Assembly: GCA_964420065.1 (NCBI GenBank)
Contig: CAYQQK010000003.1
Location: 20,478-84,477, forward strand
Length of the DNA stretch: 64,000 nucleotides
Direction: 5' to 3'
Source of the DNA: an uncultured Syntrophomonadaceae bacterium
GTDB taxonomy: Bacteria > Bacillota > Dethiobacteria > DTU022
Both the position numbers and the translations under genes were made by a program. Shown one piece after another: positions 1 to 64,000 of this stretch (position 1 is its first letter; the number at the start of each line of letters is the position of its first letter). The notes under the pieces were generated by a model, which was not told the origin of the DNA, made no database searches, and saw only the letters and a program-made list of their open reading frames with translations.

Positions 1-105
1 GGGAAAAAGCACAGACTTTCTACAATTATCCAGCGCCAGGCTAGAAGTGTCGCCACCTTTGTGCGCGGCGAAGGGCAGTACAGGCCTTTCATAGGGGGAT
101 GGTAG
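1..105 (+). CDS. cas1: Cas1 integrase, C-terminal fragment (gene starts upstream of window)
   Basis: Frame 1 translates ...QARSVATFVRGEGQYRPFIGGW*, a typical Cas1 C-terminus (YRPF...W). The stop overlaps the cas2 ATG at 99. Confidence 0.6.
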   Translation, partial: GKKHRLSTIIQRQARSVATFVRGEGQYRPFIGGW

Positions 106-368
106 TGAAAACCCTGGTTATTTACGATATCCCGGACGATAAAACCAGAAACAAAATCGGCAACGCCTGTAAGGACTACGGTCTGGAACGCATCCAGTAC
201 AGCGCCTTCCTTGGGGAGATCAACCATAACCGCCGGGACGAACTTTTCCAGCGCTTGCGCCGCACACTCGGTCGCGAAGTGGGGAATATCCAGGTGTATC
301 CATTGTGCGATAAGGATATCAAACTTAAACGCGCGATCATTAATGCGGGCGGAGGTGGGCAAGAATGA
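99..368 (+). CDS. cas2: CRISPR-associated endoribonuclease Cas2
   Basis: 89 aa with a VIYDIPDD N-terminal beta-strand, matching Cas2 size and motif. Overlaps cas1 and cas4 (ATGA coupling). Confidence 0.85.
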   Translation: MVVKTLVIYDIPDDKTRNKIGNACKDYGLERIQYSAFLGEINHNRRDELFQRLRRTLGREVGNIQVYPLCDKDIKLKRAIINAGGGGQE

Positions 369-943
369 TGCCGTTGCGTGTTTCCGACGTCAAACAGTAC
401 GTTTATTGCCCGCGTATTATTTACTATTACTACGTCTTGCCTATACCGCGGCGGGTGACCAGAAAGATGGAATACGGTCACTTGGAACATCTAGAAATTT
501 CACAGCTTGAGAAGAGACGCAAGCTTAAGACCTACGGGTTGCTTGAAGGAAACCGTAATTTTCAGGTTTTTTTAAAATCAGACCGGTTCAATCTGCATGG
601 TTTGCTGGATATGATGATCTTGACCGCCAAGGGTGAAATCTACCCGGTTGAATTTAAACATAGTGTCAGTAAGTACGGGTTGCATCAAAAGTATCAGTTG
701 GCCGCCTATGCTATGTTGCTGGAAGAAGTCTATCGCAAGCCGGTGCGCTACGGTTTTCTCTACCCCGTTCCACTGAAAAAAGTAATTCCGGTCGAAATCA
801 CGGTAAGTATGCGGGAGCATGTTAAAAAGATATTATCCGCTGTGCGCAACATCATTGATAAAGAGAGGATGCCTGCCTATGTACGTTCTAGGGGCCGCTG
901 TACCGACTGTGAATTTAAAAATTACTGTGCCGACCTGGGGTGA
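365..943 (+). CDS. cas4: Cas4 RecB-like nuclease (DUF83) with Fe-S cysteine cluster
   Basis: N-terminal Cys (YVYCPR), D..EFK nuclease motif, QLAAY motif and C-terminal C-x2-C-x5-C (CTDCEFKNYC). Confidence 0.8.
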   Translation: MMPLRVSDVKQYVYCPRIIYYYYVLPIPRRVTRKMEYGHLEHLEISQLEKRRKLKTYGLLEGNRNFQVFLKSDRFNLHGLLDMMILTAKGEIYPVEFKHSVSKYGLHQKYQLAAYAMLLEEVYRKPVRYGFLYPVPLKKVIPVEITVSMREHVKKILSAVRNIIDKERMPAYVRSRGRCTDCEFKNYCADLG

Positions 944-949
944 AATAAG

Positions 950-1858
950 ATGTATTTTCTAACCGATGATGAACGGAAAAAACTTTTAAAGGGTTTTATC
1001 CCCAAATCAAGGGAGCAAGGAGTTGCCGACGAGTTGCGTGGCTGGAACTGGCATCAACCGCCTTTGGAACCGATCTACGACCTTCGTCTGCCCTTGTACC
1101 AGGTAGCCGGTAAATACTGTGCCAGCGGACGTGATGTCTATTTAAACCGGGTTGAACACAAAAAGGGCGAACCCAACAGTGCTATGAAGGGGGGATTATT
1201 TTTCCATGAACTGATTGTGACCATGTTGGTGCAGACGAAAAAACTAATTTATCAACACGGGGTGAATGTGGAACAGATCTTGTCAGGCTTGGATCCGTTT
1301 ATAGTTGACTTTACTGCACGCGCCAAGGAGTTGGCCACCAAAATACCGGAAATAGAAAACAAGACGGCGCAAATTTATAGTTATATCTACAGCATCATAA
1401 CCTATCGGCTACGGGATATCCTATCCAGGCAACCTTATATCGGTGAAGATTCCTTGGCTTCACAGGTAGTCCCCTTTGTTCTGGAACAAAAAATGGACGG
1501 GACCTTTCTTGGCCTTAGTCCCCATTTGAGTAGCGATGCCTTTGTCTTCTCCGAGCCGATGATTATGGATGTTAAATTCGGTCCCCGGGAACCCTTCCAT
1601 CGACTTACCACGACCGGGTATGCTCTTGTCATGGAGGCAATTTTTGAGTATCCTATCAATGTGGGCTGTATTGTTTACGGAGAATTTAAAAATAGCCGGC
1701 TCTATCTTGAAAAGGATTTCCATCTAATCAATGACGAGTTGCGCCAATGGTTCATTGAAGAACGGGACGAAAAAATGAGGATGGTGTATGATGAGCTTGA
1801 CCCCGGTAAAGCGGACCACTGTAGTGAAACCTGTCCATACTATGCTTACTGTGTCTGA
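950..1858 (+). CDS. Second Cas4-family protein, Csa1-like
   Basis: 302 aa with an N-terminal Cys, a DAFVFSEPMIMDVK nuclease-like motif and C-terminal C-x3-C-x5-C (CSETCPYYAYC). Lies between cas4 and the array leader. Confidence 0.5.
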   Translation: MYFLTDDERKKLLKGFIPKSREQGVADELRGWNWHQPPLEPIYDLRLPLYQVAGKYCASGRDVYLNRVEHKKGEPNSAMKGGLFFHELIVTMLVQTKKLIYQHGVNVEQILSGLDPFIVDFTARAKELATKIPEIENKTAQIYSYIYSIITYRLRDILSRQPYIGEDSLASQVVPFVLEQKMDGTFLGLSPHLSSDAFVFSEPMIMDVKFGPREPFHRLTTTGYALVMEAIFEYPINVGCIVYGEFKNSRLYLEKDFHLINDELRQWFIEERDEKMRMVYDELDPGKADHCSETCPYYAYCV

Positions 1859-1982
1859 TTTTCGCAAATACCCCCGTTTATTTTGCAGAAAATCGATCTT
1901 CGGTTATTTTAGACTTTTTATTGCCGCAGTATGGCCAATAGTTGTAATGTCTACCGGACATCCTTGCAGCGCTTTCTAGCCG
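1859..1982 (+). promoter_or_regulatory. CRISPR leader (AT-rich, cas-proximal)
   Basis: AT-rich 124 nt between csa1 and the first repeat. The degenerate repeat is at the opposite end, which places the leader here. Confidence 0.5.
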
Positions 1983-4900
1983 GTTTCACCAACTACCCCG
2001 ATCAATAGGGGACTGAAAGACGGCCCGGCGTGATCTTTCGCAGGTAGTCGATATGTGTTTCACCAACTACCCCGATCAATAGGGGACTGAAAGCCGGTCA
2101 TCGGATCCGGATAGGTAGCTTCGAAATAGTTTCACCAACTACCCCGATCAATAGGGGACTGAAAGCTTGTGGTTTTTAATTCAGTGTCAACGTCAATGGT
2201 TATGTTTCACCAACTACCCCGATCAATAGGGGACTGAAAGACCTTCGGATAAACAGGCGGACAAGGCACGAGACGAGTTTCACCAACTACCCCGATCAAT
2301 AGGGGACTGAAAGGGCAAAAAGATGGCCAAATAACAAAGGTTACATTGACGTTTCACCAACTACCCCGATCAATAGGGGACTGAAAGCCTGGTATTCACT
2401 GTGGGTCATTTTCATCTTCATCTGTTTCACCAACTACCCCGATCAATAGGGGACTGAAAGACTTCTCCGGCGGTCTGTCTGATGCGGCCCCCGATGAGTT
2501 TCACCAACTACCCCGATCAATAGGGGACTGAAAGTATACACCTACCTTCAGCGCCACATCGGCAAAGAAAGTTTCACCAACTACCCCGATCAATAGGGGA
2601 CTGAAAGTTACGCGCTTTCGAACATCCGGCAGTGGCTGAACAAGGTTTCACCAACTACCCCGATCAATAGGGGACTGAAAGTGAAGGACTGGTAATTGCC
2701 CAGGTTTTTAACATATCGTTTCACCAACTACCCCGATCAATAGGGGACTGAAAGAATGAATAAAAAAAGAGGCAGGATCTAATCGACCCTGCGTTTCACC
2801 AACTACCCCGATCAATAGGGGACTGAAAGTGTAACAGGATCAAAATAACCATGAACATATAAACTTGTTTCACCAACTACCCCGATCAATAGGGGACTGA
2901 AAGTATGCCCAGTAAAGCGGAGCAATGTCAATATATCTTTGTTTCACCAACTACCCCGATCAATAGGGGACTGAAAGTACCCCAGAAAGCTCCTCCCCTT
3001 GCAACATCGTGACGTTGTTTCACCAACTACCCCGATCAATAGGGGACTGAAAGACTCTTTGGCCATGCGCCGGGAGAACCGCACGCACTCGTTTCACCAA
3101 CTACCCCGATCAATAGGGGACTGAAAGGAACTGGAGGAGCCGGAAATAGGAATTGAGGAACGGCGTTTCACCAACTACCCCGATCAATAGGGGACTGAAA
3201 GCGTGGAGGGGGAGCAGGGGGTGGCTGCGTCTCCGGCTGTTTCACCAACTACCCCGATCAATAGGGGACTGAAAGAGGGGCTGCTTTGCTGCTGCTGGAC
3301 CGGCCATCAGGGGTTTCACCAACTACCCCGATCAATAGGGGACTGAAAGCAAAGTTTCACCCGGGCGTTCCCAGCGTCGATGCCTGTTTCACCAACTACC
3401 CCGATCAATAGGGGACTGAAAGGGGAAAGAAGGGCAAGACCTTTAACGCTTTCATCAACGTTTCACCAACTACCCCGATCAATAGGGGACTGAAAGGGAT
3501 TGACGGCTCCGGGGCAGGCCGTAAGACTAGAGTTTCACCAACTACCCCGATCAATAGGGGACTGAAAGATCAGCTCTACCTGATGGACTCCTCGTGCTCG
3601 GTGTTTCACCAACTACCCCGATCAATAGGGGACTGAAAGATAACCCCGGGAGTGGGGAGCAGGTAACCTTCTTTGTTTCACCAACTACCCCGATCAATAG
3701 GGGACTGAAAGGCTTGCGGTAGGCGGGATCTACGGAGTGCTCAAGCTGTTTCACCAACTACCCCGATCAATAGGGGACTGAAAGAGCATCGTCACGTTGG
3801 TGTTGGAACTGGATGCGGCGTTTCACCAACTACCCCGATCAATAGGGGACTGAAAGCTTCCGGCGGGGGCCTGGCCTTTGAGCTACCCGGCGTTTCACCA
3901 ACTACCCCGATCAATAGGGGACTGAAAGAATCATCGGCAAGATCGGTGTGGCAGCGAAAGGCATCGGTTTCACCAACTACCCCGATCAATAGGGGACTGA
4001 AAGCCCAACAGCGCCACCAGCCACCAATTGATCCGGTCCGTTTCACCAACTACCCCGATCAATAGGGGACTGAAAGCCAAAGAGTTACTCCTGGAACATA
4101 CATTTTTTCACTTGTTTCACCAACTACCCCGATCAATAGGGGACTGAAAGGTTCCTGATCCTGGTTGGCCTAACCGTTCCTGTAACCGTTTCACCAACTA
4201 CCCCGATCAATAGGGGACTGAAAGCCAGACAATGATCCACCACTTGCATTTACTCTTTGTGTTTCACCAACTACCCCGATCAATAGGGGACTGAAAGCTG
4301 GGACAATTTACCTTGGGATAATGGGAAAGAAATAGTTTCACCAACTACCCCGATCAATAGGGGACTGAAAGTGTTTGGGAAAAGCACCACGGCCGCGAGG
4401 TGCCGCGTTTCACCAACTACCCCGATCAATAGGGGACTGAAAGGGAACTTTCCGATAGCCGGCACGTTCTGGACACAGACAGTTTCACCAACTACCCCGA
4501 TCAATAGGGGACTGAAAGCAAAACCTACCACACAGCTTTGGCAGTTTGTGTGGTAACGTTTCACCAACTACCCCGATCAATAGGGGACTGAAAGTTTGGC
4601 GAGGCGAAGAAAAAACCACCAGCCTACCCGGTTTCACCAACTACCCCGATCAATAGGGGACTGAAAGCGCTGCATTTTCCACAGAATATCAGGCCCGATA
4701 AAAGGTGTTTCACCAACTACCCCGATCAATAGGGGACTGAAAGGATAAGGATACCTATATTCTCTTTTGGTTTTTACATGTTTCACCAACTACCCCGATC
4801 AATAGGGGACTGAAAGCGGGATAAATAACTCTCCCACTTTTTTAACATGCATTGTTTCACCAACTACCCCGATCAATAGGGGACTGAAAGACACATGTTG

Positions 4901-5265
4901 CGGCATACCTTTGCCACGGACCTGCTGCGTTTCACCAACTACCCCGATCAATAGGGGACTGAAAGCGTCATACAGGGCTGCCGCACTGGTGGGATAGTCT
5001 TTGTTTCACCAACTACCCCGATCAATAGGGGACTGAAAGTATACTTACAGCAAGGAGTGATCGTCGTGAAAAAGAAAAAAATAACCTTCTACATCCGGCA
5101 CGAGGTTGCAGAAGCCCTTCGCCTTTTTGCGTTTAAGCAACGCACTAGCCGAAGCGCCGTTGTCGAACTCGCCCTAGAAAAATGCATTCCCGAAAGCTAC
5201 TTTCGGGAGGTAAACCCTATCGAATAGCGTTTCACCAACTACCCCGATCAATAGGGGGCTGAAAG
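1983..5265 (+). CRISPR. CRISPR array: 42 identical 37-nt repeats (GTTTCACCAACTACCCCGATCAATAGGGGACTGAAAG), then a 189-nt atypical insert, then one degenerate terminal repeat (A>G)
   Basis: I counted repeat starts at 1983, 2057, 2129 ... 5003; spacers are 35-38 nt. The repeat has a 4-bp stem (CCCC/GGGG) followed by an 8-nt ACUGAAAG 3' handle, typical of Cas6-processed type I-A/I-B/III repeats. The terminal repeat at 5229-5265 reads GGGGGCTGAAAG. Confidence 0.97.
5066..5227 (+). CDS. Small ribbon-helix-helix (CopG/Arc-like) protein encoded inside the CRISPR array trailer (53 aa, below the ORF-track cutoff)
   Basis: GTG start 8 nt after an AAGGAGTGA RBS. Translation VKKKKITFYIRHEVAEALRLFAFKQRTSRSAVVELALEKCIPESYFREVNPIE has a beta-strand followed by two helices. 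It sits between the last perfect repeat (ends 5039) and the degenerate terminal repeat (5229). Confidence 0.45.
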   Translation: MKKKKITFYIRHEVAEALRLFAFKQRTSRSAVVELALEKCIPESYFREVNPIE

Positions 5266-5318
5266 AAAGGTAATGAAATTTATTGGTTTGAATTTACGTT
5301 GGTAATTGCGGTATTTTT

Positions 5319-5501
5319 ATGAGCATGGCATCGATGCAGCCCCTGTTCGGGTGGATACTTGATCGTTCCTGGCAGGGAGCGCTGATCGAGGGAGTGCGTT
5401 GTTACCCTCTTTCCGGCTATCGCGCCGCTTTTGGATTATGTCTTGCGGGGGTGTTGCTCTCCCTGGTCGCCGGTTTTTGTATCCGCGAAAAACACCGCTA
5501 G
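5319..5501 (+). pseudogene. Possible C-terminal remnant of an MFS-type transporter at the array trailer
   Basis: A 60-aa ORF with a hydrophobic C-terminal TM-like segment (GLCLAGVLLSLVAGF) and no plausible full-length gene upstream. Confidence 0.2.
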
Positions 5502-5597
5502 ATAATGCAGGCACGTATTTTATTTTTGGCAACGGCAGGAATTAGGGCTTACATGTCGAATAATTAAACAGTACTAAAATATTGAGGTAAGGGTTAA

Positions 5598-5702
5598 ACC
5601 CTGACCGACAAAGGCAAACCTGTCGAAAGACAGGGACGCAAAGCCATGGGTCTACAGCCCGCGCAGGCGGGCCATGATTGCCAAGCTGCCGAAACAGGGC
5701 TT
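5598..5702 (+). ncRNA. Cyclic-di-GMP-I (GEMM) riboswitch aptamer
   Basis: GGCAAACC-TGTC-GAAAG-ACAGGGACGCAAAGCC ... GCCAAGCTGCCGAAA matches the GEMM-I core (GNRA loop, GGGACGCAAAGCC, receptor hairpin). A downstream CCCTC...GGAGGG hairpin could sequester the SD of the following gene. Confidence 0.7.
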
Positions 5703-5748
5703 TTGTGTTTGGGCGTCGGTCCCTCTAGCTTACTGGAGGGCTCACGTC

Positions 5749-7155
5749 ATGCCGATTTACAGAGGCAAATCCACGGCAAGAATCATTCGTCTCCTGACCA
5801 TCATTATCATCTTCTTTTTGATTGCGGCGGCAGGGGCAAACTATGCCGCCGAAAGCGAGGGCTTTGACGGTCATGCAGTGCAAGGCAGCTTTCCGGGCGA
5901 TGGCGGGCAGCCGCTGGAAAGTTCACCAGCTCACGATCCGGTTAGTCTTGCAGACGTCCCGGCATCGCCGTTACCGGAAGACAAGCTTTTAGATTCCGCA
6001 CTCCCGGAGCCCAAGCCTGTTTCCGATTGTGGTTTAAATCCTGATTCCAATCATGGTGTTTCCTCGAATCTATCACCTTCAATGTCCGAACCGATCCCCC
6101 CGCCTTCATCCGAGCCGGCTCCAACGTCTTCCCCGGAGGAACCCGTAACACCGACGGCATCGCAGTCGGCCACCCGATCAGGTGCCGCCCCGGTTGTTCC
6201 GTTACCGGTCGAAAAACCGGTTGACGCCACCACCGGCCCGGCGGCGGATAAAGTTGTTCACGAGCCCGGTACTGCAATTTCCCCTATTACCCTTGGGCCC
6301 GGATGTAACCGCAATTTGCGTATGCGCATCAAGGTGACAAATTCCGGTGGTGACGAATCCCGTGAAATCAGGGTTGAAATACCCCTTTTGGGAACACTAA
6401 GTTCACCTTATCAGGTTGTGTTGCAGGAAACGTTCAGTCATACTCCTACCGCTGTCGACACCCTGGCCCAGGGTAGCCGGGTCGGCCATTTTTATATTGA
6501 TGCCCTGGCACCCGGCTCATCCATAACCCTTGTTATTGACTACTCCGTGCGGGTCCACCCCTTGATCGCCCATTTTGATGCTTACACCGGAGGGCCGCTT
6601 TCCATGTCACCCGGTTTTCTTCTTCCTTCGTCTCGAATCGAAAGCGATAACCCCAGGATTATAGCCCGGGCGGCGGATATTACTTCCGGTAAAATTAACG
6701 ATTTGGAAAAAGCCCGGGCGATCTACGGGTTTGTACAGCAGTATCTGCGGTATGATTTGAATTCGCCGCACCGCAATCAGGGGGCGCTGTCTGCCCTCGA
6801 AAATGCCACCGGGGTTTGTGAAGATTATGCCGCTCTCTTTGCCGCGCTCTGCCGGGCATCCGGTATACCGGCCCGCCAGGTCAACGGTTATACCGATCCC
6901 CGAGGAATAGGTGAAATATTTAACACTTCCCTCTCCCTGCACGGTTACCGGCATAGCTGGGCGGAATTTTACCTTGAGGGTATGGGTTGGCTGCCGGCGG
7001 ATCCGGCCATGGGCATCGGTTCTCCCTCGGTGTCATATTTTGGCTCTTTACCGGGGGCCGGCCACATCGCTCAAAATTACCAGGATCAGCCCATGCGGGT
7101 CAAATTTACGGGCGGCCAGTTGGCAGTGACCTGGGACGAGCTGTTATTTCAGTAA
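5749..7155 (+). CDS. Exported or membrane-anchored transglutaminase-like cysteine protease-fold protein with a Pro/Ser-rich linker
   Basis: N-terminal TM/signal (RIIRLLTIIIIFFLIAAAG) and a PS-rich low-complexity segment. Transglutaminase core motifs GVCEDYAALFAALCRASGIPAR ... HSWAEFY ... WLPADP. GGAGGG RBS before the ATG at 5749. The ORF-track start at 5674 lies inside the riboswitch. Confidence 0.7.
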   Translation: MPIYRGKSTARIIRLLTIIIIFFLIAAAGANYAAESEGFDGHAVQGSFPGDGGQPLESSPAHDPVSLADVPASPLPEDKLLDSALPEPKPVSDCGLNPDSNHGVSSNLSPSMSEPIPPPSSEPAPTSSPEEPVTPTASQSATRSGAAPVVPLPVEKPVDATTGPAADKVVHEPGTAISPITLGPGCNRNLRMRIKVTNSGGDESREIRVEIPLLGTLSSPYQVVLQETFSHTPTAVDTLAQGSRVGHFYIDALAPGSSITLVIDYSVRVHPLIAHFDAYTGGPLSMSPGFLLPSSRIESDNPRIIARAADITSGKINDLEKARAIYGFVQQYLRYDLNSPHRNQGALSALENATGVCEDYAALFAALCRASGIPARQVNGYTDPRGIGEIFNTSLSLHGYRHSWAEFYLEGMGWLPADPAMGIGSPSVSYFGSLPGAGHIAQNYQDQPMRVKFTGGQLAVTWDELLFQ

Positions 7156-7194
7156 TAAAACAAGATTAACTTTGCTGCCGGCATCCCCAATGTA

Positions 7195-7244
7195 GCCCGC
7201 CGGAGCCGGGGCGACCCGGTTCCGGCGGGCCCTGCTTGTTTTAC
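7195..7244 (+). terminator. Intrinsic terminator after the transglutaminase-like gene
   Basis: GCCCGCCGGA ... TCCGGCGGGC stem followed by cctgcTTGTTTT. Confidence 0.5.
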
Positions 7245-7380
7245 CTTTTAACGCGCTGCGTACTTTTTGTATGAATAAGCCGGCCAACAGCCTTTGGCGG
7301 ATCGGTTTTCGGAATAAAAAGGGGAAAGGCCTCTTTCTGTCGAAAAATGTACTGTTCATAATCAAACCGGCGAGGGACTC

Positions 7381-7743
7381 ATGCCAGTGAGTTTCAAGAA
7401 GCGCTGTTTTACAATTTTCGTTATCCCCCATAACGGGGAACAAGGGTTTAGTTTTAAACTACCCCTATTTGTGCTGCAAGCCTTGGCGGCTCTTTCCATA
7501 CTGGGCATTGTCAGTTTTCTGGTGCTGATCAACCGCTACCATGATATCATGGACCAGGCCGGGGAGGCGCGCCGCTTACGGGAATCAAACCGGATTCAGC
7601 AACAGATGATCGACCGGTTTGATACTGAAACGCAAAATTTGCTTGAACAGATGGATCCGGTTGAAGAGCTGGTTGAGTTACTTACGGAAAGGGCCAAAAC
7701 GCTGGGTTTACCGGTGGAGACGGAAAGGAATGAGGTGCCGTAG
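7381..7743 (+). CDS. Hypothetical single-TM protein (resembles the N-terminal leader region of M23-peptidase-like proteins)
   Basis: 120 aa with FTIFVIPHNGEQGFSFKLP followed by a TM helix and a coiled region. No catalytic domain. Confidence 0.35.
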   Translation: MPVSFKKRCFTIFVIPHNGEQGFSFKLPLFVLQALAALSILGIVSFLVLINRYHDIMDQAGEARRLRESNRIQQQMIDRFDTETQNLLEQMDPVEELVELLTERAKTLGLPVETERNEVP

Positions 7744-7779
7744 GAAAAGCAAAGGGAATAATACTTTACGGAATCCGCA

Positions 7780-8322
7780 CTAACCTCTGGGTTTGCAGAT
7801 AATTTCTTTGACCACGGTATCGAAAAAGTTGTTGCTGGATGCAGGAAGAATGATACAGGCCGTATCTGCGCCCCGCCCGGTTCCGGCTACCGCGACTATT
7901 TCTTCCCCGTACGGGATCAACCCTGCATCCAGGGCCATCACGCTGATTTCGACACATACCTTCAACCCTTCGCCAAACAAGCGTAAACTATGGGCGATGA
8001 TTTCAGCCGGGTAAATTCCTTGGAATTTAAAACGTAAAGCCCGATCAACTCCGGCCAGCAGGTGGGTGGTTGTAAGGATGACGGCTCCTTTTTCCTGCAA
8101 ATTTTGTCGCATTGCCGGATCCATCCTGATCTCACCGGGGCCGGTAAAACCGGCATGACTGGTTACACAAACAATTTGTAATCCCGCATCCAGTACTTTT
8201 TCTGTGGTAGTACCGGTAGAGGAAGCTATAACCAGGTGCTTCAGGTTTAATTCACGCCCTCTTTTTAGCGCCGCCGCGAGGGTGGCATCGGTATTTATTT
8301 TTCCTTTTTTATCCCAGTACAT
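7780..8322 (-). CDS. Pyruvate kinase alpha/beta (PK_C-like) domain protein
   Basis: MYWDKKGKINTDATLAAALKRGRELNLKHLVIASSTGTTTEKVL...VCVTSHAGF resembles the standalone PK_C family. Start chosen at the internal Met. Confidence 0.5.
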   Translation of the reverse strand: MYWDKKGKINTDATLAAALKRGRELNLKHLVIASSTGTTTEKVLDAGLQIVCVTSHAGFTGPGEIRMDPAMRQNLQEKGAVILTTTHLLAGVDRALRFKFQGIYPAEIIAHSLRLFGEGLKVCVEISVMALDAGLIPYGEEIVAVAGTGRGADTACIILPASSNNFFDTVVKEIICKPRG

Positions 8323-8387
8323 CGTATTGCCTCCTGTTTTATGTTGCAAAAATGGTTGGTGTCAACCGCTTTCAACAAAAGTTATTT

Positions 8388-9590
8388 TCAAGCCTGTCTG
8401 TGCACGGCCTTTTCGCTTATAATCGTAGTTTGCCCGGCTCTGATATCCGGCAAGGTAAAGGCAAAGATCAGCCCCAGGATCGGAAGAATGCTGATCACCT
8501 TCATCGCAAAAGGCAGGCCGGCATGGTCGGCAATCGCACCGAGCAAGGTTACCCCGACGGAACCCATGCCTACCCCGAAACCAAGCAATAGCCCCGAGGC
8601 AAGGCCAATGTTTTGCGGCAAGAGTCTCTGTCCGAAAACAACCGTGGTCGAAAAGGTTGAGATCAGTGCAGCCCCGGCAATAAAGGCAAAAACGGGGATA
8701 AAGGTACCGCTTAAATGCAAAAACGGGTAAATCGTGATCAAACAAATAGCCATGGAGAACAGCAAACCGTTGCGTCCACCGAAACGATCGGCGAAAGGGC
8801 CGCCCAGGACGGTACCGACCGCTCCGGCAATCAAAAATATGCTGACCAGGTATTCCGGCTTGGCAACACCTTCAAAACCATGGAAGTAAAAGGGGATAAA
8901 GTAAACCAACCCGGATTGGATCCAGGATCTAATCGTCACGTAGATGATCAGACGCACCAGCTCCGCCACCCTGCTCGGGTAGGTTTGAACGGGTTTTTTC
9001 ACCGCCTCTTTTTTCTGTACCGGCATTTTATCGGCCAGGATTGCTTTAAATTTAGGCAAAAAAAACATGAAAAGCAGGGCGGAAAGGATTCCCGGGACAG
9101 CTATCCAATGAACCGTATCTAACCCGGCAAAACTTAGGACAAAGACAGCCAAGATCGGACCCAAACCATAGCCAAGATTTCCGCCTACTGAAAAAATCGC
9201 CATCGATGCTCCGGCTCGTTCCTCTTTACTCACGTAATGAGCCAGTTTGGACCCCTCCGGGTGGTACCCGGCAATCCCGATCCCGCTTAAAAGCACGACA
9301 AATAACAGTAGGCCATAGGAATTAATTTTCCCGGTCAGGGATAAACCTAACCCGGAAAGAAAAAGCCCGAGCGGCATTAACCAGGGCATCCGGTAACGAT
9401 CGCTGAAAACGCCAAAAAACGGTTGAATAATGGCCGAACTAAAAGTGAAGGCTAGCACAATTACACCGACCTGGAAATAGCTCAGGTTCAAACTTTCGGC
9501 CATTAATGGGGTTAAAATGGGCAAAGCACCCTGGCTCAAGTCAACAATCAGGTGACCGATGCTCAAAATCCATAAGTAAGGGCTAAACAA
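8388..9590 (-). CDS. MFS transporter
   Basis: 400 aa with 12 predicted TM helices and the MFS loop motif GVFSDRYR. Confidence 0.7.
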   Translation of the reverse strand: MFSPYLWILSIGHLIVDLSQGALPILTPLMAESLNLSYFQVGVIVLAFTFSSAIIQPFFGVFSDRYRMPWLMPLGLFLSGLGLSLTGKINSYGLLLFVVLLSGIGIAGYHPEGSKLAHYVSKEERAGASMAIFSVGGNLGYGLGPILAVFVLSFAGLDTVHWIAVPGILSALLFMFFLPKFKAILADKMPVQKKEAVKKPVQTYPSRVAELVRLIIYVTIRSWIQSGLVYFIPFYFHGFEGVAKPEYLVSIFLIAGAVGTVLGGPFADRFGGRNGLLFSMAICLITIYPFLHLSGTFIPVFAFIAGAALISTFSTTVVFGQRLLPQNIGLASGLLLGFGVGMGSVGVTLLGAIADHAGLPFAMKVISILPILGLIFAFTLPDIRAGQTTIISEKAVHRQA

Positions 9591-9623
9591 ATAACCGCCT
9601 CATTTCGATCGTGGTTTAAACGC

Positions 9624-11255
9624 TTAACCGGCCATAAAATGCTTCAAATCCGCTTCAAGAGTGCCAATCCCGGTCAGGCCAAACTTTTCGGCCAGGACCC
9701 TGGTGACATTGGGGGAGAAGAATGCCGGCAGGGTTGGGCCAAGGTGAATATTTTTAATGCCCAGATAGAGCAGTGCCAGGAGCACGGTAACCGCTTTCTG
9801 TTCATACCAGGCGATATTGAAAGCAAGCGGCAACTGATTGATATCGTCAAGCCCAAAAGCCTCCTTGAGCTTGAGGGCTATCAGGGCCAGTGAGTAAGAA
9901 TCGTTGCATTGACCGGCGTCCAGTACCCGGGGAATGCCGTTTATATCGCCCAATTTCAGCTTGTTGTAGCGGTACTTGGCACAGCCGGCTGTTAGAATGA
10001 CGGTATTCTGCGGTAGCTTTTGGGCGAATTCCGTGTAATACCGTCTTGATTTCATCCGTCCGTCGCAACCGGCCATGACAAAGAATTTTTTAATCGCTCC
10101 GGATTTAACCGCTTCAATGATCTGATCGGCCAGAGCCATAACCTGATGATGGGCAAAGCCGCCGGTAATGCTCCCAGTTTCGATCTCAGCGGGTGGTGGG
10201 AGAGTCCCCGCAAGCGCGATGATTTCGGAAAAATCCTTTTTACCGTTTTCATCTTCTTCAATATGTCGGCAGCCGGGGCAACCGCTTGACCCGGTCGTAA
10301 AAATCCTGTTTCTAATCTCTTCGCTTCGGGGGGGGACAATACAGTTCGTTGTAAACAAGATTGGACCGTGAAAGGAGGCAAACTCATCGGACTGTTTCCA
10401 CCAGGCGTTACCGTAATTGCCGGCAAGGTGCTCGAATCGTTTGAATGCCGGGTAAGAATGAGCCGGTAGCATCTCACCGTGGGTGTAAACATCGATGCCG
10501 CTGCCCCAGGTTTGCTTCAACAGTTGGTCGAGATCGGTGAGGTCATGGCCGGAAATGAGAATGGCCGGGTTTTTTCGGACACCAATATTGACCGAGGTTA
10601 TTGCGGGATTGCCGAAACGTGAGGTGTGGGCCCTGTCCAGAAGGGCCATCACCTTGACGCAGTACTCCCCGGTTTTTAGCGTCAGTGCGACCAGATCGTT
10701 CACCGTGAGCGAATCGTCCAAAGTGGCGGCCAGCGTTTCATAGATAAAGGAATTGAGGTCAAGATCTTCTGTGCCGATATTTTTTGCATGCTCGGCATAA
10801 GCCGCCATACCCTTTAACCCGTAAGTGATCAACTCGCGCAAGGAGCGCACGTCTTGATCCACGGTTGCAAGGACGCCCACTGCGGCGGCTTTTTCCAGCA
10901 TCTCTTCCCGCGTACTGACCTTGAAGGTAGCCGCGTCGTGCAAGCTTTTCAGGGGTAAGGAATCCCCGAGTTCATCCCGGGTGGCGATCATCTTCAAGAT
11001 CTGTTTTTCAAACGAAGGCTCATCCCAGTTTGCGTTGGTAATGGTCATGAAAAGACTGTCCAATACGGCACAGTTCGCCGGGCCAAGTTTGTTTAGATCG
11101 AGTTTGCCTTTGACTACGATTTCCGCAACACCTTTTACTGTGTATATGAGTAAATCTTGCAGTTGAGCCAGTGTTTCGTTTTTTCCACAAACACCGCGAA
11201 CCGTGCAACCCTTGCCTTTGGCTGTCTCCTGACATTGATAACAAAACATTTTCAT
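9624..11255 (-). CDS. hcp: Hybrid-cluster protein / hydroxylamine reductase
   Basis: N-terminal [23 protein letters not shown] cysteine motif; 543 aa is typical for Hcp. Confidence 0.9.
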
Positions 11256-11320
11256 TTTCCGCCTCCCGTATTTTTACAAGACGTAGGGGAGGGCTCCCCC
11301 ATGTTGTCCCGATGTTATTT

Positions 11321-11635
11321 TCAACTACCCGGGGCCGGCGCCTTGATGACAATTAGCTCCAGCATTCCACTGTGTAGGTTCTTTACGTTCATTTTGGTTT
11401 GAAAAGGTATTGTGAGAAGAGTTCCCGCCCCGTACTCGTGAGTTTCCTGTTCATTCCGGCTGATGGAAAGCTTTCCATGGATTACGGTCATGTAAACGTT
11501 GGAGTTGGAAAGATGTTCCGGGAGCCCTTCATTTTTATTAAACAGCATATGAAGATAATGAATATTTTCGTCAAACACGATCTTTTCAACCTTTTTCCGG
11601 TTGCTTGAGGATAGCTTGAACACTTGTTCGATCAT
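11321..11635 (-). CDS. Cupin-domain protein, co-directional with and upstream of hcp
   Basis: 104 aa beta-barrel-like sequence (VYMTVIHGKLSI...HEYGAGTLLTIP). Confidence 0.5.
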   Translation of the reverse strand: MIEQVFKLSSSNRKKVEKIVFDENIHYLHMLFNKNEGLPEHLSNSNVYMTVIHGKLSISRNEQETHEYGAGTLLTIPFQTKMNVKNLHSGMLELIVIKAPAPGS

Positions 11636-11902
11636 GTCCCTTTACTCTCCTTTGTGCCATCCCGGATTTTTCTTCTCATTATTATATCATACGGCCTGAA
11701 CCTTGCGGATCGCCTGTCAGTTGGAGGATTTAAAGGATTCCGTTGAAGCTTGTTGTGACCCGCTGTAGTGAAAATTGCAAGGAGTTGGTTCCGCAGCAAA
11801 TGTTTGTTTTATATAACAGCCGGTTATTGTGAACCGGATCATTTGAAACTGGCAGGGCTGCTGCGGACGGTTGCTATCCCGGGCCTGCGTGATGCGGGCG
11901 GG

Positions 11903-13240
11903 TCAGGGGGACGGTGTCTCTCGATCATTGCCGCCGGGTAATTGATCCGGACGGCCGGTCCCCAAAAGATGTTCCATAATCAATACTGTTATAACGCCGA
12001 TCACAAGCCCGTTACCAAGGATTGGTCTCAAAACGACGGGGAAGGTACTGATGATATTTGAAGGAAGAAAAGAGATAACAATGCCCAACATCAATGGGAA
12101 CCCCATCACCAGACCGGTTTCAAAATTAAAACCATTTTTAGAATTGAAAGCCATGGTCAATCCGACTGCCAGTTGCGAACAGATGATAAACAAAAAAATG
12201 GACCCGATGACCACGGTGGGGATCGTACCCATAGCGGCTATTACCGGGGGCAGAAAGGAAATGATGATCAAAACTATCCCTGCCGGAATGAGAGCATTGC
12301 TGTAACTGCAACCGGTAGAAACAATTACTCCGGGGCTCAAGGAGTAATTGACAGGGCCAATCACACCGAAGAGCCCGGAGAAAAGGTTAAGCAAACCGGT
12401 GATCGACAGCCCACGGGAAACCCTTTTTGGCAAATGATCCGGTTTTACCAGGCTGCCAACGGAATAGAATGCACCCAAATCGTTGATGGACAAGGCGAGA
12501 AAACAGACCAAGAAAGAAAGAATTACCCCCGGATCGAAATCAAGCGAGAAAATTGTATTTTGGAAAAAAGCGGCGAAAATGACGCCGCCGGTTTCCTCCA
12601 TTGGTTGCAACCTTTGCGGAAAAAGTAACTTATGGGCAATCATGCCTGCTACCAAGGACCACATAATCAAGGATGATTTCCAGAAGCCAGTGGCATGTTT
12701 GTTTGCCACGAAGATACAGAACACAAAGGCTAGGGCGAAACAAAGGTTTGGCAAAGCCAGTTCCGGCTTGGCGGGGGCTATAATCAGGTCGCCGATCATC
12801 GGAATCAATGAAAACGCAACCAGGATGAGAACAGTCGCAACCACCGTGTCAGTAAAAAGCCTCTGGATATAGCTGAATAAACCGGTCACACCCGAAAGGA
12901 AAAGAAAAAATCCACCCACGGCAGCCGCCGTGTACACGGCGGCAGGGCTACTGGAGCGGCTGGCTATGACTCCGACCAGCAAAATGGAGGAAGGCCCGAT
13001 AATAAGCGGGAGCCGGTGTCCCCAAAACAATTGGACCAAAAAGGACACTCCAGAAATGAAAAAAATCTTTTGCAGGTAGTTGACCTGATCTAGTGGGCAA
13101 GCATAATGGATGGCTGCCGCTATATTTCCAGTAATAAGCACAAGGGGAACGGCGACCACAAACCATGTCAATCCGACAAACATCAGTTCAGCAAAAGGGG
13201 GCATTTCATTTAGTTTGTACTTCAATTTCACCTGGTCCAT
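11903..13240 (-). CDS. Polytopic permease, NCS2/SulP-like fold (putative nucleobase/anion transporter)
   Basis: About 445 aa and highly hydrophobic, with an architecture similar to UraA-type permeases. Start chosen at the internal Met (MDQVKLKYKL). Confidence 0.45.
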   Translation of the reverse strand: MDQVKLKYKLNEMPPFAELMFVGLTWFVVAVPLVLITGNIAAAIHYACPLDQVNYLQKIFFISGVSFLVQLFWGHRLPLIIGPSSILLVGVIASRSSSPAAVYTAAAVGGFFLFLSGVTGLFSYIQRLFTDTVVATVLILVAFSLIPMIGDLIIAPAKPELALPNLCFALAFVFCIFVANKHATGFWKSSLIMWSLVAGMIAHKLLFPQRLQPMEETGGVIFAAFFQNTIFSLDFDPGVILSFLVCFLALSINDLGAFYSVGSLVKPDHLPKRVSRGLSITGLLNLFSGLFGVIGPVNYSLSPGVIVSTGCSYSNALIPAGIVLIIISFLPPVIAAMGTIPTVVIGSIFLFIICSQLAVGLTMAFNSKNGFNFETGLVMGFPLMLGIVISFLPSNIISTFPVVLRPILGNGLVIGVITVLIMEHLLGTGRPDQLPGGNDRETPSP

Positions 13241-13472
13241 ATCCGTCTCCCTTGACCATTTCTTATACGAAATTTGCTGCAAATTATCATTCGGAACGCA
13301 ACTATTTTGGCGGTGATTACTCGTCGGTGAACCGCCTGACGAAAGCACCAGGGGGAAAAATATTGGCATCATGTAAGGCGGAAAAGTTCCTACCCTAACA
13401 CATCTTTGGACGTTTTTCGTATCGAATGATGAACGACAGGGGCTACCGGTTATTGCAAGCCTCCAAAGACTT

Positions 13473-13549
13473 GGCGCGCCTGGGAGGATTTGAACCCCCG
13501 ACCAACGGATTAGAAGTCCGCTGCTCTATCCCCTGAGCTACAGGCGCGC
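13473..13549 (-). tRNA. tRNA-Arg (anticodon TCT)
   Basis: Reverse complement GCGCGCCTGTAGCTCAGGGGATAGAGCAGCGGACTTCTAATCCGTTGGTCGGGGGTTCAAATCCTCCCAGGCGCGCCA folds as a cloverleaf with anticodon loop CU-UCU-AA. CCA is encoded. Confidence 0.85.
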
Positions 13550-13557
13550 TTGTATGT

Positions 13558-13586
13558 ATTCTACCCCGGCAACCGGTAAAAATCAA
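13558..13586 (-). promoter_or_regulatory. Sigma-A type promoter for tRNA-Arg (TTGATT-N17-TAGAAT)
   Basis: On the minus strand, TTGATTtttaccggttgccggggTAGAAT lies about 8 nt upstream of the tRNA 5' end. Confidence 0.4.
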
Positions 13587-13979
13587 CGGAAGCAACGCCT
13601 GTCACCCGGGAGGACGGGATTTAAAACGGCCATTTTTGAACGGCGTCCCAGTGCCGGCGGGGGGATGCGGGGTGGCGGGATGATGTGCTCTGGATCGTCT
13701 CCCGGAAGGAAGGGAAGTCCGCACCCGGTTAAGTGGCATTTTTATTCGGCCGGTTCAGCCGGAGCCGTGACGCCCATCGCTGCAAAAACGGTCAAAAGCG
13801 GGGGCGAAAATATTCAATCCGATCAAAATGAGAGGCCTCCTGCTGTGTCAGGACCGGGTTTGCGGGATCGTGGCGAACTGGGAGCTGGGAGCGTCTCAGA
13901 AATAGCGCGGCCCCGTATTGGTCCCCCGGTGATGCGGGCGCATGAAATAAATCTTAACAAGGTTCGGAAGGGGGGACGC

Positions 13980-16433
13980 CTAACGGTAAATGGACCGGTC
14001 GGAATATGGTGGAATAAAGGCTCCTTTTCTTTTGTGGGTTCCCGGAAGCGGCGGACCAACCGGCCGTTTGTTTCTTTTGTTTGTTTGTACTTGCATTTTT
14101 GCAACAGCCTTCCCATCCAGGTTGGAGTTGTGGAGATAAGGGCGGACCCGTAGTTCAAACCGGTACAGGGTTAGCAAGGCGATAAGAAAGGTAATGGTTG
14201 ATCCGGTCCCCCTGTTTTTACTGATATCGCTTTGGTTCAGGCCGTCGGCACAGGCGCCCGTATCCGCGGAATAAACCGGCTTCCCGAGGCGATTCCGTCC
14301 CAGGAACCATTGAAAAGCGGCATATCCCAACTCAAGGTGTTCTTCTTTGCCGTAAAGGGTATAGGCCAGCACATAAGTTTCCACCAGCGCGCCGGCAATC
14401 AGTGGCTGCCGCTCTAAAACAACCAATTCATTATCCGGTTGATGAGACCAGCTTTCACCGGCGGTAAAATCAAAAAACCCTTCACGGTAAAAAGTGGCCG
14501 TCAAAAAATCCAGGGCGGAAAGGGCCGTCTTCAGGTATGGCTTCTTCTGGAAATGGCGGTAGGCCAGCAACAGTGCTTGTGATAATCGGGCGTACTGATA
14601 GGCGGGGTACGGCCCGGGCTCGAAACACTGCCGGCCCAGTTGCAACAAACGGGTGGTAAGAGTGTCCAAACATGCGCTTACCTTTTCCACCTGTGGGTAT
14701 TTTTGCAAGTAGGACTCCAGGCCACAGATACTGTAGGCCATGGCCCCGGGTTCAGTCAGCTGTTCCAGCAGGGGCAGGCTTAGTTCAAAAAGTGTTTTGG
14801 CGGTTTCAATCTGGCCGTTGTCCCGGCAGAGCCGGCATACCGCACCCAGACCCCACAAGCAACGGCCAAAGGTATTTTTCTTTTTTTCCGGTTGATCAAA
14901 CTGGCGCCGGTAATTCATGTTCCGGGCAAACCAGCCGCTTTCCTGACGTGCATGTTTGATAAAGGAAAGATACCGATCAATCAAAGGTAGGGCTGTATCC
15001 GTATGGTAAAGGTTGTGGTATTCCGTGTAAACGACCAGGGCGCGGGCTACATCGTCGACCATGTAACCGCCGGCGCGTTCGGCGATGCCGTGATCGGTGC
15101 TGCAGATAATTCCCGTATCGTCGGAAAGCGACTGCAAAAACTCCAGGTTAATCGGGGGCAGGAAGGGGGTAAACGACAGTGCGGGTGAAAGGGAGGCCCG
15201 GGTTTCATTAACAACAGTTTCGAACAGGCCGGCATATTCGCGGGCCACTTTACTCCAGAACATGTCTTGCCCCAGGGTGAAGGCTTCCGCGGCCATGGAC
15301 AGTCTCTTTTCCTGACTCCCCAGCAGTTCCAACGCCGCTGTGGCAATGCCCTCGGGATCGTTAAAATTCACAAGTTTTCCCCGCCCCCCGTCAAGGACTT
15401 TTTGAGCATGATAATAGGGAGTGGAGATGACTGGTTTTCCCCTACCCAAAGCAATGCTGAGCACCCCGCTGGTGATCTGTTCTTTCGAAAGATATGGACA
15501 GACAACGATATCGGATGCCCCAACATATTCCCCCAGCGTTTTATCGTCCACAAATTCATCACAGAAAAGGACATGCTCTTGCAACTCCAGTTTCCGGACC
15601 AGGCCCTTGAGCATGTTACGGTAATCTTCCCCGTACTGCTTTTTGACCTCCGGGTGGGTGATCCCAAGGATGATATAAAGCGTGCGCGGATGGTTTTTGA
15701 CGATCGAGGGCAGAGCCTCGATCGTGTTTTCAATGCCCTTGTTCGGACTGAGAAAACCAAAAGTTAAAAGGATTTCCCGGTTAGCCAGGCCGAGCCGGTT
15801 TTTGTAATACAGGGGATCCACATAGAAGGCATCGGGGACCCCATGATAAATAAGTTTGATTTTATTGGCGGCGATATTGTAGGTGTCCTTTAACATGTCC
15901 AGAGCCAACTCGTTCATGACGATCATGGACTGGGAGAAAGCGGCGGCTTCAATGACCGCTTTGTATTGAGTGGCGGTCGGTTCAGCCAGGACGGTATGCA
16001 AGGTAACCACCGCCGGCTTTTGCAAGTGCCCCAAAAATTCTGTAATATAGCTGCCGTCGGTTCCCCCGAACAGCCCGAATTCATGTTGCAGGGAAACCAG
16101 ATCGATATCGGCGGCGTTGACATAAGCGGCAGCCCGCCGGTAATCCTCCGGATTGGCTTGCGCGATTTGGAAAACAACCTGCGGCGGGTAGGCGTGATTG
16201 TCTGTAGCATTATTCATGGCGATAAAAGTACAGGTATCATCTCCGAGGCACGCTTCAAGAGCCGTGCTTAAACTTGCTGTAAAAGTAGCTATACCACACC
16301 GGCGTGGAAGACAGCTGCCGACGAAAGCAACGCGCAGCCTTTTTTGGTCATGCTTGTTGCTGGAAATTCCGAACAAGAAAAACCCTCCCTTGAAAATAAT
16401 CAAATACATATCGATGCTTGTCCCCAAATGCAA
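13980..16433 (-). CDS. Large fusion protein: N-terminal GT1 (GT4-type) glycosyltransferase plus C-terminal six-hairpin glycosidase-like domain
   Basis: N-terminal half has GT4 features (RVAFVG..., E-x7-E-like C-terminal region of the GT domain). C-terminal ~400 aa resembles (alpha/alpha)6 glycoside-hydrolase/debranching-like proteins. The real start may be an internal TTG/ATG preceded by GGAGGG. Confidence 0.55.
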   Translation of the reverse strand: MHLGTSIDMYLIIFKGGFFLFGISSNKHDQKRLRVAFVGSCLPRRCGIATFTASLSTALEACLGDDTCTFIAMNNATDNHAYPPQVVFQIAQANPEDYRRAAAYVNAADIDLVSLQHEFGLFGGTDGSYITEFLGHLQKPAVVTLHTVLAEPTATQYKAVIEAAAFSQSMIVMNELALDMLKDTYNIAANKIKLIYHGVPDAFYVDPLYYKNRLGLANREILLTFGFLSPNKGIENTIEALPSIVKNHPRTLYIILGITHPEVKKQYGEDYRNMLKGLVRKLELQEHVLFCDEFVDDKTLGEYVGASDIVVCPYLSKEQITSGVLSIALGRGKPVISTPYYHAQKVLDGGRGKLVNFNDPEGIATAALELLGSQEKRLSMAAEAFTLGQDMFWSKVAREYAGLFETVVNETRASLSPALSFTPFLPPINLEFLQSLSDDTGIICSTDHGIAERAGGYMVDDVARALVVYTEYHNLYHTDTALPLIDRYLSFIKHARQESGWFARNMNYRRQFDQPEKKKNTFGRCLWGLGAVCRLCRDNGQIETAKTLFELSLPLLEQLTEPGAMAYSICGLESYLQKYPQVEKVSACLDTLTTRLLQLGRQCFEPGPYPAYQYARLSQALLLAYRHFQKKPYLKTALSALDFLTATFYREGFFDFTAGESWSHQPDNELVVLERQPLIAGALVETYVLAYTLYGKEEHLELGYAAFQWFLGRNRLGKPVYSADTGACADGLNQSDISKNRGTGSTITFLIALLTLYRFELRVRPYLHNSNLDGKAVAKMQVQTNKRNKRPVGPPLPGTHKRKGAFIPPYSDRSIYR

Positions 16434-17038
16434 CCAAAACAGGGTCTTTATCGCTGTTAAAATCTAAAATGCTTTGTCTCAAGACATGACTGACAGGTTT
16501 TGTCCGAAAAACAGGTCACCCGACTGGGGCCGGTAAAATAGTGTCACCTATTTATCCGGCTGTCTCCATCGCCGAAAACAGTATTTACCGATCTGTTCAC
16601 TGTGATTCAGTTTCAAGGTGCAGAACTTGAAAATGTGGCATCAGAAATTCGTCCCGGGGGCTTTCCCGCCATAGCGGCATCGTGCCCCGGGGGCAATCAA
16701 GTAAAATTATGGGCTCTTTGTTCCTGCGTATGTAGAACTTTACGAAAATAGCGCACCATAAGTAATGCACCATGGTGTTGCCACCGGTTGCACCTGTTGT
16801 CTGAAGAAAAATCCTTTATAACTCCAATTCCGGCAACTTCAGTTATTGTAACCTAAAAAGGCTAAAAAATCAATAATCAAAACGGGGGTGTGTTGCCGGT
16901 GAAGGAATCCTGTATCGATTGAAAGAACATGAAAGAACATGAAGGAACATGATTGTTGGCAATACACACTTCATAACAAACTTTCTCCACTAGACTGCTG
17001 AAGGGTGTAAACACAAACGAAAGGATAGGAGGCAGATC

Positions 17039-17719
17039 ATGGAGTCTACTGCTATTCCCTCTTGCGCCAAATGTGCGATCCCAAATGAAGATAGAGCGTG
17101 CCGCTTGCAAGGCGGCAGGGGTCCGTTATTTTGTCCAACGAAGCAGATGGAAACAGTTGTTGAAGAAGCCAGGAATAAATATCTTGAACCGGCTGTGCTT
17201 GAATTTGCACGGCAGGCTTCGTTGCAGGAAGCGGAATGTTACATCAATCGGGACGCGGATCCGCCGGTCCGCCACCCGATCAAGCCTCGTCTGCAGGAAA
17301 TATGCGAATTTGCCCACCGCATGCACTATCATCGGTTAGGCTTGGCGTTTTGCGGCGGCCTGAAAAAAGAGGCGTTCCTGTTGGATACCATTCTTGAAAA
17401 AAACGGATTTGAAATCGTTTCGGTTGTTTGCAAGGCCGGTTGCACGCCGAAAGAAATGCTCGGCATTACCGATTCGGAAAAAGTACGGATTGGCCGTTTT
17501 GAATCCATGTGCAATCCCATTGCCCAGGCTGAAATATTGAATGCATCCAGGACAGATTTCAACATTTTGCTGGGCTTATGCGTGGGGCATGATTCCCTGT
17601 TCTTTAAGTACGCTCATGCTCCAACTACGGTTTTTGCGGTCAAGGACCGGGTCCTGGGGCACAATCCCCTGGCCTTGATCTATACATCCGGTTCTTATTA
17701 CGAACGATTTTTGCGTTGA
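17039..17719 (+). CDS. DUF1847-like putative metal-binding protein
   Basis: Cys-rich N-terminus (CAKCAIPNEDRACRL...FCPT); 226 aa. The family assignment is from memory. Confidence 0.35.
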   Translation: MESTAIPSCAKCAIPNEDRACRLQGGRGPLFCPTKQMETVVEEARNKYLEPAVLEFARQASLQEAECYINRDADPPVRHPIKPRLQEICEFAHRMHYHRLGLAFCGGLKKEAFLLDTILEKNGFEIVSVVCKAGCTPKEMLGITDSEKVRIGRFESMCNPIAQAEILNASRTDFNILLGLCVGHDSLFFKYAHAPTTVFAVKDRVLGHNPLALIYTSGSYYERFLR

Positions 17720-18010
17720 CCGCAATCCCGGTATCATGATCGCGTCCCGGCAGTTTTCATGTGGAAAGGTTTGAACGGATGGAGCCGGCCGGTTGGGGGG
17801 CTGTCAGATTCGGTCCCTTTTTCCCATCTACGGGGGCAGACCCGTGCTTGCGGGCCTGTCCCCTTGCTTGTCAAGTGGTCTTTTTGCCTCAATCTGGGGC
17901 AAAAGGAGGGATTAAAGCAGTACCTATGGAATTTACCCATTGAATCGATAATACCCGGCAATTATCATTGTCTATGACTTTCGACAAAATATGACTGGAG
18001 GCGAGAATGA

Positions 18011-19417
18011 ATGAGGCTACGAGTCGAAAGAGATTATTTGGGTGAACTGAGTATTCCCGATAAGTCACTTTACGGGATTCAGACCTTCCGGGCGGTACAA
18101 AACTTTCCTGTTACCGGTCTGAAACTGGACCGGGATCTGATCATGGCTCTGGGAATTGTCAAAGGGGCAGCGGCACAGGCCAACTTAATACAGGGTAGCC
18201 TCGACCCAAAAATCGCCGAGGCGGTAATTGAGGCTGCGGCGGAAATAGCGGGCGGGAAGCTGCTGGAACATTTTCCGGTAGACCCGATCCAGGGCGGAGC
18301 GGGGACATCGATGAATATGAATATCAACGAAGTCATTGCCAACCGGGCCATCGAAATTCTAGGCGGGAAACGGGGTTATTATCACCTTGTATCTCCAAAC
18401 AGCCATGTCAATATGTCGCAATCAACCAATGACGTCATCCCCACCGCTGCCCGCATTGCCGCATTGAAAAAAACGGGGATGCTTCTGGAGACAGTTGATC
18501 ATACCATCGCCGTGCTGCAACAAAAAGAAAGGGAATTTGATGATTGTGTCAAAATTGGGCGAACCCACCTCCAGGACGCGGTCCCGATCCGGCTCGGGCA
18601 GGAGTTCGGTGCCTATGCCGCGGCTGTTACGAGAGCGCGGGAAAATATTGTTACGGCTTGTAGCGGTCTCGAAGAGATCAACATCGGTGCGACGGCTGTG
18701 GGAACCGGGTTGAACGCCGATCCGGGCTATGTCCGGACCACGGTGAGAATATTGCGCGAATTGTCCGGTTTAAACTTGAGGCTGGCCGGAAACCTGGTTG
18801 ATGCGACCCAGAACGAGGACACTTATGTTGTTGTGTCGGCCTCGTTAAAGCAACTGGCCGTGGTCTTGAGCAAGATGGCCAACGATCTCCGGCTCATGGC
18901 TTCAGGGCCACGCTGTGGTTTGCATGAAATTTATCTGCCCGAGGTCCAGCCCGGTTCATCGATCATGCCGGGCAAAGTCAACCCGGTTTTGCCGGAAACC
19001 GTGAACCAGGTTGCCTTCCAGGTTATCGGCAACGATGCTACGATCTGCATGGCCGCTGAAGCGGGACAATTCGAACTCAACGTCATGGTTCCGGTGATCT
19101 ATTTCAACCTGTTTCAGTCATACGAAATTATGACCAACGTTCTTCGTCCTTTCATCGATCACTGTCTGAACGGGATTAAGCCCAACCGGGAGCGTTGCCG
19201 GGATTATGCCGAAAAAAACGCCGGAGTGGCGACGGCACTGAACCCCTATATCGGGTATGAAAAAGCCTGCCGGGTTGCCCGTGAAGCGATGGAAACGGGC
19301 CGGACGGTGCGGGAGATAGCCATGGCTGACAATCTATTTCACCCCAAAAAATTGGACCAAATTTTAGATCCCGTGAAGATGACCATGCCCGGCATAGCCG
19401 GCAGGGAACCTCAATAA
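18011..19417 (+). CDS. aspA: Aspartate ammonia-lyase / class II fumarase family
   Basis: GSSIMPGKVNP signature, N-terminal ERDYLGE..YGIQTFRAVQNF, 468 aa. Confidence 0.75.
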   Translation: MRLRVERDYLGELSIPDKSLYGIQTFRAVQNFPVTGLKLDRDLIMALGIVKGAAAQANLIQGSLDPKIAEAVIEAAAEIAGGKLLEHFPVDPIQGGAGTSMNMNINEVIANRAIEILGGKRGYYHLVSPNSHVNMSQSTNDVIPTAARIAALKKTGMLLETVDHTIAVLQQKEREFDDCVKIGRTHLQDAVPIRLGQEFGAYAAAVTRARENIVTACSGLEEINIGATAVGTGLNADPGYVRTTVRILRELSGLNLRLAGNLVDATQNEDTYVVVSASLKQLAVVLSKMANDLRLMASGPRCGLHEIYLPEVQPGSSIMPGKVNPVLPETVNQVAFQVIGNDATICMAAEAGQFELNVMVPVIYFNLFQSYEIMTNVLRPFIDHCLNGIKPNRERCRDYAEKNAGVATALNPYIGYEKACRVAREAMETGRTVREIAMADNLFHPKKLDQILDPVKMTMPGIAGREPQ

Positions 19418-19509
19418 TGAAACGGTACTTAATAATGCTTGAATTTTGACGAAAGAAACCGTAGAGGAAGGGATGGCGCCTGTAACCGTGGCAATACGAG
19501 GTGACCTGA

Positions 19510-20718
19510 ATGCGAAAACTACCTTTATGGGCCTTGCGACCCGGCATGGAAGTAGCCCGGCGGGTCTACGACGGCAACGGTTTTTTGCTTTTGAACACCG
19601 GGGTTAAACTAAGACGGGCCTATATCGAGGGGCTGAAGGCTCACTGTATTCCCGCAATCTATATTGTTGATGATCTTATTCCAGACGTCCAAATTGTAGA
19701 CGTGATCCTTGATAAAACTCGACGGCGGGCCACCAGCCTGGTCCGCAAAATTATTTGTCAAGCACAACAATCGCCACAAAAAAACAAAAAGGAACAGGTA
19801 TTTCTTCCCCGGAGAGAATTGGAAACCGTTCTGGAGGAAATTATTTCCCAACTGCTCCACAACCGTCACCTGGCGATCAATATGACGGATATTCGCAGTG
19901 CGGATAGCTATACTTTTTCCCACTCGGTGAACGTAGCCGTCCTGGCAATAGTGACTGCAGCCGCCATGGGGTTGTCCCTTTCCGAGCTGCACCGGATCGG
20001 GCTGGGTGCGTTGCTGCACGATCTCGGGAAAACAAAAATTCCGCCTGCCATTCTGAACAAACGGACCCCGCTCCGGAGTGAAGAGATGGAACGGATTAAA
20101 CAACACCCGGCCGATGGTTACCGGATGTTGCAAACACAAAACTTTGGTTCCGCCGCCGCTTTGGTGGTTTATCAGCACCATGAACGCATTGATGGCAGCG
20201 GTTACCCCGACGGTATCACCGGAACAGAGATCGAACTTTTCTCCAAGATCGTCGCTGTAGTCGATGTTTATGACGCCCTGGTTTCCGATCGCCCGTATCG
20301 CCCGGCTTTTCCGCCACACCAGGCGATGGAGATTATCCAGGCCGGTAACGGCAGTTTTGATCGGGGTATTGTTGATAGGTTTCGCTATCATGTTCCGGCT
20401 TTCCCCGTGGGGACGATCGTGGCATTAAGTGACGGTTTTATCGGTGTGGTCGTTCAAAACACGGTTGGTTTTCCAACCAGTCCCCGGGTGCGAATCTTTT
20501 GCCGGCTTGAAACTTTTGAACCGGTAGTTCCTTTTGAAATAAATTTAGCCGACTCCCTTTCGGTGGTTGTAATCAAAGTCCTCGATGACCGGGAACTGCC
20601 TGATCCGTTGCCGATCCACGAATCCTGTCATGCAGCCAAACACAAGGGAAGTGCAAACATTCCGGCGCTGCACGGTGGAATCAGCAAGGCAAACCGTAGG
20701 GAAAAACCAACGGCCTAG
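19510..20718 (+). CDS. HD-GYP domain c-di-GMP phosphodiesterase
   Basis: HD motif (LLHDLGKTKIP) and HHERIDGSGYPDG (GYP) motif. Confidence 0.8.
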   Translation: MRKLPLWALRPGMEVARRVYDGNGFLLLNTGVKLRRAYIEGLKAHCIPAIYIVDDLIPDVQIVDVILDKTRRRATSLVRKIICQAQQSPQKNKKEQVFLPRRELETVLEEIISQLLHNRHLAINMTDIRSADSYTFSHSVNVAVLAIVTAAAMGLSLSELHRIGLGALLHDLGKTKIPPAILNKRTPLRSEEMERIKQHPADGYRMLQTQNFGSAAALVVYQHHERIDGSGYPDGITGTEIELFSKIVAVVDVYDALVSDRPYRPAFPPHQAMEIIQAGNGSFDRGIVDRFRYHVPAFPVGTIVALSDGFIGVVVQNTVGFPTSPRVRIFCRLETFEPVVPFEINLADSLSVVVIKVLDDRELPDPLPIHESCHAAKHKGSANIPALHGGISKANRREKPTA

Positions 20719-20729
20719 GGGGTAGCATC

Positions 20730-22529
20730 GTGAACCGGTCAGGGAACAATGGTCTGGATCAACCGGGTCAGGTTACGGTGATCAAGGGCGAGGCTAAAGT
20801 AATTGATCCTTGCGGGGCAGGCAGCACGGCCTGCATTTGCCCCGGTAAAGGGGTGTCCGTGCTCATTAACGGGGTCAAAATCTTCCGGCGTACACCCGTT
20901 TACTCCACCGATCGGATTCAAATTGAGACTGCGGGCAGCGTGGAACCGGCCAAGGTTTCCGTCCGAATTGCCCCCGACGGGATGTCAGCGGAGGCGGTGT
21001 TGTTCCCTCCGTTAACGGTTACCCATACACTGCCCGACTATCCGCCTTCGCCCGATCTCGAAATCGATGTTGTTGCCCGGGAAGAATACGGCGCCCTGTC
21101 ACTGGAGGAGGCTCTCGGCTTGCTGAGAGAACAGGGGGTTACCTTTGGGCTGGACGAAAAGGCGATTACAGAGCTGCTAAACAAACCCGGTGACTGGGGC
21201 GAGGTCGCCCGGGGTCGCCCGGTGGTGCCCGGCCGCGACGGTTGGGTCGAACCGCAGCATCAAGAATTGTTAAAAAAAGTTGTGTACGGTGAAAATGAAA
21301 ACCGGGTTGATTACCGGGAACGTTTTAAAATTTTACATGTGCAAACAGGCGACCTGCTGGCCCGCATTTGTCCCCCGGTTCCCGGGACGGTCGGGAAGCA
21401 GGTCACCGGTCGCGAAGTAGCAGCCCCACCGGTCTTCCCGGCGGAGGTCCAATGTGGAAAAGGGGCGACACTAAGTCCTGATGGGAGCCAAGTGTTCGCC
21501 AACCGGGTTGGAGCTCCGGTTTATCGGAAAGGCAAGATCCATCTCTTCCGGGTGGACAATCTTTATGTTCACCAGGGCAACATCGATATTCGCAGCGGCA
21601 ACACTGCTTTTCAGGGACATCTCAAGATTCAGGGTGATATCATGGAAGGCATGTCTGTTTCGGCCGAGGGCGAAATCGAGATTGCGGGCCATGCGACCGG
21701 GGCCAATATTTCGGCTGAGGGGCAGGTCATCATCAAAAATAATTGCATCAACTGCCATATTGAAGCCGGTCGAAAACAGATTGTCCGGAATGAATTTGGA
21801 GCTTACCTGAAGGAAACGATTGAGGTGATCGACAATGTTGGCGCCGCCTGCCGGAAGATTATCAGTACCCTGGAAAAACGCGGTCAAAAGGCCGGAGACC
21901 GCCTGCCCTTGATCATGCGCATGGTCGTGCAGAGCAAATTCCCAGCCGCGCCGCAACAGGTAATGGATAATATAGACAAAGCGGAGCGACTGAAACAGTT
22001 TTTGCCGGAAAAGGTTCTTGATTCCCTGCATTATTGCGCCGGTTTTTTTGGGGCATTACAGAATGGGGGCCGTCCGGTCGATTTTACAATGTTGAAGGAG
22101 ATACGGATCGGGCTGGCCCGGGCCGTCGCCTACCTCGATGAAGGCGAAATGGAAGGGATGGGCATCGTGGCCCATTACGTTCAAAACAGCACCCTGCTCT
22201 GCACCGGGGATATTACCATTTCCGGCCCGGGAGTCTACAATTCTACTTTAAAATGCAACGGTGCCGTCCGGGTGGAACGCATTTTTCGCGGTGGTAAAAT
22301 CGGCGCCGGCGGCGACGTCTGGATCGGTAAGGCAGGCACGGCCCGCCTTTCCGTCCAACAAGGGCTGATCCAGGTCCCCCCCGGGAACAAAATCCATCTC
22401 GGCCTGGCCTATGAAAACATGAAAGTGCAGATCGGACCCTCTTTTTATACCCTGAAACAGACCCTGACCGGGATCTGCCTTGCCCTCGATCCCGATAGTC
22501 TGCAGATCCGGATCCAACCCCGCTCTTAA
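20730..22529 (+). CDS. FapA-family (DUF342) flagellar assembly protein A-like, beta-helical
   Basis: 599 aa with C-terminal repetitive beta-helix-like segments (VSAEGEIEIAGHATGANISAEGQVII...). Located immediately upstream of flgM. Confidence 0.55.
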   Translation: MNRSGNNGLDQPGQVTVIKGEAKVIDPCGAGSTACICPGKGVSVLINGVKIFRRTPVYSTDRIQIETAGSVEPAKVSVRIAPDGMSAEAVLFPPLTVTHTLPDYPPSPDLEIDVVAREEYGALSLEEALGLLREQGVTFGLDEKAITELLNKPGDWGEVARGRPVVPGRDGWVEPQHQELLKKVVYGENENRVDYRERFKILHVQTGDLLARICPPVPGTVGKQVTGREVAAPPVFPAEVQCGKGATLSPDGSQVFANRVGAPVYRKGKIHLFRVDNLYVHQGNIDIRSGNTAFQGHLKIQGDIMEGMSVSAEGEIEIAGHATGANISAEGQVIIKNNCINCHIEAGRKQIVRNEFGAYLKETIEVIDNVGAACRKIISTLEKRGQKAGDRLPLIMRMVVQSKFPAAPQQVMDNIDKAERLKQFLPEKVLDSLHYCAGFFGALQNGGRPVDFTMLKEIRIGLARAVAYLDEGEMEGMGIVAHYVQNSTLLCTGDITISGPGVYNSTLKCNGAVRVERIFRGGKIGAGGDVWIGKAGTARLSVQQGLIQVPPGNKIHLGLAYENMKVQIGPSFYTLKQTLTGICLALDPDSLQIRIQPRS

Positions 22530-22575
22530 CTTTATTCTTTTTCTTGCCGATAGATGTGGTGAGGAGGGATTCCTG

Positions 22576-22863
22576 GTGAAAATAAAACCGGACCATGCCC
22601 TGCCGATCGGTCGACTCCCGGCTCGTGAAAACACGCGCGCCGGCCGGCCTTGCGGCGGCACCCCCCCGGGGGCGGGAATAGAACAGAAACAGATATCCGG
22701 CATGGCCGCCTTTTTAAAGGCTGAACTGGAAAAGGCAGAGCATGAAACCGACCCGTCCCGGGCTGCCCAGCTCCGAAATTTGCAAGACGCTATTGAACGC
22801 GGCGTCTACCGGACCGATCCGGCGCAGCTGGCCCGGGCCATGCTGACTCTGTTCAAACGCTAG
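22576..22863 (+). CDS. flgM: Anti-sigma-28 factor FlgM
   Basis: C-terminus LRNLQDAIERGVYRTDPAQLARAML matches the FlgM sigma-binding helix. GTG start after a GAGGAGGG RBS. The ORF-track start (22480) is too long for FlgM. Confidence 0.7.
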   Translation: MKIKPDHALPIGRLPARENTRAGRPCGGTPPGAGIEQKQISGMAAFLKAELEKAEHETDPSRAAQLRNLQDAIERGVYRTDPAQLARAMLTLFKR

Positions 22864-23043
22864 CGGGCCTCCCCGCCCACCCTGCGGGAGATCAGCTTAA
22901 GGGCAGCGCTGGGCCCCGAATCAAGGTTTTCGTTTTTTACGTACGCCCGGGACGGGATCCTCCGGCCGCTGCGCTCGTGACAGCAAGAGCACAGTGGGAA
23001 GGGCGGGGGCTCAACGATCCAAACGCCGGGAAAGGAGAGTTGG

Positions 23044-23550
23044 ATGGTGCACGATCCGATGACCCGTTCTGCTTCGGTTTCAGCCGAGCTCGAGGAGATC
23101 TTGCAGGAAGGGGTTGCCCTTCTGGCCGGGTTGCTTTGTTCCGAGGAGACGCTACAAAAACAGTTGATTCAAGGCGACTACCGCGCCATTTCCGCGACCG
23201 CCGGGGAACGGGACGAGCTGCAACGCCGCCTGGCGGCTTTCGAAACAAGAAGAGAGAAGTTTTTTCCACGGGGGACAAAAATCGGGGACGGCCTGGTCCA
23301 GACGGACACTGTACTGGCCCCGGGAGGGACGGGCGGTCGGGAACGGCTGCAGGCGCTGTTGGGGCAATTTCGCGAGGCGTTGCTGCAAGTTTACGCGCTG
23401 CAAGGAATAAACCGGGAACTGCTTCGGGAAAGGTTACGTTTTACCCGGGAGATGCAGGCCTTGCTTTCAGGCGACAAAGCCTACAACGACCGGGGTGAAC
23501 CGGCATCCGCCGTGCAGGAGGATGTGGCCCGGCTCGATCGCAACTGTTGA
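23044..23550 (+). CDS. FlgN-like flagellar export chaperone
   Basis: 168 aa helical protein at the flgM-flgN-flgK-flgL position, preceded by an AAAGGAG RBS. Confidence 0.45.
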   Translation: MVHDPMTRSASVSAELEEILQEGVALLAGLLCSEETLQKQLIQGDYRAISATAGERDELQRRLAAFETRREKFFPRGTKIGDGLVQTDTVLAPGGTGGRERLQALLGQFREALLQVYALQGINRELLRERLRFTREMQALLSGDKAYNDRGEPASAVQEDVARLDRNC

Positions 23551-23565
23551 GGAGGAAAGAACGGT

Positions 23566-24972
23566 ATGACTATATTTGGAAGTATGGAGATTGGACGGCG
23601 GTCTCTTCGCGCCCAGCTGAAGGGGATGGAAGTTAGCGGTCAAAACGTGGCTAATGCCAACACTCCAGGTTACAGCCGGCAGCGGGTCGACCTGCAGGCC
23701 ATTGCAATCCCCCTGGTGCCGGGAATACCGCTTTCTCCGGGCCGCGGCGTCAAAGTAGCGGCTGTGCAGCGCATCCAGAGCCAGTTTTACCGTTCACAAC
23801 TGAACCAGAACCATGGTCATCTCGGTTACTGGGAAACCTGCCAAGAAACCTTCCAGGGGGTTGAAGTGATTTTGATGGAGCCGGAGGAACACGGTTTAAA
23901 TCGGTTGCTGGGTGATTTTTTTGACCTCTGGCACGAGTTAAGCGCCTCCCCCGAAAGCATGGACGTGCGTACCAGCCTGCAAGCACAGGCGGTTACTTTC
24001 ACCCGAACGGTTCAGGAAGTTTATCTGCGCAGCAATGATCTGAGCTTGAGCCTGCAGGAAGAGATGACTCAGCGAGTCGAGGAAATCAATTTTTTAACCA
24101 AAGAAATTGCGGCCATAAATGAAAAGGTGACCCTGATGTACAACCTTGGGGACACCTCGAATGAACTGCTGGACCAGCTTGACCGGGCTGTGGAACAACT
24201 TTCCGCACTGATTGATGTGCAGACTCTCTACCGGTCCAACGGTGTCGTCCAGGTTTTTACTGGCGGACGGATGCTGGTGCAGGACAACCATAGCTACTCC
24301 CTGTCGATCGCCCGCAGCGACGCGGGCGCGATCGACATCCACAGTGATCGCGGTCAGCCTCTGACCCTGCATTCCGGGCGCCTGGCCGCACTGCAGCAAT
24401 CGGTCAACGCCATCATCCCCGATCTGCAGGGCAAGTTCGATCAAATGGTCTGCCGCCTGGTGGAAGAAGTAAACGCGCTGCATCGCGATGGTTACGGTCT
24501 GGACGGAACCGGGGAGCGCAACTTTTTTGAACCGATCGTTGCGGACAGTCTCATCCCCCCTTCTCTGCAGTTTAAACTCTCCGCCGATCTGTTTGGGGTA
24601 GCGGGTTGCGAGCCGGCCCGGGTTGCCGCTGCTTTCGAACCCGGGGAACCCGGCAACGGCGCGAACGCCCTTGAAGTGGCCCGGTTGCGTGAAGCGCTGA
24701 TCATGGAGGACGGCACCGCCTCGATCATCGAATACTACCGCAGCATTGTTGCTTCTCTGGGGGTGGAAGGCCAGGAATGCGAGCGCATGGTGGGGGCTTA
24801 CACCGCGGCGGAGGCGCAGCTTTTTGAGCGCAACCAGGCCATCGCCGGGGTTGACCTTGACGAAGAAATGTTGAACATGATCCAGTTCCAGCATGCCTGG
24901 CATGCCGCTTCGCTTTTTATCAAGAGCGTGGACGAAATGCTGTCCATTTTACTGTATGAACTGGGCCGGTAG
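23566..24972 (+). CDS. flgK: Flagellar hook-associated protein 1 FlgK
   Basis: N-terminal GQNVANANTPGYSRQ motif plus conserved C-terminal helix. Confidence 0.9.
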   Translation: MTIFGSMEIGRRSLRAQLKGMEVSGQNVANANTPGYSRQRVDLQAIAIPLVPGIPLSPGRGVKVAAVQRIQSQFYRSQLNQNHGHLGYWETCQETFQGVEVILMEPEEHGLNRLLGDFFDLWHELSASPESMDVRTSLQAQAVTFTRTVQEVYLRSNDLSLSLQEEMTQRVEEINFLTKEIAAINEKVTLMYNLGDTSNELLDQLDRAVEQLSALIDVQTLYRSNGVVQVFTGGRMLVQDNHSYSLSIARSDAGAIDIHSDRGQPLTLHSGRLAALQQSVNAIIPDLQGKFDQMVCRLVEEVNALHRDGYGLDGTGERNFFEPIVADSLIPPSLQFKLSADLFGVAGCEPARVAAAFEPGEPGNGANALEVARLREALIMEDGTASIIEYYRSIVASLGVEGQECERMVGAYTAAEAQLFERNQAIAGVDLDEEMLNMIQFQHAWHAASLFIKSVDEMLSILLYELGR

Positions 24973-25008
24973 CGGCCGTAAAACACCCGCGCAGAAGGAG
25001 TGACCGCA

Positions 25009-26634
25009 ATGCGTATCACCCACCGCATGATCGCCGGCGGGATCCAGCACCGGCTCGGGCAAAGTCTGAACCGGCTCGAGCGCTATTCCCAACAACTGGC
25101 CACAGGAAAAGTTTTTCAGCGCCCTTCCCAGAATCCGGTCGGCCTGGTCAAAGTGTTGCGTTACAGCACCTTGATCGAGCGCAATGAGCGGTACCGCCTG
25201 AACATGAATGAGGCTGCACGGTGGCTGGAAAGTACGGAAGACAGTCTTCGGGACGCGCTCGATTCAATCGAGCGGCTGCGTGAACTGTGTATCTACGGCG
25301 CCAACGAAGTTCTCACCGCTGCCGATCGCCATGCCCTGGCCCCGGAAACCCTCGAACTGAGCCGTTTTTTGTTCGACCTGGCCAATAAAGAATACAATGG
25401 CCTTTACCTTTTCGCCGGTCACAATACCCTGGAGACCCCCTTCGTGGAACGCAACCTCTACCGGATCGAGGCGGATGAGGATAGCGGCCTTGATCCGGCA
25501 TCGTTGCAGGCCGAAGGTCTTCAGAACGGTACCTACCGTCTCGCTTTGCGGACGATTGCCGGTGAAGCTCATCCGGCGGAGCTGGAAACGGTGCAGGCTT
25601 GTCTGGGCGACGCTGCCGCCGGTTCGATCTTTGGTGCGGCCGTTTCGACAGCGATCGATCCGGAGATCGATCAAAACGCTTCCATTCTGCTCGAGGTGCT
25701 TTCCGCCGACGGCGACACCGGGGAGGTGCGCTACCGCTTTACCGTGCACCGCTATGACCGGGACGGTGCCTATCACTGCGATCGGGGGGAAGCTTCCCTC
25801 GTTTTCGGCGGGCCAGCGGAGCAGTCCCTTGACCTGGGGGGGGGGATCGTGATCGCGGTCGGCGGGTTGGAGACGGCCAGCCCGGCGCAGGCCGGCCTGC
25901 TTGGTGCCTGCGACCGGGCTGTTTTGAACCTGCTTCCGGAGCGCCTGGCCGCTCAGGAATACCAGGAGGTGCGGCTATCCGGTGAGCACTGTGGGGGTGA
26001 GGCCTCATTCCGGCTCGTCTTCGATGCGGGGACGCTGCAGGAAGGAAGCAACCTGGCCCTGCATTACTTTACCATGAATACCTTCCCCCGTTCTCCTTTC
26101 CTCGGGGAGGCCCACCATGGTTCGGTTTCCCTGGGCTTCGGCGGTTCCTTCGTTGCAAGCGACGCGGCCGCTGTTTTTCATTACGACCGCGAAGGTTTCC
26201 CGGTGTACCGGGGTGATGACGGGCGGCGGGAACTGGATATCAGTCCCCACCAGGTCCTGGCGCTCAACCTGACCGGGCAACAGGCTTTCGGGAAGGAACA
26301 GGAGATTTTCCAGGCGGCCCGCGCCGTTTACCACGCTTTGATCGAAAACGATCGAACTCGTCTCGGCGGGGCGATCCTGGACGATCTGGATCACGCCGTC
26401 GATCTGATTTTACAGCGTTTATCCGAGGTAGGGGCGCGCCAGAAAAGGGTCGAGACGATGCAGGAAACCTTGTTTTGCGAAAGCATGCATCTGCGCGAAA
26501 TGCGTTCCCAGGTCGAGGATATCGATCTTGCCCTGACCATTGCCGAGTTTACGATGCAGGAAAACGCCTACCAGGCCGCCCTTGCCACCGCGGCGCGGAT
26601 CATGCCTCTGAGTTTGGTGGACTATTTGCGCTGA
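25009..26634 (+). CDS. flgL: Flagellar hook-associated protein 3 FlgL
   Basis: MRITHRM...LATGKVFQRPSQNPVG N-terminus. The AAGGAG RBS favours the ATG at 25009. Confidence 0.85.
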   Translation: MRITHRMIAGGIQHRLGQSLNRLERYSQQLATGKVFQRPSQNPVGLVKVLRYSTLIERNERYRLNMNEAARWLESTEDSLRDALDSIERLRELCIYGANEVLTAADRHALAPETLELSRFLFDLANKEYNGLYLFAGHNTLETPFVERNLYRIEADEDSGLDPASLQAEGLQNGTYRLALRTIAGEAHPAELETVQACLGDAAAGSIFGAAVSTAIDPEIDQNASILLEVLSADGDTGEVRYRFTVHRYDRDGAYHCDRGEASLVFGGPAEQSLDLGGGIVIAVGGLETASPAQAGLLGACDRAVLNLLPERLAAQEYQEVRLSGEHCGGEASFRLVFDAGTLQEGSNLALHYFTMNTFPRSPFLGEAHHGSVSLGFGGSFVASDAAAVFHYDREGFPVYRGDDGRRELDISPHQVLALNLTGQQAFGKEQEIFQAARAVYHALIENDRTRLGGAILDDLDHAVDLILQRLSEVGARQKRVETMQETLFCESMHLREMRSQVEDIDLALTIAEFTMQENAYQAALATAARIMPLSLVDYLR

Positions 26635-26666
26635 TTCCGAACCTGCACAAAAGGAGGAATAAGGTT

Positions 26667-27104
26667 ATGTCTGCCCAGTCAGACAATGGGCCGGTCGGCC
26701 CGCAAACACCGCCACAATTTCACTTTCCCCGTGGTTTGCCCGGTCTGGACGGGTTTCACCGGTTCCTGGTGAATCCGGTTCCCGGCAACCGTCTTTTCGC
26801 CATGCTCGTTGCCGCCGGCGATCCGGCGGTGGGGCTGATCCTGGTCGATCCCCTGCCCTTCTTTCCGGGCTACCGGGTCGATCTTTTCCCGGTCGACCGG
26901 CGGGACCTGCTGCTGAAGGAGGAGCGGGACCTGGTTATATTTACCACCGTAGCCGTGGACGATCAGGAACTATATACCAACCTCGGCGCCCCGATTCTGA
27001 TCAACGTGATCAGCAAGCGCGGCAAGCAGATCATCCTTCCCGATCGGACGAACCAGTTGCGCGTCCCGCTCGACCCCGGGCCCGAACATTGCGCCGTCTC
27101 TTGA
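26667..27104 (+). CDS. fliW: Flagellar assembly factor FliW (CsrA antagonist)
   Basis: FHFPRGLPGLDGFHRF...TNLGAPILINVISKRG matches FliW. GGAGGAATAAGG RBS. The ORF-track start at 26475 overlaps flgL. Confidence 0.85.
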   Translation: MSAQSDNGPVGPQTPPQFHFPRGLPGLDGFHRFLVNPVPGNRLFAMLVAAGDPAVGLILVDPLPFFPGYRVDLFPVDRRDLLLKEERDLVIFTTVAVDDQELYTNLGAPILINVISKRGKQIILPDRTNQLRVPLDPGPEHCAVS

Positions 27105-27382
27105 AGAGGATTCGCCGCCGGCTTTATTGGGGGGGAAGATCAACGCTTGCCGCATGAATAATGGGAGCAACCCATCGGTGGAGGACAAGGGAACGGACCT
27201 CAAGGGATGGCCCGTTTTTTTGTTTCTGCGAACTTTCTCCTCCGAAAGAGGCAGTTGCCGTTTCGAAAAGCTTGGGGCATCGGGAGAGGGAAAACAGATT
27301 TCGGGGAGGTTTAATGCGGGGGAATAGCGAAATTTGTTCCGGGGGTGAGGTATTGCCTTTCCCGGAAAGGGGTGAGCTGCGA

Positions 27383-27628
27383 ATGCTGGTGCTGACCCGC
27401 AAGAGCGGTGAAAAGATCATGATCGGTGAAGAAATCGAGATCACGGTGGTCGCAGTTGACGGGGAGGCGGTACGCTTGGGGGTTAATGCTCCTCGGGATG
27501 TGCCGGTCTTCCGCAGTGAGGTCTTCGAAGAGATCCGCCTTGAAAACCTGCGTGCGCTCAAGTCTGCGGCGTGCCTGCAAGCGAAACTGGGACGGGGAAG
27601 CGAGGGGGTGGAAAAACCGGAACTTTAA
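27383..27628 (+). CDS. csrA: Carbon storage regulator CsrA
   Basis: MLVLTRKSGEKIMIGEEIEITVVAVDGEAVRLGVNAPRDVPVFRSEV is a canonical CsrA. Positioned fliW-csrA-hag as in Bacillus. Confidence 0.9.
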   Translation: MLVLTRKSGEKIMIGEEIEITVVAVDGEAVRLGVNAPRDVPVFRSEVFEEIRLENLRALKSAACLQAKLGRGSEGVEKPEL

Positions 27629-27685
27629 AACCACCGGTCCGAAACATGGATTATTATTTCAGCCGGCCTGGCCATCAGTGAAAAA

Positions 27686-29665
27686 ATGCGCGGCCAGATC
27701 CGGGGTCTGAACCAGGCCACGCGCAACGCCCAGGACGGCATTTCGCTGATCCAGACCGCGGAAGGGGCCTTGAACGAGACCCACTCGATCCTGCAGCGCA
27801 TGCGGGAACTGGCCGTGCAGGCGGCCAACGACACCCTCACCGCCTCGGATCGGCTCGAGATCCAGAAAGAGATCGACCAGCTCACCGGCGAAATAAACCG
27901 CATCGGCACCACCACCGAATTCAATACGAAGAAACTGCTCGACGGCACCACGGCGGCGCTGACCAGCACCAGTGACCTCAAGACCAAGGTCTACATGCGC
28001 GACGGCCTGCGCGTCATCGACCAGTTCGGCCAGAAAGCGGTCGGCGGGGGCAACTACAAGCTGGAGATCGAAGCCGACCCCGGAATCGGCCAGGTTCAGA
28101 AGACCGATATCATGAAGATCAAGCACGAGCATACGATCAAGGGACCGAATTGGGTCAACGTCGTGCACGTGGGAGAAGAAGGAGAAGAATTTAAAGGACT
28201 GCAAGGACTTTTTTTTGAGAACGAGTACGTTGAGCGAGCGATAATCGGATTCAACTGTTTAGATCCTGATAACTTCCAAGAAGAAGGTGCCTTCGAGGTA
28301 AGGGCTGAATACAGTGAATACTCACCTATCGATGGCAGCCCTGGTAGAACGCTGTCGGTCATTATTATTTTGGATGAGGACGAAAGTACCGAAGCGAATA
28401 TCGCAGAGATAATAGAGCAGATTTTTGATGATGCAATCGAGATTAAAGAGATGCCTGAAGGAACCAGCTTTACGATTAGCGATATTCTCGACGTGCGAGA
28501 GATCGGGCTCGGTGGGAAAATCAAACCGGCCCATATCAAGTTCGGAAATGAAGTCATTGCTGCCGTCCTGGACGAGCCTTTCACCGATACAGCCGCCACC
28601 GCCAACATTGGCGATGTCGCCGATCTGCAAACCCAGCTTTACGACATCGATCGTTTCTGGGATGCCAACGGCAATTTCCTGGTTGAAGATCCGCAGACGG
28701 TTACCCTGGTCCAGGGGGACGGCAACAAGACCTCTTTCACTATCTTCGGTTCCGACACCATCGGTGATGTGGTGAATAAGCTCAATGATGCGATCCATCA
28801 CGGGCTCGGACAGAACGCGATCAACGACAATGCCGGCGCGTATGTCAACTATGTCCCCGCCGAAGGTGAAGCCGCCAAAGGGTTTTTCTCCGTGGCGGGC
28901 ACCATGGTGATCCAGTCGGCCATAACCGGCAAGGACGGCGAGATCGCCTTTATCGGTGATGAGGGTGTGATCAATGCGCTCAGCCTGACCACCATCCAGA
29001 ATGCAAAAAATAATAATTTTACCGCAAATGTCCTTAATGCTCATAACACCGCTGAGGTTGTGGCCAAAGATGTAAACATTACCGGCAGCTTCCTTGTCGG
29101 CGTGGTCCATCCCAACGTGGACGTGAAATTCGACCCGATGACCGGTGTGAAAGTCAGTTTGGTTGAGGAAGGAAGCGATAACGCGGGCGCCTTTGCTTGG
29201 GCCCAGCAAACAACGGTTGAAAACGGAGAGATGTTTCCGTTGGTGGAAAATGTATACATCCACCTATCCGACAATACGATGGTCTTCCAGATCGGGGCCA
29301 ACCCGCTTCAAGACGTGGCTGCCTCCATCGGCGACATGCGCGCCGAGGCCCTGGGAGTGGATAATATTCTTGTCACGAACCGGGGGGTGGCCAACCGGGC
29401 CATCACCCAGGTGGACGGGGCCATCGGCCGGGTTTCCTCGGAGCGGGCCAAGCTGGGGGCGTTGCAGAACCGCCTTGAACATACCATCGCCAACCTGGGC
29501 GTGGCCGCGGAGAACCTGACCGCCGCCGAATCCCGCGTGCGGGACCTTGACTTTGCTTTGGAGATGGTCGAGTTTACCCGGAACCAGATCTTGATGCAGG
29601 CCGGGACCGCCATGCTGGCTCAGGCCAACCTGAAGCCGCAGTCCGTACTGATGCTGCTCGGATAG
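27686..29665 (+). CDS. Flagellin paralog lacking the conserved N-terminal ~46 residues (possible 5'-truncated pseudogene)
   Basis: Nearly identical to the downstream flagellin from codon ~47 ([18 protein letters not shown]...), divergent in the central domain, and nearly identical again in the C-terminal ~350 aa. Homology to the intact copy begins at ~27663. There is no promoter or UTR, and the frame runs on from the csrA stop codon. Confidence 0.6.
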
Positions 29666-29739
29666 TCAGATCGGGTTAACCGGGCCGGGGATGTAAAGGG
29701 ATGGGAAAAGTGGAAACTAGAAACCGGCTCGAAAGAGGG

Positions 29740-29766
29740 TTAACATTTTGGGCGGGTTGACGATAA
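29740..29766 (+). promoter_or_regulatory. Candidate sigma-28 (FliA) promoter of the intact flagellin (TTAA-N15-GACGATAA)
   Basis: Resembles TAAA-N15-GCCGATAA with 2 mismatches, about 130 nt upstream of the ATG. Confidence 0.3.
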
Positions 29767-29858
29767 AAAAGTTAGAGCATCCGTTTCCTACCGAAACGGC
29801 CGTGGAAAGGAGGCCGGGATGACCGGACGGTGCGGCAAGAGACGGGGTTCAAAAAACG

Positions 29859-29892
29859 GCACGGAAGCCGGAATAATCAATCACGGAGGATT
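29859..29892 (+). promoter_or_regulatory. Two candidate CsrA-binding GGA sites in the flagellin 5' UTR, the second overlapping the SD
   Basis: cACGGAAGc and tcACGGAGGAtt are spaced about 20 nt apart. The second covers the GGAGGA SD of the ATG at 29898, analogous to hag BS1/BS2 in Bacillus subtilis. Confidence 0.35.
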
Positions 29893-29897
29893 GAACC

Positions 29898-31952
29898 ATG
29901 AGAATCAATACCAACCTGGCGGCGTTAAACGCCTACCGCAACTTGGTCAACACCGACAACCGTTTGAACAAGTCCCTTGAACGTCTCTCTTCGGGTCTGC
30001 GTATCAACCGCGCTGCGGACGATGCCGCCGGCCTGGCCATCAGCGAGAAGATGCGTGGCCAGATTCGGGGCCTGAACCAGGCCACGCGCAACGCCCAGGA
30101 CGGCATTTCGCTGATCCAGACCGCGGAAGGGGCCTTGAACGAGACCCACTCGATCCTGCAGCGCATGCGGGAACTGGCCGTGCAGGCGGCCAACGACACC
30201 CTCACCGCCTCGGATCGGCTCGAGATCCAGAAAGAGATCGACCAGCTCACCGGCGAAATAAACCGCATCGGCACCACCACCGAATTCAATACGAAGAAAC
30301 TGCTCGACGGCACTACTGCGGCCCTGACCAGCACCAGTGACCTCAAGACCAAGGTCTACATGCGCGACGGCCTGCGTGTCATCGACCAGTTCGGCCAAAA
30401 AGCGGTCGGCGGGGGCAACTACAAGCTGGAGATCCTGGCCGACCCGGGAATAGGCCAGGTCCAGAAGACCGATATCATGAAGGTCAAGCACGCCCATGAT
30501 GTCTGGACCTCGGAGTGGACCGGTGTCATCACCGGAGAAGAAGAATCTTTCCTGCAGGGGATTCTTTTGGAGAACGAGTACGGGATCGAAAATATCGCGA
30601 TCGAATTCGAAGCCGCGTCTGGTGAAAACCAAGAGACAGCAGCAGCAGCCGCGTACGATGATGAAAGTAAAACGGTCACGATCACAGTTACCTTGGGGAC
30701 GGACGGTGATGAGGCAACCTCCGCTACAGTTGCAGAGGTTTATGAGGCGATCACTGGCGTTACAGCTATTGATGATGCCGATTTTGGTATCAATGACATC
30801 CTTGGGCTAGAAGTAAACGAAGCACAAAGTACCGAGGTTTTAACCGCAGCACCCGATGATGTCACCCTGGAGGGCGGTTACCGGCATGTCGGCATCGGCG
30901 ATGTGGCCCACCTCGAAACCAAGCTCAACGATATCGATCGTTTCTGGGATGCCAACGGCAATTTCCTGGTTGAAGATCCGCAGACGATTACCCTGGTGCA
31001 AGGCGACGGTAGTAAGACCTCCTTTACTATCTTTGGTTCCGACACCATCGGTGATGTGGTGAATAAGCTCAATGATGCCATCCATCACGGGCTCGGACAG
31101 AACGCGATCAACGACAATGCCGGCGCGTATGTCAACTATGTCCCCGCCGAAAGTGAAACCACCAAAGGGTTTTTCTCCGTGGCGGGCACCATGGTGATCC
31201 AATCGGCCGTAACCGGCAAGGACGGAGAGATCGCCTTTATCGGCGATGAAGGGGTGATCAACGCGCTCAGCCTGACCACCATCCAATATGCGAAGGATAA
31301 CAACTTTACTGTTAAGGTAAGCAACGCTCACAACATCGAAGAGGTTGTGGCTGAAAATGTAAACATCACCGGCAGCTTCCTTGTCGGCGTGGTCCATCCC
31401 AATGTGGACGTGAAATTTGACCCGATGACCGGTGTGAAAGTCAGTTTGGTTGAGGAAGGAAGCGATAATGCGGGCGCCTTTGCTTGGGCCCAGCAAACAA
31501 CGGTTGAAAACGGAGAGACGCTTCCGTTGGTGGAAAATGTATACATCCACCTATCCGACAATACGATGGTCTTCCAGATCGGGGCCAACCCGTTGCAGGA
31601 TGTGGGCGCCTCCATCGGCGACATGCGCGCCGAGGCCCTCGGGGTGGATAACATCCTCGTTACCAATCGGGGGCTGGCCAACCGGGCCATCACCCAGGTG
31701 GACGGCGCCATCGGCCGGGTTTCCTCGGAGCGGGCCAAGCTGGGGGCGCTGCAGAACCGACTCGAGCATACCATCGCCAACCTGGGCGTGGCCGCGGAGA
31801 ACCTGACCGCTGCCGAATCCCGCGTGCGCGATCTCGACTTTGCTTTGGAGATGGTCGAGTTTACCCGGAACCAGATCTTGATGCAGGCCGGGACCGCCAT
31901 GCTGGCCCAGGCCAACCTCAAGCCGCAGGCCGTATTGATGCTGCTCGGGTAA
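29898..31952 (+). CDS. fliC: Flagellin (large, 684 aa, with hypervariable central domain)
   Basis: [16 protein letters not shown]...[17 protein letters not shown]-terminus and conserved C-terminal [16 protein letters not shown]. Confidence 0.95.
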
Positions 31953-31963
31953 ACGGGCCAGGT

Positions 31964-31995
31964 GAAACGGGGCCGGCCGGGACCGGCCCCGTTTC
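31964..31995 (+). terminator. Stem-loop terminator after the flagellin
   Basis: GAAACGGGGCCGG-ccggga-CCGGCCCCGTTTC forms a perfect 13-bp stem. The U-tract is weak. Confidence 0.45.
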
Positions 31996-32028
31996 CGGTC
32001 TAGGAAAACATCCCGGTAAAGCTCTATT

Positions 32029-32433
32029 TTGGACCGGAGGAAGGTGGAGGGTGTGAAGATCAACGAGATCGACCTGCTGGCGGCGGATCAGCTCCGGGAA
32101 AAAACTTCGCGCCGCGCGGTCAAACCGGCCGAGGGGGCTCAGTTTGATCAAAAGGTAAAGGAGAAGGAACAATCTGCAGCAAAAGTGCCTCCTGCCGACG
32201 GTAGTAAAAAGGCCGAAAGCCTGGACCGGGCCCTGCAGAAGCTGAACGATACCGCCCGGGCCTTTCAACTGCGCCTGCAATTTCAGAAACACCAGGCTTC
32301 GAATCGTTGGATGGTGCGGGTGGTCGACCCGCTCAGCGATCGGGTTCTGCGCGAGATCCCCCCGGAGCAAGTCCTGAACATTGTCGCCCAGATTCAGGAC
32401 CTGATCGGGATTCTCCTGGATGAAAAGTGCTGA
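32029..32433 (+). CDS. flaG: Flagellar protein FlaG
   Basis: C-terminal NRWMVRVVDPLSDRVLREIPPEQVLNIVAQIQDLIGILLDEK matches the FlaG family. The true start may be the GTG at ~32056, after a GGAGGAAGG RBS. Confidence 0.7.
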   Translation: MDRRKVEGVKINEIDLLAADQLREKTSRRAVKPAEGAQFDQKVKEKEQSAAKVPPADGSKKAESLDRALQKLNDTARAFQLRLQFQKHQASNRWMVRVVDPLSDRVLREIPPEQVLNIVAQIQDLIGILLDEKC

Positions 32434-32477
32434 AACGCTTCCCCGCAAGTAGCGGGGGTGGAAGGAGGAATTGAGGG

Positions 32478-34352
32478 ATGAGCCCCAGTGTCAGAGGGCT
32501 GGCTTCGGGTGTGGATATCAACAAGATTCTTGACGAGCTGATGGCGATTGAACGAAGGCCGATCGCCCGCAATGAAGCCCAGATCTCCCGGGCCGAGACC
32601 ATCGCCGGATTGTGGCGCGATCTGACCGTGCGCTTCGACGCCCTGCAGCGCAGCCTTCAGCCTCTGTTGAATCAGGCTACCTTTACCACTGCGGTTGCTT
32701 CCAGTTCGGACCCGGAACGGGTGCGGGTGGCCGTGACCGGACCGGCCGCTACCGGCAGCTACCGTTTGGAGATAGAGCGGCTTGCGACACGCCACGGCGT
32801 CGTTTCGGGCCCGGCGGAAGGGGGGGTGGGGTTGATCGACGATCCCGCTGCAGCCCTGGGCCTGCACGGCACCTTCACTCTGGCCCTGAGCCGTCCGCCC
32901 GAAGCGGTCGGGGAACTGTTTGTAGCGGGCGGGTGGCTGCAGGGCAGCCTTGCGACCGGGTACACCGCGGTGCTGGATGGTAACGCCGCCAGCGTGTATG
33001 CCCCGGCGATCGCGTCGCTGCAATTCGCCGAGGGATTTGAGGCCGGCCGGGAGATCCGGCTCTACCTGGAGGGGTTTACCGGAAGCGACGGTAAAGAGGC
33101 CTGGCAAGAACTGGCCGATTTTTACGGGACGGCAGGACTTCCGGATCCGGGCAATCCCCATGCGGTTATTGGTTGGGATGAGACAACGGCTACCTGGCAG
33201 CTCCTGGACCGGGAGGGTGCCCCTTTTTCCATAACGGGCGATCATCCCCGGGGAAACCTGGCCTTGCGGGCCGAGGTTGTCGGTGAAGGTGGCAACATTC
33301 TTGCCAGCCATCATTTTTCTTTCAAAATTGCCCAATCCTTTACCGCGGCCGGATGGATCACGGTCAAGGCCGAGGATAGCCTGCACCAGATCGCCGGTCG
33401 CATCAACGCCGTCGCCGACCTGACCGGGGTTACCGCCGGCGTGATCAAGCGGGTTGAAGGGGACTGGCGCTTGGTGCTGGAAAGCCGGATCGAGGGCGCG
33501 GCGGGGCAGATCCAGGGGCAACATCTTCTTCCCGCGGGGACGGGGATGGAAACGTATGGTGCGGATGCTATCCTTGAATGCCTCGGCCTGACCGTGCCGG
33601 GGGCGGTGGGCACATTTGTCCAGACTTTCCGGGAAGCCGCCGATGCCTGTTTCACCTTGAACGGGCTTCCGCTGGAACGCGCTTCCAACAGTGTGGCCGA
33701 CCTGATCGCGGGCCTGACTCTGACCCTGTGCGGCACCGGGGAGGTGCGACTGGAGGTGCAGCCTGACCGGGCCGTTCCGCGGGAAGCGATCGAACGCTTT
33801 GTCAATACCTACAACGAAGCCAATTCTCTGGTGCGGGCCATGCTCGAGGAGAAAACCGGGCCGTTGCAGGGGGATCCGACCCTGCTTCGTTTGGAAAGAC
33901 GCCTGCGCTCATTGGTCCACGGGCCGGTGACCACCGGCGGCGACATGCTTTTCCGCAGCCTGGCTGCACTGGGGATCACCTCCGAAAAGGAGAATACCGA
34001 AGGGTATCTTTATCTTGATGCGGCCCGGCTGGAGCGGGCCCTGGAGGAAAGTCCGGAGGCGGTGTTCAGCTTTTTTGCTTCTCCGGCCGGAACCGGCGGT
34101 CTGGCGCGGCAACTGGATCTGTTCACCACCCTGGTTACCGGGCGGGACGGGGTCATCCCCGGGCGGAGGGCTTATCTGGACCGTCAAATTGATCGTATGC
34201 GCAAGCAGATTGAAGCCTGGGAGGAACGGCTGGTCCGACGAGAAGCGAACCTGGTGCGTCGTTTCACCTTCATGGAACAGTACATCTCCCGGGTTCAGGA
34301 ACAGACCGGACTGCTGGCCACATTTGAAATGCAATGGCAAAAAGATCAGTAA
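32478..34352 (+). CDS. fliD: Flagellar filament cap protein FliD
   Basis: GLASGVDINKILDELMAIERRPI N-terminus; 624 aa. Confidence 0.9.
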   Translation: MSPSVRGLASGVDINKILDELMAIERRPIARNEAQISRAETIAGLWRDLTVRFDALQRSLQPLLNQATFTTAVASSSDPERVRVAVTGPAATGSYRLEIERLATRHGVVSGPAEGGVGLIDDPAAALGLHGTFTLALSRPPEAVGELFVAGGWLQGSLATGYTAVLDGNAASVYAPAIASLQFAEGFEAGREIRLYLEGFTGSDGKEAWQELADFYGTAGLPDPGNPHAVIGWDETTATWQLLDREGAPFSITGDHPRGNLALRAEVVGEGGNILASHHFSFKIAQSFTAAGWITVKAEDSLHQIAGRINAVADLTGVTAGVIKRVEGDWRLVLESRIEGAAGQIQGQHLLPAGTGMETYGADAILECLGLTVPGAVGTFVQTFREAADACFTLNGLPLERASNSVADLIAGLTLTLCGTGEVRLEVQPDRAVPREAIERFVNTYNEANSLVRAMLEEKTGPLQGDPTLLRLERRLRSLVHGPVTTGGDMLFRSLAALGITSEKENTEGYLYLDAARLERALEESPEAVFSFFASPAGTGGLARQLDLFTTLVTGRDGVIPGRRAYLDRQIDRMRKQIEAWEERLVRREANLVRRFTFMEQYISRVQEQTGLLATFEMQWQKDQ

Positions 34353-34386
34353 GCTCTTTTTTGTCTTCAAAAAGGTGGTTTTGAAG

Positions 34387-34782
34387 ATGGGCCTCTCGAA
34401 CAACCCGTACTTGAACTATCGCCGGAACCAGGTTGAAACGGCCGCCCCGGAAGAGCTGCTGTTGATGCTCTACCGTGGCGCGTTCTCCTTTATCCACCGT
34501 GCCCGGGAGGCGCTGGCCGCAGGGAACCTGCAGGAAACGAACCGCTTTCTCGGCCGGGCCCAGGATATACTGTGCGAACTGCTCGGTTCCCTGAACCCGG
34601 ATCTGCCGGAACTTTCCGGGAACCTGTTCCGCCTCTACGAGTACATCCATTATCTTCTCGTGCAGGCCAATCTATCCAAGGAAGCTGGTCCGTTGGATGA
34701 GGCCGAAAAACTGCTGGGGGTGCTGCAGGAAGCCTGGCAGGATGCCCTGGCCGCACCGTTGGCCGGAAATGGGCATCGTTAA
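34387..34782 (+). CDS. fliS: Flagellin-specific chaperone FliS
   Basis: MGLSNNPYLNYRRNQVETAAPEELLLMLYRGA... matches the FliS family. The ORF-track start at 34015 overlaps fliD. Confidence 0.85.
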   Translation: MGLSNNPYLNYRRNQVETAAPEELLLMLYRGAFSFIHRAREALAAGNLQETNRFLGRAQDILCELLGSLNPDLPELSGNLFRLYEYIHYLLVQANLSKEAGPLDEAEKLLGVLQEAWQDALAAPLAGNGHR

Positions 34783-35152
34783 GCGTTCCGGGCCGCGGCC
34801 GGAAGAAACCCTTTCGGCCGGGCGGACCCTGAAGGCACTGCACGAAGCGCTCCTGGCGGAGGAGACGGCGATCCGGGCCCGGGACCTGAACCGCCTCGCC
34901 CGGATCGGTGCCGATCTGCAGCGGCTTTTTATTCAGCTCCAGCAGGCCCGCCCGGAGCCGGCAGAAGCCGTCGCCCTGGCCGTCTTTTTGCAAGAAACAA
35001 CCCGCCTGCGTTCAAAAAACTTGCATTTACTCCGTTTGCTTCACGCCGAGGAAGCCGGAAAACGGCGTCTCCTGGAACGGGAAAAACTGTTTCTGCAAGT
35101 CTACCGGCCGGAAAAAGATGACAGCGCGACCCGCCTCTACAAGAAATGCTAG
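34769..35152 (+). CDS. Hypothetical helical protein at the FliT position
   Basis: 127 aa helical protein overlapping the fliS stop (ATG at 34769). Assigned by position after fliS, as in Bacillus. Confidence 0.3.
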   Translation: MGIVKRSGPRPEETLSAGRTLKALHEALLAEETAIRARDLNRLARIGADLQRLFIQLQQARPEPAEAVALAVFLQETTRLRSKNLHLLRLLHAEEAGKRRLLEREKLFLQVYRPEKDDSATRLYKKC

Positions 35153-35247
35153 GTATTCCCGAAAAAGACGAACAATGTCGAAACATTCACCCGTTGAGCA
35201 ACAGGTTTAAATTTTCTTACTTTACCGAAGAAATTTCAATTTTCCCC

Positions 35248-35276
35248 TTGCATTGTTTGGATTTCTATGTTATTAT
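35248..35276 (+). promoter_or_regulatory. Sigma-A type promoter (TTGCAT-N17-TATTAT) for the flgB operon
   Basis: Consensus-like -35/-10 elements lie just upstream of the riboswitch. Confidence 0.45.
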
Positions 35277-35295
35277 ATGTTGAAAATTGGTTTAA

Positions 35296-35376
35296 AGACC
35301 GAAAAGAGGGCAAACCCGTCGCAAGGCGGGGACGCAAAGCCACGGATCCGTTTCGGATTGCCAGGCTGCCGGTCGG
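35296..35376 (+). ncRNA. Cyclic-di-GMP-I (GEMM) riboswitch aptamer in the flgB leader
   Basis: P1 GACCG/CGGTC encloses AGGGCAAACC-CGTC-GCAA-GGCGGGGACGCAAAGCC ... GATTGCCAGGCTGCCGG, which matches the GEMM-I core. Confidence 0.75.
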
Positions 35377-35416
35377 AGAGAGGGGCCCCGGATCAAGGGC
35401 TCTTAAGACTTTCGAA

Positions 35417-35441
35417 AGGCAGCGCAAGCTGCCTTTTTTTT
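35417..35441 (+). terminator. Intrinsic terminator of the riboswitch expression platform
   Basis: GGCAGC-GCAA-GCTGCC followed by T8. Confidence 0.65.
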
Positions 35442-35478
35442 GTCTCCAGGAATGACGAAGAAAGGGGGGAAAAAAGTG

Positions 35479-35880
35479 ATGCTTTCCCGGAATAACAGGG
35501 TCATGGAGTGCTTGAACCGGAGTCTCGATGCGGCGGTGTTGCGCCAGCAGGTCACCGCTCATAACCTGGCCAACTTGAATACGCCGCGTTTCAAACGTTC
35601 CACCGTTATTTTTGAAAAATCCCTGCGGCAGGCTCTTGCGCAAACAAAAACCGGGCCGGTGACGACCCATCCGCTGCACCGGCCCGCCGGGAATGCTCTC
35701 CCTGAACCCCGGGTGCAAGTGGAACAACAGACGGCAGTACGGGTCGATGGGAACAATGTTGATCTGGAACGGGAAATGCTGGATCTGGTGATGAACCAGT
35801 TGCGTTATCAGGCCCTGGTCCGGCAGATCAACGGCCGTTGTGATGACTGGCGCTACGTCATTGCCGAGGGGAGGCGCTAA
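35479..35880 (+). CDS. flgB: Flagellar basal-body rod protein FlgB
   Basis: HNLANLNTPRFKR motif. The start lies after the terminator (RBS AAAGGGGGG); the ORF-track start at 35440 lies inside the terminator. Confidence 0.85.
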   Translation: MLSRNNRVMECLNRSLDAAVLRQQVTAHNLANLNTPRFKRSTVIFEKSLRQALAQTKTGPVTTHPLHRPAGNALPEPRVQVEQQTAVRVDGNNVDLEREMLDLVMNQLRYQALVRQINGRCDDWRYVIAEGRR

Positions 35881-35881
35881 A

Positions 35882-36337
35882 ATGGCCTTGTTTGAACTGT
35901 TTCATATCTCCGGTTCCGCACTCACGGCTGAAAAGCTGCGTCTGGAGGTTGTTTCCGGCAACCTGGCCAATATGACCACGACCCGTACCGCCGCAGGCGG
36001 TCCCTACCGGCGGCGTACAGTCGTTTTTGCCGAAAACCTGGCCACCTCAAGAAACGGTCCCGCCGTCTCCGCGCCGGTAAGCGGGACGACAGCCGGTCCC
36101 TTGGCCGGCCGGGGGGTTCGGGTCCAGGCTATCCTGGCGGATCACCGCTCTCCCCGGCTGGTCTACGATCCGGACCATCCTGATGCCGGGGAGGACGGTT
36201 ACGTGCCCTATCCGAACATAGACCTGGCCAAAGAAATTACCGATATGATGACCGCTTTGCGGTCCTACGAAGTCAGCTCTACCGCTATCGAAGCCGCCAA
36301 AACCATCTATCTTAAAACACTTGAAATCGGTCGCTAG
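35882..36337 (+). CDS. flgC: Flagellar basal-body rod protein FlgC
   Basis: MALFELFHISGSALTAEKLRLEVVSGNLANMTTT... matches FlgC. Confidence 0.9.
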   Translation: MALFELFHISGSALTAEKLRLEVVSGNLANMTTTRTAAGGPYRRRTVVFAENLATSRNGPAVSAPVSGTTAGPLAGRGVRVQAILADHRSPRLVYDPDHPDAGEDGYVPYPNIDLAKEITDMMTALRSYEVSSTAIEAAKTIYLKTLEIGR

Positions 36338-36357
36338 GGACGAAGGAGGGAACGGTT

Positions 36358-36663
36358 ATGCTCGGGACTGTTACGAATTGTCTCCCTGCTGTACAACCGG
36401 GAAGCGCGGTTGCGGGTGAAAAATCCAAAACGGCTGCAAACCCGACCTTTGCGGCCCGTTTGCAAGAGGCGTTGCAGGAGGTAAACCGGTTGCAGGTCGA
36501 GGCGGACAGGGCATCTCTTGGCCTGGCAACTGGTGACGGGCTTGAAGACCTGCATCACCTCATGATTGCCACCACCAGGGCGCAGTTGTCTTTGCAGCTC
36601 ACGGTTCAGGTCGTGAATAAAGTGCTCCAGGCATACCAGGAAATTTCACGGATGCAGGTTTAA
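36358..36663 (+). CDS. fliE: Flagellar hook-basal body protein FliE
   Basis: C-terminus LHHLMIATTRAQLSLQLTVQVVNKVLQAYQEISRMQV matches FliE. Confidence 0.8.
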   Translation: MLGTVTNCLPAVQPGSAVAGEKSKTAANPTFAARLQEALQEVNRLQVEADRASLGLATGDGLEDLHHLMIATTRAQLSLQLTVQVVNKVLQAYQEISRMQV

Positions 36664-36696
36664 GCGCATCAAATAACCAGGGGAACGGGTGAAAGC

Positions 36697-38232
36697 ATGT
36701 CGGAAGGCAGCAATGCAACCCCGGTAACGGAAAAAAAACAAAGTCCTGCCGGACAATTCTGGAGTGGCTTGAGCCGGCCTACCCGTCTGATCATGGGTGC
36801 GGCGGCGTTCGTGATTGTTTGTGCTTTGTTCTTTTTTATCTTTGGTCAGAAGAAAACCCCGCTGGAGGTGCTGTTCAGCGGGTTGGAACCGGGCCAGGCG
36901 GAGGAGGTGCTGGCGGTCCTGGAAGAACAGCGGATCCCTTTTGATACCGCCGACGAAGGTGCCACGATCCTGGTCCCACGGGAACAGCGGGACCGGTTGC
37001 GGATCAAACTTTCCCCCGACCTTTATGCCCAGGGCAAGGGGTTTGCTCTTTTTGAAGCCGGCGGTCTGATCGCAAGCGACTTTGAACGGCGGGTACAGTG
37101 GCAGATCGCCCTGGAGGAGGAACTGCGTCGGACCATTACCAGTCTCGATTCGATCAAGCAGGCCCGGGTGCACCTGGTCATTCCCGAGGACGGGGTGTTT
37201 ATGCGCGACAGGGGGGTGCCGACCGCCGCCATTTTCGTGCGATTGGAACCGTTGGCTTCATTGACCGACCAGCAAGTGCGCGGCATCCTGACCATGGTTG
37301 CCGGGAGCGTGGAGGGGCTGTTGCCGGAAAACGTGACGATCATCGATGCCCGGGGCAACGTCCTTTTTGATGCCTTCCAGCTAGGGGAAAAAAATTCGCC
37401 CCAGCATGCTTCCAGCCAGATCGAGCTGCAGCGCGGTTTTGAACGGGAACTGGAATATCGTTTGCGAACCCTGCTCGAGCGGATCTACGGTCCAGGTAAA
37501 GCCGTGGCCATGGTCAGCGCCGAACTCGATTTTGAAACCCGTGAACGGACTACCGTTACTTACAGCGATCCGGTTAATCGTTCCGAACAGCACCTTGAAG
37601 AATGGTACGAAGGGACGGCCGGGCTGCCGCTGGAGGTGGGCGAACCGAACATTCCAGGCTATGCCGCCGAAACCGGCGCCGGCGATTACGAGTACGAACG
37701 GATTGAAGACATTATCAACTACGAAGTTGGGGAAACCCGGGAATATATCGCCTCGGCTCCCGGGCAAGTAAAACGCCTTTCGGCGGCAGTCATTCTTGAC
37801 CGGCCCGCTTCAGAAGAAACGGCCGAACGAATCGCCGCCCTGGTTGCCTCGGCCATTGGCCTGGATGATATTCGAGGTGATATCGTTTCGGTCCAGTGCC
37901 TGCCGTTTGATACCTCGTGGCAGGAGGGGTGGGAAGAAGAACCGGCCGTACCTGCTCCGGCGGGACGTTTCACCTTGCGCCCCCTGCATCTTGTTGCCGC
38001 CGCCGTTGCCCTGGGATTGTTACTGTTCCTGGGAGTGGTTCTGGTTCGGCGCAGCCGGGCCGCCCACCTGCAGGATATGGAGCTTTTCCGGGAAGGCATG
38101 ATTGAAGAAGCGGCGGCGGAAGAAAAGCCGGCGCCTCCCGAACAGAAAAAGCATGAACAGGTCCGGCAGATGGCTGAAGATGAACCGGAAGACATGGCCC
38201 AGGTGTTACGAACCTGGTTGGCTCAAGAGTAA
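36697..38232 (+). CDS. fliF: Flagellar MS-ring protein FliF
   Basis: 511 aa with an N-terminal TM, a LEPGQAEEVLAVLEEQRIPF domain and a C-terminal TM. Confidence 0.9.
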   Translation: MSEGSNATPVTEKKQSPAGQFWSGLSRPTRLIMGAAAFVIVCALFFFIFGQKKTPLEVLFSGLEPGQAEEVLAVLEEQRIPFDTADEGATILVPREQRDRLRIKLSPDLYAQGKGFALFEAGGLIASDFERRVQWQIALEEELRRTITSLDSIKQARVHLVIPEDGVFMRDRGVPTAAIFVRLEPLASLTDQQVRGILTMVAGSVEGLLPENVTIIDARGNVLFDAFQLGEKNSPQHASSQIELQRGFERELEYRLRTLLERIYGPGKAVAMVSAELDFETRERTTVTYSDPVNRSEQHLEEWYEGTAGLPLEVGEPNIPGYAAETGAGDYEYERIEDIINYEVGETREYIASAPGQVKRLSAAVILDRPASEETAERIAALVASAIGLDDIRGDIVSVQCLPFDTSWQEGWEEEPAVPAPAGRFTLRPLHLVAAAVALGLLLFLGVVLVRRSRAAHLQDMELFREGMIEEAAAEEKPAPPEQKKHEQVRQMAEDEPEDMAQVLRTWLAQE

Positions 38233-38244
38233 GGGGGAGCAAGA

Positions 38245-39255
38245 TTGCAGAAGGGAAAACCGCTGACCGGTGAAAAAAAAATTGCCATTCTCTGCATGGC
38301 CATCGGTCCCGCCCTTGCTGCGAAGATCCTCAAATATTTTAACGAGGCCGAGATCGAGCGCATCACCGCCGAAATTGCCAATACCACCCGGGTGCGGCGG
38401 GAAATCATGGAAAAGGTGCTGGACGAGTTTATTCTCCTGCACGAAGCGCGGCAATATATCCTCAACGGGGGCATGGATTACGCGCGCCAGCTTCTGGAAC
38501 GGACTGTCGGTACGCAAAAGGCAACGGAAATTATGCGGCGCTTGAAGGAAACGAGCCAGGTCAAGCCGTTTACTTTTGTTCGCAATGCAGACATCAGACA
38601 GCTGGTGAGCCTGATCAGCCAGGAGCACCCCCAGACAATTGCCTTTATCCTGTCCTATCTCGATGCAGATCAAGCCGCACTGATCGTGGCGGAACTGCCC
38701 CAGGAGATCCAGAGCGATATTGCCCGCCGGATTGCGACCATGGAACGCACCTCGCCCCAGGTATTGCAAGGGGTGGAAAGCGTAATGCGAGAACGGCTGT
38801 CGGCTATGTTCCAGCAGGACTTCACCGCAGTCGGGGGGCTCCAGTCGATCGTTGATATTTTGAACAATGTCGACCGGGGCACGGAAAAGCTAATTCTGGA
38901 AAGACTGGATAAGGAAGACGAGGAGCTGGCCGAAAAGATCAGGCAGCGTATGTTCATTTTCGAAGATATCGTTACCCTGGACGATATTTCTATCCAGCGG
39001 ATCATGCGCGAGCTTGACAGCAACGATGTTGCCCTGGCTCTGAAAGGAGCCAGTGATGATGTTAAAAACAGAATTGTCAAGAATATTTCCCGGCGGGCTG
39101 CGGAAATCCTGGTTGAAAATATCGAATATCTGGGTCCGGTCCGGCTTCGGGATGTCGAGGAAGCGCAACAAAAGATCGTCGAAGTGATTCGGCGTCTTGA
39201 TGAAGGCGGCGAAATCATTCTAGCACGGGGTGGGGAAGATGCCATCATCATCTAA
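38245..39255 (+). CDS. fliG: Flagellar motor switch protein FliG
   Basis: Conserved C-terminal torque helix region (MFIFEDIVTLDD...ALKGASDDVK...) and middle domain. Confidence 0.9.
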   Translation: MQKGKPLTGEKKIAILCMAIGPALAAKILKYFNEAEIERITAEIANTTRVRREIMEKVLDEFILLHEARQYILNGGMDYARQLLERTVGTQKATEIMRRLKETSQVKPFTFVRNADIRQLVSLISQEHPQTIAFILSYLDADQAALIVAELPQEIQSDIARRIATMERTSPQVLQGVESVMRERLSAMFQQDFTAVGGLQSIVDILNNVDRGTEKLILERLDKEDEELAEKIRQRMFIFEDIVTLDDISIQRIMRELDSNDVALALKGASDDVKNRIVKNISRRAAEILVENIEYLGPVRLRDVEEAQQKIVEVIRRLDEGGEIILARGGEDAIII

Positions 39256-40030
39256 AATTTTTAAAAACGTGATCGTGGCGGGATTTTCGCTCTACCGCCG
39301 GATTGAAGAAGCGGAAGCGGGACCGGCCGCCGGGAACGGATCCACGGGGATGCCGGCTGTGGACAGGGAGCCGAGTGCGGCTGTCACGGAAGATGCTGGC
39401 GGGCTCGCAAAGGTTGCCGTGCTCGAAAAGGGCGCTGTACCGCCGCCGGAAACCCGGCCGGACCGGAAAGAGATCGAAGAAAAATGGGCCGCCGCCGGGT
39501 ATGCCCGGGGAAAGGCCAAAGCGGAGGCGGAATGCAGGCTTCTTCGGGAGGAGGCCTCCCAAATCATGCAGGAAGCGGGGCAGAACCTGGAAGAGGCCCG
39601 CCGTCGTTCCCGCGAGATTGTAGCCGCTTCGGAAAAAACAATTGTACGCATGGCCGTGGCCGCCGCTGAAAACCTGTTGCATTGCCAGCTGGACCTGTCT
39701 CCTGAAAAGATCATGCACGTAGTGCGCAAAACGATGCAAGAATTGCCGGAAGGTGAAGCGGTTACCCTTTATATCAACCCGGCCGATCTTCAGTCCTGCC
39801 GGCAGGCTGTAGAAAACTTGCGCCGGGAACGATCCGGTTTGCCCTTACCGGAGCTGCTGCCCGATGAGACTCTTCCCCGGGGCAGTTGTCGTGGCGAAAC
39901 GGATAGCGCTATTGCCGAGTATTCCCGTGAAGAAGAACAGGCGCAGATTGAGGAGAAATTGATGGCGGTCGCCCGGGCGAAGGAACAACAGTTACTTGAG
40001 GAGGAAGACGGTGAATATGGACGGCACTGA
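39230..40030 (+). CDS. fliH: Flagellar assembly protein FliH
   Basis: Glu/Ala-rich coiled N-terminus plus FliH-like C-domain, placed between fliG and fliI. Confidence 0.6.
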   Translation: MGKMPSSSKIFKNVIVAGFSLYRRIEEAEAGPAAGNGSTGMPAVDREPSAAVTEDAGGLAKVAVLEKGAVPPPETRPDRKEIEEKWAAAGYARGKAKAEAECRLLREEASQIMQEAGQNLEEARRRSREIVAASEKTIVRMAVAAAENLLHCQLDLSPEKIMHVVRKTMQELPEGEAVTLYINPADLQSCRQAVENLRRERSGLPLPELLPDETLPRGSCRGETDSAIAEYSREEEQAQIEEKLMAVARAKEQQLLEEEDGEYGRH

Positions 40031-41366
40031 GGGACTCGTCAGCAGCGCCAGGTACATTTCCACACTCGAACCTCCAGGCGGAGTGCGCCTTTCGGGCCGC
40101 GTGCGCCAGGTGATCGGGCTGGCTCTGGAAGCGAGCGGAATCCAGCCTTTCATCGGAGAGCTGTGCCGGGTCAAAACCGCGGCCGGCTTGATAGTCGAGG
40201 CCGAAGTGGTCGGTTTTCGGGAAAAAACTGCCCTGTTGATGCCTTTGGGCGAGTTGCGGGGCATTGCCCCCGGTTGTCCGATCCAGCCGACCGGGGCCGG
40301 TTTTACCGTTCCCGTCAGCGAAAAACTTCTCGGTCGCGTTTTGGACGGTCTCGGCCGGCCTCTCGACGGAAAGGAACTGTCTTCTTCCGCTGAAGCCAAA
40401 GAGCGCCCCGTGGATAACAGCCCGCCCAACCCGATGCAGCGCCGCCCGATCACAGCGGTCCTGCCGACCGGGATCAAGGCGCTGGACGGCCTGCTGACCT
40501 GCGGCCAGGGCCAGCGCATCGGTATATTTTCCGGGAGCGGGGTCGGAAAGAGCACTTTACTTGGCATGATCGCTCGCCACAGTACCGCCGACGTCAACGT
40601 GATTGCCCTGATCGGGGAGCGGGGTCGCGAGGTTGGTGATTTTATTACCCGCGGTGTTGGCCCCGCCGGGCTGCATCGTTCAGTCATTGTCGTTTCGACT
40701 TCAGACCGGCCCGCCCTGGAACGGGTCACGGGAGCCAAGGTGGCGATCACCATCGCCGAATACTTTCGCGATCGGGGCCAGAATGTGATCTTTATGATGG
40801 ACTCGGTGACCCGTTTTTGCATGGCCCAACGGGAAGTCGGCCTGGCCGTGGGTGAGCCTCCTTCCACCAGGGGCTACACCCCTTCCGTTTTCGCCTTGCT
40901 GGCGCGATTCCTGGAACGTTCCGGTTGTTCCAGCGATGGCAGTATCACCGGCTTTTACACCGTCCTGGTGGACGGGGATGATTTCACCGAGCCGATCACC
41001 GATGCGGTGCGCAGTATTCTGGACGGGCATGTCATTTTAACCCGAAAACTGGCTGCTCAAAACCACTTCCCGGCCCTTGATATTTTGCACAGCAACAGCC
41101 GCCTGATGCCTTATCTGATCGATCCGGAACATGCCGGGGCGGCGGCGGAAATACGCAAGCTGCTGGCGGTCTATAGTGAAGCGGAAGATCTGATCAGTAT
41201 CGGGGCCTATCAGCGGGGTTCCCAGGAAACGGTGGACCGGGCCATCGCCAGGCGTAAGGACATTTTAAGTTTTCTGCGCCAGAACCCGGACGAATGTTTT
41301 GATTGGGACGACACCCTGGCCCGTTTGAAAGAGACCGCCGGGGTGACAACCGGTGCGCCGGCCTGA
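40017..41366 (+). CDS. fliI: Flagellum-specific ATPase FliI
   Basis: Walker A GSGVGKST and a T3SS ATPase fold. Confidence 0.9.
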   Translation: MDGTEGLVSSARYISTLEPPGGVRLSGRVRQVIGLALEASGIQPFIGELCRVKTAAGLIVEAEVVGFREKTALLMPLGELRGIAPGCPIQPTGAGFTVPVSEKLLGRVLDGLGRPLDGKELSSSAEAKERPVDNSPPNPMQRRPITAVLPTGIKALDGLLTCGQGQRIGIFSGSGVGKSTLLGMIARHSTADVNVIALIGERGREVGDFITRGVGPAGLHRSVIVVSTSDRPALERVTGAKVAITIAEYFRDRGQNVIFMMDSVTRFCMAQREVGLAVGEPPSTRGYTPSVFALLARFLERSGCSSDGSITGFYTVLVDGDDFTEPITDAVRSILDGHVILTRKLAAQNHFPALDILHSNSRLMPYLIDPEHAGAAAEIRKLLAVYSEAEDLISIGAYQRGSQETVDRAIARRKDILSFLRQNPDECFDWDDTLARLKETAGVTTGAPA

Positions 41367-41407
41367 ACGGGGGCGCAGCCCGGAAAACGTGTGAAGGAGG
41401 AGCTGTC

Positions 41408-41848
41408 GTGACTTTTCGTTTTCCACTACAACGGGTTTTACACTACCGGCTCTCCCGGGAAAATCAAAGCAAGCAGCAACTGGACTTCTGCCGGCGATCC
41501 CTTGAAGAAACGGAGCAGGGTTTGCAGGTGTTGCATCATACCCGGGATGGTACCGCAGAGATCTTGAGACAGCAATATGTGACTGAAACGGATTTCCTCC
41601 TGGTGCAGAGCGCCTACCGGCATCTGCATCTGACGGATCAGCAGTTGAAAAAGCAGGAAAAATTGCGCTTCCGGGCACTTCAGACCGTGCAAAAGCAGCA
41701 AAAAGAGTTGCAACAGCGCTGGCAACAGAGGCGGATCCTGGAAATCCTGCAGGATCATGCCTGCGCCTCCTACCGGCGGGAAGAGACGCGGCAGGAACAA
41801 AAAACCTGTGACGAGCTGGCCCTGTACGCGTACAAGCCCAAAATTTGA
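41408..41848 (+). CDS. fliJ: Flagellar export protein FliJ
   Basis: VTFRFPLQRVLHYRL... coiled-coil, 146 aa. GTG start after a GGAGGAG RBS. Confidence 0.65.
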   Translation: MTFRFPLQRVLHYRLSRENQSKQQLDFCRRSLEETEQGLQVLHHTRDGTAEILRQQYVTETDFLLVQSAYRHLHLTDQQLKKQEKLRFRALQTVQKQQKELQQRWQQRRILEILQDHACASYRREETRQEQKTCDELALYAYKPKI

Positions 41849-41909
41849 CCGATCAATCCGGCTGTGCCGGATCAAACCGGTCGGAATGAAGATGAAAGGA
41901 GGTGAATCC

Positions 41910-43277
41910 ATGTCTCAAATAGTGGTTGTATTGCCACACGGCGGGGTTGAAGAGACAACATCCAATATCCACGTCAGGGGAAACGGTGCTGGCGACACGC
42001 TTTTTGCCGGCTTGCTGGAGCAGGTCCTCTTTCCAGACCGGGCCGTTTCCGGCTCCATGAAAATGACGTTGCCTTCGGAAACGGCCGTCTCGGCTCCGGG
42101 GGAGAAAGAATGTGGAGAGCGGGGAAAAAGCATCACTTTTCCCGGAAATGCCGTACCCGGGAACGGATCCGAAGAGCGGGAAAGGGATCAGGTCGCAACC
42201 GCCGCCGGCCGCGCCGGTTGCACTCCTGCGGCAGGGCTGTTCTCCTTGCCGGTTTATTCCGGCACTACTCCGGCTGCTCTGGAAACGGGCTTTGCGGCAA
42301 AAACGGGATCTGGAGCACTGCCCTTGCTGCTGGAAATGGCCCGCAATGACCCGGTTAGGGCCGTAACGGACGTCATTTCCAAGGCGCCGCTGCGGTTGGA
42401 TGCCTGTTTTGATCTTCCGCCGCAAATCGTGGAACCGGAGGACGGTGGATACTTGGCCGTCCCGGAGCGGCAGGATCCGGCGGATCGGTTCCTTTCCCAA
42501 ACCGGGGTTCGTTCAAACGGGCTGCAAGAAAAAGTGTTTCCCCTTGCGGCAGGAAGCACGGCTCCGGAATGCCCGAAACCGGAGCCGGTGCGGCCTGAAA
42601 GAGCGGCAACGCCCGGGGAATCTGCAGTATTTTTCCGAGAAAACCGGACGGGGAACCCGGGAGCAAGGCCCCGTGGCGCCAAGGAACCCTTTTTGGAAAC
42701 GCCGCTTTTCAAAAACGAATCCGGCCCCGTTGCGGCGGAGCCGCACCGGGGCGTTTCGGCGGCCGGAAGCGGGCCGGTAGAACCCTTTTCTTTGACCCGT
42801 TCCGGTCAAGCGGGAAGAACGGCCGGGTCAGCCCGCGAGGATCTATTGGCGCAGTTGGGGGCGCGTATTACTTACCTGCGGGAACGCGGCAATCTGCCGG
42901 CGGAAATGAGGTTGCAGCTAAAGCCGCCGGATCTGGGGGAGATTGCGATCCGGGTCTCTCGCCAGGACGGCCGCCTGTCCGTCCGGTTTGCGGCGGAAGT
43001 TTCGGCACAGGAACTGCTCCGGGCCTGTCTCGGTGAGTTGCAACAGCGGTTGCCGCAGGCGGATTTCTCTCTGACACGCTCCGATCTCGGTGCTGCCGGT
43101 CCGGGTGCCTCTTTTTCCTCCTGGACGGGAGACGGGGATCGGGGTCAAAATCGCTTTATTCCGGACCAGTCCGGCGGGGGAGCCGAGGTGGAGCGGCCCG
43201 CGGTTGCTCCGGATACGGCTTCTTTCCCCGATCTGCAGGCCGGTTCTTTTCACCAGGGGATCAACTACTGGGCTTGA
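41910..43277 (+). CDS. fliK: Flagellar hook-length control protein FliK
   Basis: Pro-rich central region and a C-terminal Flg_hook domain (LKPPDLGEIAIRVSRQDGRLSVRFAAEVSAQELL). RBS AAAGGAGGTGA. Confidence 0.6.
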   Translation: MSQIVVVLPHGGVEETTSNIHVRGNGAGDTLFAGLLEQVLFPDRAVSGSMKMTLPSETAVSAPGEKECGERGKSITFPGNAVPGNGSEERERDQVATAAGRAGCTPAAGLFSLPVYSGTTPAALETGFAAKTGSGALPLLLEMARNDPVRAVTDVISKAPLRLDACFDLPPQIVEPEDGGYLAVPERQDPADRFLSQTGVRSNGLQEKVFPLAAGSTAPECPKPEPVRPERAATPGESAVFFRENRTGNPGARPRGAKEPFLETPLFKNESGPVAAEPHRGVSAAGSGPVEPFSLTRSGQAGRTAGSAREDLLAQLGARITYLRERGNLPAEMRLQLKPPDLGEIAIRVSRQDGRLSVRFAAEVSAQELLRACLGELQQRLPQADFSLTRSDLGAAGPGASFSSWTGDGDRGQNRFIPDQSGGGAEVERPAVAPDTASFPDLQAGSFHQGINYWA

Positions 43278-43297
43278 GCGAAGGGAGGTCAACAAAG

Positions 43298-43729
43298 ATG
43301 ATCAATGCAACGACCGCAGCCGCAGCTACGACGACGGCTTCAGCTTCCAGCGGGAACGTGGGCAAGCAAGAGATGGGGGTGGATCTGTTTTTACAGCTTC
43401 TGGTGACCCAGATGCGTTACCAGGACCCCCTTTCGGGATCGCAGGATACGGGTGAACTGATGACCCAGCTTACCCTTTTTACGATGCTCGAGCAAGTGGT
43501 TCAGCTTCAGCAGGCGGTAAACCGGCAGGCTATCGCCCAGGATCAAAGCCGTACGCTTGACTTGCTTAACCGGACCGTTGAGGTGAGGGATTCCGGTGGA
43601 AACGTGCGGCAGGGCGAGGTGACCGCGGTCATCTTCGAAGCGGAACGGACCCTGGTTGCCGTTGGCGGGATCGAGTATCCTGACAGCGCCGTGATCCGGG
43701 TCGTGGGAGGGGCTGTCCATGATCTCTAG
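43298..43729 (+). CDS. flgD: Flagellar hook capping/scaffold protein FlgD
   Basis: MGVDLFLQLLVTQMRYQDPLSGSQDTGELMTQLTLFTMLEQ matches the FlgD N-domain. Confidence 0.75.
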   Translation: MINATTAAAATTTASASSGNVGKQEMGVDLFLQLLVTQMRYQDPLSGSQDTGELMTQLTLFTMLEQVVQLQQAVNRQAIAQDQSRTLDLLNRTVEVRDSGGNVRQGEVTAVIFEAERTLVAVGGIEYPDSAVIRVVGGAVHDL

Positions 43730-44117
43730 AACCGGGCCCCTGAATCCGGCCGCACCCGGGCGGAGCCCTGTTCCGGTCCGACGCCCTGAACGAAGGCCGG
43801 CGCCGGAGCACCGGGGTTTTTCCTTTCAGGACCTTCTGGAAAAAACACAAGTCCGGGAAGAAGGCCTGGTTTTTTCCGCCCATGCCCGCGAACGCCTTGA
43901 AAGCCGTCGCATCCGACTGCAGGAAGGCGATCTGGATAAACTGTCCCGGGCGATGGAGAAAGCCGGGCAAAAAGGAGCCCGCTCGGCGTTGTTGCTTTAC
44001 GGCACTCTGGCCATGATCACCAGCGTGCCCAATCGCACCATCATTACCGCCGTGGATACGGCCGGGGCGGGCGCACAGGTTTTTACCAATATCGACAGTG
44101 CGGTCATCGTTGAATAA
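43719..44117 (+). CDS. Flagellar operon protein (TIGR02530-like), between flgD and flgE
   Basis: FSFQDLLEKTQ...FSAHARERLESRRIRL...LAMITSVPNRTIITAV. Family recalled from memory. Confidence 0.45.
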   Translation: MISRTGPLNPAAPGRSPVPVRRPERRPAPEHRGFSFQDLLEKTQVREEGLVFSAHARERLESRRIRLQEGDLDKLSRAMEKAGQKGARSALLLYGTLAMITSVPNRTIITAVDTAGAGAQVFTNIDSAVIVE

Positions 44118-44208
44118 GGCCGGACCTCCGGCGGGGGAGCCTTGTCCCGTGGAAAGAGCGAAGCGGGACGGCCGCACCGGTTTTAATATGCCAGAAGGAG
44201 GTAGTTTC

Positions 44209-45711
44209 ATGATTCGTTCATTGAGTACCGCCGTTTCCGGTTTACGGGGCTACCAGATCAAACTTGATGTGATCGGCAACAATATTGCCAATGTGAATAC
44301 GGTTGCTTTCAAAAAGTCCCAGGCCCGTTTCGAGGACCTGCTCAGCGAGACCATCCAGAGCGCGACCGCACCCCTGGTTCGAGGCGGGATCAACCCGTCA
44401 CAGGTGGGGACCGGGATCCAGGTCTCCTCGATCATGGATCATCACGACCAGGGGGCCATGCAGACGACCGACCGGGACACCGACCTGGCGATCGAGGGGG
44501 CCGGCTTTTTTGTTGTCTTTGACGGGCAGCAGCTCTACTTTACCCGGGATGGTTCTTTTGGGCGTGACGCCAACGGAGAGCTGGTCAACGTCAATGGCCT
44601 CAAGTTGATGGGTTATATCGGCCGCGATACCGATGCGACCGGTGAACTGAGTTCGCTGCACATCCCCCTGGGCGAGCAGATGGTGGCCCGTGCCTCGGAA
44701 AACCTTTACTTTTCAGGAAACCTGGACGCAGGCGCCCGTGAAATGATGCCCGAGATTCAGGTACTATATCTGGGCAATGCTACCGGCGGCAGCTTTACTT
44801 TGAGCAACGGAACGTTCAACGAGACATTGAACTTTGATGCTGATATTGACGCGATCACCGACGCCCTGGAAGACTTTTACGGAAGTGGGATGGTTACTGT
44901 AACGGACGACGGCGCGGGCGGTTTCGAGATCGCTTTCGATCCGGTCGTTGGCAAGTCGGGGCTTATATTTGACGGTAGCGATTTGGATGATGCGACCGAA
45001 GAACCGGGTCTGGATGAAAAGCAGTCGTTCAAGGTGGCGGACTGCCGCCATTACGAGTACGACGTCTTCGATTCCCTTGGGCGGCGCTACCTGGTCGAGT
45101 TTGTCTTTACCCCGGCGGGGGGTAATACGTGGGCCTACGAGGCCACCCTGGAGGGGGGGGCGATCTCTATCGGTGGCGGGATACTGGCTTTTGACACAAA
45201 GGGTTATATCGACCAGAGCGCCTCCAACATCGGCCCCCTGAGCTACACCCCGCCCGGCGCCGATACACTCAATGTGATGCTTGATTTCTCGAAAGCAACC
45301 CAGCTGGCCGGATCGAGCAACCTCCTCGTGCGGGAGCAGGACGGGTTTACCGCCGGTGAGCTGGTCGCGTTTTCGATCGGTCGGACCGGGGTCATTACCG
45401 GCACTTACAGCAACGGGATGGTAGAACAGTTGGGGCAGCTGGCGTTGGCTTACTTTGCCAACCCGGAAGGTTTGTTGAAAGAGGGCGGAAACCTGTACCA
45501 GATCACGGCCAACTCCGGCGAGGCCCGGATCGGCGCGGCGGGGGTTGACGGCCGGGGCATGGTCCAGTCCTACTCCCTGGAGATGTCGAACGCCGACCTC
45601 TCTTTCGAATTTACCGAGTTGATCACGACCAGCCGGGCTTTCCAGGCCAACACCCGGGTCATCACTACTTCCGACGAAGTATTGCAGGAAGTGATCAATA
45701 TGAAGCGGTAA
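44209..45711 (+). CDS. flgE: Flagellar hook protein FlgE
   Basis: MIRSLSTAVSGLRGYQIKLDVIGNNIANVNTVAFKKSQ with a GAAGGAGG RBS. The ORF-track start at 44098 is upstream of the RBS. Confidence 0.9.
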   Translation: MIRSLSTAVSGLRGYQIKLDVIGNNIANVNTVAFKKSQARFEDLLSETIQSATAPLVRGGINPSQVGTGIQVSSIMDHHDQGAMQTTDRDTDLAIEGAGFFVVFDGQQLYFTRDGSFGRDANGELVNVNGLKLMGYIGRDTDATGELSSLHIPLGEQMVARASENLYFSGNLDAGAREMMPEIQVLYLGNATGGSFTLSNGTFNETLNFDADIDAITDALEDFYGSGMVTVTDDGAGGFEIAFDPVVGKSGLIFDGSDLDDATEEPGLDEKQSFKVADCRHYEYDVFDSLGRRYLVEFVFTPAGGNTWAYEATLEGGAISIGGGILAFDTKGYIDQSASNIGPLSYTPPGADTLNVMLDFSKATQLAGSSNLLVREQDGFTAGELVAFSIGRTGVITGTYSNGMVEQLGQLALAYFANPEGLLKEGGNLYQITANSGEARIGAAGVDGRGMVQSYSLEMSNADLSFEFTELITTSRAFQANTRVITTSDEVLQEVINMKR

Positions 45712-45717
45712 CGCTCT

Positions 45718-45770
45718 CCCACTTCTCCCTCCTTGCGGGGGGGAGGGAGAAGTGGGGTCTTTTTCTCTCC
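45718..45770 (+). terminator. Hairpin terminator after flgE
   Basis: CCCACTTCTCCCTCC-ttgcgggg-GGGAGGGAGAAGTGGG followed by a tcTTTTTCTCTCC T-rich tail. Confidence 0.5.
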
Positions 45771-45868
45771 CTGCCTGCGGGGGATGAGGAAAAAAAGCGG
45801 GCAGCCGGAAGGAATTGCGGCACCAACGGGATCACCTCTCCCAATTACAATAACGGAGAGAGCTAGAG

Positions 45869-46684
45869 ATGAAACGCTTTGACGCCATGACGTTGTTGGG
45901 CATGATCACCGGCCTCAGCTTGGTCCTCTTCGGGATCAGTAACGAAGGAGGAGACCTGGGGGGGTTCTGGAACTTTTCCGGTATTCTGATTACCGTCGGC
46001 GGTTCTTTTGGCGCGCTGATGGTTAATTACAGGGCGGATGAGATCAAGGCTGTTTTACAGGTGACCAAGCAGGCCTTCATCAGGAGGGATGAAAGTATTG
46101 TTGAACTAAGCCGTCATTTCACCGACATGGCAACCAAAGCCCGCCGCGAGGGGCTGCTGGGTTTGGAGGACGAACTGGAGGAAATCACCGACTCTTTTTT
46201 GCACAATGGGCTGCAAATGGTGATCGACGGTTTTGAACCGGATACGATCCGCCATATTTTGAATGCCGAAATAGACGCCCTGGAGGGACGGCATGAACTG
46301 GGTCAGAATCTTTTCCGGACCTGGGGTGCGCTTGCCCCTGCTTTCGGCATGATTGGGACCCTGATCGGCCTGGTGATGATGTTGACCCGGCTCGATGATC
46401 CCAATGCGATCGGGCCCGGCATGGCGGTGGCGCTTTTGACCACCTTTTATGGCGCCATCTTGGCCAACCTGGTCTTTATTCCGCTGGCCGGCAAGCTGGC
46501 TATTTACAGCGAAAACGAGGTTCGCCGGAAAGAGATCATGATCGAGGCCCTGCTGGCCTTGCAAAGCGGGATCAACCCGCGCCTGCTCCAGGAACAATTA
46601 AAAGCCTACTACACACCCCAGGAAAAAAGGCTTCTTGAAACACCGGAACGGGAAGAAGAGGGGAAGGCGATCAGCAATGCCTAG
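45869..46684 (+). CDS. motA: Flagellar stator protein MotA
   Basis: 4-TM MotA/TolQ/ExbB family with C-terminal FGMIGTLIGLVMM...AVALLTTFYGAILANL. Confidence 0.9.
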   Translation: MKRFDAMTLLGMITGLSLVLFGISNEGGDLGGFWNFSGILITVGGSFGALMVNYRADEIKAVLQVTKQAFIRRDESIVELSRHFTDMATKARREGLLGLEDELEEITDSFLHNGLQMVIDGFEPDTIRHILNAEIDALEGRHELGQNLFRTWGALAPAFGMIGTLIGLVMMLTRLDDPNAIGPGMAVALLTTFYGAILANLVFIPLAGKLAIYSENEVRRKEIMIEALLALQSGINPRLLQEQLKAYYTPQEKRLLETPEREEEGKAISNA

Positions 46685-47423
46685 CCGGCGTTCTCAGCGG
46701 CCTTCTAAAAAAAACGAGGTCGATACTTCTTCCTGGATGGTTACCTATACCGATATGACCACCCTGCTCCTGGCCTTCTTCATTCTGATCTTCTCGTTTT
46801 CGATCATTGATGTGGAGCGCTTTGAACGTATTTTGGCTTCGATCCAGCTTTCCTTCCTGGGGCATACCGGTATTCTGGACAGCCCCCCGGAAATCGACCG
46901 GCCGATCTTCGAGGAGATCCCCGTTGGCGGCGGCCTGTTCGAACAGGATGAAGTGGCTTTACTGGAACGGATGCAAGAAATAGAAAAAGTGAAGCAACAG
47001 GTCGAGGAGTTTCTGGAAAGCATGGGTTTAACGGGTGTGGTGGAGGTAAGGGTGGAACATCGCGGCGTGGTCATGAATCTGCCCGATTATATCTTTTTCG
47101 AGCGATCCAGCGCTGATTTGCGCCCGGAGGCATGCGTGATTCTGGACAAATTAGCCAAGATTTTCCGGCAAGTACAACACCGGATCATCGTTGAAGGACA
47201 TACCTGCAATCTGCCGATCAACCTGCCTCTGTTCCCCAGCAACTGGGAACTGTCGGTGATCCGTTCGGTGCGGGTGACACGCTACCTGGTCGAAAAACAG
47301 AAACTGGAACCAAACCGGCTTATCGCTACCGGTTACGGCGAGTACCAGCCGCTGCAATCAAACGAGACAGCCGAAGGACGCGCGGCGAACCGCCGGGTTA
47401 CATTTGTGATCGAAATCGAATAA
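46677..47423 (+). CDS. motB: Flagellar stator protein MotB (OmpA-like peptidoglycan-binding)
   Basis: N-terminal WMVTYTDMTTLLLAFFI plug/TM and a C-terminal OmpA domain (GHTCN...NRRV). Confidence 0.85.
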   Translation: MPSRRSQRPSKKNEVDTSSWMVTYTDMTTLLLAFFILIFSFSIIDVERFERILASIQLSFLGHTGILDSPPEIDRPIFEEIPVGGGLFEQDEVALLERMQEIEKVKQQVEEFLESMGLTGVVEVRVEHRGVVMNLPDYIFFERSSADLRPEACVILDKLAKIFRQVQHRIIVEGHTCNLPINLPLFPSNWELSVIRSVRVTRYLVEKQKLEPNRLIATGYGEYQPLQSNETAEGRAANRRVTFVIEIE

Positions 47424-47459
47424 AACACCGGCACTGGACCGGTTCAAGGGGGTGGCATC

Positions 47460-47981
47460 TTGCAGGCAGGGGTGAAACGGAGAAGCCTGGAGGAATTCCC
47501 GGCCCGGGAAGCGCCAAAAAGTGCCGCACCGCAGGGTGGTAAGGAAAAAACATTGTTCCTTTTATTAATCACCGTGCTGGTATTGTTCTTTATTACCACC
47601 GCTTTTTTACTGTTTGGAAAGGACTTGATCGCCCGGCTTCCCACTTTCGCGGCCGGAGATAAAACAGTGGAGGCCGGACCGCAATACCAGACCGGTCTGA
47701 AAGAATTTCAGGTCAACCTGGCCGATAACGGCGCCAGGCGCTACCTGCGAGTAAAGCTTGTGCTCGGGTATGACGCCAGGTCGCTTCAGAAAGAGATCGA
47801 GCGGCGGGAAAACGAAATGCGCTCCGCCATCATCACCCTCCTCCGTGGCAAGACCGTAGCCGATCTGGACGAGCCCGGAGGTGCAGTAAAACTACAGGCC
47901 GATTTAATGGCGGAAGTGAACCGGTTTTTAGCAACCGGTGAAATCGAGGCGATTTACTTCGATGAATTGATTATCCAGTAG
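47460..47981 (+). CDS. fliL: Flagellar basal body-associated protein FliL
   Basis: Single TM; C-terminus RYLRVKLVLGYD...IYFDELIIQ matches FliL. Confidence 0.7.
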   Translation: MQAGVKRRSLEEFPAREAPKSAAPQGGKEKTLFLLLITVLVLFFITTAFLLFGKDLIARLPTFAAGDKTVEAGPQYQTGLKEFQVNLADNGARRYLRVKLVLGYDARSLQKEIERRENEMRSAIITLLRGKTVADLDEPGGAVKLQADLMAEVNRFLATGEIEAIYFDELIIQ

Positions 47982-47984
47982 GGA

Positions 47985-48359
47985 GTGACCGGCATGGCTG
48001 AACACGGCTTCAATGCATTCGATTCCAGGGCTACCCCTTCCGTGAAAGAAAACGGTGTTCCGGTGGTGAACAGGGTTACTTTTCCTTCCTTGCCGGACGC
48101 ACCTGCCGGCCCGTCACAGCATGGGATACCTGCCGTATTTCATGCTGTGGCGCTGGCCCTGCAAGCAGAGCTTGGCAAAACCATGCTCAAGGTCCGGGAT
48201 TTGATCAATCTTGAACAGGGCTCGCTTCTCAAGCTGGACCGGCTTGCCGATGAGAGTATCGCTGTTCTGGTTAACGAGGTTCCGTTCGCACAGGGCGAAG
48301 TGGTTGTGATCAACGACCGTTTTGCTGTTCGGATCACCGCTTTCGACGGAGAAGCTTGA
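47985..48359 (+). CDS. FliN-family (SpoA domain) switch/export gate protein
   Basis: C-terminus LEQGSLLKLDRLADESIAVLVNEVPFAQGEVVVINDRFAVRITAF matches the SpoA/FliN domain. Confidence 0.6.
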   Translation: MTGMAEHGFNAFDSRATPSVKENGVPVVNRVTFPSLPDAPAGPSQHGIPAVFHAVALALQAELGKTMLKVRDLINLEQGSLLKLDRLADESIAVLVNEVPFAQGEVVVINDRFAVRITAFDGEA

Positions 48360-48390
48360 TCGGGTTAAAACGTTAAAAGAAGGAATAAAC

Positions 48391-48777
48391 ATGGAAGAAT
48401 ATGCTTTTCTGGCCAGAGTTATCCCGACCTTGCTGCTGGTGCCGGTCCTGGCCTATCTGGCCCTGCGTTATGGCTTGAAAGCCATTTACCCCGGTCTGGG
48501 ACGGAGCCGCCTGCGGGTACTGGAAAAGATACCTCTCGATGCAAAATCGGGCAGTGCACTGCTGCTGGTGCAGGCCGGTGACGAACTGCTCCTTTTGGGG
48601 CTGGCCCGGGGCGGTGTTTCACTGATCAAGGAACTGGAACCGGAGTTGCTGACGGACAAGGAAGGCCAGCCGGCAGGCGATACTCCGGCCGTTCCGGACG
48701 GCTTCGCCGGTTTTCTGAAACAGGCCGGTCGGAGCCTGCTCAAACCGCTGCAGCAGGAATGGCGGCGGGCACGATGA
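48391..48777 (+). CDS. fliO: Flagellar biosynthesis protein FliO/FliZ
   Basis: Single-TM protein (LLLVPVLAYLALRYGL) followed by LLLVQAGDELLLLG, immediately upstream of fliP. Confidence 0.6.
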   Translation: MEEYAFLARVIPTLLLVPVLAYLALRYGLKAIYPGLGRSRLRVLEKIPLDAKSGSALLLVQAGDELLLLGLARGGVSLIKELEPELLTDKEGQPAGDTPAVPDGFAGFLKQAGRSLLKPLQQEWRRAR

Positions 48778-49538
48778 AGACAAACCGGCTCAAAACTGTT
48801 CTGAGCATTCTGCTCGTTCTGGCCCTGGTGCTGTGGTATGGGACCGGGCGGGCGGGAGCACAAACACCTTCTTTGGAACTGCATCTGGGCGGAGGCGGTG
48901 AAGAACCGGCGGCCCTGGTTGGCACCTTGCAGCTTCTACTGGTGCTGGCCTTGCTTAGCCTGGCGCCGGCCATGATCATGCTCATGACTTCCTTTACCAG
49001 GATTGTCGTGGTCCTGGCTTTTGTTCGCAATGCGCTGGCCACGCCGCAGATCCCGCCGAACCAGGTTCTGATCGGCCTGGCCATTTTCCTTACTTTTTTT
49101 GTGATGAGCCCCACCCTGAACAGAATTAATGAAGAGGCTTTGCAGCCCTATCTGGCCGGTGAGATCGAACAGGAGGAAGCGATTGCGGCGGGTTCCGGGA
49201 CCATACGCGAGTTCATGTTGCCCCATACCCGGGAGAAGGACTTGCAATTGTTCATGGGCTTGGCCGGGTTGGAGGTATCACCACCGGCGGAGGGAATTCC
49301 CTTGTATGCGTTGATCCCTTCTTTTGTCATCAGTGAGCTCAAAACCGCTTTTCAAATGGGTTTCGTGGTTTTTATCCCTTTCCTGATTATCGACATGGTT
49401 GTGGCCAGCACGCTTATGTCCATGGGTATGTTCATGCTTCCCCCCGTGATCGTGTCCTTGCCGTTCAAGTTGATGCTGTTTGTTCTCGTCGACGGGTGGT
49501 ATCTGGTGATCAAATCTTTAATGGAAAGTTTATTTTGA
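48774..49538 (+). CDS. fliP: Flagellar export apparatus protein FliP
   Basis: Signal peptide plus conserved FliP core (FTRIVVVLAFVRNALATPQIPPNQVL). Confidence 0.9.
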   Translation: MKTNRLKTVLSILLVLALVLWYGTGRAGAQTPSLELHLGGGGEEPAALVGTLQLLLVLALLSLAPAMIMLMTSFTRIVVVLAFVRNALATPQIPPNQVLIGLAIFLTFFVMSPTLNRINEEALQPYLAGEIEQEEAIAAGSGTIREFMLPHTREKDLQLFMGLAGLEVSPPAEGIPLYALIPSFVISELKTAFQMGFVVFIPFLIIDMVVASTLMSMGMFMLPPVIVSLPFKLMLFVLVDGWYLVIKSLMESLF

Positions 49539-49550
49539 GGAGTGCGAAGG

Positions 49551-49817
49551 ATGACGGCAGATCAGGTTCTGGGAGTAGTGCGGGAGGCGATTGTGCTTAT
49601 CTTGTTAATGGTGGCTCCGTTACTGGGTACGGGGTTATTGGTTGGCCTGACGGTGAGTGTTTTCCAGGCTACCACCCAGATCCAGGAACCGACGCTGGCC
49701 TTTGTCCCCAAAATCGTTGCCGTTCTGGGGGCGCTTTTTTTATTTGGCGGCTGCATTTTGCGCCTGATCGTTCAATTCACCCTGCAGTTGTGGGAAGCAG
49801 GATTCACCTTGATGTAA
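49551..49817 (+). CDS. fliQ: Flagellar export apparatus protein FliQ
   Basis: 89 aa, 2 TM; matches FliQ. Confidence 0.85.
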   Translation: MTADQVLGVVREAIVLILLMVAPLLGTGLLVGLTVSVFQATTQIQEPTLAFVPKIVAVLGALFLFGGCILRLIVQFTLQLWEAGFTLM

Positions 49818-49974
49818 ATAGTTGGTTTTTCCTCCCCTTCCCTCCTTGTAAAGGTGGAACGGAGCAGGGGTTACGGTAACCGTTGATATTGGCGGCGGCA
49901 AGCAGGCAATTTCTCATCCCTCTTGAGGGGGAAAAGGTGTGGCCGGAGGGGATGGGTCAGGGGGGAGTGATAAG

Positions 49975-50751
49975 GTGATCGAAGAAATTTTTAACCAGGA
50001 TTGGTGGTTTCCCTATCTGCTCATTACCGCGCGGGTGACCGGGGTGATTTTTCTGTTCCCCTTTTTCGGTTGGCGCGGTGCCCCGGCGGCGATCAGGCTC
50101 TGGCTGTCCATGTTCATCGGGCTGGCCATTTTCTTCTCCTTGCGGGGAGAAATATTTCCTGTTTCCCGGGGCGGGGTGGAAACGGTGTTGTTCATGGCCA
50201 AGGAAGTTCTGACAGGGTTGGCACTCGGTTACCTGAACCTGTTATTTTTAACGGTGTTCCTCAACACCGGCCAGTTCATCGACATCAAAGCCGGTTTGAT
50301 GCTTTCCGGAGTGTTCGAACCGCAATTCGGCAACCAGGTTACTTTTGTAGGGCAGCTCTATTATCTGACGGCGATGGCTTTTTACCTGGCCATCAACGCG
50401 CATCATTATTTTTTGCAGGCGTTGGCAGAAAGTTTTGCTTTGATTCCTTTGGGGGCCGGACTTTTCGGTCGGTCAATCGCAGGCGGGCTGGCCCGGATCC
50501 TGGCCGATTCGATTCGCCTTGCTTTTCAACTGGCTGCGCCGATCATTGTTACCCTGCTTCTAGTTGACCTGGCCCTGGGTCTTGTTGCCCGGACGGTGCC
50601 CCAGATCCATGTTTTCATCGAAGGACTACCCTTGAAGATCGCCCTTTCCCTTTTACTGGTTGCAGTATTGCTGCCTTTGACGGGAATAGCTATGGAAAAT
50701 TTCCTTAACCGGTTTTTACGGCAGTATCTTCAATTCATGCAGGGGTGGTGA
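49975..50751 (+). CDS. fliR: Flagellar export apparatus protein FliR
   Basis: Polytopic, about 260 aa, located after fliQ. The start is uncertain; a GTG at ~49975 was chosen. Confidence 0.8.
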   Translation: MIEEIFNQDWWFPYLLITARVTGVIFLFPFFGWRGAPAAIRLWLSMFIGLAIFFSLRGEIFPVSRGGVETVLFMAKEVLTGLALGYLNLLFLTVFLNTGQFIDIKAGLMLSGVFEPQFGNQVTFVGQLYYLTAMAFYLAINAHHYFLQALAESFALIPLGAGLFGRSIAGGLARILADSIRLAFQLAAPIIVTLLLVDLALGLVARTVPQIHVFIEGLPLKIALSLLLVAVLLPLTGIAMENFLNRFLRQYLQFMQGW

Positions 50752-50755
50752 AACC

Positions 50756-51841
50756 GTGTTATTTCTCGCCGCAGAGGGAGGAGACAAAACTGAACAACCA
50801 ACCCCGCACCGCCTTCGGGAAGCGCGGCGCAAGGGGCAGGTTTTCAAAAGCACAGAACTGAATGCGGCGATCAACATTCTTGGGGTGATGCTGGTACTGC
50901 TCCTTCTGGGGCGAATGGCCGGCGTTGCTTTCCTGGGGATGTTCAGGCATTATTTCGATCAGATCGGGGAACGTGCCGTTGACATGGGCAACATCAAAGC
51001 TGTCGGTGCAGAAGCAGGGTATTTTTATTTTAATCTGGTTGCCCCGATCTTTTTAACCGCCTTGCTTCTCGGGGTAGCATCCAACCTGGCCCAGGTCGGC
51101 TTCCTGATTACGCCCTCACAATTGACACCGCAACCCGGCCGGCTCAATCCCATGGAGGGGTTGAAAAGAATCGTTTCAGGCCGGGCCCTGTTTGAACTGT
51201 TGAAATCGCTCCTCAAAATTGTAATCGTGGGTCTAGTTGCGTACACGTATGTTCGCGGCCGGCTTGACCGGACCCTGATGCTGCTCGATCGCAGCCCGGT
51301 TGTGTGCATGGAATTTTTTTGGCAGACCATGGTCGAGCTGGGATTGCGGGTCGGGTTTGTTTACGCGGCACTGGCGGTGCTGGACTACCTTTTTCAGCGC
51401 TGGGAATACATGAAAAGCATGCGCATGAGCCGGATGGAGGTTAAAGACGAGTTGAAACACCTGGAAGGGGATCCACTGATCCGTTCCCGGATCCGGGAAA
51501 AACAACGGCATCTGGCCCGCCAGCGTATGCTGCATGACGTGCCCGAAGCGGACGTTGTGGTCACCAACCCGACGGAAATAGCAGTAGCCTTGCGCTATCG
51601 CGCTGACCGGGACAGCGCGCCGCGCGTTGTGGCCAAGGGAATGGCTCGCATTGCTGCACAGATCAAAAAAATCGCCCGGGAAAACGAGGTGCCGGTGGTG
51701 GAAAATCCCGGCGTAGCGCGCTTGCTCTGGAAACAGGCTGAACCGGGTGAGGAAATACCGGTTGATCTTTACCAGGCGGTGGCCGAGATCCTGGCCCTGG
51801 TCTACCGGCTTAAGGGAAAACAGGTTCCCGAGTCGGTATAA
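50756..51841 (+). CDS. flhB: Flagellar export apparatus protein FlhB
   Basis: GDKTEQPTPHRLREARRKGQVFKS N-terminus; the autocleavage NPTH-like region is present (NPTE). Confidence 0.9.
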   Translation: MLFLAAEGGDKTEQPTPHRLREARRKGQVFKSTELNAAINILGVMLVLLLLGRMAGVAFLGMFRHYFDQIGERAVDMGNIKAVGAEAGYFYFNLVAPIFLTALLLGVASNLAQVGFLITPSQLTPQPGRLNPMEGLKRIVSGRALFELLKSLLKIVIVGLVAYTYVRGRLDRTLMLLDRSPVVCMEFFWQTMVELGLRVGFVYAALAVLDYLFQRWEYMKSMRMSRMEVKDELKHLEGDPLIRSRIREKQRHLARQRMLHDVPEADVVVTNPTEIAVALRYRADRDSAPRVVAKGMARIAAQIKKIARENEVPVVENPGVARLLWKQAEPGEEIPVDLYQAVAEILALVYRLKGKQVPESV

Positions 51842-52004
51842 AGGACTTCCCTTTTCCCCTTTGCGGGGGGAGAAGGAGGGGCAAAGATTGAACTAACGAC
51901 GTCTCTATTGTTCAATAATCTTCTTCTCTCTCACCCCCTGTTTCCCCCAGGGTGAGGAGAAAAGAAGCCGGGGAAGAAGCAGTTTGTACGGGAGGTAGAA
52001 CAAC

Positions 52005-54089
52005 ATGACCTCTAGATCGGGAGCGGGCCGTAAAATACCATGGATAGCCTATATCCGGGGCAACCTGGATATTGTAGGAATGATCGCCTTTGTCTTTGTG
52101 GTCGCTATTATTATCATCCCAATCCCGACTGGTTTGCTGGATCTGCTCCTGACCTTCAATATCACTATCGGCCTGGTCATTTTACTGAACATTCTTTTCA
52201 CCAGGGAAACCCGGCAACTACACATCTTCCCTTCCGCATTGCTGGCCACGACCCTCTTCCGCCTGGCGCTGAACATCTCATCGACCCGCCTTATTTTGTC
52301 CCAGGCCGATGCCGGAAGAGTAATTCAGGCCTTCGGCCAATTTGTGGTCGGGGGCAACATGGTCGTCGGAATGGTCATCTTTTTGATCATCACCGTTGTC
52401 CAGTTCGTGGTTATAACCAACGGGGCGGGGAGGATTGCCGAGGTGGCGGCCCGGTTCACTCTTGATGCTCTGCCCGGCAAGCAAATGAGTATCGATGCCG
52501 ATTTCAATGCCGGTTTGATCGATGAGAAGGAGGCCCGTTACCGGAGAAAGGAGCTGCAACAGGAAGCCGACTTTTACGGGGCGATGGACGGCGCCAGCAA
52601 ATTTGTGCGGGGTGATGCCATTGCCGGGATCGTGATCGTGTTGATCAATATTATCGGGGGGCTGTCGATCGGGGTGCTGCAACGGGGAATGGAGGTGGCC
52701 GAAGCAGCCCGGGTCTATACCGTACTGACGGTGGGGGACGGATTGGTGGCCCAGGTGCCGGCTTTGCTCATATCCACTGCCGCCGGCATGCTGGTGACCC
52801 GCTCAACCGCGGAAGCTTCCTTTGGCGAAGAGATCACCGGGCAGTTTTTCAGTTATCCCAAGGTGATCATGCTCGCCGCGGTGCTTCTCTTTTTTCTTGG
52901 CCTTGTTCCGGGGTTGCCCGAAATACCTTTTTTCATGCTGGCCGGTGCATTCGGGATGGTTGCTTTTACCCTGACGCGCGAACAGAAACGGGCGGCAGCG
53001 GAACCGGAAGAAGATAAAAGACCGGCGGCGAAAGAGCCGGAGGACTTTCGGCAGATCCTGAAAGTTGAATTGCTGGAAATAGAAATTGGCTATAATCTGG
53101 TTCCGTTGACTGATGAAACTGCAGGAGGAAACCTTCTTGAACGTATCACCGCGGCCCGACACCGGGCGATCAAGGAGCTGGGCATGATCATCCAGCCGAT
53201 CCGGGTTCGCGACAATTTGCACCTGGCGCCGAACGAGTACCTGTTCAGGTTAAAGGGTAACGAAATCGTTCGCAACGAGGTCCGTCCCGGAATGTTCCTG
53301 GCTTTGAACCCGGAGGGTGAGCTGCCGGATACGCTCGAGGGCCTGCCTACCCGTGAGCCTACTTTCGACTTACCGGCCCAGTGGATCGGTGCGGATCAAA
53401 AAAACCATGCCGAGATGCTGGGGCTGACCGTGGTTGACGCGGCCACGGTTCTGGTGACCCACCTCCTGGAAACGATCCGGAACAACGCGCACGAGCTTCT
53501 GGGCCGGCAAACAGTCCAGGAAATGTTGCAAATCGTGAAAGAGAACCAACCGGCGGTGGTCGAAGAGCTGCTGCCCGAGATCATGACCCTGGGTGCAATC
53601 CAGAAAGTTTTGCAAAACCTGTTGCGCGAGAGGGTGCCCCTGCACGATCTGGTTACGATTTTGGAAGAACTGACCGACCAGGCGCGAACGATAAAGGAGA
53701 TCGATTTTCTGACAGAATCGGTCCGTCAGACTCTCTGTCGCACCATCACCGGCCTTTATGCTGACTCCGGCGGTCGCCTCAAGGTAATCACCCTTGATCC
53801 CGCACTGGAACAAAAGCTGGCCGAATCGCTGCAAACCACCCGGCAAGGCCTGTTTCCCATTTTGGAACCGCAAGCGGCACGGAACCTGCTCACCGGTCTG
53901 GGGAGGATGGTTGAAAAGGTGACCGGAAAGGGGATCACGCCCATCGTGATGACCGCACCCGGTATTCGCCTGCCCTTCCGGCGCATGATTGAACGCTCTT
54001 TTCCACAGGTGGCGGTTTTATCCGTGCATGAAATTTTACCCGAAACAGCAGTGGAAGCAGTGGGGGTGATCCGGGAAGATGAAAATTAG
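52005..54089 (+). CDS. flhA: Flagellar export apparatus protein FlhA
   Basis: 694 aa with an N-terminal 8-TM domain and a cytoplasmic domain. RBS GGGAGG. Confidence 0.95.
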   Translation: MTSRSGAGRKIPWIAYIRGNLDIVGMIAFVFVVAIIIIPIPTGLLDLLLTFNITIGLVILLNILFTRETRQLHIFPSALLATTLFRLALNISSTRLILSQADAGRVIQAFGQFVVGGNMVVGMVIFLIITVVQFVVITNGAGRIAEVAARFTLDALPGKQMSIDADFNAGLIDEKEARYRRKELQQEADFYGAMDGASKFVRGDAIAGIVIVLINIIGGLSIGVLQRGMEVAEAARVYTVLTVGDGLVAQVPALLISTAAGMLVTRSTAEASFGEEITGQFFSYPKVIMLAAVLLFFLGLVPGLPEIPFFMLAGAFGMVAFTLTREQKRAAAEPEEDKRPAAKEPEDFRQILKVELLEIEIGYNLVPLTDETAGGNLLERITAARHRAIKELGMIIQPIRVRDNLHLAPNEYLFRLKGNEIVRNEVRPGMFLALNPEGELPDTLEGLPTREPTFDLPAQWIGADQKNHAEMLGLTVVDAATVLVTHLLETIRNNAHELLGRQTVQEMLQIVKENQPAVVEELLPEIMTLGAIQKVLQNLLRERVPLHDLVTILEELTDQARTIKEIDFLTESVRQTLCRTITGLYADSGGRLKVITLDPALEQKLAESLQTTRQGLFPILEPQAARNLLTGLGRMVEKVTGKGITPIVMTAPGIRLPFRRMIERSFPQVAVLSVHEILPETAVEAVGVIREDEN

Positions 54090-55224
54090 AAAATTCTTCT
54101 GCAATGGCGTCCACGAAGGGTTGCAAAGGGTTAAGCGGGAACTCGGACCCGATGCGATGATTTTGCAGTGTCGCAAAGCCCGACGCCGGGGATTCGCCGG
54201 GTTGTTTGCCCCTCCGGGGGTGGAGATAATTGCAGTGCTGGACTGTTCCCCCGGACCGGCAGTTTTTGAAGACAGGGTGCGGGAAACAAAAACAGGCCGG
54301 GAATGGGTCCGGCCCGAAACGGTGCACGCGGGGCAACGAGAGTTAAGAAGTTTGATCCGGGAGGCCAAACCGGAGGGGAAAGTCGCTCTCCCCCCTGTTT
54401 CCCGTAACCGGTTTCACCTCTGGCAGGCGTTGCTCGAACGCCATGATCTTGATCCGGCCTTGCGCGAGGCTATTTTGGGCGAACTGGAACACAGTATAAC
54501 AGGTTCAACCGTTCCGGTTCCGGAAACAACGGCCTTGGCGCTGGTAAAAGAGACGATCCGTCGTATTCCCCGGTGTCATGAAAAAACAAACCGGGTCAAA
54601 ATACTGGTCGGTCCGACCGGGGTGGGGAAAACCACTACCCTGGCCAAACTGGCGGCGCGGTATTCCCTTTTTCACCGGGAGAAGGTGGGCCTGATCACGG
54701 TCGATCATTATCGGATCGGGGCGGTGGAACAGCTTGGCACCTACGCCGATATTATCGGGTTGCCGATGGAAACGGTACTGGCCCCCGACGAACTACCGGC
54801 AGCCCTGGCCTGTCTCGAGGGCTGTCGGCATATCCTGGTAGATACTGCGGGAAAACCGACGGGGAACCCGGATGAAATTGAAGATCTGTCCGCCTATATC
54901 AAACAGCTGTTGCCGGCCGAGGTGTTTTTGGTTGTCAGCGCCACAACCCGCCGGCAGGACCTGCAGCTCATTGCCGACAGTTTTGCCGCGCTGCACTATA
55001 ACCGGCTCATCATCACCAAAATGGATGAGACCGCTTCCTTCGGCGCCCTGCTCAACGCACCGCATTATACGGGCTGTTCACTGGCCTACCTGACCGATGG
55101 GCAAAGCGTACCTGAAGATTTGCAACTGGCCCGGGAAGTGAACCTGGAGACCCTACTCTTTCCCGGGGGAGGTGAAACCGGTTGGCCGATCAGGCAGAAA
55201 AGTTGCGGGAGTATGCTGTCGTAA
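54079..55224 (+). CDS. flhF: Flagellar SRP-like GTPase FlhF
   Basis: GPTGVGKTTTLAKLA G1 motif and DTAGK G3 motif. Confidence 0.85.
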   Translation: MKIRKFFCNGVHEGLQRVKRELGPDAMILQCRKARRRGFAGLFAPPGVEIIAVLDCSPGPAVFEDRVRETKTGREWVRPETVHAGQRELRSLIREAKPEGKVALPPVSRNRFHLWQALLERHDLDPALREAILGELEHSITGSTVPVPETTALALVKETIRRIPRCHEKTNRVKILVGPTGVGKTTTLAKLAARYSLFHREKVGLITVDHYRIGAVEQLGTYADIIGLPMETVLAPDELPAALACLEGCRHILVDTAGKPTGNPDEIEDLSAYIKQLLPAEVFLVVSATTRRQDLQLIADSFAALHYNRLIITKMDETASFGALLNAPHYTGCSLAYLTDGQSVPEDLQLAREVNLETLLFPGGGETGWPIRQKSCGSMLS

Positions 55225-56114
55225 CAGGACACGAGGCCACGACCGGAAGAGCAGGGACATGCCGGGTTGTAACTGTCACCAGCGGTAAAGGGGGTGTCGG
55301 CAAGAGCAGCCTGGCGCTGAATATGTCCCTGGCTCTGGCCCGTGCGGGAAGCCGGGTAGCCGTTGCCGATCTGGATCTCGGCCTGGCCAATCTCGATGTT
55401 TTACTGAATATGCTGCCGCGTTATACCATGAACGACCTGCTTGACGGGACAAAAGGTTTGGCGGAGGTGGTGCTGACCGGGCCCTATGGGTTGCGACTGG
55501 TGCCGGGTTGCACGGGTACTTTTGATATGGCCAACCTCGACCCGGTTCGAACGGGCCGTCTCATCGAAAAATTGCGGTTGCTGGAACAAGAATGTGATCT
55601 CCTCTTTTTAGATACCGGAGCCGGGCTTTCCCGTCCCATCCTTGATTTTGTCCGGGCGGCCGATGAGTTTATTGTCGTCACCACACCCGACCCGACCGCC
55701 CTGACCGATGCTTACGGCATCCTGAAAGCCATCTTCCAGCGCGGCGATGCCGGAAAAGGTTACATTGTCATCAATTTTGTTCGTTGTACCAGGCAGGGGG
55801 AAGAGGTTTTTGAAAAATTACGGCAGGTTGTTCAACGCTACCTGCCCGGAATGGATATTCAGTACCTGGGCGGGATCAGCTACGACCCGGCCGTAGCTGA
55901 AGCTGTTCGGAACTTCACCCCTTTTATACTCAGTCACCCCGGATCTGTTGCGGCAGATGCCGTGAATCGGATCGCCCGGCGGCATTATCTTAGTGCCAAT
56001 AGATCCGAGAACCGTCCGGCGGGGCTGATCTCTTTTTTGAACCGGCTCAAAAATTTCGATTCGGGCCGGATCCGGCCCGAATCGGGGCCGGCCGGCAGTG
56101 CACCGGCCCGGTAG
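55182..56114 (+). CDS. flhG: MinD-like ATPase FlhG (YlxH/FleN)
   Basis: Deviant Walker A (SGKGGVGKSS), MinD/ParA family, positioned after flhF. Confidence 0.8.
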   Translation: MADQAEKLREYAVVTGHEATTGRAGTCRVVTVTSGKGGVGKSSLALNMSLALARAGSRVAVADLDLGLANLDVLLNMLPRYTMNDLLDGTKGLAEVVLTGPYGLRLVPGCTGTFDMANLDPVRTGRLIEKLRLLEQECDLLFLDTGAGLSRPILDFVRAADEFIVVTTPDPTALTDAYGILKAIFQRGDAGKGYIVINFVRCTRQGEEVFEKLRQVVQRYLPGMDIQYLGGISYDPAVAEAVRNFTPFILSHPGSVAADAVNRIARRHYLSANRSENRPAGLISFLNRLKNFDSGRIRPESGPAGSAPAR

Positions 56115-56156
56115 AGGCCGGGTGCAAATAAACGACAACAAAAGGCGGGACATGTT

Positions 56157-56888
56157 TTGGAGCGCAAAACGAGGAGCGGGTCGGGCATGGCAGGCCGTGA
56201 TCCATTCCAAAGCGGAACCAGGATCCAGGTATTCCATAAAACGGAGTGGCTTTCCTGTACCGCACTGATCGGTGAAACCGGAAAGGATTTTTTTACGATC
56301 ACTTTCTCCCCGGCGGGGAGAAGAAAACCGGAAATGCCGCCGGGCAGCACATGGATGTTTTGCCTGCTCCGGGAAGAAGGTCTTTATCGTTTCAGCGCTC
56401 CGGTGATGGAATGTATCACCAGGCCCGGGGCGCTTCCGGTCTACCGCGTTGCCCGGCCCTCCCTGATGCAGCGGCAACAGCGGCGGCGGTTTGTCCGCCT
56501 TTCTTGCAACCTTAGTGCGCTCTATTGGAGGTTGGAACGGAAGTTTCCTCACCCGACGGGGAAAAGGTGCGCCGCAGGTCTGCTTTCATCCATGGTGGAA
56601 CAACAGCCGGGCACCGAGGCGCGGGTTTTGAACATTTCCGGGGGCGGCCTGAAACTGCTTGCCCCGGAGCACCTGCCTCTGGGGACGCGGCTACTGTTGC
56701 AATTACAACTTGATGCCCCGGAGGCCAGGATGCTTGTGGCGGAGGGTATTATCGAGCGGGTGCAGCCGGTAGATCCAAAATACCGGAACCGGTTTCAAAT
56801 CGGGGTTTCTTTCAGTGCCATTCACCGGGGTGCGCGTGAACGGATCATTCGCTACATTTTCCGCCGTCTGCGCTGCCGTTTTCGGTAA
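56157..56888 (+). CDS. PilZ-domain c-di-GMP receptor, YcgR/MotI-like flagellar brake
   Basis: RRRFVR (RxxxR) and NISGGG (D/NxSxGG) PilZ motifs, with a YcgR-like N-domain. Confidence 0.65.
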   Translation: MERKTRSGSGMAGRDPFQSGTRIQVFHKTEWLSCTALIGETGKDFFTITFSPAGRRKPEMPPGSTWMFCLLREEGLYRFSAPVMECITRPGALPVYRVARPSLMQRQQRRRFVRLSCNLSALYWRLERKFPHPTGKRCAAGLLSSMVEQQPGTEARVLNISGGGLKLLAPEHLPLGTRLLLQLQLDAPEARMLVAEGIIERVQPVDPKYRNRFQIGVSFSAIHRGARERIIRYIFRRLRCRFR

Positions 56889-56937
56889 AATCCCGGTCGG
56901 AAGCGGAATCATGATCTGTGGAAGGAGGTTGCCGGTA

Positions 56938-57702
56938 ATGGAACATGCGATCAGCACGAGTTTGGAGGAACAGGAGTCCGCCCAAAAGGAGGCCATTGTT
57001 CTATCCTTTCTGCCCCTGATCAAAAAGCTCTCCGGTAAACTGAGCCTGGCCCTGCCCCCTTCTTTGGATGAGGGAGACTTGATCAACAGTGGCATCATCG
57101 GCTTGTTGGAAGCTTTGGGACGCTATGATCCCACGCGCAAGGTCAAATTCAGTGCTTTTGCCATGAGCCGGATCCGGGGAGCAATGATCGATGAACTGCG
57201 CAAGGTTAGCCTGGCACCGCGTTCCTTTTTTCCTCGCCTGCGCCTGGTCCAGGAAGCTGAAGCCCGGCTTCGTCAGAAGCTGCAACGGGAACCTTCTTCG
57301 GCCGAGACGGCCCGTTTTTTGGGCTGGACCGAATCTGCCCTGAATCAGGTTTGGGCCGGCTTCAACCTGCTGGCGGTGCTTTCCCTTGAGAAATTACTTT
57401 TTGAATCGATCCGGGGAGATGCCTTGAAATTGGAGGAAACACTTTCCGCGGATTGGGGTGATCCGGAAGAAGCCATGCTGGGGGATGAAAAAATGTCCAT
57501 CCTTTCCGCGGCCCTGGACCGGCTACCGCCCCGGGAGAAACTGCTTCTATCACTTTACTACTATGAAGACCTGACGCAAAAAGAGATTGCCACCATGATG
57601 AACATATCCACGGTTCGGGTTTCGCAGCTGCATGCCCGGGCACTCCGGCGTCTGCGCGAAATCCTGGTGCCCGGGGCTGAGGGTGAAACGGGGGCGTTTT
57701 GA
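56938..57702 (+). CDS. fliA: Flagellar sigma factor FliA/SigD (sigma-28)
   Basis: Sigma-70 regions 2-4; region 4 LTQKEIATMMNISTVRVSQLHARALRRLR. RBS GGAAGGAGG before the ATG at 56938. Confidence 0.8.
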   Translation: MEHAISTSLEEQESAQKEAIVLSFLPLIKKLSGKLSLALPPSLDEGDLINSGIIGLLEALGRYDPTRKVKFSAFAMSRIRGAMIDELRKVSLAPRSFFPRLRLVQEAEARLRQKLQREPSSAETARFLGWTESALNQVWAGFNLLAVLSLEKLLFESIRGDALKLEETLSADWGDPEEAMLGDEKMSILSAALDRLPPREKLLLSLYYYEDLTQKEIATMMNISTVRVSQLHARALRRLREILVPGAEGETGAF

Positions 57703-57723
57703 TGGACAGGAGGCGAGCATGCA

Positions 57724-58128
57724 ATGGGATTGTTTGTTCTTGGCTTTTTTGGAGGTAGCCTGGCCGTTCTGGCCTGGGGACATCTCAAAAAGAAGAGCGA
57801 GACCTTCGATCATTTTCTGCACCGGGAGCTGGCTGTTCCGGTACAGTCGGGGCGGCTTCCGGAAAGTAAACATGTGTTGTTGGGCGGGGAAAATGTGGTT
57901 GTTTCTCCGCCGGCCCGCCGCCGTTTTTTTTCAGAAAACGACGGGGGCGGTCGGATGCGGAATCACGGGTTAACGTCCGGATACCGACAGGCGCCATCCG
58001 TGAAGAAGGAACAGGTCCTGGAGCTGCACGAGCAAGGATACCCTGAAGAACAAATTCTGCGCGAAACATGCTTGGGCAAGGGAGCGGTGGATCTGATCCT
58101 GACCATGCAAAAAAAAGGGATGTTCTAA
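57724..58128 (+). CDS. Hypothetical small membrane protein downstream of fliA (positional analog of SwrB)
   Basis: N-terminal TM (LFVLGFFGGSLAVLAW) with a cytoplasmic tail. The analogy is by position only. Confidence 0.3.
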   Translation: MGLFVLGFFGGSLAVLAWGHLKKKSETFDHFLHRELAVPVQSGRLPESKHVLLGGENVVVSPPARRRFFSENDGGGRMRNHGLTSGYRQAPSVKKEQVLELHEQGYPEEQILRETCLGKGAVDLILTMQKKGMF

Positions 58129-58197
58129 CCGACGGTGCCGGTCTGGCGGTCGGAAGGATGCAGGCGGCATCGGCAGTACAAACGGAGGTGAGATCGA

Positions 58198-58974
58198 TTG
58201 CGCGGGCTTTATATCGCCGAAACAGCCTTGCTGGTACAGGAAGCCCGGTTGGAGGCAACGAGCAACAATCTGGCCAATCTGCGTAGCAGCGGTTTCAAAA
58301 AGGACCGGGCCGTGGCAACCAGTTTTGCCGAATGGCTCATTTCCCGCCGGGAAAGCCATGATCAGACCGCTTCACCGGTAGTAACCGGGTCGCCAACCGG
58401 GAGAATACCGCACGGTGCGGCCGTATCGGAAGTGCACACTGATTTTTCAAGCGGGCACCTGGATGCGACGGGAAGACCCCTTGATCTGGCCCTGATCGGA
58501 GATGGTTATTTTCAGGTAGAAACACCGGATGGATTTCGCTACACACGGAACGGACACTTCATGGTTGATGCGGAAGGCCTTCTGGTGACCGCTGCCGGGC
58601 TGCGGGTGTGGGGCCTGGACGGTCCGATCAGCATTGACGGTGGTGAGGGGGAAATTACCATTTCATCACAAGGGTTGATTACCGTTGGCGGGACCCAGGC
58701 CGGACAGATCCTTATTGCGGTTTTCCCGGCGGACAGTTTACTCATCAAGGCCGGGCACAGCCTGTTTGAGGCCACGGTACCCCCCCTGGTCGAAGGCGAT
58801 GATGAGGGCGGAGGAGAGATCTGGTCCGGTTATCTTGAAGGTTCGAACGTGGATCTGGGCCGGGAAATGGTTGCTCTGATCGAAATCCAGCGCTCCTATG
58901 AAGCGGTGCAACGATCTTATGCTACCTGTGATGCCATCTTGAAAAAAGCGGCCAATGATCTCGGCAGCCTTTAA
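58198..58974 (+). CDS. flgF: Flagellar basal-body rod protein FlgF/FlgG family (first copy)
   Basis: SNNLANLRSSGFKKDR near the N-terminus and LEGSNVDLGREMVALIEIQRSYEA at the C-terminus. Confidence 0.75.
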   Translation: MRGLYIAETALLVQEARLEATSNNLANLRSSGFKKDRAVATSFAEWLISRRESHDQTASPVVTGSPTGRIPHGAAVSEVHTDFSSGHLDATGRPLDLALIGDGYFQVETPDGFRYTRNGHFMVDAEGLLVTAAGLRVWGLDGPISIDGGEGEITISSQGLITVGGTQAGQILIAVFPADSLLIKAGHSLFEATVPPLVEGDDEGGGEIWSGYLEGSNVDLGREMVALIEIQRSYEAVQRSYATCDAILKKAANDLGSL

Positions 58975-59018
58975 AATATGGCCATAGAGCCGAATGAATC
59001 AAGAAATGGGGTGTCAAA

Positions 59019-59807
59019 ATGATCAGCTCCATCAACAACAGCGTTTCGGGCCTGATCGCTTACCAGCGAGCGCTGGACCAGGTTGCTCATAATCTGGCCA
59101 ACGTGAACACTACCGCATACAAGCAATCCGAAACTATTTTCGGCGATCTCCTTTACCAGCGATTGCAGGATAAAAGGACGGCCGAGGCCCGGCCGGAAGG
59201 CTTCCCGGAAGCCAGGACCGGCCAGGGTGCCCGGGTAATCGCGGTAACCCCGGCCTGGTGGGAACAGGGACCACTGGCGCAAACGGAACGTCCATTTGAC
59301 CTGGCCATTGACGGGAAAGGCTTTTTCCAGATCGAATTGGCGGAAGGTGAAACGGCGTATACCCGGGCCGGCAGTTTCTGCCTGGACGCCGGCGGTCGCC
59401 TTGTAACCGCGGCGGGGGGCTATCTTGATGTTCCTTTTACCCTGGAAGGGGTTCGCCCCGAGACCATGACCGTCACACCCGAGGGGCTGGTATCGGCCCT
59501 GGACGAAGACGGGGCCCGTGTGGAACTGGGCGCACTGAGGCTGTACCATTTTATAAACCCGGAAGGTCTGTTTCAAACCCAGGGCCGGCTGTTCCTGGAA
59601 ACTGAAGCTTCGGGGCCGCCCGTGGAAGGTGCTCCCGGCGAAAATGGCCTGGGCCGGATCCGGCAGTTCTGCCTCGAGCAATCAACCGTCTCCCTGGCTC
59701 GGGAAATGACGCTTATGTTGATCCAGCACCGTTCGATCCAGGCGTCGGCACGCAGCCTGGTTACGGCCTCCGAAATGCAACGCCTGACATTACAGATAAA
59801 CCCATAA
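59019..59807 (+). CDS. flgG: Flagellar distal rod protein FlgG
   Basis: AHNLANVNTTAYKQSE near the N-terminus and LEQSTVSLAREMTLMLIQHRSIQASAR at the C-terminus. Confidence 0.85.
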   Translation: MISSINNSVSGLIAYQRALDQVAHNLANVNTTAYKQSETIFGDLLYQRLQDKRTAEARPEGFPEARTGQGARVIAVTPAWWEQGPLAQTERPFDLAIDGKGFFQIELAEGETAYTRAGSFCLDAGGRLVTAAGGYLDVPFTLEGVRPETMTVTPEGLVSALDEDGARVELGALRLYHFINPEGLFQTQGRLFLETEASGPPVEGAPGENGLGRIRQFCLEQSTVSLAREMTLMLIQHRSIQASARSLVTASEMQRLTLQINP

Positions 59808-59840
59808 TCAAGATGTCAACCGGAAGGGGGTGCTGTAACG

Positions 59841-60830
59841 ATGGCACGGGATATCCTGAGCCAGTCGGAAATCGATTCCCTCATCTCGGCCATTAGCTCC
59901 GGAACCCTGAAAGAAAAAACGGAAGTGGCCGCGATTGAAGGGGCGGCTTATGATTTCCGGCGTCCGACCAAGTTTTCCAAGGAACAGCTCAAAACGTTGC
60001 AGGTCATTCACGACTACTATGCTCGAACCATGGGCAATTTTTTGGCTGCATTCCTTCGCACACCGGTCAAATGCGAAGTTGTTTCCGTCGGCCAGGTCAC
60101 TTTTGAGGAATTCATCTGCTCCCTGCCGGTACCGACGCTGATGACCGTTTTTAACCTTTCAGCCGAACTGGGGGTAGGAATTCTTGAAATCAGTCCATCC
60201 CTCACCTTTACCCTGGTCGATCTTCTTTTTGGAGGCGAAGGGAAGGTGCCGTCACGGTTCAGGGAGCTGACCGAAATCGAAATTACCGTGCTGCGACAGA
60301 TCATCGAACGGTTCCTGGACAATTTAAGCTACGCCTGGAAGGGTATCGCCCAGCTTTCACCTCAAATTGAGAGTATGGAAACCAACCCCCAATTCAGTCA
60401 GGTTGTCGCTTCGGGCGAAACGGTAGTTCTGATCACCGTAACAGCGCAGATTAACAGTATTCAGGGTTTTGTCAATCTCTGCTTTCCGTATGCCGCCCTG
60501 GATCAAGTTTTGCCCAGCCTCACCGCCCAGCAGTGGTTCAACCAGTATCCCCGGCTTCAGGGTCGGGATCATACCGCTGCGATCAGCCGGGCGATCGGTA
60601 ATACAGAAGTTGAGATACAGGTCGTTCTAGGGACAGCCCAGATTACTTTGGAGGATTTCCTGCAGATCCGGGAAGGGGATGTTATAACCCTGCACCGCCG
60701 CCTCGGGGAACCGTTGGAAGCGACCGTGGAAGGGTACCCGGTTTTGACCGTTCATCCGGGGCTGAATGGCGGGCGCCTGGGGATATGGATCGACGGCTGG
60801 CTGGAAGGAGAACAAAGCATTGAACGATGA
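59841..60830 (+). CDS. fliM: Flagellar motor switch protein FliM
   Basis: ILSQSEIDSLISA...YDFRRPTKFSKEQLKTLQVIH N-terminus. Confidence 0.9.
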   Translation: MARDILSQSEIDSLISAISSGTLKEKTEVAAIEGAAYDFRRPTKFSKEQLKTLQVIHDYYARTMGNFLAAFLRTPVKCEVVSVGQVTFEEFICSLPVPTLMTVFNLSAELGVGILEISPSLTFTLVDLLFGGEGKVPSRFRELTEIEITVLRQIIERFLDNLSYAWKGIAQLSPQIESMETNPQFSQVVASGETVVLITVTAQINSIQGFVNLCFPYAALDQVLPSLTAQQWFNQYPRLQGRDHTAAISRAIGNTEVEIQVVLGTAQITLEDFLQIREGDVITLHRRLGEPLEATVEGYPVLTVHPGLNGGRLGIWIDGWLEGEQSIER

Positions 60831-61176
60831 TTGTAAATTGACTCCGGAAGAATTGAATGCACTGTTGCAAGAATACCCCGAACCCGGGGCGGAATCGATG
60901 CAGGATCTCAAACTCAGGCTGGCCCTGGATTTCCCGCTTGAAGTCTCGATCCGGCTTGGCGAAGCGAAAAAAAATATCGGTGAATTGCTGCAGCTTGCGT
61001 CGGGCACGGTCATCGAACTGGATCGGGAAATAACAGAGCCGGTTGACCTGGTGGTTAACGGCCGGACTATTGCTCGGGGTGAGGTTATTACCGTCGGGGA
61101 ATACTTTGCCGTGCGTATTGTCTCCATCATCAAGCCCGAGGAAAGAATAGAAAATCTGGGCGCTCCGGGGCGGTGA
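60820..61176 (+). CDS. fliN: Flagellar motor switch protein FliN
   Basis: SpoA domain (LEVSIRLGEAKKNIGELLQLASGTVIELDREITEPVDLVVNGRTIARGEVITVGEYFAVRI). The TTG start is uncertain. Confidence 0.8.
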   Translation: MNDDCKLTPEELNALLQEYPEPGAESMQDLKLRLALDFPLEVSIRLGEAKKNIGELLQLASGTVIELDREITEPVDLVVNGRTIARGEVITVGEYFAVRIVSIIKPEERIENLGAPGR

Positions 61177-61183
61177 GCGGCCG

Positions 61184-62215
61184 TTGAGGAGGGTAAAATT
61201 GGATCTTCTTACACCGGAGGAGCAGGAAACCATGACCGTGGTCGGCAATGCGTTCCGCGAGGCTACGGTGACGATGCTTTCTACCTTTCTTGACCGGAAG
61301 GTCCACCTTTCTTCACCCCGGATCGAAGTACTTCCGGTCAGCCGGATCCGTGCGGCCTGCCCGCAGTCCTGCCTGGTTGTTCCGTTGCATTACCGCGCCC
61401 GATTGCAGGGGCAAAGTTTCTTTTTATTGAGCGAGGAAGCTGCCCGCGCCATTGCCGTCATGCTCACCGGTGTTCCGGTTGAAAGGCTGATCGAAAGCCC
61501 GGAGGATCTGGCATGGAGTGCTCTCCAGGAAACTTTTAATCAGATCGCGGGTTGTATGGCCACGGCCATGTCGGATTTATTTGGGGGTGCAATCGAAATT
61601 TCTCCTCCGGAATTAAACCTGCAAGATCTGACTGCCGGAGAAATCTCCCTTTTCCCTCTGGACGAGAAGGATGCGGTTGTCCGGGTTTCCTTTACCCTGC
61701 GGGCGGAAACGATGCCGGATAGTACCTTGCTCCAGATTGTTCCACCGTCCCTTCTTTGCACCATGGCCCGGTTAAGGCGGGGCAAACCGGATCCTTCGGT
61801 TGAGGAAATCGCGAAAGAAATGGAAGCGGAAACAAGCATCAGTTTCAAGGGAGGCAACATCCCTGGAAGTGGGCTTGATCCTGCTGCACCGCAGCATGAC
61901 ATCATTATGGGTTTCGGTCCGACCGGACCCGAACCGGATTTGGAGAAACTGTCGCTTTTAAAAGACATTCCAGTCAAAGTAACGGTAATCCTTGGCAATA
62001 CCAAGGTTCCGCTTGGCAAACTGTTTACACTTGGCCGAGGCGGTGTCATCGATTTGAATTGTATGGACGGCGAACCGGTCAAAATTTTGATCAATAATAA
62101 GCTGGTAGCCTGGGGAGAAGTCGTGGCGGTCAATGAAGAGCTGGCCGTCCGGATCACCAGTCTCCAGCCTGAGCTGGCTGAAAGCAAAAACGAAACTCTG
62201 ACCGGGAAACCTTAG
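61184..62215 (+). CDS. fliY: FliY: CheC-like phosphatase domain fused to FliN/SpoA domain
   Basis: CheC-like N-domain with E..N motifs and a C-terminal SpoA domain (VKVTVILGNTKVPLGKLFTLGRGGVIDL...). Confidence 0.75.
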   Translation: MRRVKLDLLTPEEQETMTVVGNAFREATVTMLSTFLDRKVHLSSPRIEVLPVSRIRAACPQSCLVVPLHYRARLQGQSFFLLSEEAARAIAVMLTGVPVERLIESPEDLAWSALQETFNQIAGCMATAMSDLFGGAIEISPPELNLQDLTAGEISLFPLDEKDAVVRVSFTLRAETMPDSTLLQIVPPSLLCTMARLRRGKPDPSVEEIAKEMEAETSISFKGGNIPGSGLDPAAPQHDIIMGFGPTGPEPDLEKLSLLKDIPVKVTVILGNTKVPLGKLFTLGRGGVIDLNCMDGEPVKILINNKLVAWGEVVAVNEELAVRITSLQPELAESKNETLTGKP

Positions 62216-62243
62216 GAAGGCACCCTCGAAGGAGCGGACATCC

Positions 62244-63062
62244 ATGTTCAGAAAAACACTTTACCTTTTGATGTTGTGTCCGGTTCTACTCTTCCTTTAT
62301 AATGGTTTTTTCGGGATTGCAAAGCAACTTTCTCCTTCACCGGCCGCTAATATCCCTGCAGGCGGCTTTATTGTAGAAATGGAATCTGGAGCGAAACGTA
62401 CCGAGCGGCGCATACTGGCCGGGACCCCTCAGGAAACGACCCTCTACATCAACCAATCGTCCCGGGAAGGACCGATAGTAATGGTGATCGGTGGAGTGCA
62501 CGGGAATGAGCCGGCCGGATTCTTGGCTGCGGATAACATTTCCGGCTGGTTGGTAGATCGGGGCACGTTGCTGGTTCTACCACGAGCCAATGTTCCAGCC
62601 ATTGCTGCCAAAATGCGGAGTGCCCCCGGTGACGCCGACCTGAATCGCGTTTTTCCCGGCAGTCCAAAAAACAGCGGGACCCGAAGACTGGCTGCCGAGA
62701 TCAAAATGATCATGGATGAATTCCAGCCGGCATGGGTGCTTGACCTGCACGAGGCCGTAGGGTTGGAAAGACAGCAGCCCGGTGCTCTTGGGCAAACGAT
62801 CATCTATCCCCGCCAGGGGGCTTCGCTGGACCTTGCCGGGCAGGTTTTGGAAACGGTCAATTGTTCTTGCAGTTCTCCCCTCGAAAAATTTATTTTACGT
62901 CGCGGGGCGGTGCACGGCAGTTTGGTTGAAACCGCAGTGTTCCTTGGTTGTGAGGCCCTTTTGATCGAAAGTTATCAGGGATTCCCGCTGGAGGATCGAA
63001 TTGAACACCATCGTCGAGTCGTCTATGCTCTTCTTTACCAGTTGGACATGCATGCCGGGTAA
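62244..63062 (+). CDS. Secreted succinylglutamate desuccinylase/aspartoacylase (M14-like) family protein
   Basis: Signal peptide plus GGVHGNEPAG and DLHE zinc-ligand motifs. Confidence 0.55.
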   Translation: MFRKTLYLLMLCPVLLFLYNGFFGIAKQLSPSPAANIPAGGFIVEMESGAKRTERRILAGTPQETTLYINQSSREGPIVMVIGGVHGNEPAGFLAADNISGWLVDRGTLLVLPRANVPAIAAKMRSAPGDADLNRVFPGSPKNSGTRRLAAEIKMIMDEFQPAWVLDLHEAVGLERQQPGALGQTIIYPRQGASLDLAGQVLETVNCSCSSPLEKFILRRGAVHGSLVETAVFLGCEALLIESYQGFPLEDRIEHHRRVVYALLYQLDMHAG

Positions 63063-63166
63063 ACCACTTCCGCCGCCGTCTGTACCCGTTACCCCTTAAT
63101 TTTTGCTTCTGAATACCGATTGTAAAATACGAGACGAAAAACATCGATGTTGCCAAGGAGGATGAC

Positions 63167-63547
63167 ATGTCTACCGGCAAGCCGGGAATCGCTGCAAGTA
63201 TGGCCGAAAAAACGGGATCCACCCACAAGCTCGCGCTCGAGATGGTAAATGCTTTTATCGAATCCATTGCAGAAAAACTGGTGGAGGGTGACACGGTCAA
63301 ACTGTTTGGGTTTGGTACATTTACAGTTCGGAAAAGAAAAAGTCGGGAGGGAAGAAACCCCGCAACGGGAGAAATTTTGTTTATCCGTTCCCGGAAAGTG
63401 CCCACATTCAGGGCCAGTCCGAAGTTGAAACAGCGGCTCAATTCCATTTTTATAGCGATGGAGGAAAAAGAGAATTCGGCTGGCCAACAAAAGGAACAAC
63501 CGGTTGTCCCCGGTGTGTTTTGTTCCCCCCTGCCCCCGCCAAGGTGA
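63167..63547 (+). CDS. hup: HU-family DNA-binding protein with a C-terminal extension
   Basis: LFGFGTFTVRKRKSREGRNPATGEILFIRSRKVPTFRASPKLK matches the HU arm. RBS AAGGAGG. A ~35-aa tail beyond the usual HU end runs into a C-rich tract. Confidence 0.7.
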   Translation: MSTGKPGIAASMAEKTGSTHKLALEMVNAFIESIAEKLVEGDTVKLFGFGTFTVRKRKSREGRNPATGEILFIRSRKVPTFRASPKLKQRLNSIFIAMEEKENSAGQQKEQPVVPGVFCSPLPPPR

Positions 63548-63690
63548 ACTTGTCCCCTCTCCCCCCGTCATGGGGGGGGAGAGGGGGGGAGAGAGCGTTC
63601 CCCCCCACCCCACCCCTCCCCCGCCAGGGGGGAGGGGGAGGAGAGCCTCCACCCCGTCCCTCCCCCGCCTCATCCCAATCCCACCAACCG
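63530..63690. repeat. C/G-homopolymer-rich palindromic low-complexity region between convergent genes
   Basis: CCCCTCTCCCCCC-gtcat-GGGGGGGGAGAGGGG hairpin, G8, G7 and C6-C7 runs, and a GGGGGGAGGGGGAGGAGAG motif. Confidence 0.4.
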
Positions 63691-64000
63691 TGCTCCCTGG
63701 GCTACCGCCAGGCAAACTACGATTCCGGTTACGGTGGGGATCGCAAACGCCGCCGCCGTCCATTTCCAGCTCCCGGTTTCCCGGTAGATCGTAAGCAGGG
63801 TCGTGCCGCAGGGGAAATGATTTAAAGAAAAGAGCATCGTGCACAGCGCAGTCATCCCGGTCCAGCCCTGGGCCATCAGAAGCTGTTGCAGGTCATCCAG
63901 TGTTTCCAGTTCGAGCATCGATCCTGTAGCCAGATAACTCATGATCATGATCGGGATGACAATTTCGTTGGCCGGCAGGCCGAGGATGAAAGCGATCAAA
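63670..64000 (-). CDS. C-terminal part of a polytopic membrane protein (gene continues beyond window end)
   Basis: Hydrophobic 109-aa open frame running off the window; no family assigned. Confidence 0.3.
   Translation of the reverse strand, partial: LIAFILGLPANEIVIPIMIMSYLATGSMLELETLDDLQQLLMAQGWTGMTALCTMLFSLNHFPCGTTLLTIYRETGSWKWTAAAFAIPTVTGIVVCLAVAQGARLVGLG

Follow-up and report, generated by a model that had tools for sequence, protein, structure and literature searches.

The window analysed here, a stretch of 64,000 nucleotides from an uncultured Bacillota bacterium, carries a flagellar gene cluster in the order flgK-flgL-fliW-csrA-flagellin-flaG-fliD-fliS, in which the flagellin position is occupied by two copies in tandem (Table 1). 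Both lie inside this cluster, with fliW/csrA, flaG, fliD and fliS as neighbors, and FliD, FliS and the subsequent flagellar genes were also annotated in an independent assembly. The ribosome-binding site of csrA has a pairing dG of -8.2 (most flagellar genes, -6 to -12.7). Glycosylation islands, which the preliminary description had proposed to look for nearby, were absent: Pfam and the gene calls of the independent assembly gave no pse/neu/maf-type genes in or beside the cluster, and the sole glycosyltransferase found was a GT4 enzyme at 13980-16433, ~11 kb upstream. Likewise, no inverted repeats of an invertible switch were present in the interval of 26.5-33 kb.

Table 1. Features of the flagellin locus, in coordinates of the 64-kb window
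Feature	Position	Strand	Remarks
fliW	26667-27104	+	Pfam FliW E 4.8e-24; FliW also called in independent assembly
csrA	27383-27628	+	81 aa; stop TAA 27626-27628; Pfam CsrA E 5e-22
csrA 3' end plus 31 nt of flank	27585-27659	+	Left edge of duplicated unit; aligns with 29678-29748
Deletion junction	27661-27662	+	csrA flank fused directly to flagellin codon equivalent to residue 44
Copy 1, 5'-truncated flagellin	27662-29665	+	667 in-frame codons plus TAG
Identical 242-nt tract	27707-27948	+	Equals 30072-30313; candidate recent gene-conversion tract
Copy 1 variable central (outer) domain	28127-28606	+	35 D+E, 10 K+R (acidic); GC3 0.51
Copy 1 C block	28607-29662	+	Family-conserved outer module plus CD1/CD0
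Relic of csrA 3' end plus flank	29678-29748	+	Overlaps -35 box of copy 2 promoter
Sigma-28/sigma-D-type promoter of copy 2	29740-29766	+	TTAACATTT-N10-GACGATAA
Two leader hairpins	29857-29893	+	Loops ACGGAA and ACGGAG; RNA fold; second includes ribosome-binding site
Copy 2, complete flagellin	29898-31952	+	684 aa; Pfam Flagellin_N 1-137 and Flagellin_C
Copy 2 ND0	29898-30026	+	
Copy 2 N block	30027-30491	+	
Copy 2 centre	30492-30893	+	
Copy 2 C block	30894-31949	+	
Terminator-like G+C-rich hairpin	31965-31994	+	3' of copy 2
flaG	32029-32433	+	Pfam FlaG; 3' of copy 2
fliD	32478-34352	+	FliD called in independent assembly

Judged by its sequence, copy 2 is the only complete flagellin gene of the pair. 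Its match to PF00669 covers profile positions 1-137 of 139 (E 2.5e-50), that is, the complete N-terminal region, its CD1/CD0 part matches PF00700 (E 3.5e-27), and the AlphaFold2 model (pLDDT 77) places the ND0 helix at residues 2-31. The sigma-28-type motif in front of it has no second match on the window's + strand, and the motif TTAACTTT-N..-GTGACGATA also occurs 5' of the flagellins of the closest relatives (L001/L002, L003). Between promoter and start codon lies a leader of ~125 nt with two GGA hairpins and a strong ribosome-binding site (dG -9.5), and no terminator-like hairpin comparable to the one behind copy 2 follows copy 1. In Bacillus subtilis, hag is transcribed from a sigma-D promoter, and its leader bears a pair of GGA sites, of which the second covers the ribosome-binding site. 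Our locus shares with the fliW-csrA-hag locus the gene order, the sigma-D-type promoter and the two GGA leader sites, and by analogy with the hag leader we infer that the hairpins of copy 2 resemble CsrA-binding sites and that copy 2 may be under CsrA control. Unlike in B. subtilis, however, a 2-kb truncated flagellin stands here between csrA and the expressed flagellin, and has taken the place of the native csrA-proximal promoter region.

The flagellin belongs to the large multi-outer-domain class typified by that of Geovibrio thiophilus (PDB 9au6). This was the best solved match of copy 2 (Foldseek E 2e-45, TM 0.67, against TM ~0.25 for all other flagellins), and phmmer (E 2.9e-113) aligned copy 2 residues 282-684 with residues 401-793 of the Geovibrio protein, the similarity extending past D0/D1 into the conserved outer (D2/D3-type) module. 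Both proteins have an acidic outer surface. The Geovibrio type carries an outer layer of D4/D5-type beta-sandwich domains. The central residues 198-281 of copy 2, a beta-rich domain in the AlphaFold2 model, do not align with 9au6 residues 189-400, and the central insertion of the Geovibrio protein, ~210 aa vs 134-160 aa here, aligns with neither of our two centres. The preliminary description had taken both proteins to be unusually large, a view that the family does not bear out: lengths among the 120 best homologues span 658-1193 aa, 9au6 itself has 793 aa, and 650-1100 aa is the normal size for flagellins of the Geovibrio thiophilus type. A scan of genome contigs with copy 2 gave no close relative; the best match came from a Syntrophomonadaceae MAG at ~70% identity. 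The solved relative has been assigned to outer-domain cluster 41, and the G. thiophilus genome, like our locus, holds several flagellin paralogues near one another, although all of those are full length, 793-801 aa (PMC11532411).

Copy 1 presents a very different picture. Its homology to copy 2 sets in 33 nt past the csrA stop, at the codon matching copy 2 residue 44, so codons 1-43 with the ND0 helix, the start codon, the ribosome-binding site, the leader and the promoter are all missing. Flagellin_N (PF00669) was matched at profile positions 42-137 only, short of the complete N-terminal region, and Flagellin_C (PF00700) is complete (E 1.6e-27). Of the 120 best homologues, 119 possess residues 1-43, the sole exception being the 659-aa ORF of copy 1 itself, and only one ND0-coding segment, that of copy 2, exists in the window. 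Near-identical termini, as previously supposed for both copies, are thus not found at the N-terminal side. The 659-aa protein is an artefact of the ORF caller and starts at an internal Met, equivalent to Met52 of copy 2; given the truncation, the 659-aa "flagellin" in a public protein collection (P0002) is a mis-called fragment. None of the in-frame starts of copy 1 is preceded by a ribosome-binding site, and the pairing in front of ATG 27686 (dG -2.7) falls far short of that of copy 2.

ND0 is tied to both type-III export and the filament core, and since it is absent, the product of copy 1 is predicted to be incapable of export and of polymerisation into a filament. The lack of promoter, ribosome-binding site, start codon and ND0 argues that copy 1 is a pseudogene or silent copy, which accompanies a single functional gene and could at most serve it as a donor in recombination. 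This bears on the idea of two functional tandem full-length flagellins, co-expressed or alternately expressed, that exchange domains as the preliminary description had thought possible. Both ORFs are certainly long, open and under purifying selection, and in many relatives a single contig holds at least two complete flagellin genes, but a gene without its 43 N-terminal codons, without an RBS-backed start codon, leader or promoter, and with a truncation junction confirmed by independent assemblies, already contradicts it at the sequence level, and we regard it as extremely improbable.

A scan for terminators came up empty both between csrA and copy 1 and in 29666-29897, and copy 1 would be transcribed, if at all, by read-through that prolongs the csrA mRNA at its 3' end. 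On this basis one might imagine that translation of copy 1, beginning at Met 27686 or running through the csrA stop codon, yields a non-exportable cytoplasmic decoy that binds FliW/FliS and leaves CsrA free to repress copy 2. The position of copy 1 directly behind fliW-csrA, the csrA stop in frame with it, its preserved open frame and a CD1/CD0 region 98% identical to that of copy 2 would all suit such a role. Against it, however, speak the missing ribosome-binding site 5' of every in-frame start, the one-in-three chance of an in-frame stop, and the consequence that motility would be kept off by a constitutive FliW sponge despite a complete flagellar regulon. We know of no precedent for a decoy flagellin of this type, and consider the scenario very unlikely.

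The two direct-repeat blocks that had been called nearly identical are indeed both present. The N block pairs 27662-28126 with 30027-30491 at an offset of 2365 nt, which shifts the previously given second coordinate by ~8 nt, and has 18 differences in 465 nt. In the C block, 28607-29662 pairs with 30894-31949 at an offset of 2287 nt, with 89 differences in 1056 nt (92% identity), and its outer module is conserved in all 120 best homologues. No DNA alignment is possible for the centres between them (28127-28606, 480 nt, vs 30492-30893, 402 nt), in agreement with their description as unrelated, but at the protein level a match of 34% amino acid identity over 126 aa (E 3e-6) identifies them as remote homologues. 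The divergent centre occupies the hypervariable slot of the family and probably forms the outermost acidic surface domain. Outer flagellar domains of environmental anaerobes are thought to mediate adhesion or partner contact. An exhaustive HMMER search of the copy 1 centre against 1.84 billion representatives gave no real homologue; three weak matches to Ig-like/cadherin repeats were dismissed as short, repeat-inflated beta-strand matches. A word-indexed search returned nothing for this centre, an untrustworthy negative, as the query's own protein was missed too.

How, then, did a headless flagellin come to lie behind csrA? The 3' end of csrA with its flank, which terminates in TTATTATTT, a relic of a promoter -35 box, aligns with the region just behind copy 1 at a score of 26, whereas dinucleotide shuffles reached 10.4 +/- 1.9 and none of 500 attained 26. 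This csrA relic behind copy 1 demonstrates a tandem duplication of ~2.37 kb, and the spacing of the alignment shows that ~272 nt were deleted from copy 1. The unit of the old duplication began ~45 nt before the end of csrA and reached slightly beyond the flagellin stop, carrying the csrA 3' end along to leave its relic 3' of copy 1. Copy 1 later lost the ~272 nt that stretch from the spacer separating the -35 and -10 boxes of the promoter to codon 43. An old duplication followed by a 5' deletion, leaving a silent remnant beside the complete copy 2, is in our opinion the best explanation of the locus and a highly probable one, and the near-identical blocks would then reflect common descent under purifying selection together with at least one recent gene-conversion tract.

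The substitution pattern fits well with this history. Both shared blocks are under strong purifying selection (dN/dS 0.057 in the N block; 0.11 with dS 0.30 in the C block), and there is not a single indel in the shared 1521 nt. Polarising the amino acid differences against 118 homologues assigned 8 derived residues to copy 1 and 6 to copy 2, revealing no faster decay of copy 1. Furthermore, the 242-nt tract has zero differences, which indicates recent gene conversion: a stretch of 80 codons without any third-position difference is not expected by chance (permutation P = 5e-5), the remaining shared sequence having a dS of 0.15-0.30. This is direct evidence of sequence exchange between the two copies. 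Purifying selection, the absence of indels and the recent conversion tract together suggest that the truncation is probably recent. Moreover, an intact frame of 667 codons with strongly constrained substitutions is unlike a long-dead pseudogene, and copy 1 may still face some selection.

The proposal that the layout is recombinogenic is supported by its homology arms of 465 nt and 1056 nt and by the conversion tract. As to gene conversion or domain swapping, exchange has left its tract, but a swap could run only non-reciprocally, from the silent into the expressed copy, because the locus would lose its sole promoter and 5' end if the repeats recombined by deletion or by reciprocal crossover. 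No recombinant centres were found, no protein at least 90% identical being present in a collection of 15 billion proteins; exact-protein look-ups of both flagellin ORFs and P0001 gave no record, and metagenome scans were empty for both an exact match to the junction sequence and FlgL.

Obviously, a contig of metagenome origin raises the suspicion that a chimera or mis-join created the apparent truncation or the tandem arrangement, the more so as exact repeats of up to 242 nt are difficult for short reads and per-run assemblies break within both copies. Using the flanking genes fliD, flhA and flgK, we retrieved independent Logan contigs, one of which (SRR8925753_158526, window 13566-27736) crosses the csrA/copy 1 junction with 0 mismatches; the junction with 14.2 kb of flank is reproduced without a mismatch in a separate assembly in two samples (SRR8925753 and SRR8925752), and the junction is real. 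The contig terminates 30 nt into the 242-nt tract, as expected for an exact repeat in the k=31 graph (k=31 being assumed), and the breaks of the per-run assemblies coincide with the ends of exact repeats 31 nt or more in length. Each break is exactly k-1 away from the SNPs on either side of the repeats, which requires that both copies be in the reads. In addition, the diverged csrA relic 3' of copy 1 is a biological signature of duplication and not something an assembler makes. An artefact thus has an almost negligible probability. The 242-nt identity could in part be assembler consensus, but the break of the Logan contig points to an exact repeat in the reads. The pairing of centres with flanks across this repeat rests on the original assembler, with a check by graph logic, in which the alternative pairing leads to a 2.4-kb circle and a promoterless chromosome copy.

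A more attractive competitor holds that copy 1 is a selected silent cassette, comparable with pilS or Proteus flaB and kept as a RecA-dependent conversion donor of the outer-domain segment. The silent cassettes of Neisseria pilS lack a promoter and the 5' segment for the conserved N-terminal assembly domain, and they occur in large numbers at several loci beside a defined G4/sRNA initiation element. In copy 1, too, the promoter and the conserved 5' coding part are missing, and its variable, surface-exposed part likewise sits between conserved stretches able to guide conversion. It differs in encoding a flagellin instead of a pilin, in being the single cassette within the 64-kb window, and in that variation is here a candidate only. 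A canonical G4 motif does lie at 29673-29700, between the cassette and the copy 2 promoter, and might help recombination to start, although it was noticed post hoc, is one of 7 in the 64 kb and derives from the duplicated csrA 3' end.

Two tandem flagellin systems also offer parallels. In Proteus mirabilis, recombination between flaA and flaB yields an antigenically different functional hybrid, FlaAB, according to the passage of PMC10290045 that cites Manos et al. 2004. There, as here, an expressed flagellin adjoins a transcriptionally silent copy with conserved ends and a different interior, the silence of our copy being deduced from sequence. In Proteus, however, the silent ORF is complete and follows the expressed gene, and a deletion-fusion gives a working hybrid, whereas ours precedes the expressed gene and has lost its 5' coding region. 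Here, expression would not survive a deletion between the repeats, a working variant could arise by non-reciprocal conversion only, and no recombinants were observed. Campylobacter jejuni flaA/flaB also form a tandem of highly similar flagellins with intragenomic recombination (as context in PMC5126078 and PMC4811654), but both are complete with promoters of their own (sigma-28 and sigma-54), and neither is truncated.

The conversion tract between the copies and the intact open frame, with dN/dS ~0.1, no indels and no excess decay, speak for a cassette as well. Nevertheless, low dN/dS at a dS of 0.30 is explained more simply by a long-expressed paralogue that recently suffered a deletion, conversion also occurs between genes and dead pseudogenes, and the identical tract spans the conserved ND1 region and not the variable domain. 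No recombinant was seen in the collections searched. Across 84 related loci surveyed, the only other 5'-truncated flagellin was a small decayed remnant, which argues that the truncated-copy layout is not a recurrent design. We therefore think it unlikely that copy 1 is a selected donor, and equally unlikely that an exposed flagellar surface is switched in this way, e.g., for escape from flagellotropic phages or grazers or for a change in adhesion or partner recognition; more doubtful still is the specific proposal of a maintained pilS-like cassette from which conversion would exchange the acidic domain lying outermost on a thick flagellum of the Geovibrio type. If such donor use were true, it would extend cassette-based variation of the flagellar surface from pathogens to free-living or syntrophic environmental anaerobes, which is speculative.

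Returning to the reading we prefer, duplication followed by a 5' deletion, the main value of the present analysis is one of correction: instead of two big flagellins, the locus holds one working flagellin gene and a promoterless copy devoid of ND0. Its history is clean and can be reconstructed, from a duplication marked by a csrA relic, through a deletion of ~272 nt, to a conversion tract, and it illustrates how flagellin paralogues arise, get homogenised and get lost.

The two same-strand open reading frames (ORFs) at 27686-29665 (659 aa) and 29898-31952 (684 aa) were found, through ORF listing and repeat finding, to contain two families of direct repeats with offsets of 2365 and 2287 nt. Global nucleotide alignment of copy 1, the upstream flagellin, with copy 2, the downstream one, defined three zones, i.e., an N block, a divergent centre, and a C block (see the table). 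This alignment agrees with the repeat layout of the preliminary description except for an 8-nt misregistration, while calling the central parts unrelated was too strong, since at the protein level the centres share 34% identity across 126 aa (E 3e-6), a weak but significant kinship. GC3 was 0.51 in both centres versus 0.72-0.87 in the flanking flagellin blocks, and the neighbouring flagellar genes (0.66-0.71) also lie above the centres, which suggests a different history or origin of these segments, or may reflect weaker codon selection on the variable slot.

Positions of the repeat zones and of other features in the window
Feature	Position	Counterpart in copy 2	Strand	Remark
cas2-like ORF	99-368			judged from translation only
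cas4-like ORF	365-943			judged from translation only
cas1-like ORF	950-1858			judged from translation only
CRISPR array	~1983 to 5043			37-nt repeat GTTTCACCAACTACCCCGATCAATAGGGGACTGAAAG, period ~72-74 nt
GT4-family glycosyltransferase, 816 aa	13980-16433		-	weak C5-epimerase-like C-terminal match
N block (copy 1)	27662-28126	30027-30491		18 of 465 nt differ
Centre (copy 1)	28127-28606	30492-30893		nucleotide alignment impossible
C block (copy 1)	28607-29662	30894-31949		89 of 1056 nt differ
Terminator hairpin, G+C-rich	31965-31994			3' of copy 2

DNA reading and protein alignment both place the start of homology in copy 1 at 27662, equal to codon 44 of copy 2 and 33 nt after the csrA stop (27626-27628). 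No in-frame ATG, GTG, or TTG occurs between this stop and the ATG at 27686, the equivalent of Met52 of copy 2, and the Pfam Flagellin_N profile was matched at positions 42-137 alone by copy 1 and at 1-137 by copy 2. Of the 120 best homologues, 119 retain residues 1-43, the sole exception being P0002, the copy 1 ORF itself, and no second segment coding for the N-terminal helical region ND0 was found elsewhere in the 64-kb window. AlphaFold2 modelling of copy 2 (pLDDT 77) puts the ND0 helix at residues 2-31 and the start of ND1 at residue 38, so that, as judged from this model, copy 1 is without the entire ND0 plus the first turns of ND1. Furthermore, the predicted anti-Shine-Dalgarno pairing is -2.7 kcal/mol before the ATG at 27686, -9.5 kcal/mol for copy 2, and -6 to -12.7 kcal/mol for most flagellar genes of the window. 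The csrA stop (TAA, 27626) is in frame with the truncated ORF with no other stop before 27686, and its read-through would yield a CsrA-flagellin fusion, although the chance of such a same-frame coincidence is one in three.

The 232-nt spacer 5' of copy 2 carries TTAACATTT-N10-GACGATAA at 29740-29766, the only such plus-strand site in the window, and the same motif (TTAACTTT...GTGACGATA) is also located 5' of the flagellin genes in the closest relatives (comparison loci L001/L002 and L003); fliA and flgM are present in the flagellar cluster. RNA folding gave a copy 2 leader of two small hairpins with the hexaloops ACGGAA and ACGGAG, the second of which holds the ribosome-binding site, and this leader resembles that of B. 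subtilis hag, which has two CsrA sites. The hairpins are thus putative CsrA sites, which fits the adjacent fliW-csrA directly upstream. With the promoter and CsrA-site calls based on motif conservation and folding, copy 2 is probably controlled by sigma-28 and FliW-CsrA. In the terminator scan, neither the interval from csrA to copy 1 nor the 3' side of copy 1 contained a hairpin comparable to the one 3' of copy 2. For the promoter at 29740-29766, the transcription start is predicted at ~29773-29775, immediately past the -10 box. Additionally, 29848-29877 contains another promoter-like element of degenerate sequence, TTCAAA-18-AATAAT (GCCGGAATAA), at the position matching the sigma-28 promoter of L001 and L003 and ~25 nt 5' of the ribosome-binding site; transcription of copy 2 may begin at two sites, with the long leader arising from the distal one only.

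The arrangement itself was checked in per-run Logan assemblies of the same organism, located via exact look-ups of flanking proteins. SRR8925753_158526 equals window 13566-27736 with 0 mismatches, is also present in a second sample, and spans the junction between csrA and the truncated copy; the junction is not an artefact of the submitted contig. This assembly ends 30 nt past the last SNP before a 242-nt tract identical in both copies, and SRR8925752_34897 begins at 31877, 30 nt before the first inter-copy difference after the last identical run, both break points being as expected of a graph of k=31 (the value assumed) with both copies in the reads. The assembled order appears parsimonious, because the sole alternative pairing across the exact repeat would split off a 2.4-kb circle, with the truncated gene as the only copy remaining on the chromosome.

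How this arrangement came about can be read from the flanks. The stretch 27585-27659, made up of the last ~45 nt of csrA and the adjoining 3' flank, aligns with 29678-29748, directly past the copy 1 stop, with a score of 26 versus 10.4 +/- 1.9 in dinucleotide-preserving shuffles, none of 500 of which reached it; in the same comparison, the flank after copy 2 lacked any csrA-like similarity. This relic behind copy 1 therefore delimits the duplicated unit, one edge lying within the 3' end of csrA and the other slightly past the flagellin stop. The relic ends in the copy 2 promoter, at its -35 box, whose counterpart, TTATTATTT at 27651-27659, precedes copy 1. From the relic start to the N-block start the distance is 77 nt in unit 1 versus 349 nt in unit 2, and thus ~272 nt are missing from unit 1, a loss that took with it the promoter -10 box, leader, ribosome-binding site, start codon, and codons 1-43. 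Identity across the relic is ~70%, in line with the C-block dS of 0.30 (synonymous divergence), which suggests that the duplication is old. In and just 5' of the relic, and so between the stop of copy 1 and the promoter of copy 2, there is a canonical G-quadruplex motif (GGGTTAACCGGGCCGGGGATGTAAAGGG, 29673-29700), one of only 7 on the two strands of the 64 kb; spotted post hoc, it is reminiscent of the pilE G4.

Both copies carry the mark of constraint. The dN/dS was 0.057 for the N block, 0.11 for the C block, 0.046 for the C-terminal helical regions CD1/CD0, and 0.13-0.16 for the outer module, and there were zero indels across 1521 alignable nt. When the 26 amino-acid differences were polarised against 118 homologues, our own tally gave 8 derived residues in copy 1 and 6 in copy 2, so that nothing in copy 1 indicates a long period of neutral decay. 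The bulk of the divergence must have arisen while both copies coded for working protein, which makes the deletion a late event. The identical tract within the N block (27707-27948, 242 nt) comprises 80 consecutive codons without a third-position change (permutation P = 5e-5), which points to a recent gene-conversion tract.

The best homologues, from Syntrophomonadaceae, Pelotomaculum, Thermotogota, Atribacterota, and other anaerobe MAGs, measure 658-1193 aa, so that the size of the two proteins, previously regarded as unusual, is ordinary for the family. All of them share the N block and a ~215-aa module preceding CD1, and their size varies exactly where copies 1 and 2 differ. The closest solved structure is the Geovibrio thiophilus filament 9au6 (Foldseek E 2e-45, TM 0.67; phmmer 2.9e-113), and the gap left unaligned coincides with the variable slot, which is probably the outermost surface domain. 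For the G. thiophilus filament, an outer sheath of two layers, strongly acidic, is described along with several paralogues close by (PMC11532411). The two centres in the window are likewise acidic (35 D+E versus 10 K+R in copy 1, 30 versus 2 in copy 2). Among 1.84 billion representative proteins, nothing emerged as a convincing homologue of the copy 1 centre. A separate word-indexed search with this 177-aa query missed P0002, which contains it at 100% identity, and its negatives on short acidic domains are therefore unreliable. No protein at least 90% identical was found in a large protein collection, and both metagenome scans (exact junction sequence; FlgL) gave zero matches.

Several neighbouring or comparable loci are also worth recording. 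In the closest relatives (~65% identity; L001/L002 4704-12022 and L082-L084), at least two full-length large flagellins lie a few kb apart, each with its own flaG, with DUF8042 and DUF2225 genes between; they do not adjoin csrA, an architecture unlike that of the window. FlhA relatives at 88% and 77% identity are present on short Logan contigs (P0125 and P0126). At L076 17031-17290 (Clostridium acetireducens DSM 10703), a 5'-truncated and internally deleted remnant runs from ~residue 35, its ND1 fused directly to the last ~20 CD0 residues, with a full-length flagellin nearby. In the window itself, a CRISPR-Cas locus occupies 99-5043, the array following the cas2-, cas4-, and cas1-like ORFs, and the GT4 glycosyltransferase, the only glycosylation-type gene examined, lies ~11 kb upstream of the flagellins, outside the flagellar cluster.

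From these sequence features we infer that copy 1 is silent and that an exportable flagellin would be possible from copy 2 only, while csrA transcripts may extend 3' into copy 1, there being no intervening terminator. Given the upstream position of the truncated copy, recombination between the repeats by crossover or deletion would eliminate the sole promoter and the sole 5' end, and with them flagellin synthesis; the expected deletion product would be ~2.3 kb shorter, equal to one repeat unit (2287-2365 nt). A functional variant with an alternative outer domain would be possible only via non-reciprocal conversion from copy 1 into copy 2. Silent copies act as recombination donors in pilS cassettes and Proteus flaB; the logic here would be that of pilS and partly that of flaB, such donor use being hypothetical in this organism. 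The hybrid FlaAB flagellin of Proteus is cited in PMC10290045. Among 84 related loci surveyed, just one further flagellin was 5'-truncated, the short decayed remnant of C. acetireducens (L076, from 17031), and because of this we rank a recently disabled paralogue above a maintained cassette as the reading of copy 1.

Follow-up and report, generated by a model that had tools for sequence, protein, structure and literature searches.

We identified, in the leader of the early flagellar (flgB) operon, an RNA element that is very probably a class I c-di-GMP riboswitch of the transcriptional OFF type, located in the 5′ UTR, as judged from sequence, predicted folding and conservation. It lies in a 64-kb window (the whole stretch of DNA that was analysed, 64,000 nucleotides from an uncultured Syntrophomonadaceae bacterium). 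An Rfam cmscan of the whole window, performed with all 4227 families at gathering thresholds, resulted in three matches: RF01051 (c-di-GMP-I) at 35299-35373 on the + strand, an aptamer of the same clan at 5604-5694, and one tRNA. The flgB-leader match scored 61.2 bits, where the gathering score is 35 (E 1.6e-9, on the basis of this search), and covered the RF01051 model in full (positions 1-87). The first-pass annotation, made from the letters of the sequence, had read a GEMM-I aptamer here with a P1 of GACCG/CGGTC, had counted it as the second riboswitch of this DNA and had proposed a covariance-model scan as a check; the scan bore out the aptamer, and the match at 5604-5694 is the other riboswitch. 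The features of the leader and of the genes behind it are listed in Table 1.

Table 1. Features of the flgB leader and the downstream flagellar genes (positions are those of the window).
Feature	Positions	Strand	Evidence
Putative sigma-A promoter	35248-35276	+	Read from sequence; conserved in relatives
Weak 5′ hairpin, UUGGUU / GACCGA	35287-35302	+	ViennaRNA folds starting at 35283; -4.4 kcal/mol
c-di-GMP-I (GEMM-I) aptamer	35297-35374	+	RF01051, fold, covariation, junction nucleotides
Aptamer 3′ edge, GCUGCC	35365-35370	+	Antiterminator target; pairs with 35418-35423 in predicted folds
Variable linker hairpin	35376-35413	+	ViennaRNA; -14.1 kcal/mol
Intrinsic terminator	35414-35441	+	Terminator scan, energy, conservation
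Shine-Dalgarno AAGGGGGG (35462-69) and flgB (ATG 35479, stop 35880)	35462-35880	+	Pfam Flg_bb_rod
flgC, fliE, fliF, fliG, fliH, fliI, fliJ, fliK-like, flgD-like, small ORF, flgE	35882-45711	+	Pfam; gene calls on identical contig L001; ORF list
18-bp hairpin with T-rich tail, after flgE	45717-45757	+	Terminator scan, sequence
motA, motB, fliP, fliR, flhB, flhA, flhF, flhG-like, PilZ ORF, sigD/fliA-like	45869-57702	+	Pfam

The aptamer is closed by P1 (GACCG, 35297-35301; CGGTC, 35370-35374), and P1 was present in the minimum-energy fold of a transcript ending at 35374, which was the aptamer (ViennaRNA). P2 (35310-35335) is capped by a GCAA loop of the GNRA type. P3 (35338-35367) is short, cut to a 12-bp hairpin, and carries a C35343/A35363 mismatch that is common to the relative L003. 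The 11-nt tetraloop receptor was absent from P3, the receptor positions being deleted in the RF01051 alignment, and the same was seen in close relatives. Docking of the GNRA tetraloop into an 11-nt receptor is typical of 'type 1' members, is neither universal nor class-defining, and Rfam c-di-GMP-I also takes in members that lack the receptor. We take the class I ligand contacts at the three-helix junction in the Vc2 structures to be G20 in J1/2, A47 in J2/3 and C92 in J3/1, and their equivalents in the window to be G35309, A35336 and C35369, respectively. These positions were placed via the Rfam structure lines, with C92 assigned to C35369 in J3/1 from the RF03167 structure line and the logic of the junction. 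Across 14 aligned homologues linked to flgB, the A47 and C92 equivalents were invariant (14/14), and the G20 equivalent was G in 13 of the 14. Like Vc2 of Vibrio cholerae, the structural reference, the element combines a three-helix junction holding the G20, A47 and C92 equivalents with a GNRA loop on P2; unlike Vc2, its P3 is a 12-bp hairpin with a C-A mismatch and no 11-nt tetraloop receptor. By its junction nucleotides the flgB-leader aptamer is of the canonical c-di-GMP type and is predicted to bind that ligand, with an affinity that could differ from those of the model aptamers given the C-A mismatch in P3 and the missing receptor.

Covariation was assessed over P2 and P3 in the same 14 homologues. 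Pairing was retained in 96.8% of the cells, and in six pairs both partners had changed. No shuffle out of 500 matched this, and slid registers dropped to 25-49% paired. By eye, P1 spans 5-7 bp in the close relatives, with G-U and A-U substitutions.

A GC hairpin with a T8 tract ending 38 nt before flgB had also been claimed, and it was recovered in full. The terminator stem occupies 35414-35437 (10 bp, GAAAGGCAGC / GCUGCCUUUU, loop GCAA; -15.8 kcal/mol) with a core of GGCAGC (35418-23) and GCTGCC (35428-33), the T8 tract runs from 35434 to 35441, and the flgB ATG stands at 35479, about 37-38 nt beyond the end of the T-run. The position of the terminator and its GGCARC arm were kept in all close relatives. 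A simple scan of the 2-kb region found 4 terminator-like sites compared to 3.1 expected, which is no enrichment; the support for the terminator therefore comes from hairpin strength, position and conservation in relatives, and not from the site count.

The 5′ arm of the terminator, GGCAGC (35418-23), is complementary to two copies of GCUGCC, one being its partner in the terminator (35428-33) and the other lying at the 3′ edge of the aptamer (35365-70). This second copy spans the last 3 nt of P3, J3/1 including the C92 equivalent, and the first nucleotide of the P1 3′ strand. Step-wise ViennaRNA folding followed the growing transcript. After the transcript to 35374, which gave the aptamer with P1, a transcript to 35413 folded into the aptamer and the linker hairpin. 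In the minimum-energy fold of a transcript to 35425 an antiterminator (35365-70 paired with 35418-23) was stacked beneath the linker hairpin, which forms the upper part of the predicted antiterminator stem; this fold reached -52.1 or -56.5 kcal/mol, according to the 5′ end used, compared to -46.7 kcal/mol with the aptamer enforced, and was 5.8-9.8 kcal/mol better. The full-length minimum-energy fold consisted of the aptamer and the terminator, even without ligand. Since the terminator is present in the ligand-free full-length minimum-energy fold, any readthrough would have to be a matter of kinetics, as it commonly is in switches of this sort. The folds support an expression platform built like a transcriptional OFF switch, in which the aptamer and the predicted antiterminator are mutually exclusive.

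The succession of aptamer, antiterminator and terminator was reproduced by step-wise folds in 8 of 9 close relatives; in the ninth (L019) the switch was not seen in minimum-energy folds. A hairpin of other sequence was found at the linker position in L003, L005, L007, L008, L015 and L025. When the base in the aptamer segment was compared to its partner in the terminator arm across nine relatives, the combinations were C-G (three), U-A (three) and U-G (three), and C-A never occurred. This pattern is consistent with the antiterminator pairing and amounts to approximately two independent changes among related sequences.

Upstream of the aptamer, a putative sigma-A promoter consists of a -35 TTGCAT (35248-53), a 17-nt spacer and an extended -10 TGtTATTAT (35268-76). 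A sigma-A-like promoter had been claimed from the sequence, and it was found at that place, with the -35, the spacer and TGnTAnnnT kept in the three closest distinct relatives (L003, L005, L007). A near-consensus TTGACC-N17-TGcTATAAT occupies the corresponding position in a further relative (L015). The -35 matches the consensus at 3/6 positions only, and for this reason the promoter was absent from the output of the consensus promoter scan. Transcription would start near 35283. No + strand terminator was found by the terminator scan between the upstream fliD-fliS-fliT-like genes and the leader; with a weak -35 and no separating terminator, some transcripts may begin farther upstream. In folds starting at 35283, the weak 5′ hairpin overlaps the P1 5′ strand. 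The UUGG...CCGA pairing is possible by eye in L003, L005 and L008 and not in L007 or L015, and is only partly conserved; we suggest with low confidence that the hairpin may sequester the P1 5′ strand and help the ligand-free state stay open. Two conserved blocks, TGTCGAAA (35176-83) and TAAATTTTCTTACTTTACCGAAGAA (35208-32), sit upstream of the sigma-A promoter. A sigma-D (sigma-28) promoter was considered for these blocks and rejected, as their spacings misfit TAAA-N15-GCCGATAA and TGTCGAAW was not enriched in the window (7 found compared to 4.8 expected).

Relatives were obtained with a FlgB search that returned a 100% identical protein and graded homologues, and the contigs encoding them were fetched. 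The 100% identical FlgB protein (P0001) occurs in public assemblies, the identical sequence was present in Logan SRR8925752 and SRR8925753, and a 78% relative was present in GCA_900198705.1. The relatives have the gene order of the window (fliD-fliS-fliT-like, leader, flgB-flgC-fliE-fliF). A comparison with the leaders of related species had been proposed; it placed an aptamer 60-110 nt upstream of flgB in 17/17 loci fetched via close FlgB homologues, comprising all seven distinct leaders.

For a wider view, genome contigs were scanned; the FlgC protein gave no relative, and a FlgB alignment retrieved 80 GTDB species representatives. A regular-expression screen for the aptamer core caught 9 of the 16 flgB-linked aptamers and was replaced by Rfam scans, which detected an aptamer of clan CL00126 upstream of flgB in 16 of the 80 species. 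Carriers include Dethiobacter, Syntrophomonadaceae, Moorella/Neomoorella, Pelotomaculum, Carboxydocellales and other Bacillota. No aptamer upstream of flgB was found in L079-L098 (among them Selenomonas and relatives, Paenibacillus, Thermoanaerobacterium and spirochaetes). Among the nearer relatives of the source organism, cluster members with a name are assigned to Bacillota or Dethiobacteria. With 16/80 sampled species carrying it, the arrangement of an aptamer upstream of flgB is common in these anaerobic Bacillota. The short-P3, receptor-less scaffold dominates the flgB leaders in Dethiobacteria, Syntrophomonadaceae and relatives.

Downstream of the terminator, the GGGGGG of the Shine-Dalgarno is at 35464-69 and an in-frame GTG is present at 35476, just before the flgB ATG. 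Pfam identified flgB, flgC, fliE, fliF, fliG, fliH, fliI and fliJ, confirming the eight genes of the flgB-to-fliJ operon described by the first-pass annotation. The gene block does not stop at fliJ: fliK-like and flgD-like ORFs and flgE follow with no break, up to the end of flgE at 45711, and the predicted transcription unit would thus reach at least flgE. The hairpin at 45717-45757 is the first strong + strand hairpin with a T-run downstream of the leader. It is a possible partial terminator or RNA-stabilising hairpin and the first candidate 3′ end of the transcript, and it may end some transcripts. Beyond it, same-strand genes include a PilZ-domain ORF (56157-56888) and a sigD/fliA-like sigma factor (56815-57702), both identified with Pfam; the same-strand cluster, which includes fliPQR, also contains flgF/G, fliM and fliY. 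The unit possibly continues to the PilZ and sigD-like genes near 57.7 kb, in which case these would be co-transcribed with flgB. Two genes for flagellin precede the leader, as do fliD, fliS and a fliT-like ORF whose last position is 35152. Farther upstream is the late flagellar group with flgK and flgL, at whose head stand FapA and an HD_5 (HD-GYP-like) protein (19510-20718).

It is very unlikely that the aptamer senses another cyclic dinucleotide, be it 3′3′-cGAMP, the GEMM-Ib ligand, or whatever the 'GGC' variant binds. Such a ligand is suggested by the atypical P3 scaffold, short and with no receptor, by the A at the G20 position in L019, and by the Rfam scores of its kin: the other aptamer in the window (5604-5694) and many relatives' flgB aptamers passed the gathering score of RF03167 ('c-di-GMP-I-GGC') and scored best with it. 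That RF03167 topped the relatives prompted us to consider membership in the 'GGC' variant, which was rejected. At the A47 position the consensus is G in RF03167 and A in RF01051 (GACGCGAA compared to GACGCAAA), the window reads GACGCAAAG (A35336), and every sequence examined has A there, with the relatives' RF03167 alignments mismatching at exactly the variant-defining position. As this position holds A and not G throughout, the RF03167 label reflects the short P3 scaffold without a receptor that these aptamers share, rather than the variant nucleotide; the flgB-leader aptamer itself, in contrast, scored best with RF01051. The GEMM-Ib 3′3′-cGAMP riboswitches of Geobacter are like it in fold and clan, but have A at position 20, where the window has G35309 and where only L019 among the relatives has A. 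Because G35309, A35336 and C35369 are all of the c-di-GMP type, the aptamer would be neither a cGAMP variant nor a 'GGC' variant. The PilZ-domain and HD-GYP-like genes in the flagellar cluster also point to c-di-GMP signalling.

We give still less weight to the idea that the aptamer is a decaying relic and that the hairpin and T8 serve as a constitutive attenuator or as the terminator of the upstream fliD-fliS operon. The C-A mismatch in P3 fits decay, yet the aptamer clears the gathering threshold by 26 bits, its junction nucleotides do not vary, and compensatory changes are seen from lineage to lineage. There is no other terminator between the upstream genes and flgB, as an upstream operon's terminator would have it; however, the aptamer is separated from the upstream gene by a promoter, and a constitutive terminator before an essential early flagellar operon would abolish otherwise intact motility genes. 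The least probable of these readings is an ON switch, or action on translation instead of transcription termination. Both polarities are known among class I c-di-GMP riboswitches, but ON logic would need the aptamer 3′ strand inside the terminator stem, and here the terminator forms a hairpin of its own, 40 nt beyond the aptamer, and its 3′ arm duplicates the aptamer 3′ edge; OFF logic is predicted because folding of the aptamer frees the terminator 5′ arm. The Shine-Dalgarno lies just ~20 nt past the T-run, yet no stable pairing between it and the leader appeared in the folds.

Under the preferred reading of a c-di-GMP-responsive transcriptional OFF switch, a transcript initiated near 35283 from the sigma-A-type promoter would present the aptamer (35297-35374) first. 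Binding of c-di-GMP at the three-helix junction would keep P1 and the base of P3 closed, and GCUGCC (35365-70) would therefore be unavailable to the antiterminator. With that copy occupied, GGCAGC (35418-23) would pair with the downstream GCUGCC (35428-33), and the resulting hairpin followed by U8 would release an RNA of ~158 nt, 38 nt before flgB. In the ligand-free case, the emerging GGCAGC would at once invade the 3′ edge of the aptamer and extend the linker hairpin into the antiterminator, and the polymerase would read into flgB and onward. We infer that the response in vivo is OFF at high c-di-GMP. High c-di-GMP would also reduce late flagellar gene expression indirectly, given that the same-strand cluster includes a sigD-like gene farther downstream.

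The closest described counterpart is Cd1 (Cdi1_3), the class I riboswitch in the flgB 5′ UTR of Clostridioides difficile (PMC6366702, PMC3649979). For Cd1, c-di-GMP raises the terminated product in vitro and an RNA of ~160 nt is found in vivo (PMC6366702, PMC3649979), and, by lowering flgB-operon expression, the riboswitch also brings down sigD, motility and the expression of toxins (PMC6366702, PMC3649979). The flgB operon of C. difficile is an early flagellar operon of 23 kb that carries sigD (PMC6366702), its promoter is located 496 bp upstream of flgB (PMC3649979), and its 5′ UTR contains an invertible 'flagellar switch' (PMC5386303), so that ~300 nt including this switch lie between the terminator and flgB (PMC3649979, PMC5386303). 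Compared by description, both elements have a class I aptamer in the flgB 5′ UTR and an intrinsic terminator, here with predicted OFF logic, and the ~160-nt terminated RNA of Cd1 compares to ~158 nt predicted here. Unlike C. difficile, the leader in the window has no long 5′ UTR, with flgB following closely on the T-run, and, when an invertible switch like that of C. difficile was looked for, no inverted repeats were found flanking the leader. The sigD gene is part of the flgB operon in C. difficile; here a sigD-like gene is on the same strand and may be part of the unit, beyond the hairpin at 45717-57 at which some transcripts may end. The host is an uncultured Bacillota lineage of roughly 57% G+C. 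The first-pass annotation had proposed a match to a Cd1-type OFF switch: the aptamer, the terminator, the OFF-type folds and the linkage to flgB agree with this, and the long 5′ UTR and the invertible switch are the parts that do not carry over. By every feature testable in silico the element would work like Cd1.

It is conceivable, and in our estimation unlikely, that the receptor-less short-P3 scaffold together with the PilZ, sigD and HD-GYP genes marks a functionally distinct subclass within a multi-layer c-di-GMP circuit. If this were true, the subclass might have a tuned affinity or kinetics, and certain members, L019 with its A at position 20 among them, might differ in cyclic-dinucleotide specificity. 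The circuit would then comprise the riboswitch, a downstream PilZ brake gene with sigD, and an HD-GYP-like gene heading the late flagellar cluster, and such a multi-layer circuit would be undescribed outside C. difficile. The regulatory design itself is well known and already shown in Clostridioides difficile, and knowledge of c-di-GMP riboswitches is unchanged by this example. Its practical value is in annotation and in the choice of compact natural OFF switches. For the biology of the group, the element would extend to uncultured anaerobic Bacillota the use of c-di-GMP to shut off early flagellar genes by premature termination.

The gathering score of RF03167, the Rfam family 'c-di-GMP-I-GGC', was passed by many aptamers that lie upstream of flgB in relatives and carry the canonical A47 (loci L005-L018, L025, L026, L035, L037, L041), so that a 'GGC variant' label assigned automatically within this clade reflects the short-P3 scaffold and not the variant nucleotide. 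The first c-di-GMP aptamer of the window has the same family label, and the position that defines the variant is A instead of G (GACGCAAAG). Its P1 can be lengthened by a CCCTG/CAGGG pairing and a T-rich run (CTTTTGTGTTT) follows immediately 3' of it; a separate terminator hairpin for this aptamer was looked for and none was found. Downstream lies a transglutaminase-like ORF, likely starting at ATG 5750. At the window start, the Csa1-family gene suggests a CRISPR-Cas locus nearby.

Coordinates of features in the window and of the flgB-linked aptamer of L019
Feature	Position	Strand	Remarks
Csa1-family CRISPR-associated exonuclease gene	950-1858	+	window start
First c-di-GMP aptamer	5604-5694	+	RF03167 'c-di-GMP-I-GGC'; 74.1 bits against a gathering score of 59
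HD_5 gene, then FapA-family gene	19510-22529	+	HD_5 directly upstream of FapA-family
Conserved block CAATGTCGAAAC	35173-84	+	kept in relatives' leaders, upstream of sigma-A promoter
Conserved block TTAAATTTTCTTACTTTACCGAAGAAATTTCAATTT	35207-42	+	kept in relatives' leaders, upstream of sigma-A promoter
Perfect 18-bp G+C-rich hairpin, then TCTTTTTCTC	45717-45757	+	between flgE and motA
PilZ-domain ORF	56157-56888	+	between flhG-like gene and sigD/fliA-like sigma factor
sigD/fliA-like sigma factor gene	56815-57702	+	next after PilZ-domain ORF
flgB-linked aptamer, L019	1313-1391		MAG Bacillota bacterium AS09scLD_241, JAAYGO010000237.1; only 44.8 bits

P3 of the flgB aptamer contains an internal C-A mismatch (35343/35363) that is common only to the window and its closest relative, L003, with U-A there in most relatives. 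Both conserved upstream blocks fall within window 35168-35247 (+) and are candidates for an UP element or a regulator-binding site; a sigma-28 promoter reading was rejected as the spacings do not match. A similar ATGTCGAATAA occurs at 5552-5562, ~45 nt upstream of the first aptamer.

In the aptamer of L019 the G20 position is occupied by A, as is characteristic of cGAMP-selective GEMM-Ib; GAGGC replaces GACGC, and the loop (GUCA) is not of the GNRA type. L012, a close relative of L019, carries G at the G20 position. Two readings of the L019 aptamer follow: a variant in specificity or a copy in decay. In one Syntrophomonadaceae MAG (L061), a c-di-GMP-I aptamer (2560-2649; 76 bits) is located ~650 nt downstream of flgB, within the flagellar gene block and not ahead of flgB.

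The hairpin following flgE may act as a partial terminator or may stabilise the flgB-flgE transcript. The HD_5 and FapA-family genes come first in the late flagellar group (flgK, flgL, flagellins), and the HD_5 (HD-GYP-like) product is a possible c-di-GMP phosphodiesterase. The PilZ-domain ORF is a candidate c-di-GMP-binding flagellar brake, and c-di-GMP may therefore act on this flagellar cluster both at the RNA and at the protein level.
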